Position numbers and translations under genes: made by a program
From: Myxococcales bacterium
GTDB lineage: Bacteria; Myxococcota_A; Polyangia; Haliangiales; Haliangiaceae
DNA: 64,000 nt
Reading direction: 5' to 3'
Assembly: GCA_016708565.1 (NCBI GenBank)
Contig: JADJFN010000001.1
Location: forward strand, 412,863-476,862
The notes under the pieces: model-generated
The model's input: only the letters and a program-made list of their open reading frames with translations
Databases searched by the model: none
What the model was told of the DNA's origin: nothing
In this document: positions 1 to 64,000 of the stretch, piece after piece
Position numbering within the stretch: the first letter of the stretch is position 1
Layout of the letters: each line of letters starts with the position of its first letter

Positions 1-213
1 GGTGTGGGTGCGGGGCAGCGCGATGGACAAGGTCACGGCGGTGGCGTTCTTGTTGCCGGTGTTGGTCACCCGGGCGACGTAGTGGCCGAAGGTGTTCACC
101 TGCGGCGCCGCGGGCGGCGTGACGGTGACGACGAGGTTGTGCTGCGGCGCGGCCAGGGCCGGCGCGGCGGCGAAGAGGACAGGGATGACGGCGAGGGTGG
201 AGATGAGCTTCAT
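1..213 (-). CDS. Secreted hypothetical protein, N-terminal fragment (gene continues beyond window start)
   Basis: Reverse complement of 1-213 reads MKLISTLAVIPVLFAAAPALAAPQHNLVVTVTPPAAPQVNTF... A classic signal peptide (AxA cleavage site) follows an ATG at complement 211-213. GC3-rich codons. Confidence 0.5.
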   Translation of the reverse strand, partial: MKLISTLAVIPVLFAAAPALAAPQHNLVVTVTPPAAPQVNTFGHYVARVTNTGNKNATAVTLSIALPRTHT

Positions 214-299
214 GATCCCAACCTGCGCGATCGCGCGCCCGCCAACATCACACGCCGGCCTCACCGCACCCCACCGCTACCCGCGCCGGCGCGCGTGGC

Positions 300-710
300 T
301 CAGCCGGCGATCGTCACCGACAGCCGGCGCCGGTGCGGCGCGGCGCGGTGCTCCCACAGGTACAGGCCCTGCCAGGTCCCGAGCGCCAGCCGGCCGTCGG
401 CGATCGGGATCGTCAGGCTGGTCTGGGTGAGCACGGTCCGGACGTGGGCGGGCATGTCGTCGGGGCCCTCGTCGGTGTGCGCGAACAGCCGATCGCCGTC
501 GGGCACCAGCCGCGCCAGGAACCGCTCGAGATCGGCGCGCACCACCGGATCGGCGTTCTCGCTGACGATCAACGACGCGCTGGTGTGGTGGCAGAACACG
601 ACGGCGAGGCCGCACGCGAGCTCGCGCGGCACCGCGCGCGCCACCTCGCGGGTCACGTCGTAGGTGCCGCGGCCGGTGGTGGCGATCTCGAAGCGATGCA
701 GCTGGGCCAT
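300..710 (-). CDS. yjbQ: YjbQ/UPF0047 family protein (secondary thiamine-phosphate synthase-like)
   Basis: C-terminal 136 aa of ORF 300..1037(-) starting MAQLHRFEIATTGRGTYDVTREVARAV...GTWQGLYLWEHR matches the conserved YjbQ family pattern. The upstream part of the ORF is low-complexity antisense. Confidence 0.8.
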   Translation of the reverse strand: MAQLHRFEIATTGRGTYDVTREVARAVPRELACGLAVVFCHHTSASLIVSENADPVVRADLERFLARLVPDGDRLFAHTDEGPDDMPAHVRTVLTQTSLTIPIADGRLALGTWQGLYLWEHRAAPHRRRLSVTIAG

Positions 711-785
711 GTCGCAGGTGTCGCAGACGTCGTCGGCCGCGTCCACCGTGGACGCTCGCCGGGGCGCCGGGGTAGCGTCGCCGCG

Positions 786-1055
786 ATGGCCACGGTCGCG
801 TTCACGCCCAACCTGCAGCGCCACGTGCCGAGCCCGACGGTCACCGCCGCCGGCGCCACGGTGCGCGAGGTGCTCGAGCGGGTGTTCGCCGACAACCCGC
901 GGCTGCGCGGCTACGTCGTCGACGAGCAGGGCGCGCTGCGCAAGCACATGGCGGTGTTCGTCGACGGCCAGCAGCTGGTCGATCGCGCCGCGCAGAGCGA
1001 CGCCGTCGGGCCGGGCTCCGAGATCTACGTCATGCAAGCGCTGTCTGGAGGATGA
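786..1055 (+). CDS. MoaD/ThiS-family sulfur-carrier-like small protein ending in Gly-Gly
   Basis: Tail of ORF 333..1055(+): MATVAFTPNLQRHVPS...EIYVMQALSGG, 89 aa with a C-terminal GG and a beta-grasp-like pattern. ATG at 786. High GC3. Confidence 0.65.
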   Translation: MATVAFTPNLQRHVPSPTVTAAGATVREVLERVFADNPRLRGYVVDEQGALRKHMAVFVDGQQLVDRAAQSDAVGPGSEIYVMQALSGG

Positions 1056-1060
1056 GATCC

Positions 1061-2167
1061 ATGCCCACCGATGCTCCGCTCCTGGTGTCGACCCGCAAGG
1101 GGCTGTTCGAGGTCCGCGGCCACGGCGCCGCGGCCCGGATCGCCCGCGCCCACTTCGTCGGCGACAACGTCACGCTGGCGATCGTCGACCGCCGCGACGG
1201 CGCCTGGTACGTCGTGCTCGATCACGGCCACTTCGGCGTCAAGCTGCACCGCTCCGACGACGGCGGCGCCACGTTCACCGAGGTCGCGGTGCCGGCGTAC
1301 CCGGCCAAGCCCGAGGGCTTCGTCGACAAGGACATGTGGGGCAAGGACCGCGAGTGGGCGCTCAAGGGCATCTGGGCGCTGGCCCCGGCGCTCGACGCGC
1401 CCGGCGCGCTGTGGGCCGGCACGCTGCCCGGCGGGCTGTTCCGCTCCGACGATCGCGGCGCGACCTGGACGCTGTGCGAGGCCCTGTGGCAGCACCCGAC
1501 CCGCGTCAAGTGGAACGGCGGCGGCGCCGATCACGCGGCGATCCACTCGATCTGCGTCGACCCGCGCGATCCGCGCTGCGTCGTCGTCGCGGTGTCGAGC
1601 GGCGGCGTCTGGCGCACCCGCGACGCCGGCGCCAGCTGGGAGCCGCACACCAAGGGGATGAAGGCCGGCTACGTGCCGCCCGAGCAGGCCGACTGGCCCG
1701 AGCACCAGGACCCGCACTGCGTCGTCCAGAGCCCGAGCGACCCGACGGTGTTCTGGTGCCAGCACCACATGGGCATCTGGCGCTCGACCGACGATCTCGC
1801 GAGCTGGACCCAGATCGTCGTCGAGCCGACCAGCTTCGGCTTCCCGGTCGCGGTCCACCCGCGCGAGCCGGCGACCGCGTGGTTCGTGCCGGCCCACTCC
1901 GACCAGAAGCGGACGCTGATCGACGGCAAGGTCGTGGTCAACCGCACCCGCGACGGCGGCCAGACGTTCACCGCGCTGCGCGCCGGGCTGCCGCAGGAGC
2001 ACGCCTACGATCTGGTGTTCCGCCACGCGCTCGACGTCGCCGCCGACGGCGAACAGCTGGCGTTCGGCTCGAGCACCGGCAACCTGTGGGTCACCGACGA
2101 TCAGGGCGATCGCTGGCACCAGGTCGCCGGCCACCTGCCGCCGATCTACGCGGTCCGCTACGGCTGA
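1061..2167 (+). CDS. BNR/sialidase-like (Ycf48-like) beta-propeller repeat protein
   Basis: ORF 1052..2167(+) has repeated SxDxGxTW-type motifs (SDDGGATF, SDDRGATWT, TRDAGASWE, STDDLASWT, TRDGGQTFT, TDDQGDRWH). ATG at 1061 is preceded by GGAGGA 9 nt upstream. Confidence 0.8.
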   Translation: MPTDAPLLVSTRKGLFEVRGHGAAARIARAHFVGDNVTLAIVDRRDGAWYVVLDHGHFGVKLHRSDDGGATFTEVAVPAYPAKPEGFVDKDMWGKDREWALKGIWALAPALDAPGALWAGTLPGGLFRSDDRGATWTLCEALWQHPTRVKWNGGGADHAAIHSICVDPRDPRCVVVAVSSGGVWRTRDAGASWEPHTKGMKAGYVPPEQADWPEHQDPHCVVQSPSDPTVFWCQHHMGIWRSTDDLASWTQIVVEPTSFGFPVAVHPREPATAWFVPAHSDQKRTLIDGKVVVNRTRDGGQTFTALRAGLPQEHAYDLVFRHALDVAADGEQLAFGSSTGNLWVTDDQGDRWHQVAGHLPPIYAVRYG

Positions 2168-2946
2168 GGCGCGGGCGCGCGCGGCAGCGTCACCACGAAC
2201 GTGGTGCCGACCTCGTCGCACCGGAACCCGAGCTGGCCGTGGTGCAGGTCGACGACGATCGCGTGGGCCAGCGCCAGCCCGAGGCCGCTGCCGTGGCCGA
2301 TCGACTTGGTCGTGACGTAGGGCTCGAACACCCGGGCGCGGATCGCCGGGGGGATGCCGCCGCCGGTGTCGGCGATCTCGACCGTGACCGCGGTCGCCGA
2401 CGCGGCCGCGCGGACGTCGATCCGGCCGTGCCCGTGGTGCGCGGCGATCGCGTCGCTGGCGTTGGTCAGCAGGTTGACGAAGACGCGCTCGAGCTCGGCC
2501 GGGTAGCCCGCCGCGGCCGGCAGCGTCGGCGGGATCGCGACCGCGACGTCGGCGCGGCCGGCGAGCCGCGGGCCGGCCCAGGTGATCGCGCGCGCGACCA
2601 GCGGCGCCAGCGCGACCGGCTCGGGCGGCGGCCGGCTGGGATGGGCGGCGCTGCGGACGGTGCGGATCACCTCGGCGATGTGGCTCACCCCGGCGACGCA
2701 CGCGGCGATCGCCGGCGGCGCCTCGTCCAGGTAGTAGTCGAGGTCGACCTCGGCGAGCACCGCGTCGATCGCGCGCTGCGCGTCGGGCGGCAGCGCTGCG
2801 TGGTGCTGGCGGTACGCGGCGATCACGGCGGCCATCCGGGTCACCGCCTCGCGCGCGAAGTCGAGGCCGTCGCCGACGAACTGGATCGGGGTCGCCACCT
2901 CGTGGGCGAGGCTGGCGGCGAGCTGGCCGATCAGCGGCGCGGCCAT
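2158..2946 (-). CDS. Cytoplasmic sensor histidine kinase (HisKA + HATPase_c, no TM or sensor domain)
   Basis: MAAPLIGQLAASLAHEVATPIQF (H-box), N-box NLLTNASDAI, G-boxes DTGGGIP and GSGLGLA. Its ATG overlaps the stop of the upstream REC-HDOD gene (TGATG). Confidence 0.8.
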   Translation of the reverse strand: MAAPLIGQLAASLAHEVATPIQFVGDGLDFAREAVTRMAAVIAAYRQHHAALPPDAQRAIDAVLAEVDLDYYLDEAPPAIAACVAGVSHIAEVIRTVRSAAHPSRPPPEPVALAPLVARAITWAGPRLAGRADVAVAIPPTLPAAAGYPAELERVFVNLLTNASDAIAAHHGHGRIDVRAAASATAVTVEIADTGGGIPPAIRARVFEPYVTTKSIGHGSGLGLALAHAIVVDLHHGQLGFRCDEVGTTFVVTLPRAPAPQP

Positions 2947-4058
2947 CAGCCCGCCTCGTCGCGCAGCCGCTCGGCGAGCGCGAGCCACCCCGGGAGGTCG
3001 CCGGCGTGGCCGCACCGGGCGACGAAGGCTTGATCGATCGGCGGCGGCGCGCCGGGCGGCGCGTGGACGACGACGCCGGCGACGTGGACCGCCAGCGCCA
3101 GCGCGGTGTCGTCGTGGCCGATCCGGCCCGGCTGGCGGTGGCAGCCGACCGCTTCGACCAGCGCGTCGGGCAGGCCCCACACGCCGAGCGCGTAGGCGGC
3201 CACGTGGTCGGGGTCGATCGCCCCGTCGACGGCGCCGGCGTCCAGCAGGATCAGCGTGCCCAGCTCGAGCATCAGGCCGGCGGTGAACGCGGCGTCGGCC
3301 AGCGGCGGCGGGGCCAGCCGTCGCGCCACCATCGCGGCCACCAGCGAGCGGCGCTCGACCTCCTCGAGCGCGCGCCGCGACACGTGGGCGCGGGTGCGCG
3401 CGTACAGGTGCACCGCGAGCGCCAGGCCGCGCACGATCTCGGTGCCGAGGTAGGGCAGGGCGGTGGTCACGTCCTGGGTCGGTCGCCCGACCGCGAAGAA
3501 GGCCGAGTTGGCGAGTTGCAGCACGCGCGCCGACAGCCCGGCGTCGCGCTCGACGATCGCGGTCAGCTCGGCGAGGCTGGTGCGCGCCTGGCCCAGCAGC
3601 CGGGCCAGCTCCCAGTAGGTGCGCGGCACCGACAGCAGGTGGCGCACCTGGCCGACCACCTCGCGCACCCGCGGATCATCGACCATCGCCCGGGTGGTCT
3701 GGACCCGGGCCAGCGTGGTGCGCAGGCGCTCGGTCTCGCACGGCTTGGCCAGGAACTGGTGCGCCACCAGCAGCTCGTCGTCGTAGGTGCCGCTGCCGCC
3801 GTTGCCGCTCAAGAGCACCCGGGTCATCGCCGGGTACGCCTCGCGCACCCGCCCCAGGAGCGTCAGGCCGTCCATCCCCGGCATCCGCAGGTCCGAGACG
3901 ATCGCGTCGAACGGGGTCTCGGCCATCACCGCGAGCGCCTCGTCGCCGCCGCCGGCGAACGCCATCGTCCAGTGGTCGGCGTGCCGGCGCAGGCTCCGGC
4001 GCAAGCCGTCGAGGATCCGCGGCTCGTCGTCGACGAAGAGGATGCGCAAGCGGTCCAC
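2946..4058 (-). CDS. Response regulator with C-terminal HDOD domain
   Basis: ORF 2946..4133(-) has a receiver domain (RILFVDDEP...DAIVSDLRMPGMDG...LAKP) followed by an HDOD-like region. Start is probably the GTG at VDRLRILFVDDE (about 4058) rather than 4133. Confidence 0.75.
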   Translation of the reverse strand: MDRLRILFVDDEPRILDGLRRSLRRHADHWTMAFAGGGDEALAVMAETPFDAIVSDLRMPGMDGLTLLGRVREAYPAMTRVLLSGNGGSGTYDDELLVAHQFLAKPCETERLRTTLARVQTTRAMVDDPRVREVVGQVRHLLSVPRTYWELARLLGQARTSLAELTAIVERDAGLSARVLQLANSAFFAVGRPTQDVTTALPYLGTEIVRGLALAVHLYARTRAHVSRRALEEVERRSLVAAMVARRLAPPPLADAAFTAGLMLELGTLILLDAGAVDGAIDPDHVAAYALGVWGLPDALVEAVGCHRQPGRIGHDDTALALAVHVAGVVVHAPPGAPPPIDQAFVARCGHAGDLPGWLALAERLRDEAG

Positions 4059-4141
4059 GTGGTCTGGTTCGGCCGATCGCCGGGCCGCTTGAGGCCCGCG
4101 CCGATCGCGGGCCGCGCCCGGTCCGTGGCACACTGGTCGCG

Positions 4142-4495
4142 ATGATCCGCCTCGCGTCGCTCCTCACCGTCCTCACCCTGACCGCCTGCGGGGGCAAGGC
4201 CGCGGCTCCCGCGACGCCCGCGCCCGCCGGCGGCCCCACCGGCACGCTCAAGGAGCTGCAGAACGGCGACCGCGCCTGCTACGTGGTGGTCGAGGTCGAC
4301 GGCGCCGACCAGTCGATCGAGGGCGACTTCGAGCTGTGCCCGGGCGCCAGCCAGGACGCCAGCGGCCTCATCGGCCAGCGCGTGACCTGGACCACCAAGA
4401 AGGCCAACGTCCAGGCGGCGTCGTGCCAGGGCGACCCCGACTGCGCCGACTCTGACGAAGTCGATCTGATCGTCACGATCACCGCCGCGCCGTAG
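4142..4495 (+). CDS. Small lipoprotein
   Basis: MIRLASLLTVLTLTACGG has a signal peptide and lipobox. Four further Cys, 117 aa. Confidence 0.7.
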   Translation: MIRLASLLTVLTLTACGGKAAAPATPAPAGGPTGTLKELQNGDRACYVVVEVDGADQSIEGDFELCPGASQDASGLIGQRVTWTTKKANVQAASCQGDPDCADSDEVDLIVTITAAP

Positions 4496-4581
4496 GCCGG
4501 CGGCGCCGCCCCGCGGTGCCGGGCGAGGCGGCCGCCCGGCAGGAAATTGCCCCCCGGGATCGACCGTGTTACCCGAGGACG

Positions 4582-6197
<1,616 letters not shown>

Positions 6198-6201
<4 letters not shown>

Positions 6202-6668
6202 TGCGGAGCCTGCTGATCGCCCTGACCCTGGCCGCGTGCATGCCGCCCTCGACCCGGGGCGCGGCGCTGTACGACGCCGCCCGCACCTACACCGAGGGCG
6301 TGCGCTGGGAGCGCTTCGAGGCCGCCGCGGCGGTCGTCCCGCCCGCCGAGCGCGCGGCGTTCCTCGACGAGCGCGACGTGCTGGCCAAGGACCTGCGGAT
6401 CACCGACTCGGAGATCACCCGGGTCGACCAGCACGGCCGGACCGCCGAGGTGTCGGTCAAGCACGCCTGGTACAAGGACAGCGAGGGCACGCTGCGCGAG
6501 ACCGTGGTCCGGCAGGCCTGGGAGCGCCAGGGCAAGGCCTGGCGGCTGGTCGACGAGTACCGGGCTCGGGGCGACGCCATGCCCGGGGTCCGCGAGCGCG
6601 ACCCCGACCCCGACCCGGCCGGCGGCACCGCGACGTCGGCGCCCAACGCGCGCGGCGCCGAAGATTGA
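6198..6668 (+). CDS. Lipoprotein, hypothetical
   Basis: MMRSLLIALTLAACMPP has a lipobox. Its ATG overlaps the flippase stop (ATGA). Coding-like composition, 156 aa. Confidence 0.65.
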
Positions 6669-6686
6669 CGTAGAATTACAGCCAGC

Positions 6687-9600
6687 GTGGCCCAGACCGA
6701 CTTCGTCAGCCGCGGCCAGGAGCTGGTCTCTGCCGGCCAGTACCAGGAGGCGGTGAAGGTCTGCCGTCTGGGCCTCCTGGCTCGGCCGGGCGAGGTCAAC
6801 GGTCGGCTGGTGCTGGCCTCGGCGCTGTTGGCGCTGCGGCGCTACGACGAGGTGCTCGCCGAGATGCGGGTCGCGATCGAGCTCGAGCCGGGTAACGCCG
6901 GCGCGCACCAGCTGCGCGGCGAGGCGCTGTTGCGCAAGGGCGACCCCCACGGCGCGGTCGACACGCTGACCCGGGCCAAGAAGCTGGCCGGCAGCGATCC
7001 GGCGATCGCCGGGCTGCTCGAGGAGGCCAAGCTGGCCCAGGCGGCGGCCGGGCCACCGGCCTTCGCCGACGGCGACAGCATGACCAAGCACTACCCCAGC
7101 CACCGCGGCGGCGACGCCGCCGGCAGCGGGCGCTCGGGCAGCTTCACCAAGCCGATCGACCGCCGGCGCGCGCCGGCCGACGATCGCACGCCGACGCCCG
7201 ACACGCTGCGGGTCGGCGACAAGTCGGGGACGGTCGAGCTCGATCCCGAGCTCGAGGGGGTCGAGCTCGAGGACGACGAGCTGGCCGATCCGCCCAGCTC
7301 GGTGTCGACGGTCGAGGTCAGCGACGACGATCTCGAGGAGATCGACGACGACGACGAGCGCGCGCCGGAGGCGCAGACCCGCGCCGGTCGCCCCGGCCGC
7401 ACGCCGACGCCGGCCGCCCGCGTCGACCCCGGCCCCGCGGCGCGCCCGGGCGAGCGCCCGGCGGACCGCAGCTGGCGCGCCGACGAGAACTCGGAGAGCG
7501 CGACCAAGAAGCACGCGCTGCCGGTGCCGCCGCGCGACGAGGACGCCGCGCCGACGGTGCCGCGGCCGCTGATCGACGACGACCGCCCGCCGCGCGCGCC
7601 GGTCGATCGGGCCCGGGCCCCGGCGCGCCCGTCGCCCGAGATGTTCGAGGAGGAGTCGAGCCTGCAGGGGCGCGCCTCGCACCCCCGCCTCGCCGAGCTG
7701 CCGGCGGGGCCGCTGGGCGGGTTGACGCCGGCGCCGGTGATGACGCCGTCGGGGCGGTTCCTGTCGACGCCGTCGGGGCCGGGCGCCGTCGTCGGTGGCG
7801 GCGCCGCGCCCGCGCACGCGCCGACGGTGGCCGGGGCGATGCCGTCGCCCGCCGGCACGCCGCCGGGGATGGCGCCGCCGAGCGGCCGCCTGGTGCCGGC
7901 CGCGGCGCCGCAGGCCAAGACCATGGTGCCGGCGACGATGGCCGCGGTGCGCCCGACGGTGGCGATGAGCGCCGCCGAGGCGCCGTCGACTAGCGGCCCG
8001 CCCGGCGCCGACATGGATCTGATCCGCGCCGGCCTCGGCCCCGACTACGGCGCCACGCCGCTGCCGCCGCCGATGGCGACCGTCGCGCCCGGCCCGGGGC
8101 CGTCGCCGCGCACCAGCCGCATGTCGCTGCGCTCGCCGCTGATGATCGCGGTGTGGGTGACGATCACGCTGGCGATCATCGGCGGCGGCGTGTTCGCCGG
8201 CTTCAAGATCCGCGAGGTCCGGCTGGCCAAGCAGATCTCGTCGGCGCGCAAGGCCGCCGCCGAGGTGGCCCGGACCGACACCTGGGCCGGCTGGCGCAAC
8301 GCGCGCGATCGGCTGGCGGCGATCAGCCGGGCCCGCGCGTCGGGCGGCAACCGCGCCGCGCTGGCCAAGGCCCGGGCGATCCTGGCGGCGCGCTACGACG
8401 ACGATCTCGAGGGCGCGCGCGCCGCGGTCGCCGACGTGGCCAAGGAAGCCAGCGAGGACGCCGCGCTCGCCCGCGCGTACCTGGCGATCGCCGACGGCGA
8501 CGGCGCCGCCGCGACCGCCGCGATCACCGCCGCCGGGGGCGCCGACGCCGACGCCGAGCTGGCGCTGGCCGCGGCCTACGCCGCCGCGCTCGAGGCGCGC
8601 TGGGACGCCGCGGCGTCGACGGCGCGGCGCGCCACCGAGCAGGACCCGCGGCCCGCGGCGTTCGCGCTCCTGTGCGCGGTCGAGACCGCGCGCCAGCGCT
8701 TCCCCGACGCCGAGCGCGCGTGCGCCGAGGCCGAGCGGCTGGTGCCCGGGCACCCGGCCGCGATCATCGCCCGGGCCCGCCAGCGCGCGGCCAGCGGCGC
8801 GGCGCGCGCCGAGGCCGACAAGCTGCGCGTCGAGCTCGAGGGCCTCAACGCCGAGGCGGCGCGGCCGGTGGCCGATCAGCGGCTGGGCGTGTCGCCGGGG
8901 CAGGCGGCGTGGGCGCAGCTGGCGCTGGCCGAGGTCGGGCTCGCCGCCGGCGAGCCGCAGAAGGCCCGGGTCGCGATCGAGCGGCTCAAGGGCGGCCAGC
9001 GCAGCTCGCGCGGCCTGCTCGAGGCCCAGGCCGCGCTCGGCCTCGCCCTGGGCGACGTCGGCGAGGCCGGCCGGCTGGCCGAGCAGGGCCTCGAGCGCTG
9101 GCCGACCAGCCCGATCTTCACCGCGGTCCGGGCCCGGGCGCTGCTGTCGACCGGCGACCTCGAGGGCGCCGCCGCGGTGATCGGCAAGCTGGCCGCGGCC
9201 GACGACTCGATCGAGCTGACCATCCTGCGCGGCGAGATCGCGATCGCCAAGCACGACCTGCCGGCCGCGACCAAGCTGCTCGACGCCGCGCTGGCCAAGC
9301 GCCCCGACGATCTCGACGCGCTGCTGGCGCGGGCCGCGGTCGATCTCGAGAACAACGATCCCCACGCCGCCCAGACCCGGCTCGAGGCGCGCTACTCCAA
9401 GCAGGCGCCGCCGCGGCTGACCATCGCGTACGCGTCGGCGCTGCGGCTGCAGAAGCAGTGGCAAGACGCCCGGGTCGCGCTCGGGCGGATCACCACCGAC
9501 GGCGCGCCCGGGCCGATCACCGGGCGGGCCTGGCTCGAGCGGGCCCGGGTCGAGCGCGACGCCGGCAACGCCAAGGACGCCCGCGACGCCTACGGCCGGG

Positions 9601-10496
9601 CCCAGGAGATGTTGCCCAGCTCGCGCGAGGCGCAGCGCGAGGCCGCGGTGCTGGCGATCGACGACGGCGACGCGCTGGGCGGCCGCGACGCGCTCAAGAA
9701 GCTGATCGACGGCGCCGCCGACGACGGCGCCGCGCTGGTCGAGGCCGCGCGCGCGCTCACGTTCACCGGCGACCTCGCCGGCGCCAAGGCCTACCTCGAC
9801 CGCGCCGCCGACCTCGACGCCACCCCGGCGGCGCGGCTGGCGCGCGAGCGCGGCCGGCTGGCGCTGCGCCACCGCGACACCAAGGGCGCCCTGGCCGCGC
9901 TGCAGCGGTCGATCGCCGACGACGAGCGCGACTTCGAGGCGTGGCTGCTGCTGCTCGACGCCCAGCTGGTCGCCGGCGACACCGCCGAGGCCAGGCGGGT
10001 CAACGACGAGATCCTGCGCAAGTTCCCCGACCGCCGCGACAGCGGCCTGGTGACCGGCCGGGTCGCGCTGATCAGCGGTCGCACCAACGACGCGCTGACC
10101 GACTTCAAGAGCGCCAAGACGGCGCTGGTCAACGCGCCGCGCCGCGCGCTCGCCGACGCCTGCTTCTGGGTCGGCTTCAGCTTCTACGCCCAGGGCGACT
10201 TCGCCAACGCGATGCTGCAGCTCGCCGAGGCCACCAAGCACGAGGCCACCAACGCCGACGCCTACGGCATCCTCGGCCAGATCTACGTCGAGACCCAGGA
10301 CTGGGTGAACGCCGCCACCACGCTGGCCCGCGCCGTCGAGCTCGATCCCGAGAACCCCGACGCCTGGTTCTCCCTCGGCGTCGCCCGCCAGAACCTGCGC
10401 CGCCCCAAGGACGCCCGCGCCGCCTTCGAGCACTACCTCGCCGCCTGGCCCGCCGGCGATCGCGCCGCCGAAGCCCGCCAGTACCTCGGCCGCTGA
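6687..10496 (+). CDS. Very large TPR-repeat protein with a single internal TM helix (1269 aa)
   Basis: GTG start. N-terminal TPR units, an acidic/Pro-rich low-complexity linker (about aa 150-480), a TM helix (SPLMIAVWVTITLAIIGGGVFAGF), then about 750 aa of TPR-like repeats. Confidence 0.8.
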   Translation: MAQTDFVSRGQELVSAGQYQEAVKVCRLGLLARPGEVNGRLVLASALLALRRYDEVLAEMRVAIELEPGNAGAHQLRGEALLRKGDPHGAVDTLTRAKKLAGSDPAIAGLLEEAKLAQAAAGPPAFADGDSMTKHYPSHRGGDAAGSGRSGSFTKPIDRRRAPADDRTPTPDTLRVGDKSGTVELDPELEGVELEDDELADPPSSVSTVEVSDDDLEEIDDDDERAPEAQTRAGRPGRTPTPAARVDPGPAARPGERPADRSWRADENSESATKKHALPVPPRDEDAAPTVPRPLIDDDRPPRAPVDRARAPARPSPEMFEEESSLQGRASHPRLAELPAGPLGGLTPAPVMTPSGRFLSTPSGPGAVVGGGAAPAHAPTVAGAMPSPAGTPPGMAPPSGRLVPAAAPQAKTMVPATMAAVRPTVAMSAAEAPSTSGPPGADMDLIRAGLGPDYGATPLPPPMATVAPGPGPSPRTSRMSLRSPLMIAVWVTITLAIIGGGVFAGFKIREVRLAKQISSARKAAAEVARTDTWAGWRNARDRLAAISRARASGGNRAALAKARAILAARYDDDLEGARAAVADVAKEASEDAALARAYLAIADGDGAAATAAITAAGGADADAELALAAAYAAALEARWDAAASTARRATEQDPRPAAFALLCAVETARQRFPDAERACAEAERLVPGHPAAIIARARQRAASGAARAEADKLRVELEGLNAEAARPVADQRLGVSPGQAAWAQLALAEVGLAAGEPQKARVAIERLKGGQRSSRGLLEAQAALGLALGDVGEAGRLAEQGLERWPTSPIFTAVRARALLSTGDLEGAAAVIGKLAAADDSIELTILRGEIAIAKHDLPAATKLLDAALAKRPDDLDALLARAAVDLENNDPHAAQTRLEARYSKQAPPRLTIAYASALRLQKQWQDARVALGRITTDGAPGPITGRAWLERARVERDAGNAKDARDAYGRAQEMLPSSREAQREAAVLAIDDGDALGGRDALKKLIDGAADDGAALVEAARALTFTGDLAGAKAYLDRAADLDATPAARLARERGRLALRHRDTKGALAALQRSIADDERDFEAWLLLLDAQLVAGDTAEARRVNDEILRKFPDRRDSGLVTGRVALISGRTNDALTDFKSAKTALVNAPRRALADACFWVGFSFYAQGDFANAMLQLAEATKHEATNADAYGILGQIYVETQDWVNAATTLARAVELDPENPDAWFSLGVARQNLRRPKDARAAFEHYLAAWPAGDRAAEARQYLGR

Positions 10497-10518
10497 ACCG
10501 GAGCCGGCGCCTTCACCG

Positions 10519-10562
10519 CCCTCCCGTTCGACGCTCCGGGCCGTTTCGGGAGGGGGCCCCGG
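10519..10562. repeat. GC-rich hairpin element between convergent TPR and STK genes (terminator-like; shares a 32-mer with 15298-15329)
   Basis: CCCTCCCG...CGGGAGGG 8-bp stem. acgctccgggccgtttcgggagggggccccgg. Confidence 0.55.
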
Positions 10563-10566
10563 CCTC

Positions 10567-11880
10567 CTAGAGTACCTGCGTCACGACGACGCCGGCCGCG
10601 ACCGCCGCGACGACCACCGCGACGATGATCCCGATCAGCAGGCCCTTGCCGCCGCGCTTGTCGTGGACGCCGGTGCGATCCGGCTCGAGCATGCCCGACA
10701 GCCCGTCGACCTCGGCCTTGGGCGGCGGCGCGACCCGGGCGCCGGTCGGCGCCACGCTCTGGCGCCGGCCGTCGGTCGACTCGAGCAGGTCGTTGGTCCA
10801 CGACGACGTGTCGACGAAGTGGCTGGGGTCGAGGCTCTGGGAGCCCTGGCCGGCGGCGGCGGTCGGCTGCTCCTCCTCGCCGACCAGCGAGGTGAGGCGG
10901 TTGACCTCGTCGTTGATGAGCGCGTCGATCAGCGAGGCCTTGGGCTCGGCCGAGCGCTTGCGCATCATCTCGACCTGGGCGTCGCGCACCAGCTGGGCGA
11001 TGTCGCGCGCGGTCACCTTCATGCGCCGCGAGAACAGGTACTGCGACAGCGCGTCGCCGAGGTCGGCGGCGTGGTGGTAGCGGTCCTCGGGGTCGCGGGC
11101 CAGCGCCTTGCGCACCACGCCCTCGAGCTCGGGCTCGACGTCGGGGTTGAGCGCCTGCAGCGATGGCACCCGGGCCTGCCGGACCTGCTCGACCGTCGCG
11201 TAGTCGGTGTCGCCGTAGAACAGGCGCTTGCCGGTGAACAGCTCCCACAAGAGGATGCCCACGGCGAACACGTCGGCGCGGGCGTCGACCTCGAGGCCGC
11301 TGGCCGCCTCGGGCGACAGGTAGCTGAACTTGCCCTTCACCACGCCGGGGTCGGTCGACTCGATCTGGCTGTTGGCCTTGGCCAGGCCGAAGTCCACCAG
11401 CTTCACCTCGCCGTTCTTCGACAGCAGGATGTTCGGCGGCGAGATGTCGCGGTGGACGATGCCGAGCGGCTCGTTGGTCTCGGGGTGCTCGAGCTGGTGG
11501 GCGTACTGCAAGGCCTTGCAGCACTCGATCATCATGTAGATCGCGTGGGCGATCTCGATCTTCTTGCCCTTCTGCCGCTGCCGCTCGATCAGCCCCTTGA
11601 GGTTGCAGCCGTCGACGTACTCCATCACGAGGAAGTACGCGTTGTCGGGCGTCTTCGAGATGTCGAAGACCTGGACGATGTTGGCGTGCTGCAGGAACAG
11701 CGACAGCCGCGCCTCGTCGAGGAACATGCTGACGAACTTCTGGTTCTTCGTCAGGTTCGGCAGGATGCGCTTGATCGCGACCGACTTCTTGAACCCCTCC
11801 ATCGACTCGGCGACGCCGCGGAAGACCTCCGCCATGCCGCCGTGATCCAGGCGTTCGGTGATCGTGTATCGGTCGCGCAT
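10567..11880 (-). CDS. Serine/threonine protein kinase, C-terminally tail-anchored
   Basis: Hanks kinase motifs [22 protein letters not shown] and SPE. A C-terminal hydrophobic helix [24 protein letters not shown] ends the protein. Confidence 0.9.
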
Positions 11881-11984
11881 CCGAGTGTCGAGACGAATGC
11901 TAGCAGACGATTCGGCTACTTAGCAAACCGGTGCGATCCAGTTGAAACCCCCGCCGTCCAGGGGGCCACCAACCGAGCGTGCCC

Positions 11985-12359
11985 TCACCCCGCCGCCTCG
12001 TCGGACTCGACCTGCTCGCGGGCGGTCTTGCAGTCGAAGCACAGGGTGGTCATCGGGCGGGCCATGAGCCGGCGGAAGCCGATCGGCTCGCTGCACTCCT
12101 CGCACTCGTCGATCTCCCCCGCCTGGAGCCGCTTGATCGCGTCCTGGATCTTGCCGATCAGGAAGTTCTCGCGGTCGTGGAGCCGCAGCTGGGTGGAGTA
12201 CAGCTCCTCCTCCATCGACTCGTCCATCGAGTCCCGCCCGATGCGGTCGCGATCGCGGTCCATCGTGAAGCCGATCGCCGACTGGGCGTTGGCGACCAGG
12301 CGGCCCAGCTCGGCCTCGAGGCGCGTCCGCAGCTCTTCGCTCTCGGTTGCCGTCAGCAT
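11985..12359 (-). CDS. DksA/TraR-family C4 zinc-finger protein
   Basis: Coiled-coil N-terminus and a C4 finger CEECSEPIGFRRLMARPMTTLCFDC. Confidence 0.85.
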   Translation of the reverse strand: MLTATESEELRTRLEAELGRLVANAQSAIGFTMDRDRDRIGRDSMDESMEEELYSTQLRLHDRENFLIGKIQDAIKRLQAGEIDECEECSEPIGFRRLMARPMTTLCFDCKTAREQVESDEAAG

Positions 12360-12532
12360 GGCCCTAGTCTATGGACCGGCGCGCGCGGGCGTCAATCGCC
12401 CGGGGGCGCGCGCCGCGGGAGTGGGCTGGCGCCGTCGTGGAGGCCCTTGACGCGCGCGCGAAATGAACCTCCGGGCCTGGCCGTTCGTTCAACCAGCGAG
12501 CGGACGCGCCGCGCCCGCCGCCAGGAGTCTCC

Positions 12533-14860
12533 GTGACCTCCATTCGCCGCTACCAGCTCGCCTGCGCCGTCCTCGCCGCCTCCACCGTCGCCGCCCTGGC
12601 GTGGCCCCGCGCGACCGCGCCGGCCCCCGGGCGCGCCGCGCGGCCCGCCATCAAGGGGCGCGCCGCCGCCCAGGATCTGCGCCGCCCGCTGCGGGTGAGC
12701 GCCGCCGCGGTCGGCCTGTCGGAGCGCGAGCTGATCGAGAAGCTGCTCGCGGCGCGCACGCTGCAAGAGGTGCAGATCTACGCCGACAAGCTGGGCGCGG
12801 TCGGCACCGACGACGGCGTCGACGCGCTGGCGTCGTTGGCCGACGACCCGCGGATGGCGGTGCCCGAGGCCGCGATCGCGGCGATCGGCAAGATCGGCAG
12901 CGAGCGCGCGGTGGCCACGCTGGCCGAGCTGACCGACGACGCCCGCCCGCGCATCCGCGGCGCGGCGCTGACCGCGCTGGCCGACGCCGGCGGCGGCGCC
13001 GCCGCGGACATCCTGCTCGCGGTGGCCGCCGATCGCGGCGACCCGCTGCGCGCGACCGCGGTGTACGCGCTGGGCACGCTGGGCGGCGACACCGCCGCCG
13101 ACGCGCTGGCCCGGATCGCCACCACCAGCGACATCGACACCGCGCAGGCCGCGGTCTACGCGCTGACCCAGATCCCCAGCGACCACGCCCAGCGGTTGCT
13201 GGCGGCGATGATCGACAGCGGCGACGCGCGCATCCGCACCCAGGCGCTGGCCAACCTGCGCCCGGTCGACGCGGCGACGGTGGCCAAGGTGGTGGCGCTG
13301 CTCGGCAGCGGCGACCCCGGCGTGGTGTCGTCGGCGGTCGCGGCGCTGGCCCGCACCGGCGACCCCGCGCACCTGCCGACGATCGTCGAGGTCGCCGCCC
13401 ACGGGCCGCCCGGCGCGCGCTACGCGGCGGTGGCGGCGATCGGCGAGCTGGGCGGCCCCGCGGCGGTCAAGGCGCTCGGGAGCTTGCTCGCGAGCGGCGA
13501 CCGCAACCTGGTCGGCACCGTGGCCCAGACGCTGGTCAACCTCGGCGACGACGAGGCCCGCAAGCTGCTGATCGCCGCCGCGCTGGCCGGCGGGCCGGCG
13601 TCGAGCCAGGTGATCGGCGCGCTGACCCAGCTGCGCAGCCCGGACGTCACCGAGGCGATGCGCGAGATCGCGCGCCACGGCAGCGCGGCCGACCGGCGCG
13701 CGGTGCTGCCGCAGCTGGTGAAGAGCGGCGATCCCGACGCGCTGGCGATCGCGATCGGCATGGCGACGTCGGGCAGCCGGCAGGACAAGGCCGAGGCGAT
13801 CACGATGCTGGCCGGCGCCGGCGCGCCCGAGGCCAAGGGCGCGCTCCTGGCGATCGCCGAGGGCAGCCACGGCGCCACCCGCAGCCAGGCGCTCGACGCG
13901 CTGGCCAACTCCGATCCCAGCGACCCCGCGGTCGCGCAGCTCCTGGCCGACTCGCTGTTCTCGGGCCGCGCCGACGAGGCGCAGAGCGCGGCGTGGGTGC
14001 TGGGCCGGATCGGCACCGACGACGCGCGCGAGGCGCTGGTGGCCGCGCTCAAGGACGACGATCTCACCGTCGCCAACGCGGCGATGAGCGCGCTCGGGCA
14101 GCTCGGCTCGCCGGCCGACGTGCGCGCGGCGCTGGCCGACGTGGCGCGCACCGGCAAGCCCGAGCTGCGCGGCCAGGCGCTGGCCCAGCTGATGGGCACC
14201 GGCGCGCCCGAGGCGCTGGCGCTGGCCGAGCAGGCGCTGCGCGGCGATGATCCCGACCTGGCGCGCAACGTCGCCTACTCGCTGTCCAACCTGGGCGGCG
14301 CCGACGCCCAGCGCCTGCTCGCGGTGGCGGCGCGGTCGAGCGACCCGTCGGTGCGCGCGGCCTCGGTGGGCGCGCTGGTGCAGGCCGGCGACGACGCCGC
14401 GACCGACGCGCTCTTGACGCTGACCCGCGACAGCGATCCGTCGGTGAAGGCCCAGGCGCTGGCGTCGCTGGGCCAGGTCGGCTCGGCGCGCGCGGTCGAC
14501 GCGCTGGTGTCGGCGGCCGGCGGCGGCGCGGCCGAGGATCGCATCGCCGCGCTGCAGGGCCTGGGCAACGTCGACGACCCGCGGGCGTCGGCGACGCTGG
14601 CCCGCGCCATCGAGGAGCGCGACGACGGCGTCGCCACCGCGGCGATCTGGGCCGCGTACAACGGCGGCGACGACGTCGACCAGGCGCTGCTGCGCGCGTT
14701 CACCAACCCGGCGGCGTCCGACGCGATCCGCAACGCCGCCGGCCAGCAGATCCGGTCGCGCGGCCTCGACGTCGACGACGCCACCCGCGCCAAGCTCGAC
14801 GCGCTGCTCGGCCCGGGCGGCTACGGCGGCTACGGCTACGGCGGGTACGGCGGCGAGTAG
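12533..14860 (+). CDS. Secreted HEAT-repeat (PBS-lyase-like) protein with Gly/Tyr-rich C-terminal tail
   Basis: Signal peptide, then more than 15 HEAT-like repeats (DPxxRxxAxxALGxIG). The protein ends GPGGYGGYGYGGYGGE. Confidence 0.8.
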   Translation: MTSIRRYQLACAVLAASTVAALAWPRATAPAPGRAARPAIKGRAAAQDLRRPLRVSAAAVGLSERELIEKLLAARTLQEVQIYADKLGAVGTDDGVDALASLADDPRMAVPEAAIAAIGKIGSERAVATLAELTDDARPRIRGAALTALADAGGGAAADILLAVAADRGDPLRATAVYALGTLGGDTAADALARIATTSDIDTAQAAVYALTQIPSDHAQRLLAAMIDSGDARIRTQALANLRPVDAATVAKVVALLGSGDPGVVSSAVAALARTGDPAHLPTIVEVAAHGPPGARYAAVAAIGELGGPAAVKALGSLLASGDRNLVGTVAQTLVNLGDDEARKLLIAAALAGGPASSQVIGALTQLRSPDVTEAMREIARHGSAADRRAVLPQLVKSGDPDALAIAIGMATSGSRQDKAEAITMLAGAGAPEAKGALLAIAEGSHGATRSQALDALANSDPSDPAVAQLLADSLFSGRADEAQSAAWVLGRIGTDDAREALVAALKDDDLTVANAAMSALGQLGSPADVRAALADVARTGKPELRGQALAQLMGTGAPEALALAEQALRGDDPDLARNVAYSLSNLGGADAQRLLAVAARSSDPSVRAASVGALVQAGDDAATDALLTLTRDSDPSVKAQALASLGQVGSARAVDALVSAAGGGAAEDRIAALQGLGNVDDPRASATLARAIEERDDGVATAAIWAAYNGGDDVDQALLRAFTNPAASDAIRNAAGQQIRSRGLDVDDATRAKLDALLGPGGYGGYGYGGYGGE

Positions 14861-14864
14861 CTGG

Positions 14865-15278
14865 TCACTCGTCGTCGGCGTCGAGCTCGTCGACCTCGTC
14901 GGTCACCGCCGCGGCGTGCGGGAACAGCGGCCCGCGCGCCTCGCGGTTCACCAGGCCCAGGCCCGCGCAGCCGCGCGCGGCCGCCGGATCCGGCGCGCCG
15001 CTCACGCAGGTCCTCGCCAGCGGCCCCAGCCCCGGCCGCTGGCACAGATCGATCACCTCCACCGCGAACCGCAGCACCTCGCCCTGCTGCGCCGCCGGCG
15101 CGCCCGCCACCCACCGCTCCGCCGCCCGCGCCACCGCCCGACACCCGTTGTCCTTCGCCGGCGCCGCCGCCCGCCCCCCGCACCCCGCGAGCAGCACGGC
15201 GATCGCGATGCCTCGTCGAACGGCCACGAACCTGATCCGGCGTTGACGCAACGAATCTCGCTCGAACCTCGCGCGCAT
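14865..15278 (-). CDS. Small Cys-containing lipoprotein with acidic tail
   Basis: Lipobox LLAGCGG, five further Cys, C-terminal DEVDELDADDE. High GC3. Confidence 0.6.
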   Translation of the reverse strand: MRARFERDSLRQRRIRFVAVRRGIAIAVLLAGCGGRAAAPAKDNGCRAVARAAERWVAGAPAAQQGEVLRFAVEVIDLCQRPGLGPLARTCVSGAPDPAAARGCAGLGLVNREARGPLFPHAAAVTDEVDELDADDE

Positions 15279-15297
15279 CGATCAACCTGCCGTGCCC

Positions 15298-15364
15298 ACG
15301 CTCCGGGCCGTTTTGGGAGGGGGCCCCGGCGAATGCCGGGGGAGGGTCTTTGCGAAAGACCCTC
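15298..15364. repeat. Composite GC-rich palindromic element downstream of clpX
   Basis: acgctccgggccgttttgggagggggccccgg (31/32 identical to 10531-10562), then hairpins ccccggc-gaat-gccgggg and gagggtcttt-gcg-aaagaccctc. Confidence 0.6.
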
Positions 15365-15376
15365 GTCTCAATACGC

Positions 15377-16585
<1,209 letters not shown>

Positions 16586-16636
16586 CCGGGTCCGATTCTT
16601 ACATGCCTTCCGCCGACGGCAACAGGGGTTGTGGCT

Positions 16637-16655
16637 CTTGACGCGCCGGGTCAAG
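16637..16655. promoter_or_regulatory. Palindrome CTTGAC-gcgccgg-GTCAAG in the clpX / OmpR-like regulator divergent intergenic region
   Basis: Provides TTGACG on the plus strand and TTGACC on the minus strand: candidate overlapping divergent -35 boxes or an operator. Confidence 0.35.
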
Positions 16656-16674
16656 CAGGTGATCACTTGCTCCC

Positions 16675-17370
16675 GTGCGTGCGCTGGTGATCTGCGCCGA
16701 GCCGGCGACGAGTCGCGACGACCGGGCTTCATTGGCGGCCGCGTTGGCCGATCTCGGCAGCCCGGTGACGTTGGCGAGGTTCGATCTGGGCGATCTCGAC
16801 ACCGCCGCGCTCGCGGCCGCGCCACCGACGGTGATCGTGATCGATGCTGGCGACGAGCTGGCGCGGGCGCTGCGCACGGTGAAGAAGGTTCGGAGCGGCG
16901 GCGCCCTGGCCGAGGTGCCGATCCTGGTGGCGCTGCCGGTGGCCCGGCTGCCCGGGCTGGACGTCTCGGCGGGCTTCGACGACTTCGTGCTCACCCCGCT
17001 CGTCCCCGCCGAACTGTACGCGCGGGTACGCCAGCTCGACTGGCGGGCCGCCGCCTTCGACTCCGACGAGCTGGTGAAGATCGACGACCTGGTGATCGAC
17101 CTGGCCGGCCACGAGGCCCGGCTGGCCGGGCGCGGGCTCGGCCTGACCCACCAGGAGTTCGAGCTGCTGGCCTACCTGGCCCAGCACCGCGGGCGGGCGT
17201 TCACGCGCGATCAGCTCCTCGAGACGGTCTGGGGCTACACGTACACCGGGGGCACGCGCACCGTCGACATCCATGTGCGCCGGCTGCGCGCCAAGCTCGG
17301 CCCCAGCGCCGGCGACCTGATCGAGACGGTCCGCAACCTCGGCTACAAGATGCGGTCCCGCGGCCGCTGA
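16675..17370 (+). CDS. OmpR-family winged-helix regulator with atypical/degenerate receiver domain
   Basis: GTG start. C-terminal trans_reg_C pattern ([31 protein letters not shown]...[13 protein letters not shown]). The N-terminal receiver lacks a clear phospho-Asp context. Confidence 0.8.
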
Positions 17371-17437
17371 CCGCGCGGCCGGCGCCGACACGTATTACTA
17401 TCGGCGCGATGACGACACCCGCTGCCGCGGAGCTGCC

Positions 17438-18634
17438 GTGAGGGCGTCGATCGTGGCCGCGGTGTCGACCCACGTCGGCAACGTGCGCGATCACAACGAG
17501 GACGCGCACCTGGTCGCCGCCGACGACGGCATCTTCATCGTCTGCGACGGCATGGGCGGCCACGCCGCCGGCGAGGTGGCCTCGGCGCTCGGCGTGCGGG
17601 TGACCCGCGAGCACTGGCTGGGGCCGGCGGTGCAGCGGGCCGCGGCGGCGTGGCTGGCCTCGGGCACGCTCGACAACCGCCGCGCGTTCCTGTCGGCGGT
17701 GAAGGGCGGCGTGATGGCGGCGCACCGCACGATCTGCGAGCAGGCGGCGGCCGACACCGGCAAGCAGGGCATGGGCACGACGTTCACCGGCTGCGTGGTG
17801 GCCGGCGGCGACGCGGTGATCGCCCACGCCGGCGACTCGCGCGCGTACCTGGTGCGCGGCGGCATCGCGATGCAGCTGACCGAGGATCACACGCTCCTGG
17901 CCCGGCTGCTGGCCTCGGGCATGCCGATCTCCGAGGGCGCGTCGAGCGCGCGGTGGAAGGGCGTCATCACCAACGCGCTCGGCTTCGGCGACGACACCAA
18001 GGTGGTGACGTTCCTGGTGCCGCTGTCGGACGGCGATCGCCTGCTGCTCTGCTCCGACGGCATCAGCGAGTACGTCGGCGAGGCCGAGGTCGGGCAGGTG
18101 CTGGTGGCGATGCCCAGCCCCGCGCGCGCGGCGCAGCGGCTGGTCGAGCTGGCGCTCGAGCGCGGCGGCGAGGACAACGCGACCGCGCTGGTGATCAAGG
18201 TGGTCGAGGTCGGCGAGACGCCGATCCCGGCGGCCCAGCGCCAGCTCGACGCCGACACGCTGGCGCGCTGCCCGCTGTTCGAGCCGCTGTCGCCGCAGCA
18301 GCGGCTGCGCGCCGCGCGGATCGCGGTCAACCGCGACGTCTCGGCCGGCGAGGTGCTGCCCGAGGCGGCGCTCGGCAGCCGGGTGGCGTGGGTGCTGCTC
18401 GCCGGCGAGGCGGTGGTCGGCGGCGTCGCCGTCGGCCCCGGCACCTTGCTCTACCCCGAGGCCCTGCTCGGCCAGGGCAGCCCGCGGCGCGCCGACGCAC
18501 TGGCGGTCGCCGTCGACGACGTCCGGGTGCTGGCGATCCGCGGCGACGACTTCGCCGAGCTGGCCGGCGAGGACGCCGACCTCGCCGAGCCGATGTACGC
18601 CGCGCTGGCCCGGCTGGTCGCGCCGCCGGCGTAG
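17438..18634 (+). CDS. PP2C-family Ser/Thr phosphatase fused to a cyclic-nucleotide-binding domain
   Basis: GTG start. PP2C motifs (DAHLVAADDGIFIVCDGMGGHAAGEVAS; DSRAYLVRGG; CSDGISE; GGEDNATALV). The C-terminal 130 aa are cNMP-binding-like (LFEPLSPQQ...GEVL). Confidence 0.85.
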   Translation: MRASIVAAVSTHVGNVRDHNEDAHLVAADDGIFIVCDGMGGHAAGEVASALGVRVTREHWLGPAVQRAAAAWLASGTLDNRRAFLSAVKGGVMAAHRTICEQAAADTGKQGMGTTFTGCVVAGGDAVIAHAGDSRAYLVRGGIAMQLTEDHTLLARLLASGMPISEGASSARWKGVITNALGFGDDTKVVTFLVPLSDGDRLLLCSDGISEYVGEAEVGQVLVAMPSPARAAQRLVELALERGGEDNATALVIKVVEVGETPIPAAQRQLDADTLARCPLFEPLSPQQRLRAARIAVNRDVSAGEVLPEAALGSRVAWVLLAGEAVVGGVAVGPGTLLYPEALLGQGSPRRADALAVAVDDVRVLAIRGDDFAELAGEDADLAEPMYAALARLVAPPA

Positions 18635-18637
18635 ACG

Positions 18638-19471
18638 CTACGGGCGCTGGTAGTCGACCAGATCGATCGTCACGTCGCCCAGCTCGGTGCCGGCGACGAT
18701 GCGGAACGGCACCCGGTCGGCGTCGTCGGACATCCACACCGAGAACGTGCGCGGCGGCCGGTTGCTGTCGACCGTGAGGTTGGCGAATGCGCGGCTGGCG
18801 ACGCCGTCGATGCGCAGCGCCGCCTGGTTGCCGCCGTAGGTGCCGATGACCTCGGTGCGGCCCATCGTCAGCTCGACCTTCCAGATCCGGCGGCCGCCGA
18901 GCACCCACATCGTGCGCTGGGCGCCGGCCGCGGCCTGCCACACCCGCATCGTCGCCATCGCGCTGTGGGCGTCGTGGGCGACCGCCGCGCCGAAGTCGTA
19001 GACCAGGTGCTGCGGCGGGCCGTCGTTGGGGCGGAAGTCGATCTCGGCCTTGGCGCCGGTGAAGCGGGTCTCGGCGGCGTAGTCGCGCGGGTTGGCGCGG
19101 ACCGCCGAGGTGGTGGACAGCGGCCGCAGCGCCCCGACGTCGAGCACGGTGGTGGCCTCGTCGCGGACGTCCTTGACCAGCGCCAGCGCGCCGGCCGAGC
19201 GGATGCTCGAGGTCAGCGTCGCGGTCTGGGCCGGGCCCTGCTGCGCCAGCGCCACCGTCGAGAACGTGGCCTCGCCGGCCAGCACGCCGGCCACCCGCAC
19301 CTCGAACCGCATCTGCTCGCCGGCGTGGATCGCGACCAGCGGGTCGGCGGGCACCTCGGTGGCCGCGGCGCCGACCTCGGGCGGCCCGCTGGGATCGGCC
19401 AGCTCGCCGAGGCCGCCGCCGCACGCGGTGGCGGCGGCGAACAGCAGGGCGGCGGCGCGGCGCATGTCCAT
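18638..19471 (-). CDS. DUF3108-like lipoprotein
   Basis: MDMRRAAALLFAAATACGGG has a lipobox. Beta-rich with a DUF3108-like pattern. Start could be 19471 or 19465. Confidence 0.65.
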   Translation of the reverse strand: MDMRRAAALLFAAATACGGGLGELADPSGPPEVGAAATEVPADPLVAIHAGEQMRFEVRVAGVLAGEATFSTVALAQQGPAQTATLTSSIRSAGALALVKDVRDEATTVLDVGALRPLSTTSAVRANPRDYAAETRFTGAKAEIDFRPNDGPPQHLVYDFGAAVAHDAHSAMATMRVWQAAAGAQRTMWVLGGRRIWKVELTMGRTEVIGTYGGNQAALRIDGVASRAFANLTVDSNRPPRTFSVWMSDDADRVPFRIVAGTELGDVTIDLVDYQRP

Positions 19472-19536
19472 AGCTTGATCGACGTTGGGCCGGCGCACCA
19501 TGTTCAAACGCCGGCGCCGCGGTATCGTGACCGACG

Positions 19537-20487
19537 ATGGCGATCGGGATCACGCTCGGCGATCCGGCGGGCATCGGCCCCGAGGTGGTGGCGGCGGCCC
19601 TGGCCGCCGCCCCAGCCGCGCTGCGGGAGCAGGCGATCGTCTTCGGCGATCCCGAGGTGCTGGCCCGCGGCGCCCGGGCCATGGGGGTCTCGGTCGCCGT
19701 GCGGTGCGAGGGCGCGCCGTGTCCGGGCGCGGTGCCGGGGCAGCCCGACGCGCACACCGGCGCGGCGCAGGTGACGTGGCTCGAGGCCGCGATCGCCGCC
19801 GCGCAGGCCGGGCGGGTCGACGCGCTGGTCACCGCGCCGATCTCCAAGACCTGGGCCAAGCGCGCCGGCTTCGCGTTCCCGGGGCACACCGAGCTCCTGG
19901 CCGCGCGGTTCGGCGTCGCCGAGGTGGCGATGACCTTCGTCGGGCCGCGGCTGGTGGTCGCGCTGGCCACGGTGCACGTGCCGCTGGCCACCGTGCCCGG
20001 CGCGCTCACCGTCCCGCGGATCGTCGCCACCGGGACGCTCCTGGCCGAGGCCCTGGCCCGCGACCTGGGCCGCCCGGCGCCGGTCCGGCTGGGCGTGGTC
20101 GGCCTCAACCCCCACGCCGGCGAGGGCGGTCTGCTCGGCGACGACGAGGGCCGGGTGATCGCGCCGGCGGTCGCCGCGCTGGCCGCCGCGCTGGGCGACC
20201 GCGCGATCGTCAGCGGGCCGCTGGTCCCCGACGCCGCGTTCCGCGACGCCGTCGACGGGCGCTACCACGGGCTGGTCGCGATGTACCACGACCAGGCGTT
20301 GATCCCGGTGAAGCTCGTCGACTTCGAGCACGCCGTCAACGTGACGCTCGGGCTGCCGATCGTCCGCACCTCGCCCGACCACGGCACCGCGTACGATCTG
20401 GCGGGCACCGGCCGGGCGCGGCCGGCGTCGACGCTGGCCGCGCTCGAGCTGGCCGCGGCGATGCGCGCGGCGCGGGGCGGGCGGTGA
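19537..20487 (+). CDS. pdxA: 4-hydroxythreonine-4-phosphate dehydrogenase PdxA
   Basis: MAIGITLGDPAGIGPE, GHTE, NPHAGEGG and HDQALIP motifs. Confidence 0.9.
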   Translation: MAIGITLGDPAGIGPEVVAAALAAAPAALREQAIVFGDPEVLARGARAMGVSVAVRCEGAPCPGAVPGQPDAHTGAAQVTWLEAAIAAAQAGRVDALVTAPISKTWAKRAGFAFPGHTELLAARFGVAEVAMTFVGPRLVVALATVHVPLATVPGALTVPRIVATGTLLAEALARDLGRPAPVRLGVVGLNPHAGEGGLLGDDEGRVIAPAVAALAAALGDRAIVSGPLVPDAAFRDAVDGRYHGLVAMYHDQALIPVKLVDFEHAVNVTLGLPIVRTSPDHGTAYDLAGTGRARPASTLAALELAAAMRAARGGR

Positions 20488-21812
20488 ATCGCGCGACGCT
20501 GGCGCTGACGCTGACGCTGGCGGCGTCGACCGCGCTCGCCGCGCCGCCGCCGACGACCACGGCGCCCGCCGCGCCCGCCGCGCCCACCGCGCCCACGCCG
20601 ACCACGCTCGGCTGGCCCGCCGACACCACCGCCGTCAGCGTCACGCGCACCAGCCACGTGCGCGTGGCCCCCGACGCCAAGGCCGCGCCGCTCGGCAAGA
20701 TCGTCGCCGGCACCCGGGTCGCGTGGACCGCGCTGGTCGCCGGCGATCGGCGCTGTCCGGTCTGGGTCGCCATCGCGCCGGCCGGCTACCTGTGCGCCGA
20801 CGTGCTGACCCCGACGACCGAGCCGCCCGGCGGCGTCGCGCAGCCGCCGCTGGCGCCGGGCGCGCTCTTGCCGGGCGACTACTTCGACGTGGTGGCCGAC
20901 GACACGCCGGCCTACCGCGACGCCACGGCGCTCGAGCGAGACGACCCGCCGATCCTGCTGTCGACCCACGTCATGGTGCGCGGGCGCGGCGAGGTCGAGG
21001 TCGGCGGCATGGACTACGTGCGCACCAACAAGGGCCTGGTGCCGGCGTCCGAGCTGCGGCCGCTGGCGCCCTCGGGGTTCGTCGGCCTCGATCTGCGCGC
21101 GGCGCCGGCGCCGTGGCCGATGGCGTTCGTCGCGCCCGATCACCCGGCGGTCGTGCGCGCGGCGCCGGCGCGCGACGCGGCGGTGCTCGAGCAGCGCCCG
21201 GCGCGCGCGGTGGTGTGGGTGAAGCAGCGGGCCGGCGACTGGATCGAGATCGCCGCCGGCGCGTGGGTGCGCGCCCGCGAGCTGCGGCCGGTGATCGCTG
21301 CACCGCCGCCGGCCGGCCTGGCCGCCGACGCGCCGTGGATCGACATCGACCTCGAGCACCAGACGCTGGTCGCCTACCAGGGCGCGCGGCCGGTGTACGT
21401 GACGCTGGTGTCGACCGGGCGCAAGGCCGGCACCACGCCGGTCGGCGTGTACCGCGTCGTCGCCAAGGCCGCGACCACCGGCATGGCCGCCGAGGCCGAC
21501 GAGCGCAACCAGTACGACGTCGGCGAGGTGCCGTGGGCGCTGCGCTGGAAGCGCGGCCTCTACCTGCACGCCGCGTACTGGCACGATCGCTTCGGCGACA
21601 AGAAGAGCCACGGCTGCGTCAACCTCGCGCCGCGCGACGCCCGCGCCCTCTACGAGTGGGCCACGCCGGCCTTGCCGCCCGGCTGGTCCGAGGTCGAGGT
21701 GCCCCTCGATCAGGCGCTGGTCGTGCGCATCCGCGACGCCGCCCACCCCGACCCGCCGTGGTTCGACTACGCCACGGAGCGCCCCGCGAAGAAGGCCCGC
21801 CGAAAGCGGTAG
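20484..21812 (+). CDS. L,D-transpeptidase (YkuD domain) with N-terminal secreted domain
   Basis: GTG start overlapping the pdxA stop (GTGA). Signal peptide. Catalytic motif HGCVNLAPRDARALYEW near the C-terminus. Confidence 0.85.
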   Translation: MNRATLALTLTLAASTALAAPPPTTTAPAAPAAPTAPTPTTLGWPADTTAVSVTRTSHVRVAPDAKAAPLGKIVAGTRVAWTALVAGDRRCPVWVAIAPAGYLCADVLTPTTEPPGGVAQPPLAPGALLPGDYFDVVADDTPAYRDATALERDDPPILLSTHVMVRGRGEVEVGGMDYVRTNKGLVPASELRPLAPSGFVGLDLRAAPAPWPMAFVAPDHPAVVRAAPARDAAVLEQRPARAVVWVKQRAGDWIEIAAGAWVRARELRPVIAAPPPAGLAADAPWIDIDLEHQTLVAYQGARPVYVTLVSTGRKAGTTPVGVYRVVAKAATTGMAAEADERNQYDVGEVPWALRWKRGLYLHAAYWHDRFGDKKSHGCVNLAPRDARALYEWATPALPPGWSEVEVPLDQALVVRIRDAAHPDPPWFDYATERPAKKARRKR

Positions 21813-21865
21813 CCGCAAGCGGAGCCGGAGCCGTGGCCGCGGATCCGTGGCCGCTCTTGTGGGGG

Positions 21866-21888
21866 AGGGGCTTTGCGAAAGCCTCTCT
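21866..21888. terminator. Hairpin gaggggcttt-gcg-aaagcctctc between convergent L,D-transpeptidase and crp genes
   Basis: 10-bp stem (one G-U pair), 3-nt loop, abuts the Crp stop. No U-tract. Confidence 0.5.
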
Positions 21889-22578
21889 CTAGAACAGCGC
21901 GCGCAGCGCCGTCAGGTCCGACAGGATCACCTTGCGGCCATCGGTGACGATCAGCCGGCGCCGCTTGAACTGCGACAGCGTCAGCGACACGGTCTCGCGG
22001 GTCGAGCCGATCAGGTTGGCCAGCTCCTGGTGGGTGATCTTCATCGCCACCAGCTTGCCGCGGACGTCGTCGACGCCGTACTCGTCGGCCAGCTTGATCA
22101 GCTGCTCGGCCAGCTTGGCCGACACGTCGCGGAACACCAGCGCCTCGAGCTTGTTCTCGAGATCGTGACGGCGGGCGATGACCGCGCGTGCCACCGCGAT
22201 GGCGAGCGGCGCGCTGGTCGTGAGGATGCGCTCGAAGTCGCCCTTGTCGACCTCGGCCAAGAGCGCGTTCTCGACGGCCTCGGCCATCTCGGTGCGCGCG
22301 GCGATGCCGACCAGGCAGGTCTCGCCGAACATGTCGCCGGGCCCGCAGTAGCCGAGCGTCAGCGACTTGCCGTCGCGCGTCACCTTGCAGATCTTCAAGC
22401 GCCCGCCGCACACGAAGTACAGCGAGCGGCTGGGGTCACCTGGCAGATACACCACGTCCCGCCGCCGGACCTCCCGCAGCTCGACCTTCTCGGACAGCCG
22501 CGCCAGCACGTCGGGACCGGCCTCGGCCAGGACCGCTACCTTCTTCAGGTACCAAAGCGTCCGCTTGGGGTCGGTCAC
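21889..22578 (-). CDS. Crp/Fnr-family transcriptional regulator
   Basis: cNMP-binding beta-roll (GDMFGE) and C-terminal HTH (ITHQELANLIGSTRETVSLTL). GTG start at about 22578 overlaps the stop of the CPBP gene. Confidence 0.85.
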   Translation of the reverse strand: MTDPKRTLWYLKKVAVLAEAGPDVLARLSEKVELREVRRRDVVYLPGDPSRSLYFVCGGRLKICKVTRDGKSLTLGYCGPGDMFGETCLVGIAARTEMAEAVENALLAEVDKGDFERILTTSAPLAIAVARAVIARRHDLENKLEALVFRDVSAKLAEQLIKLADEYGVDDVRGKLVAMKITHQELANLIGSTRETVSLTLSQFKRRRLIVTDGRKVILSDLTALRALF

Positions 22579-23408
22579 GGCGTGACGGTACCAGAGTCCG
22601 AGGGATCGGTGGCAAGCGGTTGCGCGATCGTGCCGGTCCAGGCCAGCGCGCCGCCGGCGAGCGTCAGCGCCGCGGCCGCCGCGACCGCGAGGCCCGCGTG
22701 GTGATCGATCGCCGCGGCGATCGCCGGCAGCGCGCCGGCGCCGATCAGCGCGACGATCAGGTTGTTGGTCGCGTGCAGCGCCACCGCTGGCCAGATCGAG
22801 CCGCCGCGCATCGCCAGCACGCCGGCGACGCCGCCCAGGATCGCGGTCGCCACCATCCGCGCCGGCTCGAGGTGCAGGACCGCGAAGGCCAGCGTCGACA
22901 GCGCGATCGCCAGCGGGCGGCCGATCGCCGGCGCCAGGCCGCCGGCCAGGAGCCCGCGGTGGGTGAGCTCCTCGCTCACGCTCGGCACGATCACCATCGT
23001 GACGATCACCAGCGCCAGCGACGGGCGGTCGGCGAACAGCCCGGTCGACCAGGCGCGCACCGCTTGATCGCGCTGCGTCCACTCGACCACCGGCGCGGCC
23101 GCGTGCAGCGCCAGCAGCCACAGCCCCGCGCCGCACACCGCGCCGCCGACGACGGCGCGCAGGCGTGGGCGCCGCAGGCCGAGGTGCGCGGGCGCGACCT
23201 CGTGGACGCGCATGATCGCCAGCGGCACCAGCCCCAGGCCGACCACCTCGGCCGCCGCGCCGCCGACGCGATCGCCGCCGACCAGCAGCGCGGCGCCGAA
23301 CATCGTCGCCAGCGCCAGCGCGTACGCGGCGAGCGTGGTGCCGACCGACAGCGGGGCGCCGGCGCCGTGGTACAAGCGACGGGTGAAGTTCTGGGTCGGG
23401 CTCGCCAT
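22575..23408 (-). CDS. CPBP-family (CAAX-type) intramembrane glutamic protease
   Basis: Motifs EELTHRGLL (EExxxR), FAVLHL (FxxxH) and HATNN (HxxxN), with about 6 TM helices. ATG at 23408 verified in sequence. Confidence 0.8.
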   Translation of the reverse strand: MASPTQNFTRRLYHGAGAPLSVGTTLAAYALALATMFGAALLVGGDRVGGAAAEVVGLGLVPLAIMRVHEVAPAHLGLRRPRLRAVVGGAVCGAGLWLLALHAAAPVVEWTQRDQAVRAWSTGLFADRPSLALVIVTMVIVPSVSEELTHRGLLAGGLAPAIGRPLAIALSTLAFAVLHLEPARMVATAILGGVAGVLAMRGGSIWPAVALHATNNLIVALIGAGALPAIAAAIDHHAGLAVAAAAALTLAGGALAWTGTIAQPLATDPSDSGTVTP

Positions 23409-23988
23409 CGGCCTAGCGCTCGGCGCCGCCGCAATGTACCTCGGCCTGCGTCCGCCCTGGCGCACCGCGGGCGCGCCCGCGCCGGTGGCCGTCGCGCCGC
23501 CGACCGCGCCCGACGCCGGCGTGCCGGCCGCGCCGAAGAAGAAGAAGGGCAAGCGCACCAGCACGACGAGCTCGGCCGGTGGCGCGGTCGAGCGCGAGGT
23601 CGACGACGACGTCGTCTTGACCGACGCCGATCGCAAGGTCGAGTGGCGGGGCGACGCGGTGGCGGCGCCACCGCGCACCCTCGACATGGGCGCGGGCGAC
23701 GACGCCCGGCCGCTCGATGACGGCGAGATCTCCAGCGGCGTCGCGGGCGGATCTCCAGCGGTGGTCGACTGCATCAAGGACGCGGCCGGCGCGGCGCCGC
23801 TGTCGGGGCAGGTGACGCTGCAGATGCTGGTCGGCGCCGACGGCAAGGTCACCAAGACCCGCGTCCGCGCGGCGGTCTACCTCCATGAGCATGGGCTGAC
23901 CGCGTGCGCGCGGCGCGCGGCCCGCGGCTTCGACTTCCCCGCGACCGGCGCGCCGACCGTCGTCACCGCCCCGTTCTTCCTGAACTGA
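23377..23988 (+). CDS. TonB-C-like (AgmX/PglI-type C-terminal domain) single-pass membrane protein
   Basis: TM helix FWVGLAIGLALGAAAMYLGL, a Lys-rich segment, then a C-terminal domain with a TonB-C-like pattern and two Cys (VDCIKD...LTACARRAARGFDFP...FFLN). Start uncertain: GTG 23377 overlaps the divergent CPBP start by about 30 nt, ATG 23434 is the alternative. Confidence 0.65.
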   Translation, partial: RRVKFWVGLAIGLALGAAAMYLGLRPPWRTAGAPAPVAVAPPTAPDAGVPAAPKKKKGKRTSTTSSAGGAVEREVDDDVVLTDADRKVEWRGDAVAAPPRTLDMGAGDDARPLDDGEISSGVAGGSPAVVDCIKDAAGAAPLSGQVTLQMLVGADGKVTKTRVRAAVYLHEHGLTACARRAARGFDFPATGAPTVVTAPFFLN

Positions 23989-24017
23989 ATTCCGACGAGG
24001 GGTGCCCGCTGCACGCG

Positions 24018-26048
24018 TCAGGGCGTGCCGGCGCCGTTGGCCCAGTCGGGCGTCGGGCCGGTGCTGCCGCTGCCGGGCGACGCGGTGCCCGATCCCGAGC
24101 CGGTCGGCGGCTTGGCCGAGCCCGATCCGGAACCCGATCCCGAGCCGGTCGGCGGCTTGGCCGAGCCCGATCCGGAACCCGATCCCGAGCCGGTCGGCGG
24201 CTTGGCCGAGCCCGAACCCGAGGCGGATCCGGAACCAGAGCCGGAGTCGGAACCGGATCCGGAGCCGCCGGCGGCGGAGCCGGAACCGGAACCGGAGCCA
24301 GCGGCGGAGCCGGAGTCGGACCCTGATCCCGAGCCGGCACCGGCGTCGGAGCCCGAGCCGCTGCCGGTCGCGCTGCCGCTGCCGGTGCCCGTCTTGGCGA
24401 GATCCATCGTGGCGTCGGTGGTCGCGGCGAGTTGATCGCCCTCGGCGGCGAACTGGTCCGGCTTGATGACCGTGCTCCACGGCTGGTAGCCGCGCTTGCG
24501 CAGGTAGACCCGCACGCCGCCGGCCTTGGCCGCCTGGGCCTTGGTCAGCGTCACGTCGGCCGGCGTCACCTTGCCGGTCTCGGCACCGTCGACCGCGATC
24601 GTCGCGCCGGCCGGCGTCGACGTCACGTGGATCATCCGCGGCAGCCCCTCGAGCTTCGCGGTCGCGGTCTTGTCGCCGCCGTTGACCTTGAGCTCGGCGT
24701 CCTGGAAGCCCGGGGCGCTCACCTTGATCGTGAACGGCTTGCCGACCTCGAGGTCGACGGTGAACGGCGCCGGCCCACTGGCGCCGGTCTCGACGACGGT
24801 CACGGTGGCCCCAGCGACGGCGGCCTTGACCACCAGCGGCGCGGTGACCGCCGGGGCGGCGGCCGCGTCGATCGCGACCTCGGCGGTGACGGCAGCGTCG
24901 GGGGCCAACGGGGCCATCGCGTCGATCGCGGCGACCGCGACCTGGGTGCCGGTGGCGGTGCCCGAGGCGGTCGGCGGCGTCGGCGCCTCGTTCTTCTTCT
25001 CGGCCTTGCCGCGCAGCACGAAGAACCACACGGCGGCGGCCACCAGCGCGGCCGCGAGCAGGCCGATGATCACGGCCGAGGCGCCCTTGCTGGACGTCCC
25101 GGGGATCGCGGTCGGCTCGGCGGGCGCGGCCGTCGCGGTGGCGGCGGGGCGGGCGGCGGCGGTCTTGGCGGCGGCCGCGGTCTTGGCGGCGGCGATCGCC
25201 GGCTCATCGACGAGGCGCGGGGCCGGGCTCGGCGCGGGGGCCGGCGCTGGCGTGGGCGCGGGCGGCGCCTCGGGCACCGGCACCGCGCGCACCACCGGCG
25301 CGGTGGTGTCCGCCGGCGACGGCTCCGCCGGCGGGGGCGGGGTGGGCGCGGCGAGCTTCTTCTCCGACGCGCGCGCGGCCTTGGCCTCGGCGCGGGCCTC
25401 GGCGGCCGCCTCGCCGGCGGCGGTGGCGGCGACCAGGTCGTCGAGCGCGCGCACCTTGGTCGCTTCCTCGAAGGTCTCCTCGGGGAACTCGTCGGCGTCG
25501 CTGTGGAACGGCATCGGCCGCGGCAGCGGCGTGGTGTCGGTGCGCTCGTCGGCGAACCCCGACTTCGACGGCGCCATCTGGCCCAGCTTGGGCTTGGCGA
25601 CCTCGGCGGCCGCGGCGGCCAGGGGAGACGGCGCGACCCGCGTCGGCGCGTCCATGAAGTTCTTGTTGGGCGGCGGCTCGGTGTTGCCCGACGACGTCGA
25701 TGGCTGCTTGGCCTTCTCGGCGAGGATGCGATCGAGGATCGGCTGGCTGCCGTCGCCCAGCCGGTCGAAGCGCACGCCCATGCCGGGCGCGGCGTTGGGG
25801 CGGGCCGGATCGTTCTCGCGGGTCCAGACGACGGTGCCGTCGCCGGTGATCAGCGGCGTCGCGTCGCGGAGCTGGAACTCGAACCGCATCTGGGTGCCGA
25901 CGGCCAGCGGCTCCTTGGTCCGGATGAAGATGCCGCCGGGGCTCACGTCGGCGGCGTAGCGCTCGATGAACTGATCCAGGGTCGCGCTCTTGAACTTGAT
26001 CTTGAGCGTGACCGGCGCGCGCTTGGCTTGACGGGTGTTGGGATCCAC
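24018..26048 (-). CDS. PilZ (c-di-GMP-binding) domain protein with disordered linker, TM helix, periplasmic PEGA-like domains and Gly/Ser-rich tandem-repeat tail
   Basis: N-terminus RQAKR (RxxxR) and DVSPGGIF (DxSxGG) are canonical PilZ motifs. About 200 aa Ala/Pro/Glu-rich linker, [27 protein letters not shown]-like segments ([21 protein letters not shown]), then a C-terminal (GS)n-AKPPTG x3 tail. Confidence 0.85.
24091..24225. repeat. Tandem 45-bp direct repeat x3 inside the PilZ-PEGA gene (encodes [15 protein letters not shown] units)
   Basis: Unit gatcccgagccggtcggcggcttggccgagcccgatccggaaccc is repeated perfectly twice with a third diverged copy. Confidence 0.8.
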
Positions 26049-26140
26049 CAGGGTTCTCCAGAAGTCGACGGCTGTGGGTCGAACGACGATTCCCGCCGTC
26101 GGTCGAAACGCAACGCGCCGAGATGTTTCATCTTAGGAGC

Positions 26141-27883
26141 ATGACCCGCGTGATTGCAACGCGCTCGGCCGCCGAGCGCACCACGACTCGCGTCGCCCAC
26201 CCGAGCCCACACGCCGCCGCCTCGCTGGCCTTCGCCGTCGGGCTGGTCGGCGCCGCCGCCACCGCGCGCGCCCAGGGCGCGGTCGCCGCCGACGATCCCC
26301 GCGCCACCGCGGTGGGCGCCGCGGTGCTGGCCGACGGCGGCACCGCCGCCGACGCCGCGGTCGCCACCGCCCTGGCGCTGGGCGTGGTGAACCCGGCCTC
26401 GTCCGGGATCGGCGGCGGCGGGTTCGCGATCGTCTACGACGCCGCCACTGGCCAGACCTACGCCTTCGACTTCCGCGAGGTGGCGCCGGCCGCGCTCGAC
26501 CCTGGCGACTTCGTCGTCGATGGCGCGGTCGATCCCATGCGCGCGCGGCGCGGCGGGCTGGCGGTCGGTGTGCCGGGCGAGGTCGCCGGCCTGACGCTCC
26601 TGACCGAGCGGTTCGGGCGCCTGAGCTGGCGCCGGCTGGTGGCGCCGGCGATGCGGCTGGCCCGCGAGGGCTCGCCGACCTCGGCCTTCATGAGCCAGGC
26701 CGCGGCCCGCGTGGTGCCGACCCTGCCCGACGAGCCCGCGTTCGCGCCGCTGCGCGCGCTGCTCACCGTCGACGGCGCGCCGCGCCCGGTCGGCGCGCCG
26801 CTCGTGCGGCCGGCGCTGGCCGCGACCCTGGGCGCGCTGAGCCGCGACCGCCGCGCGCTGGCCACCGGACCGATCGCCGACGATCTGGTCGCCACCGCGG
26901 CCGCCGCCGGCGGGGTGATCACCACCGCCGATCTGGCCGCCTATCAGGTGGCCGAGCGCGCGCCGCTCGACGGGCGCTGGCGCGGCCACCGCCTGGCGAC
27001 CATGCCGATCCCGTCGTCGGGTGGCGTCGTGCTGCTCGAGGCGCTGGCCATCATCGACGGCGCCGGCGTCGATCTGGCGACGCTGGGCGCCAGCTCACCA
27101 GCGGCGCTGCACGTGATCGTCGAGGCGCTCAAGCACGGCTTCGCCGATCGCGCGCGCGCGCTGGGCGACACCGACGCCGGGCGGGCCGCGGCGCGGGCGA
27201 TGCTCGCGCCGGCGCGGCTCGCAGCGTTGGCCCGCGCCGTCGATCGCGATCGCACGCTGCCCAGCGCGCGCTACGGCGAGCCGGCGCCGGTGGTGACGCC
27301 AAGGCCGGGCGGCACCAGCCACGTCTGCGTCGTCGATCGCGACGGCAACGCGGTCGCGCTCACCACCACCGTCAACGGCTACTACGGCGCCAAGCTGGTG
27401 ACCCCGACCGGCCTCGTGCTCAACAACCAGATCGACGACTTCGCCGTGGCGGTCGACGCCAGCAACATGTACGGGCTGCGCCAGGGCGCCGAGAACCTGG
27501 TCGGCCCCGGCAAGCGGCCGCTGTCGTCGATGACCCCGGTGCTGGTGATCGACGGCGACCGCGTGGTCGGCTGTGTCGGCGGCTCGGGCGGGCCGCGCAT
27601 CATCTCCAACACGCTGCAGGTGCTGCTCGATCTGTTCGTGTTCGGGCTCGACCCGGCGACCGCGGTGGCGGCGCCACGGATCCACCACCAGTGGCAGCCC
27701 GACGTGCTGGTCGTCGAGCCCGAGTTGCCGGCGGCGACCCGCGCGGCGCTGGCGGCGCGCGGCCACCAGGTCGAGGTGGCCGACGACATCACCGCGGTGC
27801 AGGCGATCCGGGTCGGCCCGGCCGGCGCGGTCGGCGCCAGCGACCCGCGCAAGAACGGCGCGCGCGCGGCCGCGGCGCGCTAG
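26141..27883 (+). CDS. ggt: Gamma-glutamyltransferase
   Basis: GGT family throughout. Catalytic Thr context GGTSHVCVVDRDGNAVALTTTVN and GGSGGPRII. ATG at 26141 is preceded by AGGAG. Confidence 0.9.
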   Translation: MTRVIATRSAAERTTTRVAHPSPHAAASLAFAVGLVGAAATARAQGAVAADDPRATAVGAAVLADGGTAADAAVATALALGVVNPASSGIGGGGFAIVYDAATGQTYAFDFREVAPAALDPGDFVVDGAVDPMRARRGGLAVGVPGEVAGLTLLTERFGRLSWRRLVAPAMRLAREGSPTSAFMSQAAARVVPTLPDEPAFAPLRALLTVDGAPRPVGAPLVRPALAATLGALSRDRRALATGPIADDLVATAAAAGGVITTADLAAYQVAERAPLDGRWRGHRLATMPIPSSGGVVLLEALAIIDGAGVDLATLGASSPAALHVIVEALKHGFADRARALGDTDAGRAAARAMLAPARLAALARAVDRDRTLPSARYGEPAPVVTPRPGGTSHVCVVDRDGNAVALTTTVNGYYGAKLVTPTGLVLNNQIDDFAVAVDASNMYGLRQGAENLVGPGKRPLSSMTPVLVIDGDRVVGCVGGSGGPRIISNTLQVLLDLFVFGLDPATAVAAPRIHHQWQPDVLVVEPELPAATRAALAARGHQVEVADDITAVQAIRVGPAGAVGASDPRKNGARAAAAR

Positions 27884-27892
27884 ATTCACGGC

Positions 27893-28411
27893 ATGTCGCC
27901 TCGCTGGATCACCGCGGCCTGGTGTGGGCTGGCGGCCGCGCTGCTGATCGCCGCAGCGTTGTCGTCGCGCTGGCTGGTCGCGGACGTCGCTGGTCTGGGC
28001 GCCTCGGTGTCCGCGCGCATCGGGCTCACCAGCGTCAAGGTGTGCGCGTCGACCTTGGGCGACGCGCAGTGCCAGGAGGTGGCGTGGTCGCAGCTGCCCG
28101 GCCAGGTCGAGGGCAGCGGCTGGATGTGGATCGGCCGCGCCACCTTCGCGCTGTGCCTGATCGCCGCGCTCGGCTTGATCGCGCTGGGCGGCATGGCGGT
28201 CGCCGAGCTCGAGGTCCAGCTGCCGATCCCGGCCCCGCGGCTGGTGCTGTGGCCATGTCTGGCGCTCTTGCCGTTCATCGGCGCGTACTACCTGTTCCCG
28301 CCGCGCGCGTTCAGCGAGCTGGCCGCCGGGCGCGGCTTCGCGTTCGGCGTCGTCGGCGGTCTGCTCGGTGCATTCGCGGCGTGGCGCCAGCTCAAGGACG
28401 ACTGGCGCTAG
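27893..28411 (+). CDS. Hypothetical integral membrane protein (about 4 TM)
   Basis: High GC3, four hydrophobic helices, starts 9 nt after the ggt stop. Confidence 0.6.
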   Translation: MSPRWITAAWCGLAAALLIAAALSSRWLVADVAGLGASVSARIGLTSVKVCASTLGDAQCQEVAWSQLPGQVEGSGWMWIGRATFALCLIAALGLIALGGMAVAELEVQLPIPAPRLVLWPCLALLPFIGAYYLFPPRAFSELAAGRGFAFGVVGGLLGAFAAWRQLKDDWR

Positions 28412-29751
28412 CGGCGCCCCGCCTTCGCGGATCCCCGCATTCTGCTTGCCGGTGGGGCCTTGGCTCGGCGGCGCCGGCGTGCGGTCGGCGGCGCCTCGAC
28501 CTGGCCGCCCACCTGAGCCGGAGCCACCGCGACCTCACCTCCCGCAGGGGACGGCGCCACCGCGGCTTCGCCGCCCGCAGGACGCGGCGGCCCCGCTTTC
28601 CCGTCTCCCACGTGGGACGGCGGCGCCCCATACGGTCGCCCGTCGGCGTGCGTGACCCGCAGCTTGCCAGGTGCGGTGCCGACGATCCGCAGCCGGCCAT
28701 CATGCGCGGCCTTGTGATGCGCCGAGCACAGCACCGCCAGCTTGGTCGGCGTGTGATCGCCGCCCGCCACCCGCGGGACGATGTGGTGCACGTCGACGTA
28801 CCGCGCGTTGCGGCACCCCGGCACCACGCACCGCCCGCGATCCCGCCGCAGCACCGCACGCCGGGTCCGCGGCGGGATCGTCTTGGTCACCCGCGCGGGC
28901 TTGTCGCCGTCGACCCGCCCCAGCAGCTCGGCGTCGCACGACGCCTGCGCCAGCTCCGTCTCGCTGATCTCGATCGTGTGCCCAGCGACGTCCTGCCACG
29001 CGCGCATGCAGTCGGGGCACCGCGTGATCGCGATCTGATACATGGGCCTGGACGCCGCCGCGGCGTCTCCCTCGTGCGACGCCGCCGCGGCATCTCCCAC
29101 GTGGGAGCCGGCGCCCGCCAGCTGCCCATCGCACAACGTCGCGATGAGGTCGCCGTCGGTCAGCGGGTGCCCGCACGCCGCCTCCAGCGCGCGCCGTGCT
29201 GCGGTGAACTTGCCCAGCACCGCCGCGGGCAGCAGCAGCCGCAGCTCGTGCAGCCGCGCGGCGGGATCCGGCGGATCGTCCGGCGAGTCGCCCCGCCGGC
29301 GCCCGCTCACCATGTCCTCGATCTCCCGCACGGTGTGCTTGGCCGCCGCGGTCAGCCACGCCGCCTCGGTGTCGACGGTGGCGACCCGGGTCAGCTCGCG
29401 CGCCGCGCTGTACGCGACGTCGCCCGCGCTCATCGCCGCGCGCAGCTTCGGCAACGCCGCGAGCGCGTCGGCCACCCGCAAGCGCTCGCGCGCCGGTCCC
29501 GGCGCGTAGCCCAGCACGCGCTCGACGTACTCGAAGAACGTCGCGAAGCCCAGCTCGCGATGGACGCCGAGCGCCCGCGCGCGCCGCAGCCACGCGGCCT
29601 CCTCGACGTCGAGCGCCGCCCGCCGCCGCGCCAGCCCGCGCAACATCCGATCGACGTCGCGCCAGTCGTCCACGCCGGCCGCCGCGCCCGCCGCGCCCGC
29701 CGCCGCCGCCACCTCGCCCACCTTCTGTTCGCCCGCTGCCCCGTCCACCAT
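28408..29751 (-). CDS. HNH endonuclease domain protein with N-terminal DUF222-like region and SHVGD-type internal repeats
   Basis: HNH motif CVVPGCRNARYVDVHHIVPRVAGGDHTPTKLAVLCSAHHKAAHDG. N-terminal region resembles DUF222 (13E12-repeat family). Repeats SHVGDAAAASHEGDAAAAS ... PPSHVGDGKAG. ATG at 29751. Confidence 0.8.
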   Translation of the reverse strand: MVDGAAGEQKVGEVAAAAGAAGAAAGVDDWRDVDRMLRGLARRRAALDVEEAAWLRRARALGVHRELGFATFFEYVERVLGYAPGPARERLRVADALAALPKLRAAMSAGDVAYSAARELTRVATVDTEAAWLTAAAKHTVREIEDMVSGRRRGDSPDDPPDPAARLHELRLLLPAAVLGKFTAARRALEAACGHPLTDGDLIATLCDGQLAGAGSHVGDAAAASHEGDAAAASRPMYQIAITRCPDCMRAWQDVAGHTIEISETELAQASCDAELLGRVDGDKPARVTKTIPPRTRRAVLRRDRGRCVVPGCRNARYVDVHHIVPRVAGGDHTPTKLAVLCSAHHKAAHDGRLRIVGTAPGKLRVTHADGRPYGAPPSHVGDGKAGPPRPAGGEAAVAPSPAGGEVAVAPAQVGGQVEAPPTARRRRRAKAPPASRMRGSAKAGRR

Positions 29752-29809
29752 ACCCAGCCCCTCAGCAAGCCGCGCGCCAGCCGTAACCCTGCGACGCCTG
29801 GCGCCGCGT

Positions 29810-29881
29810 GTCCGAATCTCGGACAAAATGGCCGGATTCGTCCGGCGTTCCGGCCATCCCCGGACAGCCACGGCTGTCCGG
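29810..29881. promoter_or_regulatory. Cluster of three inverted repeats with TCCGGAC/GTCCGGA cores upstream of the HNH gene
   Basis: gtccga-atc-tcggac (29810-24), atggccgga-N12-tccggccat (29828-57) and ccggacagcc-ac-ggctgtccgg (29860-81, 10-bp perfect arms). Confidence 0.5.
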
Positions 29882-29954
29882 CGCCGGACACCGCCAGCCC
29901 GCGCACGTCGACGCAGCCCGCTCCGTGACCCGCATCGGCGCCAGCCGCGCCGCG

Positions 29955-30884
29955 CTACTTGCGCGCGACGAAGTCGATCGACGTGATCGCCAGCTGCTCG
30001 CGGGTGTACTTCGCGAACTCGGGGTGCACCTTGATCTTGTCGAGCTGCGCCAGCCGCTCGGGCTTGGCCCGCGAGGTGTCGAGCGCGATCGTGAACCCAG
30101 CGGCCTTGGCCAGGTCGGTGAAGTCGGGCGCGCGCAGCCGGTTCTGGTACAGGAACCGGTTCTGCCACTTGGCCCAGCGCGCCGACGAGTACGACAGGTA
30201 GTGCAGCTGGTTGATGGCGTCGTCGCCGTAGGCGTAGTGATCGCCGCAGTTGACGCCGTGGATCATCACGCCCCCCGCGGGCAAGAGCCGGCGCGCCTCG
30301 GCGAAGATCGCCGCGATCACCGGCCCCGGCACGTGCTCGAGCACGCTGTTGGAGAAGACGACGTCGATCGACCCGTCGGCCAGCGAGGTCGCGCTGGCGT
30401 CGGCCGGCGCGTGGTACTCGACCACGCCGTCGGTGGCGGCGGTGACGTCGGCGCCGCTGGCCAGCGCCCGCGCCACCTTGGCCAGCCGGTGCTCGACGTC
30501 GCCGGCGCCGACGCCAGCGGTCGACGCCAGCACCTCGATGTGGGCCGGGCGGGCCAGCACCTCGACGCACTGCCGGGTCAGCTCGGGCCGCAGGTAGCGG
30601 TTGAGATCGACCGTCACGATCTTCGCCGCGCCCGCCGCGTACAGCGCGAACGGGAACAGCGTGTACCAGCCGGTGCCGATCTCGAGCATCCGTGCGCCCG
30701 GCACCTTGGCGCCGCACCGCGCGAGCATGTCGACCATCACCCGCCAGTCGTCGACCTTGATCGTCATCTCGCGGGTGACGTCGCGCAAGCCGCCGGCCTT
30801 GCGCTGTAGCTGGTAGTGCAGGTCGTCGCCCCGGGGGACCACCCCGAGGACCTTCTGGATCGCGCCCTTGATGCGCCAGTGCAT
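29955..30884 (-). CDS. Class I SAM-dependent methyltransferase
   Basis: Motif I MLEIGTGWY and a Rossmann-like pattern. No DNA-methyltransferase motifs seen. Confidence 0.8.
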   Translation of the reverse strand: MHWRIKGAIQKVLGVVPRGDDLHYQLQRKAGGLRDVTREMTIKVDDWRVMVDMLARCGAKVPGARMLEIGTGWYTLFPFALYAAGAAKIVTVDLNRYLRPELTRQCVEVLARPAHIEVLASTAGVGAGDVEHRLAKVARALASGADVTAATDGVVEYHAPADASATSLADGSIDVVFSNSVLEHVPGPVIAAIFAEARRLLPAGGVMIHGVNCGDHYAYGDDAINQLHYLSYSSARWAKWQNRFLYQNRLRAPDFTDLAKAAGFTIALDTSRAKPERLAQLDKIKVHPEFAKYTREQLAITSIDFVARK

Positions 30885-30953
30885 GGGCCGCGCACCTTAC
30901 ACGAACCGCGCTCGATCTCCCACGCCGGCACCCCGGTGATACCTTCCGCGCCG

Positions 30954-32485
<1,532 letters not shown>

Positions 32486-32486
<1 letters not shown>

Positions 32487-33022
32487 TGCGCGGCGCGGCC
32501 GTGGCGGCGGCGGCGCTGGTGGCGTGCGGCCGCATCGACTACGACCCGGTCATCGACGGCGGCGCCGACGGCGACGCCGCGACCGACGCGCTGCCCGCGT
32601 GCACCGCGCCGTACGCCGTGATCGGCGGCTCGTGCTACCGCATGGTCGAGGTGCCGGCGAGCTGGGACGCGGCCCAGGCCGCCTGCGAGGCCGATGGCGC
32701 GCACCTGGTGATCGTCGGCTCGGTCGCCGAGCACGACGTCGTCCACGGCCTCCTGACCGACGCCGGCGTCACCGGCGGCTGGGTCGGCGCCAGCGATCGC
32801 GTCGCCGAGGACAGCTGGCGCTGGGTCGGCGCCGGCGGCGTCGACCTGCTGGCCGATCAGTGCTTCTTCGGCGCCGGCGGCCCGGCGAACTCGGCGGTGC
32901 TCGACTGCGTCGCCAGCTTCGCCACCAACTTCTGCGGCGACTACACGCTGTTCCTGTGCAGCGACAGCCACCCGTACGTGTGCGAGCGCGACGGCGTGGC
33001 GATCGATCGCGCCGCGTTCTGA
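32486..33022 (+). CDS. C-type lectin-like domain lipoprotein
   Basis: ATG overlaps the accC stop (TGATG). Lipobox LVACG. CTLD-like pattern (CYRMVEVPASWDAAQAACEADGAHLVIV...WVGASD...WRWV...C...C). Confidence 0.7.
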
Positions 33023-33172
33023 CGCCGCCGCGCGCGGCCCGGCGCCGGTCCGCACGGGCGTGGCGATCGCTGGCGGGAGGATCGAGCATACGCCCGCGCG
33101 CGACGCGGTCAACGACGAAGCGCGCGGTGAAACCGCGCGGGTGACGATCGCGCGCGCTCGTGCGCATCGGCG

Positions 33173-34873
<1,701 letters not shown>

Positions 34874-34877
34874 ACTC

Positions 34878-34948
34878 CCTGGAAGGGGCTTTCGCAAAGC
34901 CCCTTCCCCGTCGGGGGCATGCCCCGACGGGGCCCCAACCCGAACCGC
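34878..34948. repeat. Double-hairpin palindromic element downstream of pyrG
   Basis: ggaaggggcttt-cgc-aaagccccttcc (12-bp stem), ccccgtcgggg-gcatg-ccccgacgggg (11-bp stem), then ccccaacccgaaccgcgagagc. Confidence 0.6.
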
Positions 34949-34967
34949 GAGAGCCCACAGCCCCGCC

Positions 34968-35867
34968 ATGGACCGCGCCTTCGCCGCCGCGCTGACGGTC
35001 GAGCCGCCCGCGGTGACCGCGCTGGACGCGTGGCGCGCCGCCACCGCGGCGGTGCGCGCGGCGGGATCGACGCCGATCGCGCGCGCGTTCCTGGGCGGCG
35101 TGGCCGCCGATCGGCTGGGCTTCGCGTTCGCCGGCGGCTACGCCGAGGCGCTGCGCGCGCTGGTGCCGGCCCACCCGCGGCCGCTCGCGGCGCTGTGCGC
35201 GACCGAGGAGGGCGGGGCGCACCCGCGGGCCATCCGCACCGCGCTGACCGCGGCCGGCGACGGCTTCCTCCTGGCCGGCCACAAGCGCTGGGCCACGATG
35301 TCGGCCGCCGGCGGCGACCTGCTGGTGATCGCCACCCGCGGCGACGGCCCCGACGGCAAGCCCCGGCTGGTGGCGGTGACCGTGGCCGCCGACGCCCCGG
35401 GGGTGACGCTGACGCCGGCCAGCGCGCCGTTCGTCCCCGAGATCCCGCACGCGACGGTCGCGCTGGCCGACGTGGCGGTCGCCGCCGACGCGGTGCTGCC
35501 CGGCGACGGCTACGCCACGTACCTCAAGCCGTTCCGCACCGTCGAGGACCTCCACGTCCACGCCGCGCTGTGCGGCTACCTGATCGGCGTGGCCCGGCGC
35601 CACCACCTGGGCGACGCGCTGGTCGAGCGCGGCCTGGCGCTGGCCGCGGCGCTGGCGACGCTCGGCGCCGCCGACCCGCGCGCCGCCGCCACCCACCGCG
35701 CCCTGGCCGGCGCGATCGATCTGGCCAGCGACCAGGTCGCCGCGCTGGAGGCCGCCTGGGCCGCGGTCGGCGGCGACGAGTGGCAGCGCTGGCAGCGCGA
35801 CCGGCCGCTCCTGGGCGTGGCCCGGGCCGCCCGGGCCGCCCGGCTCGAGCGCGCCCGGCAGGGGTAA
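34968..35867 (+). CDS. Hypothetical protein (weak acyl-CoA dehydrogenase-fold-like features)
   Basis: High GC3, 299 aa, GGYAEAL...LAGHKRWATMSAAG pattern. No confident family assignment. Confidence 0.6.
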   Translation: MDRAFAAALTVEPPAVTALDAWRAATAAVRAAGSTPIARAFLGGVAADRLGFAFAGGYAEALRALVPAHPRPLAALCATEEGGAHPRAIRTALTAAGDGFLLAGHKRWATMSAAGGDLLVIATRGDGPDGKPRLVAVTVAADAPGVTLTPASAPFVPEIPHATVALADVAVAADAVLPGDGYATYLKPFRTVEDLHVHAALCGYLIGVARRHHLGDALVERGLALAAALATLGAADPRAAATHRALAGAIDLASDQVAALEAAWAAVGGDEWQRWQRDRPLLGVARAARAARLERARQG

Positions 35868-36073
35868 CCGGACCAAACCGCAGGCGGAGCTGGATCCGGA
35901 GCGTCGATCCCGTGTGGTTTAGCAACATCGGTGCCACAAGCCGTCGCCGGGGGTAGACATCATCCGATGGCTTGGGTAGAGTCGTGACGAGTTGGGCTAA
36001 TGCCAACTTCGGGCCAGCGTGAAGGGCGGCCCGTGCCTCATTCCAACGTTACGGAATTAAAGGAGGATCGCCG
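35868..36073 (+). promoter_or_regulatory. rpoN upstream region: locally lower-GC leader with strong RBS
   Basis: AAAGGAGGA lies 4 nt before the ATG at 36074. ttacggaattaaagg is unusually AT-rich for this genome. Promoter elements not resolved. Confidence 0.3.
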
Positions 36074-37591
36074 ATGGGCATGGAGATGCGCCAAGAGCTG
36101 CGACTGAGTCAGCAGCTCGTCATGACGCCTCAGCTCCAGCAGGCGATCAAGCTGCTTCAGCTGTCCCGCATGGAGCTCGTGGACATGGTCCACGAGGAGA
36201 TGCTCGAGAACCCGATCCTCGAAGACGACTTCGAGGTCTCAGCCGAGCAGGGCAAGGAGCGAGAGCTCCTGGGCGGCGACGACCAGCTCGCGATGCAGAT
36301 GGAGCGAGCCGGCAACACCGAGCTACCCCCGCTCGAGCAGACGCCGGTCGAGAACGCCAACCAGGTCGAGGTCAAGGCCGACGGCACCGCGGTCAACGAG
36401 ATCGACTGGGAGAACTACCTCGACAACTACTCGAGCGCCTCGCCGATGCCGTCGTACCGCGGCGACAGCGAGGACCTGCCGTCGCTCGAGGCCACGCTCA
36501 CCCGGCCGCCGTCGCTCCACGACCACCTGGCCTGGCAGCTCAAGCTGTCGGACCTCGAGGATCGCGAGAAGGAGCTGGGGCTCATCATCATCGGCAACAT
36601 CGACGCCGATGGCTACTTCAAGGAGCCGACGGTCAGCGAGCTGGCCGCCGACGAGGGTGTCAGCGAGGAGCTGGTCGAGAAGGTGCTGGAGAAGATCCAG
36701 ACCTTCGATCCGGTCGGCATCGGCGCGCGCAACCTCGCCGAGTGCATGCTGATCCAGGCCATCGCGTGCGGCCAGGACGACGACCTCGTCGTCAAGATGA
36801 TCAAGAGCCACCTCAACAACCTGGTGAAGAAGAACTACGCGGCGATCGTGCGCGATCTGAAGAAGCCGCCGCCGGCGCCGCAGATGGACATCGAGGAGAT
36901 CTACGAGGCGGCCAAGGTCATCATGGAGTTCGACCCGCGCCCGGGTCGGCAGTACGCCTCCGACGATCCGCACTACATCACCCCCGACGTCTACATCCAC
37001 AAGGTCGGCGACAAGTTCTTCGTCGTGCCCAACGACGACGGCCTGCCCAAGCTGAAGATCGCCAACTTCTACAAGGCGGCGATGGGCTCGGGGGAGAAGT
37101 CCAAGGAGTACGTCCAGGACAAGATGCGGTCGGCGCAGTGGCTGATCCGCTCGATCCAGCAGCGCCAGCGCACGATCATCAAGGTCGCCGAGTCGATCCT
37201 GAAGTTCCAGCGCGAGTTCTTCGACAAGGGCATCGCCCACCTGAAGCCGCTGATCCTGCGCGACATCGCCGAGGACATCGGCATGCACGAGTCGACGGTG
37301 TCGCGCGTGACGACCAACAAGTACGTCCACACGCCGCAGGGCATCTACGAGCTGAAGTTCTTCTTCAACTCGGGCATCTCGTCGTCGTCGGGCGACGACC
37401 TCGCCTCGCAGGCGGTCAAGTCCAAGATCAAGGAGCTGGTCGACGCCGAGGACGCCAAGCGCCCGCACAGCGACCAGAAGATCGTCGAGCTGCTCAAGAA
37501 GGGCGGCATCAACATCGCCCGCCGCACCGTCGCCAAGTACCGCGAGCAGATGGGCATCCTGTCGTCGAGCCAGCGCAAGCAGGTGTTCTGA
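36074..37591 (+). CDS. rpoN: RNA polymerase sigma-54 factor
   Basis: MGMEMRQELRLSQQLVMTPQLQQAIKLLQLS, a core-binding region, HTH, and the RpoN box ARRTVAKYRE. Confidence 0.95.
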   Translation: MGMEMRQELRLSQQLVMTPQLQQAIKLLQLSRMELVDMVHEEMLENPILEDDFEVSAEQGKERELLGGDDQLAMQMERAGNTELPPLEQTPVENANQVEVKADGTAVNEIDWENYLDNYSSASPMPSYRGDSEDLPSLEATLTRPPSLHDHLAWQLKLSDLEDREKELGLIIIGNIDADGYFKEPTVSELAADEGVSEELVEKVLEKIQTFDPVGIGARNLAECMLIQAIACGQDDDLVVKMIKSHLNNLVKKNYAAIVRDLKKPPPAPQMDIEEIYEAAKVIMEFDPRPGRQYASDDPHYITPDVYIHKVGDKFFVVPNDDGLPKLKIANFYKAAMGSGEKSKEYVQDKMRSAQWLIRSIQQRQRTIIKVAESILKFQREFFDKGIAHLKPLILRDIAEDIGMHESTVSRVTTNKYVHTPQGIYELKFFFNSGISSSSGDDLASQAVKSKIKELVDAEDAKRPHSDQKIVELLKKGGINIARRTVAKYREQMGILSSSQRKQVF

Positions 37592-37657
37592 CAGCCGCCC
37601 GCCATTCGCCGTCGCTGGTGTGCGAGGCCGTCGGGATGCCGCCGGTCCGGTCGCGGG

Positions 37658-38389
37658 TCAGAAGCCGGAGAAGGCGCGGAGGCGGGCGGCGTCGGGGGTG
37701 GTGCGGCCGGCGGCGTCGCGCAGCACGAGCTCGTCGGTGGCGAGCGGCGCGGCGGCGTGGGCCAGGGTCCAGACGGCGAACAGCGGCGGCTTGGGGGCGT
37801 GGGCCACGATCGCGGTGCGGGCGACGACGTGCAGGCCGACCTCGGCGGCGGCGGCCTGCAGCCGGCCCTCGGTGCGCGCGTCGCCGCACAAGACCAGCGC
37901 GCCGCCGGGCGCCAGCGCCGCCGCGCCGGCCACGACGTAGGCGTCGATGCCGCCGCGGTACTCGATGCGCGCGTAGGCCCGCTGCTCGTCCTGGGCGTCG
38001 ACCGCGGCGTCCGGGGGGAAGTACGGCGGCGTGCCGGTGACCAGATCGAACAGGCCGACCCGCAGCTCGCGCAGATCGCCGTGGTGGATCGCGACCCGCG
38101 CGCCGAGCTGGTTGCGCCGGACGTTCTCGGTCAGGAGCGCGAACGACACCGCCTGGGCCTCGATGCCGACCAGCGTCGCCGCCGGCAGGCTCCACGCCAG
38201 GTGCAGCAGCACCGAGCCGATGCCGCAGCCGAGGTCGAGGATCCGCCGCGCGTCGGGCGCGCGCCGGCACGCCACGTACGCGGTGGCCATGTCGTCGCTC
38301 GAGAACCGGTGGCCGCGGGCGCGCTGGACGATCGTCAGGTCGCGGGTGAGCCGGTCCTCGGTCAGCGGGCCCCAGCGCGGGTCGAGCAT
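37658..38389 (-). CDS. SAM-dependent methyltransferase, MTS/small-domain type (TrmN6/RsmC/HemK-like, motif IV GTPPYF)
   Basis: ILDLGCGIGSVLL (motif I) and DLVTGTPPYF (motif IV). Lies antisense between rpoN and hpf. Start is ATG near 38389 (ORF GTG at 38536 is the alternative). Confidence 0.7.
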   Translation of the reverse strand: MLDPRWGPLTEDRLTRDLTIVQRARGHRFSSDDMATAYVACRRAPDARRILDLGCGIGSVLLHLAWSLPAATLVGIEAQAVSFALLTENVRRNQLGARVAIHHGDLRELRVGLFDLVTGTPPYFPPDAAVDAQDEQRAYARIEYRGGIDAYVVAGAAALAPGGALVLCGDARTEGRLQAAAAEVGLHVVARTAIVAHAPKPPLFAVWTLAHAAAPLATDELVLRDAAGRTTPDAARLRAFSGF

Positions 38390-38556
38390 GCGCGCGTGTA
38401 CCAGATCGCGGCGCGCCGTGGCGCGGCCGGCGGCGAGATCGTAGCTCCGGCGCGCGCGTGAGGGAAGGGCGGCGGGAGGCAACCGTCGGGCGGCGCGCGT
38501 GGCGTCGAAGAGTCGACGAAGAACGTGTTGTCGCACTTCCGCGATGCTGTCGCAGC

Positions 38557-38575
38557 GTTACACTTGTCGTGTAAC
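38557..38575. promoter_or_regulatory. Perfect 7-bp inverted repeat GTTACAC-N5-GTGTAAC 19 bp upstream of hpf
   Basis: gttacacttgtcgtgtaac, operator-like, followed by GGAGG and the ATG at 38594. Confidence 0.45.
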
Positions 38576-38593
38576 AACGGCTTCGGAGGCCAA

Positions 38594-39175
<582 letters not shown>

Positions 39176-39189
39176 CGGGATCGGTAGGC

Positions 39190-39216
39190 CCGCCGGGGAG
39201 GGCCCCCGGCGCCCGA
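39190..39216. terminator. Hairpin cgccgggg-aggg-ccccggcg downstream of hpf
   Basis: 8-bp GC stem resembling the gggagggggccccgg motif of the other elements. Confidence 0.45.
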
Positions 39217-39279
39217 TCACGGGGGTAGCGGACCGTTGGGGTTGCTGGGTGACCGTGATAGGGTGGCCGCCACCGAGCC

Positions 39280-39740
39280 ATGAAGATCGTCGATCTGATC
39301 GGGCGCGACATGATCGTGCCGGCGCTGGCCGGGACGGACAAGCGGTCCATTCTCGAAGAGCTGGCCGCCCACGTCGCGCGCCAGCACCCCCGCATCGATC
39401 GCGCCACCCTCACCCGTGTGCTGGTCGATCGCGAGGCCCTGGCCTCGACGGCGATCGGCGAGGGCGTCGCGATCCCCCACGGCAAGCTCAGCGCGGTGAC
39501 GGAGATCGTCGCCTGCCTGGGCCGGGCGCGCGCCGGCGTCGACTTCGACGCGATGGACAAGCAGTCCACCTACCTGTTCTTCGTCCTGGTGGCGCCCGAG
39601 TCGTCGACCGGCGCCCACCTGAAGGCCCTGGCCCGGATCAGCCGCGTGTTCAAGGACGGCAGCTTCCGCAAGCGTCTGCTCGAGGCGCCCGACGCCGACG
39701 GCATGTTCGCGGTGATCGCCGAGGAAGACGCCAAGTACTG

Positions 39741-39741
<1 letters not shown>
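39280..39741 (+). CDS. ptsN: PTS IIA-like nitrogen regulatory protein (EIIA-Ntr)
   Basis: EIIA(Fru/Ntr) fold with active-site His context GVAIPHGK. Confidence 0.9.
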
Positions 39742-40709
<968 letters not shown>

Positions 40710-40712
40710 GCC

Positions 40713-41552
40713 ATGCAGATCGTCGTCGTCACCGGGCTGTCGGGGGCGGGCAAGTCCAGCGCGCTGCGCGCGCTCGAGGACATCGAGTATTACTGCGTCG
40801 ACAACCTGCCGCTGCCGTTCATGACCGAGCTGGTCGAGGCGCTGGCCCGCGACGGCCAGGCCGACAAGCTGGCGGTGGCGATCGACTCGCGGCAGCGCCG
40901 CTACCTGCCGACGTGGGGCGCCGAGCTGGCCAAGCTGCGCGGCGCCGGCCACCGCCTCGAGGTGATGTTCCTCGACGCCAAGGACGACGTGCTCTTGCGC
41001 CGGTTCTCCGAGACCCGGCGCCGCCACCCGCTGTCGGGCGACGAGGTGTCCGAGGGCATCCGCCGCGATCGCGAGCTGCTCGCCGAGCTGCGGATCGGCG
41101 CCGCGGTGGTCGACACGTCGAACCTGACGACCCACCAGTTCAAGGCGATCATCCAGGACCGCTACGGCGGCACCGGCAAGCTGGCGGTGACGCTGGTCTC
41201 GTTCGGGTGGAAGCACGGCGCGCCGGTCGAGTTCAACCTGGTGTTCGACGTCCGGTTCCTGCCCAACCCGTACTTCGAGCCGACCTTGACCCACAAGGAC
41301 GGCCGCGACCCCGACGTCGCGCGGTTCGTGTGCGCCTCGGCCGACGGCCTCGAGCTGGTCGAGCGGGTCGAGAGCCTGCTGCGGTTCTCGCTGCCGCAGT
41401 TCCAGCAAGAGGGCAAGCTGTACGTGACCGTGGCGGTGGGCTGCACGGGTGGCCGGCATCGCTCGGTCGCCATCGTCGAAGAGCTGCGCCGGCGGCTCGG
41501 CGGCGACTGGGACATCCTGGTCCGGCATCGCGACGTTGATCGAGGGGAGTGA
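40713..41552 (+). CDS. rapZ: RNase adapter protein RapZ (YhbJ)
   Basis: MQIVVVTGLSGAGKSSALRALEDIEYYCVDNLP. Confidence 0.9.
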   Translation: MQIVVVTGLSGAGKSSALRALEDIEYYCVDNLPLPFMTELVEALARDGQADKLAVAIDSRQRRYLPTWGAELAKLRGAGHRLEVMFLDAKDDVLLRRFSETRRRHPLSGDEVSEGIRRDRELLAELRIGAAVVDTSNLTTHQFKAIIQDRYGGTGKLAVTLVSFGWKHGAPVEFNLVFDVRFLPNPYFEPTLTHKDGRDPDVARFVCASADGLELVERVESLLRFSLPQFQQEGKLYVTVAVGCTGGRHRSVAIVEELRRRLGGDWDILVRHRDVDRGE

Positions 41553-41833
41553 CGATGTCCGAGATTGCACAGCAGGCGATCGTGATCAGCAACGAGCTGG
41601 GGCTGCACGCGCGCGCCGCCACCAAGTTCGTGCAGCTGGCGGGCAAGTACCCGTGCGACGTCGTCGTCGGCAAGGACGGCCACGACGTCAACGGCAAGAG
41701 CATCATGGGCGTGCTCATGCTGGTGGCGTCGAAGGGGACGACGATCGTGATCAGCGCCAAGGGGCCGCAGGCCGCCGACGCGGTCGCGGCGCTGGTCAAG
41801 CTGGTCCAGGACAAGTTCGGCGAGGAGCGCTAG
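41549..41833 (+). CDS. ptsH: Phosphocarrier protein HPr
   Basis: LGLHARAATKFV (His15 region) and KSIMGVLML (Ser46 region). GTG start overlaps the rapZ stop; ATG at 41555 is an alternative. Confidence 0.9.
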   Translation: MTMSEIAQQAIVISNELGLHARAATKFVQLAGKYPCDVVVGKDGHDVNGKSIMGVLMLVASKGTTIVISAKGPQAADAVAALVKLVQDKFGEER

Positions 41834-41836
41834 CCG

Positions 41837-43642
41837 GTGTCCGAGCGCGACCGCGAGCACGCCGGCGAGCGCCCCACCGGCGAGATCCGCCGGGACGGCG
41901 TCGCGGTCTCGGCCGGCATCGCGATCGGGCGCGCGTTCCTGGTCGGCCGCGATCTGATCAAGGAGCCGCGCTATCACGTCGAGGCCGACGACGTCGACAG
42001 CGAGGTCGCGCGCCTGCGCAAGGCGATCGCGTCGTCCGACAAGCAGCTGGCCAAGATCAAGAGCAAGCTGGCCGAGGAGGAGGCGTCGAGCGACTTCCAC
42101 ATCATCACCGCCCACCAGCTGATGCTCCACGACGAGCACCTGGTCGACGCGACGATCGGGTACATCAAGGACGAGCTGATCAACGCCGAGTGGGCGCTGA
42201 CCAAGGCGGTCGGCGACATCCGCGGCGTGTTCGACGCGATCGAGGACGACTACTTCCGCGAGCGCCGCAGCGACGTCGACTTCGTCGGCGAGCGCGTGCT
42301 GCGCAACCTGCTGGGCAAGGAGACCGGGCCGCTCAAGCCGCCGCCCGACGCGATCGTCGTCGCCTACGACCTGTCGCCGGCCGACACCGCGCAGCTGCAC
42401 AAGCACGCGGTGGCGGGCCTGATCACCGACGCCGGCGGCAAGACCTCGCACACCGCGATCATCGCCCGCGCCCACGAGCTGCCGGCGGTGGTCGGCCTCG
42501 AGGACATCACCGAGCTGGTGCTCGACGACGACCTGCTGATCGTCGACGGCGGCGCCGGCGTGGTGATCGTCAACCCGACGCCGACGACGGTCGGGCAGTA
42601 CCGCGATCAGCAGCGCAAGCAGGTGGCGCTCGAGGAGCAGCTGCTCGGCAACAAGGACCTGCCGGCCACGACCAAGGATGGCGTGGCGGTGCAGCTCTAC
42701 GCCAACATCGACGGCCCCGACGAGATCGACGGCGCGCTCGAGCACGGCGCGGTCGGCATCGGCCTGTACCGCACCGAGTACCTGTTCATGGTGGGCGACC
42801 ACGTCCCCGACGAGGAGACCCACTACAAGACCGCGGTCGAGGTGCTCGAGCGGATGGCCGGCCGGCCGGTGACGATGCGCACCTTCGATCTGGGCGCCGA
42901 CAAGCTGGCCAAGTTCCTCGAGGAGGCCGCCCTCGACGAGGCCAACCCGGCGCTGGGGCTGCGCTCGATCCGGCTGTGCCTGGCCGACCTGGGGCAGGGG
43001 CTGTTCCGCACCCAGCTGCGCGGCCTGTTGCGCGCCAGCGCCCACGGGCCGCTGCGGATCATGTTCCCGATGATCTCGGGGGTCGCCGAGCTGCGCGCGG
43101 CGATGGCGGTGCTCGACGACGTCAAGCGCGAGCTGCGGGCGTCGAAGGTGCCCTTCGACGAGCACATCAAGATCGGCATCATGATCGAGATGCCGGCGGC
43201 GGCGGTGATCGCCGACCTGCTGGCCAAGGAGACCGCGTTCTTCTCGATCGGCACCAACGACCTCATCCAGTACACGATGGCGGTCGATCGCGTGAACGAG
43301 CTGGTGTCGTACCTGTACGAGCCGCTGCACCCGGCGCTGTTGCGGCTGGTGCGCGACACGGCGATCGCCGCCCACGCGGCGGGGATCCCGGTCAGCCTGT
43401 GCGGCGAGATGGCGGCCGACCCGCTGGTGGCGCCGGTGCTGCTCGGCCTGGGGATCACCGAGCTGTCGATGAGCGCGGTGTCGATCCCCGAGGTCAAGGG
43501 GCTGGTGCGCGCGAGCACGATGAGCGAGCTGCAGGCGCTGGTGGCGCGGGTGGTGTCGCTGCCGACGGCGGAGGAGATCCGGGCGGCGGTGACGGCGTAC
43601 ATGGCCAGCGTGACGGCGGCGGCGGCCGCGGCGGGGAAGTAG
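41837..43642 (+). CDS. ptsI: Phosphoenolpyruvate-protein phosphotransferase (PTS enzyme I)
   Basis: GGKTSHTAIIARA (phospho-His), a PEP-utilising domain, and CGEMA. Confidence 0.9.
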   Translation: MSERDREHAGERPTGEIRRDGVAVSAGIAIGRAFLVGRDLIKEPRYHVEADDVDSEVARLRKAIASSDKQLAKIKSKLAEEEASSDFHIITAHQLMLHDEHLVDATIGYIKDELINAEWALTKAVGDIRGVFDAIEDDYFRERRSDVDFVGERVLRNLLGKETGPLKPPPDAIVVAYDLSPADTAQLHKHAVAGLITDAGGKTSHTAIIARAHELPAVVGLEDITELVLDDDLLIVDGGAGVVIVNPTPTTVGQYRDQQRKQVALEEQLLGNKDLPATTKDGVAVQLYANIDGPDEIDGALEHGAVGIGLYRTEYLFMVGDHVPDEETHYKTAVEVLERMAGRPVTMRTFDLGADKLAKFLEEAALDEANPALGLRSIRLCLADLGQGLFRTQLRGLLRASAHGPLRIMFPMISGVAELRAAMAVLDDVKRELRASKVPFDEHIKIGIMIEMPAAAVIADLLAKETAFFSIGTNDLIQYTMAVDRVNELVSYLYEPLHPALLRLVRDTAIAAHAAGIPVSLCGEMAADPLVAPVLLGLGITELSMSAVSIPEVKGLVRASTMSELQALVARVVSLPTAEEIRAAVTAYMASVTAAAAAAGK

Positions 43643-43798
43643 GCGGCCGGGCCGGCGCCGGCTGCGGCGGGTCTTGTGGTTCTCGCCAGGCATGTGAACG
43701 GGTGGCGACTCACCGGCCCGGCGGCGTGGGGCGGGCGCGCGTGCTCGCGTGGTTAGGCGAGGGTGGACGCGGCACGTGGCTTGCTCTTCGATGGCGCG

Positions 43799-45103
43799 AT
43801 GCGCGCTTCGATCTCCCCGGTCCTCCCCGCGGTCCTGTGCTCGGTGCTGGCGCTCGCGTGCGGCGGGACGGAGGGGGACGACGACCGCCGGGCCGGGGCG
43901 GTGGCCTTGCCCGGGGTCGCGATCGACCACGTCGTGATCGACTCGACGGGCGCCGCGATCGTGGGGGGCCGGTTCGGCGGCACGATCGATCTGGGCGATG
44001 GGCCGCCGATCACGGCGGTCGCGCAGGTCGATGGCTTCACGGCCAAGGTGACGCCGGCGGGCGAGGTCCTGTGGTGGCGCACGTATGGCGGCGTCCAGGT
44101 CAACGACGTCGGTCGCGACGATCAGGTCACCGGCCTCGCTGTCATGCCCGACGATTCGGTGATCGTGACCGGCTACGTCGAGGGTGTGGTCGACCTCGGC
44201 GGCGGACCGCTGGGCGGCGACGACGACGGTGCGCCGGACCCCGGCATGCTGTTCGTCGCGCGCTACGCGGCGGACGGCACCCACCTGTGGTCGAAGCGCT
44301 GGCGCAGCGTGAACGGCAGCTCGTCGGCCGAGCTGCCGGTGGTGTCCGACGACGGCTCGATCTATCTGATCGGGCACTTCAACGGCGGCGCGACGATCGC
44401 GCCGGTCGCGCTCACGTTCGGGCTGGAGAAGGTGCTCGTGAAGGTGTCGGCGGATGGCGCGGTGCAGTGGGCGCGCCCGGTGCGTGACCCGGCCTCCGAC
44501 GGCGAGCCCCGGTACAACGTGTCGGGGCTCGCGGCGCACGGCGACGACGTCTTGCTGAGCGGCTGGGTGGACGGCGGCACCGACCTCGGCGCGGGCCCGG
44601 TCGCCGACACGGTCGCGACGTACGCGATGGTGCGCGACGCGGCCGACGGCGCGATCGCCGCCGTGCACCCGTACACCCCGGTCGAGACCGCCAGCGGCGA
44701 TCGGCCGATGGCGGTCGCGCCCGACGGCCGCGTCATCCTCGGCGGCGCGCACCTCACCTGGCTCGCGCCGGATCTGACCGTCGCCCGGTCGATCGATCTG
44801 TCGGACCTGAGCGCCGCCGGTCTCCGCGCGGGTCAGGTCGCGGTCGCGTCGAACGGCGACGTGGCGTGGGCGTCGACCGTCGCCCACGTCCGCTACTCGT
44901 CCGCGGGCGTCGAGCTGGCGCGCGAGGATCAGACGCCGGTCGACCCGCGCGACGCGCCGCTGCGCATCGGCGACGTCGCCGTGGGCCCCGACGATCGCGT
45001 CGTGCTGGCCGGCGCCTTCGCGGCCACGATCGCGCTCGGCGGCCGCCGGCTCGACCTGCCGACCGGCGCGACCGGCGCGGGCTTCGTGATCTGGACCGAG
45101 TGA
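43799..45103 (+). CDS. Lipoprotein with SBBP/beta-propeller repeats
   Basis: MRASISPVLPAVLCSVLALACGG lipobox. Repeated G-x-(V/I)-DLGGG motifs. Confidence 0.75.
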   Translation: MRASISPVLPAVLCSVLALACGGTEGDDDRRAGAVALPGVAIDHVVIDSTGAAIVGGRFGGTIDLGDGPPITAVAQVDGFTAKVTPAGEVLWWRTYGGVQVNDVGRDDQVTGLAVMPDDSVIVTGYVEGVVDLGGGPLGGDDDGAPDPGMLFVARYAADGTHLWSKRWRSVNGSSSAELPVVSDDGSIYLIGHFNGGATIAPVALTFGLEKVLVKVSADGAVQWARPVRDPASDGEPRYNVSGLAAHGDDVLLSGWVDGGTDLGAGPVADTVATYAMVRDAADGAIAAVHPYTPVETASGDRPMAVAPDGRVILGGAHLTWLAPDLTVARSIDLSDLSAAGLRAGQVAVASNGDVAWASTVAHVRYSSAGVELAREDQTPVDPRDAPLRIGDVAVGPDDRVVLAGAFAATIALGGRRLDLPTGATGAGFVIWTE

Positions 45104-45125
45104 GCCGGCGCGGGCGGCCGGGACG

Positions 45126-45911
45126 TCAGATCGACAGGTCGTGCTGGCTGGACTCGTCGAGGCGGCGGGCGCCCTCGAGCAGCAGGTTCATCGTCGAGGT
45201 CTGGACGCGATCGACGCCCTCGACCTCGCAGGTGACGAGCTCGAAGCTGCCGGTCGACCACGCGAGCAGGTAGTAGACGCACTCGGCGTCGACGGGATCG
45301 GGGCGATCGTCGAGGCGGGCGTGGACGACGCGGCCGTTGCGCACGAGGATCTGCGCGGTGCTGCCGCCGCCGTTCTTGAGCGTCAGCACGCCGGTCTTGC
45401 GCTCCATCTCGACCATGGTCAGCAGCGCGGCCAGGCCGATCTGCGCGAGGTCGCCCTTGAGCGACGGGCCGAGGATGGTCTCGCGCGCCTCCTGGGCCAT
45501 GGCCTGGGTGCGGCGCATGGTCTTGGCGACCCGCAGATCGAGCTCCTCGAAGCGGAACGGCTTGGGCACGTAGTCGTCGGCGCCGAGCCGGAAGCCGCGG
45601 ATGCGATCCTCGTCGGACGACAGCGCGGTCAGGAAGATCACCGGCAGCGTCGCGAACTCCGGCCGCGCGCGCAGCGCCTTGACCAGCGCCCAGCCGTCCA
45701 TCTTGGGCATCATCACGTCGCTGATGAGCAGATCGGGCGGGTTGGCCAGCGCCTTGGTCAGCGCCTCCTCACCATCGGTCGCGGTGATGACGGCGTAGCC
45801 TCGCTTCTCGAGCACGGTCGCGACCATGCGGAGGATCCAGGCGTCGTCGTCAGCGACGAGCACGACCGGTGGCACCTCACCAGGATAGTGGCGGGGCGCG
45901 GTGGCGGTCAA
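45126..45911 (-). CDS. Response regulator receiver fused to DUF4388 domain
   Basis: VLVADDD...[12 protein letters not shown]...KPF receiver. C-terminal [28 protein letters not shown] resembles DUF4388. Confidence 0.8.
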
Positions 45912-45930
45912 TCCGCCGCGTCAGCCGCGA

Positions 45931-46839
45931 TCACGGCATCCGCGCCGGCCCGGGGCCGGGGCGGGGGGGGGGCGCGGGCGCGGTCAGCGTGGCCTGGCTC
46001 CAGGCGCCGCCGCGCTGCAGCCACACCGCGCCGCTGGCCAGCGGCAGGAACACCGTGCCGTCGGCGTGGACGGCCAGCGCCAGCGGGCGATCGTCGTCGG
46101 CGACCGCCGGCGCGGCGACCTCCTGCCACGCGCCCCGGACCCGGCGCGCCAGGATCGGCCCGGCGGCGCGCCGCGCGAACACCCACGCGGCGCCGTCGGG
46201 CGCGGTGGTGGCGGCCAGCGGGGTCAGGCGCTCGCCGCCCAGCACCACCGGCGCGGCGGCCTTGGCCGCGACGTCGAACAGCGCGCCGTCGGCGGCGATC
46301 GCCAGCGGCGCGGCCCCGCTGGCGAACCGGGTGACGCTGGCGGTGGCGTGATCGACGAGGCGCTTGCCGGCCAGGCGCCAGAGGCGATCGGCGCCGGCGA
46401 CGTAGACCTTGCTGTCGCTGCCGGCCCACAGCGCGACGATCCCGGCCGGCGCCGCGCCGACGCGGACCCACGCCTTGGCCTTCCATACGAACACGTTGCG
46501 GCCGATCGCGAACGCCGGGTGCGGGCCACCGCCCATCACGGTCTTGCCGCGCTCGCCGAGCCGCAGCGCCTGCCATCCGTCGGGATCGAGGCGGTAGGCC
46601 GGCGTGGCCTTGCCGACCACCACCAGCTGCGCCGCGACCACCGCGCCGCCGACGTCGGCGGCGACGCCGCCACCCGCGTCGCGGGTCCAGGCGCCGTGGC
46701 CGTCAGGCTGCCACACCTGCCCCGAGGGGCCGACCAGCGTCGAGGCCAGCGGATCGGGCGCCAGCGCGACCGCGGCCAGCGGCTCGGCGGTCGCCGCGCC
46801 AGCGCTCGCCAGCACCAGGGCGGCGAGGAGGCGCTTCAC
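45931..46839 (-). CDS. Secreted hypothetical protein
   Basis: Signal peptide MKRLLAALVLASAGAATA. Gly/Ala/Trp-rich beta-type composition. High GC3. Confidence 0.6.
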   Translation of the reverse strand: MKRLLAALVLASAGAATAEPLAAVALAPDPLASTLVGPSGQVWQPDGHGAWTRDAGGGVAADVGGAVVAAQLVVVGKATPAYRLDPDGWQALRLGERGKTVMGGGPHPAFAIGRNVFVWKAKAWVRVGAAPAGIVALWAGSDSKVYVAGADRLWRLAGKRLVDHATASVTRFASGAAPLAIAADGALFDVAAKAAAPVVLGGERLTPLAATTAPDGAAWVFARRAAGPILARRVRGAWQEVAAPAVADDDRPLALAVHADGTVFLPLASGAVWLQRGGAWSQATLTAPAPPPRPGPGPARMP

Positions 46840-47540
46840 GGCGTCGCGGGCGCGGGCGCGACGGGCGCCGGAGTGGGCGCGGCGGGGGCCGGCGCGGCGG
46901 GCTTCGGCGCGGGCGGGGCGGGAGTGGGTGCGGCGGGCTTTGGCGCGGGCGCGGCGGGTGCGGTCGGCGCGGTGGCCTTGCCGCCGCCCGTGCCCTTGCC
47001 GGTGCCGTCGCCCTTGCCGGTGCCATCGCCCTTGCCGCCGCCGGTGCCATCGCCCTTGCCGGTGCCGTCGCCCTTGCCGCCGCCGGGGGCGGTGGCCGCG
47101 CTGGCGTCGACGGTGGGCGGGGTCGCGGCCGCGCCGCCGTCACCGGCCACGCCGCCGTCGTCGGCCAGCGCCGCGGCGTCGACCGGCACCGCCGCGTCGA
47201 CCGGGGGCGGTGGCGGCGTCTGCATGGCCTTCAGCTCCTGCTCGATCGCCTCGATCTCCTCGAGCTGCTTGCCCTTGAGCAGGCCGCAGGTCTTGAGCTG
47301 ATCGAGCGAGCGCGCCTCCATGGCGCACTTGACCGACGCCTTCTTGGCGGCGCCGCGGCACGAGCGGATCCACGCCGCGTCGGTGGCCGACTCGACGCTC
47401 ATCTTCGACGTGCCCATCAGCGTGCGGATGTTGGTGATCGCCTGCTTGCAGTCGGACTCCGACGGCTTGTCGCAACCGGCGACCATCGACACGCCCAGGA
47501 CCAGCGACAGGCACCACGAGACAGGGAGCTTCATGACCAT
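46836..47540 (-). CDS. Lipoprotein with Cys-rich N-domain, KGDGTG tandem repeats and Pro/Ala-rich tail
   Basis: MVMKLPVSWCLSLVLGVSMVAGC lipobox. Six more Cys. GKGDGTGKGDGTGGGKGDGTGKGDGTGKGTGGGK repeats. AGGAA lies 5 nt before the ATG, and the start overlaps the last 10 nt of the upstream gene. Confidence 0.75.
   Translation of the reverse strand: MVMKLPVSWCLSLVLGVSMVAGCDKPSESDCKQAITNIRTLMGTSKMSVESATDAAWIRSCRGAAKKASVKCAMEARSLDQLKTCGLLKGKQLEEIEAIEQELKAMQTPPPPPVDAAVPVDAAALADDGGVAGDGGAAATPPTVDASAATAPGGGKGDGTGKGDGTGGGKGDGTGKGDGTGKGTGGGKATAPTAPAAPAPKPAAPTPAPPAPKPAAPAPAAPTPAPVAPAPATP
46990..47090. repeat. 18-bp tandem repeats (cccttgccggtgccgtcg)n encoding KGDGTG units
   Basis: At least 5 consecutive units with minor variation. 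Confidence 0.7.
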
Positions 47541-48333
47541 TCCTCGGAGGTGGACTCTACCAGCGCGATCGCGCGCGCGAGGTCTTGCCCGGTGTCGATC
47601 TCGCGCCACTGGCCGTGGATGGTCACCGGGTGGATCGGGGTGCCGCCGTCGATCAGCTCTTGCCACAGATCGGTGAGGTAGGCGTTGCGGTAGCGGGCGG
47701 CGCGCTGGAACGGCTCGTGGTCGCGGCCGCGGTAGCGGGCGGCGAGGTCGTCGAGGGCGGCGCCGACGATCGCCGCGCCGGCGGCGTCGAGCCGGGCCAG
47801 GCCGATGAACTCGCCGTGGGCCTCGGCCGGGGGCAGCGCGCGCTTGCCGACCCGGCGCACCCGGCCCGCGAGGTCGAGATCCGACACCTCGCCCTCGTCG
47901 AGCGGGTGCTCGGTCCGGCCCTCGTAGATGTCGCGGAAGTCGGCGTCGATCACCAGGTCGATCGGCCCGCGGCCGGCCATCAGCGCGCGCACCACGCTGG
48001 GCGTGAAGATGATGTCGCTGTAGGTGATCAGCGTCGGCCCGTCGAGCGCGGCGCGCGCGCACGCCAGCGACAGGAGGATGTTGTTGGTCTCCCACTCGGG
48101 GTTGTCGACGAAGGTGAGCCGCACGCCCGGGGGCGCCTCGGCCCGGGCGCCGGCCTCGAGGACGTCGCCGCGGTAGCCGCGGATCAGCACCAGCTCGTCG
48201 ACGCCGGCGGCGGCGAACGCGCGCATCTGCCAGCCGAGCATCGTCCGGGCGCCGACCGGCACGAGCGTCTTGGGCACCTCGGCGGTGTGGGCGCCGAGCC
48301 GCTTGCCGCGACCGGCGGCGATGATGATGGCCT

Positions 48334-48336
<3 letters not shown>
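47531..48336 (-). CDS. Nucleotidyltransferase (NTP_transferase fold), sugar/alcohol-phosphate cytidylyl- or guanylyltransferase-like
   Basis: GTG start with GGAGG 7 nt upstream. VKAIIIAAGRGKRLG...PK is the G-x-G-x-R-x(n)-K signature. 268 aa. Confidence 0.8.
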
Positions 48337-49110
<774 letters not shown>

Positions 49111-49203
49111 AGCAGAAACCCGCGCCCCGCGCGGCCTGCGCGGAACCGCGATCCCCTACAACGCACGGAGCCGGAGCGGGAGCGGGAACCCGAGCCGGTC
49201 AGC

Positions 49204-50454
49204 TCAGAAGCTGCAGAGGGGCACCGGGCCGCACAGCCGGCTGTTGGGATCGCAGAAGCCGGCGGTGCACTGGTCGTCGCTGTTGCAGGCCGCGCCGTCG
49301 CCGAGCGGCCCCTCGCAGGCGCCGGTCGCGGCGCCGCTGACCTCGTTGGAGCAGTGCAGGCCGGTCGAGCACGAGTTGGGGTCGCTGGCGAAGACGCCGT
49401 CGCTCGAGCGCGTGCAGGTCGCGCCCACCGCGCCGGCCGGCTGGCAGGTGCCGCCATCGCAAGCCAGCGTGGCGCCGCACCAGGCCTGGCCCTGGGCGGT
49501 GCCGCACGGCGCGCCGACGGTCAGCGACGGCGTGCAGGTGCCGGGGCTGCCGCTGGGGCCGGCGCAGTACTGGTGGCCGAAGCAGCCGAAGATGCCGTCG
49601 CAGCTCGCGCCGGCGGCGCGCACGTCGCGGCAGATGCCGGTGGTGGTCGAGGTGTCGCCGACGCACAGGAGCTCGCCGAGACACTCGAGATCGTCGCTGC
49701 AGATCGAGCCGGCGGGCTTGCTCGTGGTGCAGGTGCCGGTGGCGGTGCTGTCGTTGTGGCCGCCGTTGCAGAACAGCCCCGGGTCGCAGTCGTTGCCGCC
49801 GTCGCACGGCCGGCCGGCCGCGCCCGACTCGCACAGCGAGATGTCCATGTTGGTGGCGGTGTCGCGCTTGGACACGCAGTAGTCGGCGGGGCCGCAGAAG
49901 CCGCCGTTGGCGCACGACTGGCCGGTGGCCGCGGGCTTCCGGCACACCTTGCTGCCGCAGGCCTGGCCGCCCGACGGCGACTCGCAGCGGGCGCCGGCGG
50001 TGGCGCACTCGAAGTCGGCCTGGCACGCCGCGCCGTCGTTGACGTTGCCGACGATGGCGCCGCACTCGGCCAGCAGGTCGCCGCCGCTCTTCATCAGCTC
50101 GCAGGTGCCGGTGATCCGCGCGACGCAGCTGGCGGCGGCGGTGGGGTTCCACTGGGCGCGGCCGCGGGCGACGCTGTCGTCGAGCATGCGCCGGGCCGCC
50201 ACCTGGGTCAGGTCGTTGAACAGGAACAGCGGCAGGTGATCGCAGTCGAGGTGCGTGGTCGAGCTGCCGAAACAGTCGTCGATCAGGCTGCACGCGGCGC
50301 GGCTGAAGCAGACGAAGAACTCGTCGACGGTGAGCGAGCTCGCGGCGCAGCCGTCGGCGGCGCTGTCGATGCCGGCGTCCTCGACGGCGGGCGGCACCTC
50401 GCCGCAAGCGGTGACCAGGGGGACGGCGACGAGCAGGGCGGCCACGATGCGCAT
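49204..50454 (-). CDS. Cysteine-rich-repeat secreted lipoprotein (myxobacterial Cys-rich repeat type)
   Basis: MRIVAALLVAVPLVTACGE lipobox. About 50 Cys in repeated C-x-G/C-x3-C modules. Confidence 0.75.
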   Translation of the reverse strand: MRIVAALLVAVPLVTACGEVPPAVEDAGIDSAADGCAASSLTVDEFFVCFSRAACSLIDDCFGSSTTHLDCDHLPLFLFNDLTQVAARRMLDDSVARGRAQWNPTAAASCVARITGTCELMKSGGDLLAECGAIVGNVNDGAACQADFECATAGARCESPSGGQACGSKVCRKPAATGQSCANGGFCGPADYCVSKRDTATNMDISLCESGAAGRPCDGGNDCDPGLFCNGGHNDSTATGTCTTSKPAGSICSDDLECLGELLCVGDTSTTTGICRDVRAAGASCDGIFGCFGHQYCAGPSGSPGTCTPSLTVGAPCGTAQGQAWCGATLACDGGTCQPAGAVGATCTRSSDGVFASDPNSCSTGLHCSNEVSGAATGACEGPLGDGAACNSDDQCTAGFCDPNSRLCGPVPLCSF

Positions 50455-51397
50455 CCCCACATTGTCGCGGGTCGCTCGGCCAGGCTCAAGGGGCACCGGC
50501 GGGCGCGCGACCGAGATCACGGCGGCGATCCGCGCTACCCTCGCCGCGGTGCCGCCGCGCTTCACCTGGCATGACGTGGCCGCCTGGTTCCCGGTGCGGG
50601 TGCTGCGCCACAGCCGGCGCGACGACGCGCCGGTGCTGGCCGCGGGCGTCGCGATGTACCTGCTGCTGGGGCTGTTGCCCACGCTGGCGGCGGTGGTGTC
50701 GATCTACGCGCTGATCGCCGACCCGACGCAGATCGAGGGCCACCTCGCCGGCCTGGATCGGGTCGTGCCCGACGACGTCTACCGCCTGCTGGTCGATCAG
50801 CTGCAGCGCGCCAGCCACCGCTCCGACGACGAGCTGCGCCTGACCCTGGCCGGCGCGGTCGTGCTGGCGCTGTGGTCGAGCCGCGCCTCGGCCAACGCGC
50901 TCCTGGTCGGCATCGAGCGCATCGACGGCACCCGCAGCCGGTGGCGCGGCTGGCGGCGGCTGGTGCTGACGACCCTGCTCGCGCTGGGCGCGCTGTTCTC
51001 GGCGGTGACGCTGCTCGCGGTGGTGGTGGCCATGCCGGCGACCAGCGCGACGCTCGCGCCGGGGCTGCGCAGCTGGCTGGTGGCGCTGCGCTGGCCGGCG
51101 CTGATCCTCACCGGCGTGACCGGGCTGTCGGTGCTGTACGCGCTGGGCGGGCCGCCGCGGCCCAAGCGGCAGATCATCCCCGGCGCGCTGGTCGCGACCG
51201 CGCTGGGCTTGCTCGCGTCGCTGGGCGTCTCGTACTACGTGGCCGATCTGGCCAGCTACCAGTCGCTGTACGGCACGTTCGGCAGCGCGATGGTGGTGGT
51301 GCTGTGGTTCTACGCCTGCTCGCTGGCGGTGATGATCGGCGCGGTCGTCAACACCGAGCTGCGCGTGCCGAGCGACCCGTCGTGGTCGCGGTACTGA
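50447..51397 (+). CDS. YihY/BrkB (virulence factor BrkB) family membrane protein
   Basis: YihY-like TM pattern (AAGVAMYLLLGLLPTLAAV...). Start uncertain: ATG 50447 overlaps the divergent gene start (palindrome ATGCGCAT); alternative GTG about 50549. Confidence 0.7.
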   Translation: MRIPTLSRVARPGSRGTGGRATEITAAIRATLAAVPPRFTWHDVAAWFPVRVLRHSRRDDAPVLAAGVAMYLLLGLLPTLAAVVSIYALIADPTQIEGHLAGLDRVVPDDVYRLLVDQLQRASHRSDDELRLTLAGAVVLALWSSRASANALLVGIERIDGTRSRWRGWRRLVLTTLLALGALFSAVTLLAVVVAMPATSATLAPGLRSWLVALRWPALILTGVTGLSVLYALGGPPRPKRQIIPGALVATALGLLASLGVSYYVADLASYQSLYGTFGSAMVVVLWFYACSLAVMIGAVVNTELRVPSDPSWSRY

Positions 51398-51540
51398 ATT
51401 TCAGGAGGGCGTGTCGCCACGCCCTCCCCCGTCGGGTCATGCCCCGACGGGGCCCCCTCCCAAGACGCGAAACGCCTGGCGCATGGGTCGGTGCTCGGCC
51501 GAAATACTCACAAGCTCTGAGTTTCAGGAGGTGCGTCGCT
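51398..51540. repeat. Palindromic element downstream of yihY-like gene, flanked by 23-nt imperfect direct repeats
   Basis: ctgaatttcaggagggcgtgtcgc (51394-51417) and ctgagtttcaggaggtgcgtcgc (51516-51539). Inside: ggagggcgtg-tcgc-cacgccctcc, ccccgtcggg-tcatg-ccccgacgggg, then ccccctcccaagacgcgaaac. Confidence 0.55.
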
Positions 51541-51566
51541 GAGCGCGCGCGCCGGCCTCCCCGCGG

Positions 51567-52028
51567 CTACGCCGCCGCGTAGGCGCGCTCGAGCGCCGCG
51601 ACGTCGAGCTTCACCATCGTCATCATGGCGGCCATCACGGCCTTCACCTTCACCGGGTCCGGGTCGCCGATCAGCTCCATGAATCGCCGGGGGACGATCT
51701 GCCACGTGACGCCGAACGGATCGGTGATCCAGCCGCACTGCGACGGCTTCGCGCCGGCCTCGAGGAGCTTGTCCCAGTACGCGTCGACCTCCGCCTGGTC
51801 CGCGCAGTCGACGTAGAGGGAGAAGCCTTCGGAGAAGCTGAAGTACGGCCCCCCGTTGTAGCCCATGAAGACCTGACCACCGACGACGAACTCGGCGGAG
51901 GCGACCGGGCCGTCCTGGCCAGCGCGGGCCACGCTCCTGATCTGGGAGTCCGGGAACGTGGCGGTGTAGAACGCCATGGCCGCCTCGAGCTGATCGTTGA
52001 ACATCAGGAACGGGGTCACCTTGGTCAT
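51567..52028 (-). CDS. VOC/glyoxalase-fold protein (PhnB / 3-demethylubiquinone-9 3-methyltransferase-like)
   Basis: MTKVTPFLMFNDQLEAAMAFYTATF...GWITDPFGVTWQIV. Confidence 0.8.
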   Translation of the reverse strand: MTKVTPFLMFNDQLEAAMAFYTATFPDSQIRSVARAGQDGPVASAEFVVGGQVFMGYNGGPYFSFSEGFSLYVDCADQAEVDAYWDKLLEAGAKPSQCGWITDPFGVTWQIVPRRFMELIGDPDPVKVKAVMAAMMTMVKLDVAALERAYAAA

Positions 52029-52170
52029 CGGAGATGCTCCTCGTGGCGAGGCGCGATGGTAGCCGAAGGCGTCGGGGCCGGCGCCGGCGTCGGCGTGGGC
52101 GTCGGCGCCTGGGCGCCGGTGGCTGGTCGTTCGACTGGATCGCCGGCGAGGCCCGGTCTACCGTGATCGC

Positions 52171-52749
52171 GTGAGTTCCGTGCCGTGCCCGGCCTGCGGC
52201 GTGGCGGTGACCGCCGGGTACCCGCGCTGTCCGCGTTGCCACGCGCCGATGCCGGGCGCGGGCGCGCCGCGCGGGCGCCGCGACACCAACCAGGGCGGCG
52301 GCACCACCGTCGCCAAGGAGCGCCCGTCGCGGTGGAGCGCGGTGGCGTTGGTGATCGCGCTGATCGCCGTGGTCGCCGGCGTGGTGGCGCTGGTGCTGAC
52401 CCGCGGCGCCGCCCACCACACGGTGGCCGAGCCGACGGTGACGCCGGTCGCGCCGCCGCCGGTCTCGGCGCGCACGCTCGACGAGCCCGAGGCTGCCCCG
52501 ACCGCGGTGGCGCCGGTTCGCGATCCGTGGCCGGTGCTCGATCGCCTCGAGCGCACCGCCGCCGGCGAGCGGCTGTACGTCAAGGCCACCACCCGCGGCG
52601 CGAGCGTGGAGCTGCGCTCGAGCTTCTGCGCCGAGGCCCGGGTGCAGGCGCTGGTCGACGCCGCGCTGCCGGCGCTGCGCGAGCAGGGCGTCGCGCGCGT
52701 GACCTGCGTGGCGCTGCACGGCGCTGCGGTGTTCGTCCGGACGTTGTGA
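52171..52749 (+). CDS. Zinc-ribbon single-pass membrane protein, hypothetical
   Basis: GTG start. CPACG...CPRCH zinc ribbon, TM helix AVALVIALIAVVAGVVALVL, periplasmic tail. Confidence 0.6.
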   Translation: MSSVPCPACGVAVTAGYPRCPRCHAPMPGAGAPRGRRDTNQGGGTTVAKERPSRWSAVALVIALIAVVAGVVALVLTRGAAHHTVAEPTVTPVAPPPVSARTLDEPEAAPTAVAPVRDPWPVLDRLERTAAGERLYVKATTRGASVELRSSFCAEARVQALVDAALPALREQGVARVTCVALHGAAVFVRTL

Positions 52750-52782
52750 CCGCGCCGCGCGCCGTGGCACAGTGCGCGCCCC

Positions 52783-53142
52783 GTGACCGACCTCCGCGAC
52801 TCAGGTCCCCGCCGTCCTCACCGCCTGATCCTCCCGCTGGGCATGCGGGTGCTGGTGCGGATCATCAAGGACGGCGATCGCACCGACAGCGGGCTGTACC
52901 TGCCGGCCGGCGCCAAGGAGGCGCAGGACGAGGCGCTGTACGGCGAGGTGGTCGAGGTCGCCCGCGATCGGCCGACGTCGGATGACGTGGCCGAAAACGT
53001 CTCGGGCGTGCCGCACGGGGCTCGGGTGCTGTTCAGAAAGGAAGCTGGCGTACGCGTCCCGTGGGACGAGGCGCTGCGGCTGCTCGACGTGAAGGACGTG
53101 CTCGCGACCGTCGAGGAGATCGGCGACGACGAGGCGCATTGA
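52783..53142 (+). CDS. GroES (Cpn10) family paralog, orphan (no groEL adjacent)
   Basis: LILPLGMRVLVRIIKDGDRTDSGLYLPAGAKEAQDEALYGEVVEVA...GARVLFRKEAGVRV...LRLLDVKDVLATVEE follows the GroES pattern with an N-terminal extension. Confidence 0.7.
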   Translation: MTDLRDSGPRRPHRLILPLGMRVLVRIIKDGDRTDSGLYLPAGAKEAQDEALYGEVVEVARDRPTSDDVAENVSGVPHGARVLFRKEAGVRVPWDEALRLLDVKDVLATVEEIGDDEAH

Positions 53143-53220
53143 TCCGCGTCACACCGTCGGGACTCTTCTTAGCCGAACTCGGAGGATGTTCAGCGCGGCG
53201 GCGACCTCTACAATGGAGGG

Positions 53221-53532
53221 ATGGCTGATGACTCTCGCTACCATGTGCGGCGCGGCGCGCGCGAGCGCATCGTCGACGTCGTCGGCGGCAGCCGCCCGCC
53301 GCCGGCGCGGCTGGCCGAGGGCAGCGACTCGGCGATCTCGCCCCCGACCGGCGACGAGCTCGGCGACCTGGCGCCGCCGCGCGACGCGGTGCCGGTGCGG
53401 TTCGGCGCCGAGGCGGTGGTGATCGAGCACCAGGGCGATCGGGTGACGCTGGTGCTGCCGGGCGCGATCCGCGTGACCGGCACGATCGAAGAGGCGCGGC
53501 GGCTGGCGGCGGCGCTGTTGCGGACGACGTGA
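53221..53532 (+). CDS. Small hypothetical protein (103 aa)
   Basis: GGAGGG 5 nt upstream of the ATG. GC3-rich after the first codons. Confidence 0.5.
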   Translation: MADDSRYHVRRGARERIVDVVGGSRPPPARLAEGSDSAISPPTGDELGDLAPPRDAVPVRFGAEAVVIEHQGDRVTLVLPGAIRVTGTIEEARRLAAALLRTT

Positions 53533-53538
53533 CAGGGG

Positions 53539-54693
53539 CTAGCGGCGGCGACGGCGCCGCAGCGCGAGGGCGGCGACGGCGATGATCGGGCTCGGCCACG
53601 GCCGGCCGCTGGTCGAGCAGCAGCCGGCGTCGAGCGGGTCGGGCGCGGCGCACACGCCGGGATCGTCGGCGGTCGGGTAGATCGCGCACAGCGCGGCGAC
53701 CTCGTCGTCGGACAAGGTCGCCTTCGAGGTCTCGGCGCACTCCTGGAACGGGAACATGGTGGCGTCGATCTGCGCCGGGGTCAGCGGGCTGGTGCACAGC
53801 GGCACCGGCTGGCCGGCGCCGTCGACGTGCGGGGCGTCGGCCGGCGTCAGGCAGGTGTGCTCGAGGCCGAGCAGGTGGCCGATCTCGTGGGTCAGCGTGT
53901 TGGCCAGATCGGCCTGGCAGCCGGGCGGGCCGTCCGACTGGCCGTCGACCGCGAGCGCGAAGTCGACGCCGTTGAGCTCGATGTCGGCGTCGACCAGCTC
54001 GCCGTCGCGCGGGTCGCCCGGCTCGTTGACGTAGACCGCGGTGGTGACGCCGGCGGCGGCGTGGCTGTGGCACTTCATCGGCTTGCCGTCGACGGCGGGC
54101 CGGCACCACGTCGTGTCGCGGAACTTGATCACCGAGACGAAGTCGCGGCCCGACACCTCGCGGTCCACCGGCCCCAGGCTGACGACGTGCTGGTACGCGC
54201 AGCCGCCGATGCGCTGGTTCCAGTGGGCGATCACCGCCTCGATCACCTCGCGCTCGCGATCGCCCGGGATCGCGGTGGTGCCCTCGATGGCGTAGGCCAG
54301 CTGGACGCAGCCCTTGGCCCAGGCCAGCGGCCGGCCGCTGCGATTCGTGATGGTCTGGACGTACGGGCCGCGGCCGATCGGCGTGCGATCGACGACGCGA
54401 TCGGCGAACCACCGGCCGGGCCCGGCGGCGCGGGCGGTGACCTCGGCGCGCATGCCGACCGCCAGCCGCGGCTCGTCGTCGAACACCACCATCGTGTAGC
54501 CGTCGGCGGTGCCGCCCAGTTGCTCGATCGTGACGTCGCCGGCGGCGGTGCGGACGGTGGCGGTGGTGACGATCGCGCGATCGTCGTCGCTCCACGCGGC
54601 CTGGGTGGCGACCACGTCGCCGACCAGCACCGCGGCGGTCGCCGGGGTGGCCGTGAGGGCCAGGGCCGTGCACGCGAGGGCGAGCCGCGACAT
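53539..54693 (-). CDS. Secreted zinc metalloprotease (HEIGHxxGLEH, metzincin-like) with MYXO-CTERM sorting signal
   Basis: Signal peptide, then THEIGHLLGLEH. C-terminus GCCSTSGRPWPSPIIAVAALALRRRRRR is a Cys motif, TM and poly-Arg tail. Confidence 0.8.
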   Translation of the reverse strand: MSRLALACTALALTATPATAAVLVGDVVATQAAWSDDDRAIVTTATVRTAAGDVTIEQLGGTADGYTMVVFDDEPRLAVGMRAEVTARAAGPGRWFADRVVDRTPIGRGPYVQTITNRSGRPLAWAKGCVQLAYAIEGTTAIPGDREREVIEAVIAHWNQRIGGCAYQHVVSLGPVDREVSGRDFVSVIKFRDTTWCRPAVDGKPMKCHSHAAAGVTTAVYVNEPGDPRDGELVDADIELNGVDFALAVDGQSDGPPGCQADLANTLTHEIGHLLGLEHTCLTPADAPHVDGAGQPVPLCTSPLTPAQIDATMFPFQECAETSKATLSDDEVAALCAIYPTADDPGVCAAPDPLDAGCCSTSGRPWPSPIIAVAALALRRRRRR

Positions 54694-54740
54694 CGCGGCG
54701 AGGTTACCACTGGCCGCCGCCGTCGCGGGGGGCGGCGCGG

Positions 54741-56072
54741 GTGCGCTACGTTCGCCCCGTGGCCAGACGCAACGCCAGCATCCCCGACGCGAGCGCGGTC
54801 AACGCGCAGTGGCTCATCCAGTTGCGCTGGGCGCAGATCGTCGGCCAGGCGGCGACGGTGCTGGGCGCCGACGTGCTGCTCGGCGTCGACCTGCCGCTGT
54901 ACCTGCTGTGGGCGGTGGTGGCGGTGGGGCTGGGCTCGAACCTCGCGCTCGCGGCCTCGGTGCGGCGGCGCGGGCGCGCCGACGGCCGGGTGCTGGCGGC
55001 GGTGATGGCGCTCGACATCGCGGCGCTGACCGGGCTCCTGTACCTGACCGGCGGCGCCGACAACCCGTTCGGCTTCCTGTACCTGGTGCAGATCGCGCTG
55101 GCGACGGTGATCCTCGAGGCGGCGTGGACCTGGGCGCTGGTGGCGCTGTCGTTCCTGGGTTTCGGCCTCCTGCTCCTGCTCGACCACCGGCCGCTGACGG
55201 TGTCGCCGCACACCCGCGCGATCGGCGTGTGGGTCGCGCTCGGCGTCGCCTCGGCGTTCATCGTCCACTTCCTGTTGCGCGTGACCCACGCGCTGGCGGC
55301 GCGCGACGCCGAGCTGGCCGAGGCCCACAACCTGGCCGCGCGGCAGGAGCGCCTGGCGTCCCTGGCGACGATGGCCGCCGGCGCGGCCCACGAGCTGGCC
55401 ACGCCGCTGGGCACGGTGGCGCTGGTGGCCAAGGAGCTCGAGCGCCACCTCGCCGGCCACGAGGACCGGACGCTGGCCGAGGACGCGCGGCTGATCCGCG
55501 AGCAGGTCGGGCGCTGCCGGGCCATCCTCGATCAGATGGCCGGCGGCACCGGCGCGGCCGGCGAGGGCCTGGTGTCGCAGCCGGTGGCCGAGGTGCTCGC
55601 CGAGGCGATGACGATCGTCCGCCCCGAGCCGTCGATCCGCACCAGCGTCACCCCCGAGGTCGCGGCGACGGTGGTCAACCTGCCGGTGCGGGCGGTGACC
55701 CAGGCGCTGCGGTCGCTGATCACCAACGCCCAGGACGCGTCGCCGGCCGGCAGCGAGGTGCTGGTGTCGGCCACCTGCCGCGCCGGGGTGCTGGCGATCG
55801 ACGTCGTCGACCGCGGCCGCGGCATGAGCGCCGAGGTGCTGGCCCGGATCGGCGAGCCGTTCTACACCACGAAGCAGCCCGGCCGCGGCATGGGCCTGGG
55901 CCTGTTCCTGGCCCGGGCGGTGTTCGAGAGCATCGGCGGGGCGATGGCGATCGACTCGCGCGAGGGGGCGGGGACCCGGGTCACCGTGACCATGCCGACC
56001 GACGCCGCGGCCCGGGCCCAACGCGGCCGCGGCACGCCGCGAGCCACGAACGCCCCGGCCGGTGGTATCTAA
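54741..56072 (+). CDS. regB: RegB/PrrB-type redox-sensing membrane histidine kinase
   Basis: GTG start. Six TM helices with the conserved GGADNPF box, H-box AAGAAHELATPL, and an HATPase domain. Confidence 0.8.
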   Translation: MRYVRPVARRNASIPDASAVNAQWLIQLRWAQIVGQAATVLGADVLLGVDLPLYLLWAVVAVGLGSNLALAASVRRRGRADGRVLAAVMALDIAALTGLLYLTGGADNPFGFLYLVQIALATVILEAAWTWALVALSFLGFGLLLLLDHRPLTVSPHTRAIGVWVALGVASAFIVHFLLRVTHALAARDAELAEAHNLAARQERLASLATMAAGAAHELATPLGTVALVAKELERHLAGHEDRTLAEDARLIREQVGRCRAILDQMAGGTGAAGEGLVSQPVAEVLAEAMTIVRPEPSIRTSVTPEVAATVVNLPVRAVTQALRSLITNAQDASPAGSEVLVSATCRAGVLAIDVVDRGRGMSAEVLARIGEPFYTTKQPGRGMGLGLFLARAVFESIGGAMAIDSREGAGTRVTVTMPTDAAARAQRGRGTPRATNAPAGGI

Positions 56073-56078
56073 GGGGCG

Positions 56079-56624
56079 ATGTCCGAGACCAAGCCCTCCC
56101 TGCTCCTGTGCGACGACGACGAGGTCTTCCGCACCCGCACCGCCCGCGCCTTCACCGAGCGCGGCTTCGAGGTGTCGACGGCCCACGACTTCGACAGCGC
56201 GGTCGCGGTGGCGCGCGGCGAGTCGCCCGAGCTCGCGGTGGTCGACCTCAAGATGCCCGGCAAGGGTGGCCTCGAGCTGGTCAAGGCGCTGCTCGAGATC
56301 GATCCCCACACCAAGATCGTCGTCCTGACCGGCTACGGCTCGATCGCGACCGCGGTCGACGCGGTCCGGCTGGGCGCGACCTACTACCTGGCCAAGCCGG
56401 CCGACGCCGACGAGATCCTCGCCGCGTTCGCCCGCGGCCAGGCGCCGCCGCTCGAGCCGCCCGACTCCGACTACCGCGCGCCGAGCCTGGCCCGCGCCGA
56501 GTGGGAGCACATCAACCGCGTGCTGTCGGACTGCGGCGGCAACATCTCCGAGGCGGCGCGCCGGCTCGGCATCCACCGCCGGTCGCTGCAGCGCAAGCTG
56601 CAGAAGTACCCGCCGAATCGTTGA
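56079..56624 (+). CDS. regA: RegA/ActR/PrrA-type response regulator (REC + Fis-type HTH)
   Basis: LLLCDDDEV...VVDLKMPGKGG...LAKP receiver. C-terminal GGNISEAARRLGIHRRSLQRKL. Confidence 0.85.
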   Translation: MSETKPSLLLCDDDEVFRTRTARAFTERGFEVSTAHDFDSAVAVARGESPELAVVDLKMPGKGGLELVKALLEIDPHTKIVVLTGYGSIATAVDAVRLGATYYLAKPADADEILAAFARGQAPPLEPPDSDYRAPSLARAEWEHINRVLSDCGGNISEAARRLGIHRRSLQRKLQKYPPNR

Positions 56625-56750
56625 TTAGAGGGCCTGTCGCCAGGCCCAGGTGGAGGCAGGTGGGGCACCGGTTGCATGAACCACGGACGTGCGCGTGGGG
56701 ACGCCGGACGTCCCCGACGGGGCCCCACCCAAGACGCGAGACATCCAGCG
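56625..56750. repeat. Palindromic element downstream of regA sharing the CCCCGACGGGGCCCC-CCCAAGACGCGA motif
   Basis: ggcctg-tcgc-caggcc hairpin, ggggacg-ccgga-cgtcccc hairpin, then ccccgacggggccccacccaagacgcgagac (compare 51441-51470). Confidence 0.55.
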
Positions 56751-56770
56751 CGACCGCGTAGACCATCGCG

Positions 56771-57513
56771 TCACAGCCGCCACGCGACGGCGGCGGTGGC
56801 CATCAGCGTGTCGACCGCGCGATCGCGGGCGTCGACCGGCACCTCGAGCGCGAGATCGACGGTGACGTGGCGGTCGCGGTAGCGGCCTCCCAGCGCCAGC
56901 GTGTGGACGAACGTCTCGTCGCGCGGCTCGACCAGCGCGTAGCTGGTGGTGGCGAAGCCGGCGGTGAGGCCGACGGTGTCGGTCAGCGCGACCGCGCCGG
57001 CCAGATCGACGTGCACCAGCGGCAGCGCGTCGGCGTCGGTGCGCAGCGTGAGCGCGAGCCCGGCGGCGACCGAGACCTCGCCGAGGCGGTTGGCCCAGCG
57101 GCGCCCGCCGCCGGCGGCCAGCGTGGTCGCGCGGGCCAGCCACGGGGTGGGATCGTCGCGGTGGGCGGCGGCCATCGCGGCGGCGACCGCGCCGCCGTCG
57201 CCGCGCCGGCTGGCGGCCGGCAAGGTCAGCGCCAGCTCGAGCCAGGTGGTCGGGGCCAGCCGGTAGCGGGCCCGGGCGTGCGGGTTGGCCAGGGTCGCCG
57301 CGGTCGAGGTGCCGGTGGTTGCGATCGCGACGCCGATCGCGCCGTCGATCGTCAGCGCGGCGCCCAGCGGCTCCTGCCACCACACCGCCGCGGTGCCGCC
57401 GTCGAGGGCGGCGGTGTGCAGGTAGCCGCCGGTCGCGCCCGCGGCGCGGCCGCCGTCGTCGGCGTGGGCCGAGCCAGCGCACAGCGCCAGGCACGCGAGG
57501 ACGCGGTGCACGC
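56771..57513 (-). CDS. Secreted beta-rich protein, possible outer-membrane beta-barrel (hypothetical)
   Basis: C-terminal 247 aa of ORF 56771..58045(-) from a GTG start (VHRVLACLALCAGSAHA signal peptide). Alternating hydrophobic pattern, very high GC3. Upstream part of the ORF is antisense of the sulfatase gene. Confidence 0.55.
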
Positions 57514-57578
57514 CGGCAGGGTGCAATGAGCGGCGGCGCCGACGCAAGCCGCCGCCGCCGATGGCATGATGCGCCGCG

Positions 57579-59705
<2,127 letters not shown>

Positions 59706-61064
59706 TCGTCAGCGGCGGCAGCCAGCCGCTCCACCGCGGCACCACCGGGCACACCCGCTCGCCGAACCACAGGCCGCTGGCGCCGGTGACGATCCACACC
59801 GCGACGGTCGCGGCCACCGGCAGCGCCAGCTGCGCGACCAGCGCGCGGCGCCAGTCGCGCCGCACCTCGAAGGTCAGCGCGATCGCCAGCACCGCCAGCC
59901 CGGGCGCGGCGGCGTTGGCCATCGTCAGGCCCTGCTTCTTGTAGATCATCGGCGTCGACAGCGACGGCGTGGTCTCGAGCAGCATCAGCGCGATCAGCGC
60001 GACCGGCCACCACCACGGCACCGCCGCGATCCGCCCGCCGGCGGCCCAGCCGGTCGCGAGCAGCGCGGCCAGGAGCAGCGCGATCGCCAGCGCGACCCGG
60101 CCGCGCGGCAGCGCCGGCAGCACGTCGTCGTCGTCGACCGGGGCGGCCAGCGCCGCGGCCAGCGGCCGCCCGCGGCTGTCGGCGGGCAAGGTCGCGCCCA
60201 CCGAGTCGGCGATCAGCCGGGCCGCGTCGACCACGCTGATCGGGCCGCCGCGGCCGACCGCGACGTCGGGGCCGGCGACGCAGCCGCGCACGACGCGGAT
60301 CGCGCGGGCCTCGCCGCCGTGGCCGCCACCGGCGATGTGATCGTGGTCGGACAGCACCAGCCAGCGCGCGTCGGGCGCGGCGGCGGTGAGGCGCCCCAGG
60401 ATCGCGTCGGCCGAGGCGGCGGCGTCGCGCCACGCCGCCGAGCGCTTGCCGGCGCGGTGGCCGGCGGTGTCGACCCGCAGCACGTGGACGAACACCAGCC
60501 GGGCCGGGCCGCCGACCGCGGCCACCGCGGTGTCGACCCAGGTGTCGGCCCACTTGTCGGGCAGGGTCTTGGCTGGCGTCGGCGGCAGCGTGTGCGGGAA
60601 GCCCAGCGAGTGGACGATGTACGAGTGGCTCTCGGCGATCGCGATCGCGTCGGGCACCTGGGCCGGGATGGCGCCGGCCGGCGGCGGCACCGGCTTGCCG
60701 GTCGAGTGGTACAGCACGCCGGTCTGCTGCTGGGTGCGGCCGCTCCACAAGGCCAGCTCGACCGGCAGCGACACCGTCGGGAAGCCGACGTCGATCGTCA
60801 GGTCGAGGCCGCGCGCGCACACCGCGTTCCACGCCGCCATGCCGGCCGCGGTGTCGCGGCCGGCGCCGTCGATCAGCACGACGCGCGTCCGCGCGGCCGG
60901 CGGCAGGCCGGCGCCGGTGGCCGCGGGCAGCGGCGGCGTCGCGCCCGGCGCCGCGTCGTTGCGGACGATCGCGTTGATCGCGTCCTGGCGCAGGTCGCGC
61001 AGCGGCCACAGCAAGAGCACCAGCGCGACGCCGAGCGCCACGCGGATCAGGCGGTCGGCGAGCG

Positions 61065-61943
61065 TCACGGCGCGGCTCCGGCGTCGAGGGCCAGCGGCGG
61101 CAACCCCAGCGGCGCGCGCCACGGCGCGTCGGCCAGCACCTCGACCGGCGCCAGCCGCAGGAGCCGCGGGATCGCGCGGCCGGCGGTCACCAGCGGCATG
61201 TGGCCGACGCCGGTGCGCAGGTAGATCGCGCGGGCGTCGGCGCGCGCCGGGCCCAGCTCGTCGTCGAGTTCGGCGAGATCGTCGACGGTGACCACCGCGC
61301 CCGCGCCCAGGTCCTCGGCCAGGCCCCGGGCCAGCTCCTCGGTCCAGCGCACGGTGTCGTCGCCGACGAAGATCAGGTGGTGGGCCGCCGACGCCGCCAT
61401 CCACCCGCGCCACGCGTCGACCTCGCCGTAGGTCGCGTCGAGCGAGATGATCCAGTCGAGCGCGGGCGCCGCGGTCCACGCCAAGAGCGTGCGGTACGCG
61501 CCGCTGTGGCCGATCGCGATCAGCGCGCCGGTGGGGCGCGGCAGGTCGATCGCCGCGAACACCTCGGCCAGCAGATCTTCGAGCGCCGGCCAGCGCACCG
61601 CCTGACGCGATCCGGCGGGCGCCTCGGCGGCGATGAAGACCGCGTTCACCGCGGCCAGCGCGAACTGCTCGGGCAGCCGGTGGTCGCGCCACGCGGCGTC
61701 GACGTCGGTGTCGTAGCCGTGGACGTACAGCACCACCGCCGCGCCGTCGGGGTGGTAGCCCGCGGGCGCCCAGACGTGGATCGGGCCGGCGGCGGTCGCG
61801 AGCTCCCACGCGTGGCCCGCGGCCACCGCGGCGGGCAGCGGCGCGGCGGCAGGGGCGGGCCCCGGCGCGCCGTCGTCGGCGGCGACCGCGACCACGATCA
61901 CGGTGGCGGCGGCCACGGCGATCACGGCGACGGCGCGGCGCAT
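61065..61943 (-). CDS. Secreted alpha/beta-hydrolase-fold esterase-like protein
   Basis: Signal peptide. GHSGAY nucleophile-elbow-like motif and a later His. Confidence 0.65.
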   Translation of the reverse strand: MRRAVAVIAVAAATVIVVAVAADDGAPGPAPAAAPLPAAVAAGHAWELATAAGPIHVWAPAGYHPDGAAVVLYVHGYDTDVDAAWRDHRLPEQFALAAVNAVFIAAEAPAGSRQAVRWPALEDLLAEVFAAIDLPRPTGALIAIGHSGAYRTLLAWTAAPALDWIISLDATYGEVDAWRGWMAASAAHHLIFVGDDTVRWTEELARGLAEDLGAGAVVTVDDLAELDDELGPARADARAIYLRTGVGHMPLVTAGRAIPRLLRLAPVEVLADAPWRAPLGLPPLALDAGAAP

Positions 61944-61992
61944 GCCCGACTGTGCCGCCGAACCGCGCGGCGGCGCAAATCCCTCGCGCCGG

Positions 61993-62904
61993 TCACAGCG
62001 ACGGCAGGCCCTTCTTGACGATCTCTTGCTCGTAGTACTTCGCCGGCTTGGTGCCGGCCTTGACCGCGGCCTTGGCCTTGGCCAGCTCCTCGTCGATCAG
62101 CGCGGCGAACGCCGGGAACGGCTGGGCGCCCGAGAGGAACCGACCGTTGATGAAGAACACCGGGGTGGCGCCGACGCCGAACTTGGTGAGCTCGGCCATG
62201 TCCTTGGCGTTCTCGGCCAGGCACCCGGTCAGGTCGGCGCGGTAGCGGGGCATGTCCAGGCCGACGCGGCTGGCGAGCGCGTCGATCTGCGCCGGCTCGA
62301 ACGCGCGCTTGGCGAACGCCTCGTCCCACAGCAGCGTGTCGAGGTCCCAGAACTTGCCCTGGTGGTTCGCGGCGCACGCCGCCTGCGACGCGTAGGTCGC
62401 GACCTGCGGGTGGACGACGTACTGGCGGTAGACGATGCGCACCTGATCGCCGTAGGTGGTGCTGATCTGGTCGAGCGTGCCGCGCACCTTCTCGCAGAAC
62501 GGGCACGCGTACTCGCCGGCGCGGACGATCGTGACCAGCGCGGTGGCCTTGCCCTTGACCGGGAAGCCGACGACCGGCACGCCATAGGTCTTGGTGGCGT
62601 CGGGCTGCGGCCGCGCCGGGCGCGCCGGCGGCGCGGCCTTGGCCTTGGCGTCGACCTCGGCCGCCAGCTTCTCGAGCTGCACGCGCAGCTCCTCGGCCTT
62701 GGCGGCGGCGTCGCTGGCGCCGTCGACCGAGCCGGCCAGCGTGCCGAGCATCGCCTCGAGCCGGGCCAGGGACGCCCGCAGCTCGAACTCGCTCTTGGCC
62801 TGGGCCGCCTCGGCGGCGGCCATCCGGCGCTCGAGCCGGTCGAACCTGCCGCTGCTCACACACCCGGCGATCGAGAGGACGACGACGAACCATGCCGCGC
62901 GCAT
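61993..62904 (-). CDS. DsbA-family thiol:disulfide oxidoreductase lipoprotein
   Basis: Lipobox SIAGC, a coiled-coil linker, and thioredoxin-fold active site CPFC. Confidence 0.85.
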   Translation of the reverse strand: MRAAWFVVVLSIAGCVSSGRFDRLERRMAAAEAAQAKSEFELRASLARLEAMLGTLAGSVDGASDAAAKAEELRVQLEKLAAEVDAKAKAAPPARPARPQPDATKTYGVPVVGFPVKGKATALVTIVRAGEYACPFCEKVRGTLDQISTTYGDQVRIVYRQYVVHPQVATYASQAACAANHQGKFWDLDTLLWDEAFAKRAFEPAQIDALASRVGLDMPRYRADLTGCLAENAKDMAELTKFGVGATPVFFINGRFLSGAQPFPAFAALIDEELAKAKAAVKAGTKPAKYYEQEIVKKGLPSL

Positions 62905-62939
62905 GGCGCGACGCTACCACGGCGATCGCGGCGGCGCCG

Positions 62940-63517
<578 letters not shown>

Positions 63518-63521
<4 letters not shown>

Positions 63522-64000
63522 GCCGTTCTCCGTCGTCGGCGCACGAGCGCCAGGGTCGCGAGCGCCAGCGGCGCCGCGCGATCGGCACGATCGCCGGTCG
63601 AGCAGCAGCCGCCATCGTCGTCGTGGTACGCGAGCGCGATCCGCACCTTGGCGGTGCGGGTCGGGTCGGCGCGATCGGTGGCGCGCACGACCAGGCTGTC
63701 GTCGCCGGGCTCGAGCGGCGCGGCGATCGTCAGCGCGCCGTCGTCGGTCAGGGTCGCGGCGCCGGTGGCCGGCCCGGCGACGAGCGCCCAGCCGTGATCG
63801 GCGGCGAACGGATCGGCGGCGTCGAGCGTCACCTGCCGCGTCGTGCCGGGCGCGACGGTCACCGCGTCGGGCAGCGGGTGCAGGCCGTCCTCGAGCTCGA
63901 CGCCGGCCGCGGCCTCGATCCACGCCACCACCGTCGGGTGATCGGGCCGGACGTAGATGCCGCCTTCGGAGCAGTCGACCGTCGCGTCGGCGTAGCTGCG
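63518..64000 (-). CDS. MYXO-CTERM-anchored surface protein, C-terminal fragment (gene continues past window end)
   Basis: The reading frame is open to the window edge. C-terminus GGCCSTGDRADRAAPLALATLALVRRRRRTA has Cys motif, TM and poly-Arg. Confidence 0.7.

What the first reader, a model, noticed from the sequence alone, without database searches (positions are those of the whole stretch)
24018..26048. Transmembrane PilZ protein: cytoplasmic c-di-GMP receptor domain wired through a TM helix to periplasmic PEGA-like domains and a (GS)n-AKPPTG repeat tail
The N-terminus carries both canonical c-di-GMP-binding PilZ motifs (RQAKR = RxxxR; DVSPGG = DxSxGG). It is followed by a 200-aa Ala/Pro/Glu-rich disordered linker, one TM helix, two PEGA-like beta domains and a highly flexible Gly/Ser tail with three exact 15-aa repeats. 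PilZ domains are normally cytoplasmic adaptors, so a single-pass architecture that places PEGA domains outside the membrane suggests inside-out c-di-GMP control of an envelope or S-layer/EPS-associated structure. It is divergently paired with ggt and sits next to a TonB-C-like (AgmX/PglI-type) membrane protein.
Basis: partly seen in the sequence, partly recalled or inferred. Interest (0 to 1): 0.6.

Follow-up and report, generated by a model that had tools for sequence, protein, structure and literature searches.

The report
Membrane-anchored PilZ–PEGA c-di-GMP receptor family
This gene encodes a real but uncharacterised single-pass membrane protein of Kofleriaceae-type myxobacteria, with a probable c-di-GMP-sensing PilZ head in the cytoplasm and two PEGA beta-sandwich domains plus a flexible tail in the periplasm; it looks like a new variant of known membrane-anchored second-messenger receptors such as Alg44, not a new kind of system.

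Summary
ORF 24018-26048(-) encodes 676 aa with PilZ (46.5 bits), TIGR02266 (78.3 bits), both c-di-GMP motifs, one TM helix, two PEGA domains modelled at pLDDT 96-98, and three exact 45-bp repeats.

It belongs to a large uncharacterised family: more than 650 proteins, relatives in 244 species-level genomes, and all 80 listed loci are Kofleriaceae/Haliangiales/Myxococcales MAGs.

- The "disordered linker" holds two family-specific motifs (~80% identity).
- The PilZ head is 92% identical across the family, against 46-53% for the PEGA domains.
- The GS tail is one version of a fast-evolving spacer (GS-, Pro/Lys/Glu-rich or mixed) ending in a conserved E-P-x-P-D-W/F peptide.

The ggt and AgmX-like neighbours are confined to a subclade. 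The conserved neighbour is accC-pyrG-rpoN, and no EPS or S-layer genes are linked.

Best reading: a bitopic c-di-GMP-gated adaptor. The PilZ head and linker motifs recruit a conserved cytoplasmic partner. The periplasmic stalk and terminal peptide anchor it in the envelope. This resembles Alg44 in topology and GltJ in switch logic.

c-di-GMP binding, topology and partners are all inferred. The TM-flank K/R counts of this particular protein run against the assumed topology. Novelty: new variant of a known kind. Interest: moderate.

The parts
24018..26048 (-). Complete ORF, 676 aa, GTG start, PilZ-TM-PEGA protein
   Evidence: GC3 0.95-0.99 along the frame; full-length homologs at 40-87% identity
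25707..26036 (-). PilZ domain (aa 5-114): beta-barrel plus C-terminal helix 101-114
   Evidence: Pfam PF07238 46.5 bits and TIGR02266 78.3 bits; AF2 pLDDT 90-97; Foldseek matches to PilZ structures, TM 0.61-0.67; 91.9% mean pairwise identity across the family
26019..26033 (-). RxxxR motif (R6-Q-A-K-R10) on a flexible N-terminal arm
   Evidence: R6 and R10 invariant; present in 121/121 homologs; aa 1-10 pLDDT 53
25932..25949 (-). DxSxGG motif (D34-V-S-P-G-G39)
   Evidence: D34, S36, G38 and G39 invariant; 121/121 homologs, 28 residues after RxxxR in 118
25623..25658 (-). Linker motif 1 (aa 131-142, F-x-D-x-P-T-R-V-A-P-x-P)
   Evidence: 81.7% mean pairwise identity; F131, P135, T136, V138 and P140 invariant in A1
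25413..25535 (-). Linker motif 2 (aa 172-212, [38 protein letters not shown]), partly helical
   Evidence: 78.8% mean pairwise identity; helix 202-216/224 in the AF2 models; family-specific, with 93 hits among 1.84 billion representatives
25011..25085 (-). Single transmembrane helix (aa 322-346), ending in the conserved VWFFVLR
   Evidence: Kyte-Doolittle peak 2.75; one peak in 121/121 homologs; AF2 helix 324-349
24645..24851 (-). PEGA-like beta-sandwich 1 (aa 400-468)
24399..24644 (-). PEGA-like beta-sandwich 2 (aa 469-550)
   Evidence: best Pfam PEGA stretch aa 473-531; AF2 pLDDT 95-98
24069..24398 (-). Gly/Ser-rich disordered tail (aa 551-660)
   Evidence: G 33%, S 32%; pLDDT below 50; tail composition and length vary across the family
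24088..24215 (-). 45-bp tandem repeat, 2.8 copies, 100% identical ([15 protein letters not shown] unit)
   Evidence: AKPPTG copy number differs among close relatives: 3 in the window, 2 in L005, 2 in L001
24021..24068 (-). C-terminal end with the conserved P-x-P-D-W/F peptide (GPTPDW, aa 664-669)
   Evidence: a terminal P[DENQ][WF] is present in 103/139 family members whatever the tail composition

Best explanation
The gene encodes a bitopic inner-membrane c-di-GMP receptor belonging to a family specific to Kofleriaceae/Haliangiales-type Myxococcota.

Shown here:
- An N-terminal PilZ barrel with invariant RxxxR and DxSxGG motifs.
- A disordered linker of about 200 aa that carries two highly conserved, family-specific linear motifs.
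- One TM helix.
- A spacer of about 55 aa.
- Two PEGA (transthyretin-like) beta-sandwiches.
- A fast-evolving low-complexity tail ending in a conserved P-x-P-D-W/F peptide.

Inferred:
- Topology: the PilZ head and linker are cytoplasmic, and everything after the TM helix is periplasmic.
- Mechanism: c-di-GMP binds the PilZ head and changes what the head and the two linker motifs bind. This could act through an intramolecular latch, or through c-di-GMP-bridged dimerisation.
- Outcome: a conserved cytoplasmic partner is recruited to, or released from, a membrane site. That site is fixed in the envelope by the PEGA stalk and the terminal peptide.

The protein therefore works as a c-di-GMP-gated, membrane-anchored adaptor or tether. 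Its topology resembles Alg44 and its switch logic resembles GltJ. It is not an allosteric inside-out transducer of an EPS or S-layer machine.
For: - Domains and motifs.
- PilZ fold: pLDDT 90-97, with a flexible RxxxR arm as in apo PilZ proteins. Foldseek matches PilZ structures, including the c-di-GMP binders MotI, PA4608 and MrkH.
- Periplasmic module: pLDDT 96-98. Its fold relatives are extracytoplasmic: carboxypeptidase D transthyretin-like domains, the SusC NTE, an S-layer SlaB and pilins.
- Membrane anchoring: one TM in 121/121 homologs and no N-terminal signal sequence. Net flank charge favours N-in in 93/121.
- Conservation gradient: PilZ 91.9%, motif 1 81.7%, motif 2 78.8%, PEGA 46-53%, spacers 31-42%. 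The PilZ head is 83-85% identical to distant members. In the same genomes accC is 79%, pyrG 82% and rpoN 75% identical.
- Motif 2 is restricted to this family in 1.84 billion representatives.
- Tail composition switches between GS-rich, Pro/Lys/Glu-rich and mixed, while the terminal PDW peptide persists.
- Precedents: Alg44 is PilZ, one TM helix and a periplasmic domain (PMC8461298). In GltJ a small cytoplasmic domain and MglA-GTP compete for a discrete motif in the protein's own disordered linker (PMC11135422). PixA of M. xanthus carries the motifs and binds c-di-GMP through RxxxR (PMC8316039).
Against: - c-di-GMP binding is untested. The closest solved relatives by sequence and fold are Xanthomonas type IV pilus PilZ proteins, which do not bind c-di-GMP.
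- No canonical binder is reached by sequence search of the PDB.
- Topology is not predicted by any dedicated tool. For this protein the K/R count is 1 on the N side of the TM and 4 on the C side. The family K+R average is balanced at 2.26 vs 2.31.
- AF2 does not dock the linker motifs confidently onto PilZ (pLDDT 58-72), so the latch idea lacks structural support.
- No conserved operon partner points to the machine served.
Confidence: 0.55

Rival explanations
1. [quoted passage not shown] It would resemble Xanthomonas/Pseudomonas type IV pilus PilZ (which binds PilB and FimX) or M. xanthus PlpA. On this view the protein is a constitutive membrane tether for a cytoplasmic partner, for example a PilB-type ATPase.
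For: - The best sequence and fold matches are XAC1133/XC1028 PilZ, including PilZ-PilB and PilZ-FimX complexes.
- The 92% identity across the whole PilZ surface is more than ligand binding alone would require.
Against: - RxxxR and DxSxGG are invariant in 121/121 members at fixed spacing.
- At the positions where the non-binding Xanthomonas proteins have F and K, this family has D34 and S36. The Xanthomonas proteins also lack the N-terminal RxxxR arm.
- PilZ domains in fusion proteins are reported to keep c-di-GMP binding (bioRxiv 10.1101/814665).
Confidence: 0.15
2. One reading: allosteric inside-out signalling. c-di-GMP binding in the cytoplasm changes the conformation of the periplasmic PEGA domains and so controls an EPS, S-layer or other envelope structure. 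The adjacent AgmX-like protein and ggt might take part.
For: - The architecture parallels Alg44 (PMC8461298).
- The PEGA fold occurs in surface-layer and envelope proteins.
- The AgmX-like gene lies convergent and 30 bp away in the window.
Against: - About 200 disordered residues separate PilZ from the TM helix.
- No polysaccharide or S-layer genes are adjacent in any locus examined.
- ggt is present in 21 of 84 loci and the AgmX-like gene in 6 of 84.
- The periplasmic part is the less conserved half.
Confidence: 0.12
3. Outside-in signalling. The PEGA domains and terminal peptide sense or bind an envelope component. Their state (clustering or tension) controls how the cytoplasmic PilZ head and motifs bind c-di-GMP or partners. 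The protein would then report envelope status to the c-di-GMP network.
For: - The domain order is the same as in receptor-like bitopic proteins.
- GYF/ZnR proteins of the GltJ type are proposed to signal between compartments (PMC11135422).
- The periplasmic part diverges quickly, as sensor domains often do.
Against: - PilZ has no known output activity of its own.
- The long disordered linker is as much a problem for transmission in this direction.
- No ligand-binding pocket or conserved surface in the PEGA domains was identified here.
Confidence: 0.1
4. Reversed topology: PilZ and the linker lie outside and the PEGA domains and tail lie in the cytoplasm, as a naive positive-inside count for this protein suggests.
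For: K/R count is 1 before and 4 after the TM helix in the window protein.
Against: - There is no signal peptide, and the N-terminal region is a 320-aa stretch containing a folded domain.
- c-di-GMP is a cytoplasmic ligand.
- The family-wide K+R count is balanced, and net charge favours N-in in 93/121.
- The fold relatives of the PEGA region are extracytoplasmic.
Confidence: 0.03

Closest known systems
Alg44 (Pseudomonas aeruginosa alginate co-polymerase)
   Same: An N-terminal c-di-GMP-binding PilZ domain is joined by a single TM helix to a periplasmic domain (PMC8461298; bioRxiv 10.1101/814665). This is the same overall topology and the same idea of a membrane-anchored PilZ receptor.
   Different: - Alg44's periplasmic part is an HlyD/MFP-type domain. 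Here it is two PEGA sandwiches plus a low-complexity tail, with no HlyD hit.
- alg44 lies in the alg operon beside the glycosyltransferase alg8. Here there is no EPS context.
- This family has a 200-aa linker with two conserved motifs.
Xanthomonas/Pseudomonas type IV pilus PilZ (XAC1133, XC1028, PA2960 type)
   Same: These are the closest solved relatives of the PilZ head by sequence (E 5e-5) and by fold (TM 0.61-0.67). They share the GGIF(V/I)xT and G-V-(V/I)-W-T...G-x-G-V-x-F segments and the C-terminal helix.
   Different: - Those are stand-alone proteins of about 115 aa that lack RxxxR and D/S in the second motif, and they bind PilB/FimX rather than c-di-GMP.
- This family keeps both motifs invariant and is fused to a TM helix and periplasmic domains.
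GltJ / GltG (PglI / AgmX) of the Myxococcus Agl-Glt gliding machinery
   Same: Both are bitopic myxobacterial proteins with a small cytoplasmic regulatory domain, a long disordered linker with a discrete binding motif, one TM helix and a periplasmic beta domain. In GltJ the linker motif is contested between the protein's own ZnR domain and MglA-GTP (PMC11135422).
   Different: - The domains differ: ZnR/GYF or FHA heads and a TonB_C-like C-terminal domain, against PilZ and PEGA here.
- There is no sequence relationship. This protein gives no NF033768 or TonB_C hit.
- The resemblance concerns how the proteins may work, not family membership.
TIGR02266 PilZ paralogs of Myxococcus xanthus (e.g. 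PixA, PlpA and other PilZ proteins)
   Same: The head matches the NCBIfam TIGR02266 model above its cut-off. M. xanthus PilZ proteins that carry the motifs bind c-di-GMP (PixA; PMC8316039).
   Different: The M. xanthus study of 24 PilZ proteins mentions no transmembrane or PEGA-containing member. Whether PixA itself is a TIGR02266 member was not tested here.
LapD (Pseudomonas fluorescens), inside-out c-di-GMP receptor
   Same: Both involve a cytoplasmic c-di-GMP signal acting on a periplasmic event through an inner-membrane protein (my own knowledge, not checked here).
   Different: LapD uses degenerate GGDEF-EAL domains, a HAMP relay and two TM helices, with tight structural coupling. Here there is a PilZ head, one TM helix and a long disordered linker.

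Membership tests
PilZ domain (Pfam PF07238), canonical c-di-GMP-binding type | Profile match above the curated gathering score | tested here: met
   46.5 bits vs 22.5; aa 5-110 cover profile positions 2-101 of 102
PilZ domain (Pfam PF07238), canonical c-di-GMP-binding type | RxxxR motif near the N-terminus of the domain | tested here: met
   R6-Q-A-K-R10; R6 and R10 invariant; 121/121 homologs
PilZ domain (Pfam PF07238), canonical c-di-GMP-binding type | (D/N)xSxxG motif about 20-30 residues downstream | tested here: met
   D34-V-S-P-G-G39, 28 residues after R6; invariant
PilZ domain (Pfam PF07238), canonical c-di-GMP-binding type | Six-stranded beta-barrel followed by a C-terminal alpha-helix | tested here: met
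   AF2 aa 11-115 at pLDDT 90-97 with strands plus helix 101-114; Foldseek matches PilZ structures
PilZ domain (Pfam PF07238), canonical c-di-GMP-binding type | Specific binding of c-di-GMP | not testable with these tools
   Requires DRaCALA, ITC or MST on purified aa 1-120
TIGR02266 (NCBIfam myxobacterial PilZ paralog domain) | Profile match above the curated cut-off | tested here: met
   78.3 bits vs 68.7, aa 10-109
PEGA domain (Pfam PF08308) | Profile match above the gathering score and a beta-sandwich fold | tested here: met
Alg44 family | N-terminal PilZ plus a single TM helix | tested here: met
Alg44 family | Periplasmic HlyD/membrane-fusion-protein domain | tested here: not met
   No HlyD/MFP family among the Pfam hits even at E<=10 on the C-terminal region; PEGA is found instead
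Alg44 family | Encoded with a partner glycosyltransferase in an exopolysaccharide operon | tested here: not met
   Neighbours are ggt or accC-pyrG-rpoN upstream and variable genes downstream
Type IV pilus assembly PilZ (XAC1133/PA2960 type) | Stand-alone protein of about 115 aa that lacks the c-di-GMP motifs | tested here: not met
   676-aa fusion protein with both motifs invariant; aligned Xanthomonas proteins have F/K at the D34/S36 positions
GltG/GltJ (AgmX/PglI) family | C-terminal TonB_C-like AgmX/PglI domain (NF033768) | tested here: not met
   The PilZ-PEGA protein has no NF033768 or TonB_C hit. Only the neighbouring 184-aa ORF has a sub-threshold hit (32.6 vs 40 bits).
Bitopic N-in/C-out (type II) membrane protein | Single TM helix, cytoplasmic N-terminus, periplasmic C-terminus | tested here: inconclusive
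   The single TM helix is met (121/121). Orientation is unresolved: K+R is balanced across the family and reversed in this protein, while net charge favours N-in in 93/121. No dedicated topology predictor or reporter fusion was available.

The most novel reading that the evidence does not exclude
The family is a previously unrecognised kind of envelope-spanning c-di-GMP effector. The PilZ head is a type IV pilus-like PilZ that has kept its ligand motifs. Together with the two linker motifs it would form a c-di-GMP-operated latch that captures a conserved cytoplasmic machine, for example a PilB-type secretion or pilus ATPase. The PEGA stalk, variable spacer and terminal PDW peptide would physically couple that machine to a peptidoglycan or outer-membrane partner. 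In Haliangiales this would give a second-messenger-controlled trans-envelope tether, with near-housekeeping conservation beside accC-pyrG-rpoN.
Probability: 0.15. Interest if true: 0.7.

Novelty: new variant of a known kind. Interest (0 to 1): 0.42.

Why it matters
c-di-GMP signalling in Myxococcota has been studied almost entirely in Myxococcus xanthus, and none of its 24 described PilZ proteins is reported as membrane-spanning. This family is present in hundreds of Kofleriaceae/Haliangiales genomes. Its PilZ head is as conserved as core enzymes, and it has family-specific docking motifs.

If it is a c-di-GMP-gated adaptor linking a cytoplasmic partner to the envelope, it would add a second PilZ-TM-periplasmic output architecture alongside Alg44. 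It would also give an entry point into second-messenger control of the cell envelope in a large, mostly uncultured myxobacterial lineage.

The practical value is a well-defined set of constructs and motifs that can be tested directly. It is not a conceptual surprise.

Tried and rejected
- Exact-sequence look-up of the window protein in public assemblies: not on record.
- Homolog search with the PEGA pair alone, to find other 'heads' on the same periplasmic module: one weak hit only, and even the 85%-identical P0001 was missed. I treat this as a limit of the word index, not as absence.
- AFDB Foldseek search for named organisms and architectures: the library was unavailable.
- PDB sequence searches with the full-length profile and with a PilZ-only profile: only Xanthomonas type IV pilus PilZ proteins are reached. 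No canonical c-di-GMP binder is reached, so motif-for-motif alignment to a proven binder was not possible by sequence.
- Literature search for 'PilZ domain' together with 'PEGA domain': only an unrelated Treponema annotation paper and its correction.
- Idea that ggt or the AgmX-like neighbour is a functional partner: rejected, because both are confined to the nearest subclade.
- Idea that linker motif 2 is a portable module shared with another family: fragment P0201 carries it in a VIT-vWA context, but the 53 other VIT-vWA relatives checked lack it. It is an isolated chimera or recombinant on a 1.7-kb contig.
- Idea that AF2 would dock the linker motifs onto PilZ: the motifs stay at pLDDT 58-72, which is inconclusive. 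No PAE or coordinates were available.
- Promoter and terminator scans of 23300-26400: no sigma-70-like site, and terminator-like sites at the chance level.
- Rfam scan (including c-di-GMP riboswitches) and tRNA scan of the whole window: nothing.
Full report
**Observation**

It has a GTG start, which is the first start codon after an in-frame stop, and a GGAG lies 7 nt upstream. Third-position GC is 0.95-0.99 along the whole frame and 0.85 in the tail, so the entire length is coding.

Pfam gives PilZ (PF07238) at aa 5-110 with 46.5 bits against a gathering score of 22.5. It gives PEGA (PF08308) in two stretches with 45 bits against 20.8, rising to 51 bits on the isolated C-terminal region. NCBIfam gives TIGR02266, the myxobacterial PilZ paralog domain, at 78.3 bits against 68.7.

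RQAKR (aa 6-10) and DVSPGG (aa 34-39) are present. There is one hydrophobic peak at aa 322-346. The linker aa 113-325 is Ala 28%, Pro 18%, Glu 8%, and the tail is Gly 33%, Ser 32%. The three exact 15-aa repeats correspond to a 45-bp unit in 2.8 copies at 100% identity, at 24088-24215.

**A large, conserved, uncharacterised family**

The full-length protein finds more than 650 proteins at E<=0.001. The 120 listed are 590-790 aa, nearly all carry PilZ+PEGA, and where a source names them they are called 'TIGR02266 family protein' or, in two cases, pilus assembly PilZ. They come from Kofleriaceae or Myxococcales MAGs.

A scan of one genome per species finds a relative in 244 stretches. The 80 listed loci are all MAGs labelled Kofleriaceae, Haliangiales, Myxococcales, Myxococcota, Delta- or Proteobacteria. 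The best is 87% identical.

Across 121 sequences (120 homologs plus the window protein) every one has RxxxR, DxSxGG and exactly one hydrophobic peak. The two motifs lie 28 residues apart in 118 of them.

I found no paper that treats a PilZ-PEGA protein. The systematic study of the 24 PilZ proteins of M. xanthus mentions neither transmembrane nor PEGA-containing members.

1. *Conservation is steeply graded.* Mean pairwise identity in a 77-sequence alignment is:
   - PilZ head: 91.9%
   - Linker motif 1 (aa 131-142, FxDxPTRVAPxP): 81.7%
   - Linker motif 2 (aa 172-212, [38 protein letters not shown]): 78.8%
   - TM helix: 55.7%
   - The two PEGA domains: 53% and 46%
   - Spacers: 31-42%

   Against distant members the PilZ head is 83-85% identical while the PEGA region is 45-52%. 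In the same genomes accC, pyrG and rpoN are 79%, 82% and 75% identical. The cytoplasmic head is therefore under housekeeping-level constraint.

2. *The linker motifs are family-specific.* A phmmer search with aa 117-215 against 1.84 billion representative proteins gives only 93 hits. Almost all are 600-790 aa with the motif at the same position. Eight of the ten most divergent or oddly placed hits scanned show PilZ+PEGA in Pfam; two are garbled or frameshifted sequences with PilZ only, and P0201 has neither domain. P0201 is a 1.7-kb-contig fragment that carries motif 2 in a VIT-vWA context. The 53 other VIT-vWA relatives checked lack the motif, so P0201 is an isolated chimera.

3. *The tail is one version of a variable spacer.* Across 139 members the tail has a median length of 84 aa (range 28-206). 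It is GS-rich in 37, Pro/Lys/Glu-rich (TonB- or extensin-like) in 20 and mixed in 82. A terminal P-[DENQ]-[WF] peptide persists in 103 of the 139, typically as EPEPDWSK or EPTPDWMK. AKPPTG copy number differs even among the closest relatives: 3 in the window, 2 in L005, 2 in L001.

**Structure**

AF2 on the family alignment models aa 400-550 as two beta-sandwiches at pLDDT 96-98. It also gives one TM helix (324-349) and a short helix in motif 2, with everything else disordered.

A second model of aa 1-225, built on a more diverse alignment, gives the PilZ barrel plus C-terminal helix (aa 11-115) at pLDDT 90-97. The RxxxR arm (aa 1-10) is at 53, as expected for an unliganded PilZ. The linker motifs reach only 58-72, so there is no confident docking.

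The PilZ head is closest to Xanthomonas type IV pilus PilZ in its complexes with PilB and FimX (TM 0.61-0.67). Proven c-di-GMP binders (MotI, PA4608, MrkH) match more weakly. Sequence searches of the PDB also reach only the Xanthomonas proteins. In those alignments the non-binding proteins have F and K where this family has the invariant D34 and S36, and they lack the RxxxR arm.

The head is therefore a PilZ of the pilus-PilZ sequence type that has kept the full ligand signature. Actual binding remains untested.

**Topology**

There is no signal peptide, a 320-aa N-terminal region containing a folded PilZ domain, and a single TM helix. The C-terminal fold is typical of exported proteins. The sensible reading is N-in/C-out.

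This protein has 1 K/R in the 15 residues before the TM helix and 4 after it. The family mean is 2.26 against 2.31. Only the net charge (+1.1 against -0.3) favours N-in, in 93 of 121 sequences. No topology predictor was available. The orientation is therefore an inference that rests mainly on biology.

**Genomic context**

In the window and its closest relatives (L001, L002, L005) the gene order is: methyltransferase, a 170-aa gene, ggt, then the divergent PilZ-PEGA gene, then a convergent 184-aa gene, an Rce1-like protease, Crp, YkuD and PdxA.

In more distant family members ggt is absent. The divergent neighbour is accC, followed by pyrG, rpoN, hpf, ptsN, hprK and rapZ. The downstream neighbour varies: a 720-aa gene with a faint MORN_2 hit in one case and a 640-aa gene with a weak Hint hit in another.

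Among the 44 loci with at least 4 kb upstream, accC is present in 39, pyrG in 28, ggt in 8 and the AgmX-like gene in 3. Over all 84 loci ggt is found in 21 and the AgmX-like gene in 6.

The AgmX/PglI match of the small neighbour is below its cut-off, at 32.6 bits against 40. The gene therefore looks monocistronic. It sits in a conserved core region and has no EPS, S-layer, pilus or c-di-GMP-metabolising neighbour. The Rfam, tRNA, promoter and terminator scans add nothing.

**How it most likely works**

*Shown:* the domain order, the invariant ligand motifs, the single TM helix, the two confident beta-sandwiches, the family-specific linker motifs, the variable spacer with its conserved terminal peptide, and the conservation gradient.

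*Inferred:*
- The PilZ head binds c-di-GMP in the cytoplasm.
- Roughly 200 disordered residues separate the head from the membrane. Mechanical inside-out allostery through one helix is therefore unlikely.
- The extreme conservation of the head and of two short linear motifs points to one or more conserved cytoplasmic partners.

The closest mechanistic template is GltJ. It is a bitopic myxobacterial protein in which a small cytoplasmic domain and MglA-GTP compete for a discrete motif in the protein's own disordered linker (PMC11135422). The closest topological template is Alg44: PilZ, one TM helix and a periplasmic domain, with a PilZ dimer on c-di-GMP (PMC8461298).

My proposal is as follows. 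c-di-GMP alters what the PilZ head and the linker motifs bind, either through a latch or through ligand-bridged dimerisation. This recruits or releases a cytoplasmic partner at a membrane site. The PEGA stalk and the terminal PDW peptide hold that site in the envelope. From general polymer dimensions (my own knowledge), the post-TM spacer, the two sandwiches and a roughly 110-aa tail are long enough to cross the periplasm.

Confidence is about 0.55 for this overall reading. It is higher for the architecture and lower for the partner logic.

**Rivals**

- A non-binding PilZ acting purely as a protein-interaction module (0.15). It is favoured by the nearest solved relatives and disfavoured by the invariant motifs.
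It is disfavoured by the context, the linker and the conservation gradient.
- Outside-in reporting of envelope state (0.10).
- Reversed topology (0.03).

**Comparison with known families and novelty**

The protein is a member of PilZ/TIGR02266 and of PEGA by every testable criterion. It is not an Alg44 family member: it has no MFP domain and no EPS operon. It is not a type IV pilus PilZ, because it keeps the motifs and is a fusion protein. It is not a GltG/GltJ family member, because it has no TonB_C-like domain.

It works like a membrane-anchored PilZ receptor. I rate it a new variant of a known kind. The family is already in databases under a generic name, but as far as the searchable literature shows it has not been characterised.

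Interest is moderate (0.42). A c-di-GMP specialist would find the conservation pattern and the envelope-spanning layout worth an experiment, but not startling.

Noticed in passing
window 28408-29900 (-): An HNH-endonuclease-like ORF (Pfam HNH 20.0 bits, just under the 21.4 cut-off) fills a gap of about 1.5 kb between the 172-aa gene and the methyltransferase. The same gap exists in L005, but the two genes abut in L001. It looks like a variable insertion among close relatives.
   Followed up: partly
window 32525-33010 (+): A bacterial C-type lectin domain protein (Lectin_C, 39 bits) lies between accC and pyrG. It was found in only 2 of 84 related loci, both from the window's nearest clade.
   Followed up: partly
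window 23212-23988 (+) and 22581-23408 (-): The 258-aa ORF next to the PilZ gene overlaps the 5' end of the Rce1-like protease gene on the other strand. Homologous loci call a 184-aa product, so the real start is probably 23434. It has an N-terminal TM segment and a sub-threshold AgmX/PglI C-terminal domain (32.6 vs 40 bits). It ends 30 bp from the PilZ-PEGA stop codon.
   Followed up: partly
P0201 (Kofleriaceae fragment, 1.7-kb contig), aa 215-275: A VIT-vWA family C-terminal fragment carries an almost perfect copy of PilZ-PEGA linker motif 2 just before its own C-terminal TM helix. The 53 other relatives of that family that were checked lack the motif. It may be a recombinant or an assembly chimera.
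   Followed up: yes
window 30954-43642 (+): A conserved core block runs accC, (lectin), pyrG, an acyl-CoA dehydrogenase-like gene, rpoN, hpf, ptsN, hprK, rapZ, ptsH, ptsI. Apart from the lectin and acyl-CoA-dehydrogenase-like genes, it is syntenic with distant family loci L003/L004. This block, rather than ggt, is the stable neighbour of the PilZ-PEGA gene.
   Followed up: partly
window 25011-25085 (-), aa 338-346: The C-terminal end of the TM helix (A-V-W-F-F-V-L-R) is more conserved than the PEGA domains, with W341 and R346 in at least 90% of members. This may mark a contact with another membrane protein.
   Followed up: no
window 6687-16825 and 54741-59705: Other signalling and repeat proteins in the window: a 1269-aa TPR protein, a Ser/Thr kinase (10567-11880, -), a 775-aa HEAT-repeat protein, a ClpX-like ATPase, a PilS-like histidine kinase (54741-56072, +) and a sulfatase with a MopE-like metal-binding motif. 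No GGDEF/EAL gene was seen among the ten ORFs scanned.
   Followed up: no

Follow-up and report, generated by a model that had tools for sequence, protein, structure and literature searches.

Canonical terminators are scarce in high-GC bacteria, myxobacteria and actinobacteria among them, which raises the question of how transcripts end there. In a 64,000-nucleotide stretch of a Myxococcales genome (hereafter the window), a GC-rich palindromic sequence stands right behind the pyrG stop codon and related sequences follow several other genes. Are these sequences terminators, or copies of a dispersed repeat? We consider it probable, at roughly 60%, that the copies belong to a single non-coding repeat element, modular in build and confined to certain uncultured myxobacteria of Kofleriaceae type, an element that probably forms or protects transcript ends. 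On the best reading it is mobile, limited to its lineage, REP/TRIT-like and part of the mRNA 3′ end. Because the element comes and goes between close relatives, the family resembles an ordinary terminator less than it does a mobile "end-of-transcript" module. Within one lineage it labels the ends of transcription units with a defined, repeated and strongly polar sequence.

Followed in the sense of its upstream gene, the element runs from the stop codon through a first hairpin (HP1, GAGGG…CCCTC) and a second hairpin (HP2, CCCC…GGGG) to a tail, CCCCCTCCCAARACG. The two stem-loops stand side by side and are very stable in prediction. HP1 keeps its GAGGG and CCCTC feet around a variable interior, with TCGC or TCGA at the loop in most copies; HP2 keeps its CCCC and GGGG feet, and its interior and length vary. 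After HP2 comes a conserved single-stranded C-rich tail (C4-6, 1-2 nt, CCC, RA), which may be followed by 3′ extensions particular to a subfamily and by further units in tandem. The original prediction quoted all of its sequences at the correct coordinates and divided them into three separate modules: a hairpin with a GCG or CGC loop, a near-perfect palindrome with its tail, and a shared 32-mer. They are instead parts of one oriented HP1-HP2-tail element. The GCG/CGC difference is a matter of strand, the gene-oriented HP1 always having TCGC in or around the loop, and the 32-mer (10531-10562 and 15298-15329) is nothing other than the tail of the near-perfect palindrome in reverse complement.

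A covariance model of the element (R1) detected six sites in the window, where at least seven had been proposed: full copies follow pyrG, clpX and a brkB/yihY-like gene, and three further copies are partial (Table 1). The supposed echo after hpf (39194-39215) was undetected by R1 and is not a member. The gene names first assigned were correct, Pfam being among the checks, and so was the placement immediately after stop codons.

Table 1. Copies of the element in the window and their parts, in window coordinates.
Feature	Coordinates	Strand	Sequence or context
Element A, full, focal copy	34879..34950	+	9 nt after the pyrG stop (pyrG 33251-34873)
Element A, HP1	34881-34907	+	GGAAGGGGCTTT-CGC-AAAGCCCCTTCC
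Element A, HP2	34908-34930	+	CCGTCGGGG-GCATG-CCCCGACGG
Element A, tail	34931-34950	+	GGCCCCAACCCGAACCGCGA
Element B, full, long form of ~130 nt	51393..51525	+	after the brkB/yihY-like gene (50255-51397)
Element B, HP1	51404-51427	+	GGAGGGCGTG-TCGC-CACGCCCTCC; missed by the original prediction
Element B, HP2	51428-51451	+	
Element B, tail	51452-51470	+	
Element D, full	15297..15368	-	12 nt after the clpX stop (clpX 15377-16540, minus strand)
Element D, HP1	15342-15364	-	
Element D, HP2	15324-15341	-	CCCCGGC-ATTC-GCCGGGG
Element D, tail	15306-15323	-	extension GGCCCGGAGCGT to 15297
Element F, partial	21849..21891	-	after the crp-family gene (21889-22578, minus strand; Pfam)
Element E, 5′-truncated copy	10531..10566	-	Ser/Thr kinase gene upstream (10567-11880, minus strand); begins directly behind its TAG stop
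Element C, disrupted	56630..56745	+	after the response-regulator gene (56079-56624)
C-rich stretch of the element tail			CCCCCUCCC

Element A reached 44.9 bits with R1 (E=1.5e-9) and has a predicted RNA fold of -42.0 kcal/mol (z=-3.3); an A-type copy nearly identical to it follows a different gene at the loci L090 and L093. The leader of element B, CTGAATTTCA, overlaps the TGA stop of the brkB/yihY-like gene, and its 3′ extension, GACGCGAAACGCCTGGCGCATGGGTCGGTGCTCGGCCGAAATACTCACAAGCTCTGAG, terminates in a second CTGAG. R1 scored element B at 45.1 bits (51401-51470, plus strand), with a predicted fold of -40.6 kcal/mol (z=-4.4). The segment 51387-51539 matched 14 loci in the JADJGV and JAEUJY MAGs at 91-99% over 93-153 nt, and element B is kept in all six same-species contigs that reach far enough past the gene. 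For element D the score was 89.8 bits (15306-15368, minus strand) and the predicted fold -30.4 kcal/mol (z=-3.6); its segment 15297-15368 has eight matching loci, at 95-100%, in three other MAGs. All three copies on the minus strand lie to the left of the three on the plus strand; they also lie left of a GC-skew minimum near 34-36 kb, a layout that at first suggested a replication-strand cause of orientation.

The partial copies retain different portions of the unit. Element F comprises an HP1 (21866-21888) with one G.U pair, abutting the TAG stop of the crp-family gene, and a tail stub, CCCCACAAGAGCG, without HP2; it scored 19.8 bits (E=0.003), and its fold alone is not significant (z=-0.9). 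Element E, GAGG-CCGGGG-CCCCCTCCCGAAACGGCCCGGAGCGT, consists of the HP2 3′ arm, the tail and a D-type extension. Its 29-mer equals that of element D except at one degenerate position and its tail 19-mer matches; cmsearch aligned 10539-10612, with the tail alone matching (~10539-10562). In element C, an HP1 remnant at 56630-56647 (GGGCCTG-TCGC-CAGGCCC), also overlooked at first, is separated by some 60 nt of filler from a degenerate hairpin (56702-56720), behind which stands the tail CCCCACCCAAGACGCGAGAC at 56722-56741. R1 gave 12.0 bits for 56696-56739, the shared 3′ segment extends to about 56745, and an intact form occupies the same site in a relative (L094).

Motif counts within the window differed in weight. 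The 29-mer of the former third module occurs twice against 0.00 expected by chance, and the CCCAAGACGCGARAC tail twice against 0.59 expected; CCCCGACGGGGCCCC has three exact occurrences and is by itself a weak motif, since 2.1 chance matches are expected at up to two mismatches. Generic repeat finding over the whole window was swamped by GC-rich coding similarity. Decisive support for a family came from matches at loci outside the window. The tail 19-mer has 76 matching stretches in the genome collection, concentrated in five Kofleriaceae/Myxococcales MAGs (by tally ~45 in JAGPCY01, 13 in JADJGV01 and 11 in JAEUJY01, with singletons only elsewhere), and it was absent from viral contigs. The covariance-model search returned 108 copies at E<1e-3, tandem arrays included, in 528 kb of selected loci, nearly all of them intergenic. 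Copies in the window match non-orthologous loci at 91-100% identity.

This identity contradicts the idea that each gene carries an independent, gene-specific intrinsic terminator, I-shaped or other, and that the sites are alike only through the GC-rich genome. Stable hairpins right after stop codons, in a genome where canonical terminators are scarce, are what that idea would lead one to expect. It has a negligible probability nonetheless: the 91-100% identity spans 63-150 nt after unrelated genes and includes unpaired segments, the family is missing at orthologous sites of close relatives, and the U-tract is absent.

The stems are maintained through compensatory change. In an alignment that had been fitted to the model, and in which many copies are kin by descent, 97.4% of cells were paired, compared with 85% in shuffles and 46-60% in slid controls; double changes occurred in 12 of the 16 stem pairs, with up to four pair types per position. 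Predicted fold energies of the three full copies range from -30 to -42 kcal/mol (z -3.3 to -4.4). G.U and A.C stem mismatches numbered 10 and 5, respectively, too few to tell sense-RNA from DNA folding. The structure that matters might in principle be one of DNA: a G-quadruplex, i-motif or H-DNA that would block RNA polymerase, or a protein-binding site. The mirror-repeat C-tracts CCCTCCCCC ... CCCCCTCCC would then represent four template-strand G-tracts split by HP2. The most conserved parts are indeed the C-tracts and feet (GAGGG, CCCTCCCCC, GGGGCCCCCTCCC), stem interiors and loops varying freely, and the arrangement is polar relative to transcription. We regard such a function as highly improbable: tracts of G or C are frequent in DNA of 74% GC, the loop in the middle would be long (14-26 nt), and the compensatory changes show selection on the hairpins themselves.

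The copies are transcribed-strand specific, to judge from where they lie and how they are oriented. With genes called by a crude GC3 score, a co-oriented coding-like ORF ends -2 to +42 nt before HP1 in 55 of 64 loci; the distance is -2 to +14 nt in 49 of those 55, with a mode of 7. An opposite-strand gene end lies within 60 nt of the 3′ side in only five of the 64. At the convergent gene pairs of L054 and L024, each gene has its own oppositely oriented array, the two facing each other less than 1 kb apart; orientation therefore tracks the gene, not replication, and a replication-strand cause is ruled out. The covariance model is of use for annotation, as it marks both gene ends and strand in the carrier MAGs.

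The copies also sit at transcription-unit ends and avoid operon-internal junctions. Where genes follow one another in tandem, 23 of 25 elements leave 108 nt or more before the next start codon, whereas 76% of element-free tandem gaps are shorter than 100 nt (Fisher p=1.6e-11), and convergent contexts are enriched at elements (52% vs 36%, p=0.03). Avoidance of operon-internal junctions fits a transcript-end role; longer intergenic regions might simply give more room for insertion. A terminator scan of the window found 11 hairpin+T-tract sites against ~8.9 expected, one of them at a gene end and none of them an element site. In nearly all aligned copies the 3′ flank is CCCCCTCCCAARACG, and every copy is without a U-rich tract, as the original prediction had stated for its sites. 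Its suggestion of an intrinsic terminator is unlikely in the canonical sense, the U-tract being missing and the sites not appearing in the terminator scan. A canonical intrinsic terminator resembles the element in having a GC-rich hairpin soon after the stop at transcription-unit ends; the element differs in its 3′ flank, CCCCCUCCCAA in place of a U-tract, in its two hairpins, in a sequence shared by descent and in being gained or lost as a unit.

Comparison of relatives showed copies appearing, disappearing and giving way to others within the time in which strains and species diverge. In the sister species (PyrG 98.7% identical), whose pyrG junction is 26 nt and operon-like, the pyrG site is empty, as it is in every more distant relative. 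The sister species thus lives without the pyrG element, so that individual copies are dispensable. At the response-regulator site, relatives share an identical protein and flanks of 91.5-99.8% identity, and yet the gap contents differ: 4 nt, a whole element, a disrupted one, an A-type unit with an old tail behind it, or unrelated sequence. Relatives at 92-99.8% identity have a filled clpX site, as does the distant JAGPCY MAG, and 17 metagenome contigs at 70-90% identity have an empty one. This turnover marks the copies as modules that move or recombine, and not as terminators conserved with particular genes. Close relatives that carry filled and empty alleles of one gene end offer ready-made controls. 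They could test whether hairpins lacking a U-tract terminate or stabilise transcripts and whether the conserved C-rich tail is recognised by a factor specific to its sequence, and they could show how a repeat spreads yet keeps strict gene orientation; the carriers are uncultured, which limits immediate experiments. Such quick gain, loss and replacement between close relatives had not been foreseen in the original prediction.

A possible, though somewhat unlikely, explanation is that the element is nothing but selfish, non-autonomous mobile DNA, which plays no part at the RNA level and has a short stop-overlapping target, for example C-TGA-G. Polarity and location at transcription-unit ends would then reflect where insertions are tolerated, and the hairpins would serve recognition by a transposase or recombinase on single-stranded DNA, as in IS200/IS605-type elements, PATEs and REP-RAYT systems. 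The patchy distribution among relatives, with presence/absence and replacement at three sites, agrees with this explanation, as does an element core that is ~90% conserved between clades whose clpX genes are 72% identical, far above coding DNA. A MITE-like insertion within HP2 at L053 recalls the IS elements that target REPs, and newer units adjoin the stop codon, upstream of older truncated units. Target choice alone, however, predicts neither the near-100% sense orientation nor the strong avoidance of short tandem junctions, and no transposase was noticed beside any copy in an unsystematic look through the 8-kb blocks around matches.

The element boundaries bear on the same question from both sides. 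C-TGA precedes 14 of 14 B-type copies, so that the last codon is always NNC (probability ~6e-5 for all 14 if C and G are equally likely), and the second CTGAG or CTGAC at the element end resembles a target duplication or paired cleavage sites. The flanking CTGAG-like pentamers agree in some copies only, being equal at L023 (CTGAC/CTGAC) and unequal in the window (CTGAA/CTGAG) and at L033 (CTGAT/CTGAG), and CTGAG is common within genes and in other intergenic DNA, in both orientations. The B-type ends, TTCCNGGAGGG... and ...ACAAGCGCTGAG, are not complementary, which leaves the element without terminal inverted repeats; K- and D-type copies lack a conserved leader and begin at differing distances from the stop codon, anywhere between -2 and +14 nt. 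Another reading, which we hold to be quite unlikely, is an orientation-specific mobile "gene-end cassette" of a new kind, which would insert precisely at the host stop codon, supply or reuse the stop through its C-TGA-G leader and displace the older copy downstream. At the one empty site that allowed comparison, the last two codons differed too. Polarity would then be read in some way, for example via coupling to transcription or translation termination or via the single-stranded non-template strand, and the host would acquire a terminator that is portable and works without a U-tract.

Among known systems, the REP and BIME sequences of enterobacteria and Pseudomonas are extragenic GC-rich palindromes that form mosaic clusters in transcribed 3′ or inter-cistronic regions. 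They stabilise upstream mRNA against 3′ exonucleases, vary between strains and are targets for insertion sequences. They are found both ways round, usually in inverted pairs and often within operons, and carry a foot tetranucleotide recognised by the REP-associated tyrosine transposase (RAYT). The element described here likewise consists of many-copy, extragenic, GC-rich palindromic units that are mosaic, clustered, strain-variable and located in 3′ regions, but its orientation is fixed by the gene, its arrays are direct and it avoids operon-internal junctions. True membership, as classical repetitive extragenic palindromes moved by RAYT, is very unlikely. The short multicopy units, their species-group specificity, their occasional BIME-like arrays and the insertion of another element into a hairpin would suit it. 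Co-orientation with the upstream gene and arrays of direct repeats (138-159 nt), not alternating or inverted doublets, would not; the alignments show no conserved GTAG-type tetranucleotide at the hairpin feet, and a RAYT gene was not observed in the 8-kb blocks around matches. Of the proposed myxobacterial REP-like family, what holds is a genuine dispersed family at gene 3′ ends in some Kofleriaceae-type MAGs, which is REP-like only loosely.

MITEs and Correia- or ERIC-type repeats, which can affect transcript ends, share with the element a non-coding length of 60-150 nt and a dispersed, lineage-specific, presence/absence polymorphic distribution; the element differs in having neither terminal inverted repeats nor a clear target-site duplication and in its strict orientation and stop adjacency. 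Integron attC sites are also folded, repeated sites 3′ of an ORF, co-oriented and sometimes overlapping the stop, but their RYYYAAC ... GTTRRRY cores are absent from the element alignments, the element is not a single long imperfect hairpin, and its flanking genes are scattered housekeeping genes (pyrG, clpX) rather than an integrase-adjacent cassette array. The window has no match in Rfam 15 at the gathering threshold and contains no tRNA or tmRNA; permissive Rfam scans of element B and a K-type array gave EFASI only, below threshold and far under the cut-off. The aligned B-type 3′ extension shows neither a supported structure nor compensatory pairs. A full-text literature search returned no relevant report of a myxobacterial REP-like or stop-codon-adjacent repeat.

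The closest precedent, by analogy of behaviour only, is the TRIT ("Tuberculosis Rho-independent terminator") motif of Mycobacterium, which has 147 copies conserved in sequence and structure, is restricted to the genus and shows a very narrow distribution of distances to the stop codon in a high-GC host poor in canonical terminators (Gardner et al. 2011, PMC3152330). Both are multicopy, bound to gene termini, confined to one lineage and without the classical hairpin+U-tract logic. TRIT is a single palindromic hairpin, mostly bidirectional and centred ~8 nt inside the coding sequence (PMC3152330), whereas the element is unidirectional, has two hairpins and a C-rich tail, peaks 7 nt after the stop, forms tandem arrays and differs in sequence. 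By description it is not a TRIT member, being unidirectional and myxobacterial.

For an element of the mRNA 3′ end, position suggests that the hairpin pair would make or protect the end of the transcript. The hairpins may block 3′-to-5′ exonucleases after Rho-dependent or run-off termination; alternatively, RNA polymerase may pause and the C-rich tail be offered to Rho or another factor. Without a U-tract, the element does not qualify as a canonical intrinsic terminator. With purified mycobacterial RNA polymerase, hairpins that have no U-tract cause no termination, even when NusA or NusG is added (PMC3993855), which makes direct termination doubtful. The element would spread as non-autonomous mobile or recombining DNA. 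New units would tend to arise between the stop codon and an older unit, which would stay downstream, stripped of its HP1 5′ arm. Copies that make or protect transcript ends in this way would be polar on the genes behind them, and such polarity would explain why they survive only at transcription-unit ends. Element A lies just 17 nt before its 3′ neighbour gene (start 34968), so it is either not strongly polar or a recent, mildly harmful insertion.

Read in the direction of the adjoining gene, the repeat sites of the window show a single order: a stop codon, a first hairpin (HP1), a second hairpin (HP2) and a C-rich tail. The feet of HP1 are GAGGG and CCCTC, its interior is variable, and TCGC or TCGA stands at the loop; HP2, with CCCC and GGGG as feet, differs among copies in interior and length; the tail sequence is CCCCCTCCCAARACG or a near variant. 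The original prediction had treated three sequence modules as separate, and these are pieces of this one ordered element: the shared 32-mer (10531-10562 and 15298-15329) corresponds, in reverse complement, to the tail that follows the near-perfect palindrome, and the GCG/CGC difference between hairpin loops is only an effect of strand. The sequences it quoted were all found at their coordinates, and HP1 hairpins at 51404-51427 and 56630-56647 had been missed. We built a covariance model (R1; 9 HP1 pairs, 7 HP2 pairs and the tail) on a seed alignment of 21 gap-free copies (A3) and searched the window with cmsearch, filters off, which gave copies A to F in the table. The hpf site, previously counted in the family, had no R1 match in this search. 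Predicted folds of the full window copies were -30 to -42 kcal/mol (z -3.3 to -4.4); those of the partial copies and the hpf site were not significant. Matches of 51387-51539 to non-orthologous loci indicated a length of ~130 nt for element B, whose consensus starts with CTGAGTTCC, overlapping the host stop codon, and ends with ...ACAAGCGCTGAG.

The gene map of the window (74% G+C) was drawn from third-position GC, and the gene names, checked with Pfam, agreed with those assigned earlier. No tRNA gene and no Rfam family at gathering threshold was found in the window. The exact PyrG protein occurs on metagenome contigs only, so the source organism is uncultured; 'Myxococcales bacterium' MAGs encode the identical PyrG, and its neighbours are annotated Kofleriaceae.

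Copies of the element, adjoining genes and related loci
Feature	Source	Position	Strand	Description
Copy D (clpX)	window	15306-15368	minus	full; R1 89.8 bits
Copy B (brkB/yihY-like)	window	51401-51470	plus	full; R1 45.1 bits
Copy A (pyrG), focal finding	window	34879-34950	plus	full; R1 44.9 bits
Copy F (crp-family)	window	21849-21891	minus	partial, HP1 and tail stub; R1
Copy E (Ser/Thr kinase)	window	~10539-10562	minus	partial, tail only; R1, cmsearch alignment spans 10539-10612
Copy C (response regulator)	window	56696-56739	plus	partial, degenerate hairpin and tail; R1
pyrG	window	33251-34873	plus	Pfam
clpX	window	15377-16540	minus	Pfam
crp-family regulator	window	21889-22578	minus	Pfam
brkB/yihY-like gene	window	50255-51397	plus	Pfam
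Response regulator with Fis-type HTH	window	56079-56624	plus	Pfam
hpf	window	38594-39175	plus	Pfam
TPR protein and Ser/Thr kinase	window	meeting at 10496/10567		convergent pair
Tail-rich MAG	JAGPCY01			roughly 45 tail copies (tally), many in tandem arrays
Tail-rich MAG	JADJGV01			about 13 tail copies
Tail-rich MAG	JAEUJY01			about 11 tail copies
Remaining two tail-rich MAGs	JAWKQV01, CAJBHN01
Site C	L092			4 nt only
Site C	L094			intact element
Site C	L086, L089, L091			disrupted version as in window
Site C	L090, L093			97-98% identical to window; A-type element, then old tail
Site C	L087, L088	4547-4700, 4547-4657		element replaced by unrelated GC hairpin, then GTGCCC hexamer repeats
19-mer inverted repeat	L006	4009-4082
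19-mer inverted repeat	L040	6502-6570
19-mer inverted repeat	L028	3590-3668

The tail 19-mer GGGGCCCCCTCCCRARACG was present in 76 stretches of the genome collection, which consists of representatives and does not include the window's source genome; these stretches were concentrated in five myxobacterial MAGs, and only singletons occurred elsewhere. Window segments 51387-51539 and 15297-15368 matched 14 non-orthologous loci (91-99% identity) and 8 loci (95-100%), respectively, and R1 identified 108 copies at E<1e-3 in 528 kb of tail-bearing loci. The element is one real, lineage-restricted, multicopy element, as expected from the predicted dispersed myxobacterial repeat family. Arrays in the JAGPCY MAG consist of head-to-tail units with a period of 138-159 nt, in which HP1 is complete only in the first unit, the one adjoining the stop codon. 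At L017 1864-2000 (JAGPCY010000008.1), a full element is followed by tandem short units of HP1 and tail without HP2 (GAGGGCCTGTCGCCAGGCCCTC-CCAAGACGCGAATCCACCACT repeated), showing that the modules are able to recombine independently. A MITE-like insertion of ~190 nt lies within HP2 of a repeat unit at L053 4557-4747 (JAGPCY010000051.1), bounded by terminal inverted repeats of ~25 nt (GAGAGCAGCGAACGGCTTGCATGCC ... GGCATGCAAGCCGTTCGTTGCTCTAG), and its junction is seen again in the next array unit, near 4875-4900. This suggests a transposable element targeting the hairpin, in the manner of the IS elements that have REPs as targets. In MAGs of Actinomycetota and Solirubrobacterales, the same 19-mer, GGGGCCCCCTCCCAAAACG, makes up one arm of a long inverted repeat that is nearly perfect (...CGTTTTGGGAGGGG(G/A)CCCC); in L028 and L040 the 19-mer lies 27-28 nt downstream of the end of a co-oriented ORF, and no such ORF was found in L006. 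This repeat is a different palindromic element that has the motif in common with the family by chance or convergence.

In A4, the model-made alignment, standard pairs occupied 97.4% of cells, compared with 85% after shuffling and 46-60% with partners slid; A4 is fitted to R1, and many of its copies are related by descent. In twelve of the 16 pairs both partners had changed, a position showing as many as four pair types, and none of 500 shuffles reached the observed pairing values. These measurements show that the two stems are under selection. The stems could act as RNA or as single-stranded DNA; the counts of G.U and A.C (10 versus 5) do not separate the two kinds of folding. Loops and stem interiors vary freely among copies, and the feet and tail are nearly invariant.

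With arrays collapsed, 64 loci entered the position test. A same-strand coding-like ORF with its stop codon -2 to +42 nt before HP1 was present in 55, the others mostly being too near a locus end for the ORF test; the proposed covariance-model search and check of orientation against the upstream gene thus yielded 55 co-oriented loci from 528 kb. The predicted location directly after stop codons held, the distance being -2 to +14 nt in 49 of the 55 (mode 7). An opposite-strand gene end lay within 60 nt of the 3' side at only 5 of 64 loci. Loci L054 and L024 have facing, oppositely oriented arrays between convergent genes, so orientation is set by the gene, and replication strand is ruled out as its cause. 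Convergent settings account for 27 of 52 elements, compared with 36% among gene ends as a whole (p=0.03). In 23 of 25 tandem contexts, the co-directional neighbour begins 108 nt or more past the element, whereas 76% of element-free tandem gaps are <100 nt (median 36.5; Fisher p=1.6e-11 versus element contexts). The convergent enrichment and long tandem gaps place the elements at transcription-unit ends, with operon-internal junctions avoided, as expected if they are polar on downstream genes. The element therefore has strict gene polarity, adjoins the stop codon and prefers transcription-unit ends.

We infer that the element lies in the 3' end of the mRNA and makes or protects that end. Among the more likely mechanisms, it would form an exonuclease barrier after Rho-dependent termination, or it would pause polymerase while Rho or a dedicated factor recognized the conserved C-rich tail; such a factor was also proposed for the TRIT motif of mycobacteria by the authors describing it (PMC3152330). 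The 3' flank is CCCCCUCCCAA, without a U-tract as first noted, which rules out a canonical intrinsic terminator, one of the roles originally suggested. Purified RNA polymerase of another high-GC lineage requires a U-tract even with NusA or NusG (PMC3993855). Canonical hairpin and T-tract sites were not in excess in the window (11 versus ~8.9 in shuffled sequence); only 1 of 11 was at a gene end and none coincided with an element. Among canonical terminators at gene ends, only one in the window is convincing (29825-29860, minus); it has two hairpins, then CCGGCCATTTT, and lies downstream of a methyltransferase-like gene (29955-30884, minus). Copy A occupies a former operon-like junction, with the next gene starting 17 nt further on; either its polarity is weak or it is a recent insertion that does slight harm.

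The main rival explanation is a purely selfish element whose target overlaps the stop codon, in keeping with the C-TGA preceding 14 of 14 B-type copies and with a second CTGAG at the element end. However, terminal inverted repeats are absent, flanking pentamers are inconsistent among copies, a conserved leader is missing from the K and D types, and target choice alone leaves the sense-only orientation and avoidance of operon junctions unexplained. A 3'-end role and selfish spread are compatible if a mobile module is kept where its polar effect is harmless or useful.

Comparison of relatives revealed rapid changes at three sites. No copy and no core motifs were found in six syntenic pyrG-rpoN-hpf-pts loci (83-88% PyrG identity, 122 kb), and the pyrG site of a relative at 92.6% lacks the element. 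In a sister species, whose PyrG is 98.7% identical and which shares the downstream gene, the gap is a 26-nt spacer, TAG-CCGCGGGCCCGCGCCGCGAGCCCCCG-ATG, versus 94 nt with element A in the window; pyrG also differs in its last two codons and its stop. By parsimony, element A is a recent gain. Site C, the space between two convergent stop codons, was compared in ten contigs with an identical response regulator and flanks 91.5-99.8% identical to the window; it has five alternative contents, and both stop codons vary together with them. For site D, the metagenome collection was scanned for the conserved ClpX C-terminus. The same element is present at 99.8% identity; at 95.7% (L133), the clpX stop codon is adjoined by a new, complete unit whose HP2 differs, and the resident HP2 and tail, without the HP1 5' arm, lie ~110 nt further downstream; at 92.3% (L126), the HP1 stem interior is altered but the downstream flank is not. 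No copy was present at this site in the remaining 17 metagenome contigs of the scan, whose identity over the clpX 3' end is 70-90%, and the far more distant JAGPCY MAG, with clpX only 72% identical, has one after clpX (L053). Distribution across the three sites is patchy, with new units at the stop codon and older ones decaying downstream, and the turnover of the element is as fast as the divergence of strains and species.

The element belongs to a known kind, structured intergenic repeats at gene ends; its strict polarity, stop-codon adjacency and proximal insertion of new units are unusual. Rfam 15 contains no matching family, and a literature search found no description of it. TRIT and REP/BIME elements are closest in behavior, and the element lacks defining features of each family tested. 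Mycobacterial TRIT likewise has a conserved sequence and keeps within a narrow range of the stop codon (PMC3152330). The term 'REP-like' applies loosely, since the dual orientation or inverted doublets and the GTAG-type foot of REP/RAYT are absent, as are the terminal inverted repeats of MITEs, the core sites of attC and the U-tract of canonical terminators.

Elsewhere in the window, the cluster rpoN - hpf - ptsN(EIIA) - hprK - rapZ - HPr - ptsI (36074-43642) is syntenic across all Kofleriaceae relatives examined, and the pyrG-rpoN slot is occupied by a different gene in each lineage. Long imperfect tandem repeats (periods 12-45 nt) at 24078-24383 and 46840-47100 lie within minus-strand ORFs (24018-26048 and 45931-47540) and probably encode low-complexity Gly/Ser/Pro/Glu-rich protein linkers with no relation to the element. 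Cumulative GC skew has its minimum at ~34000-36000 and then rises steadily rightwards; three minus-strand copies lie to the left of the minimum and three plus-strand copies to the right, a split that is probably a consequence of gene orientation.
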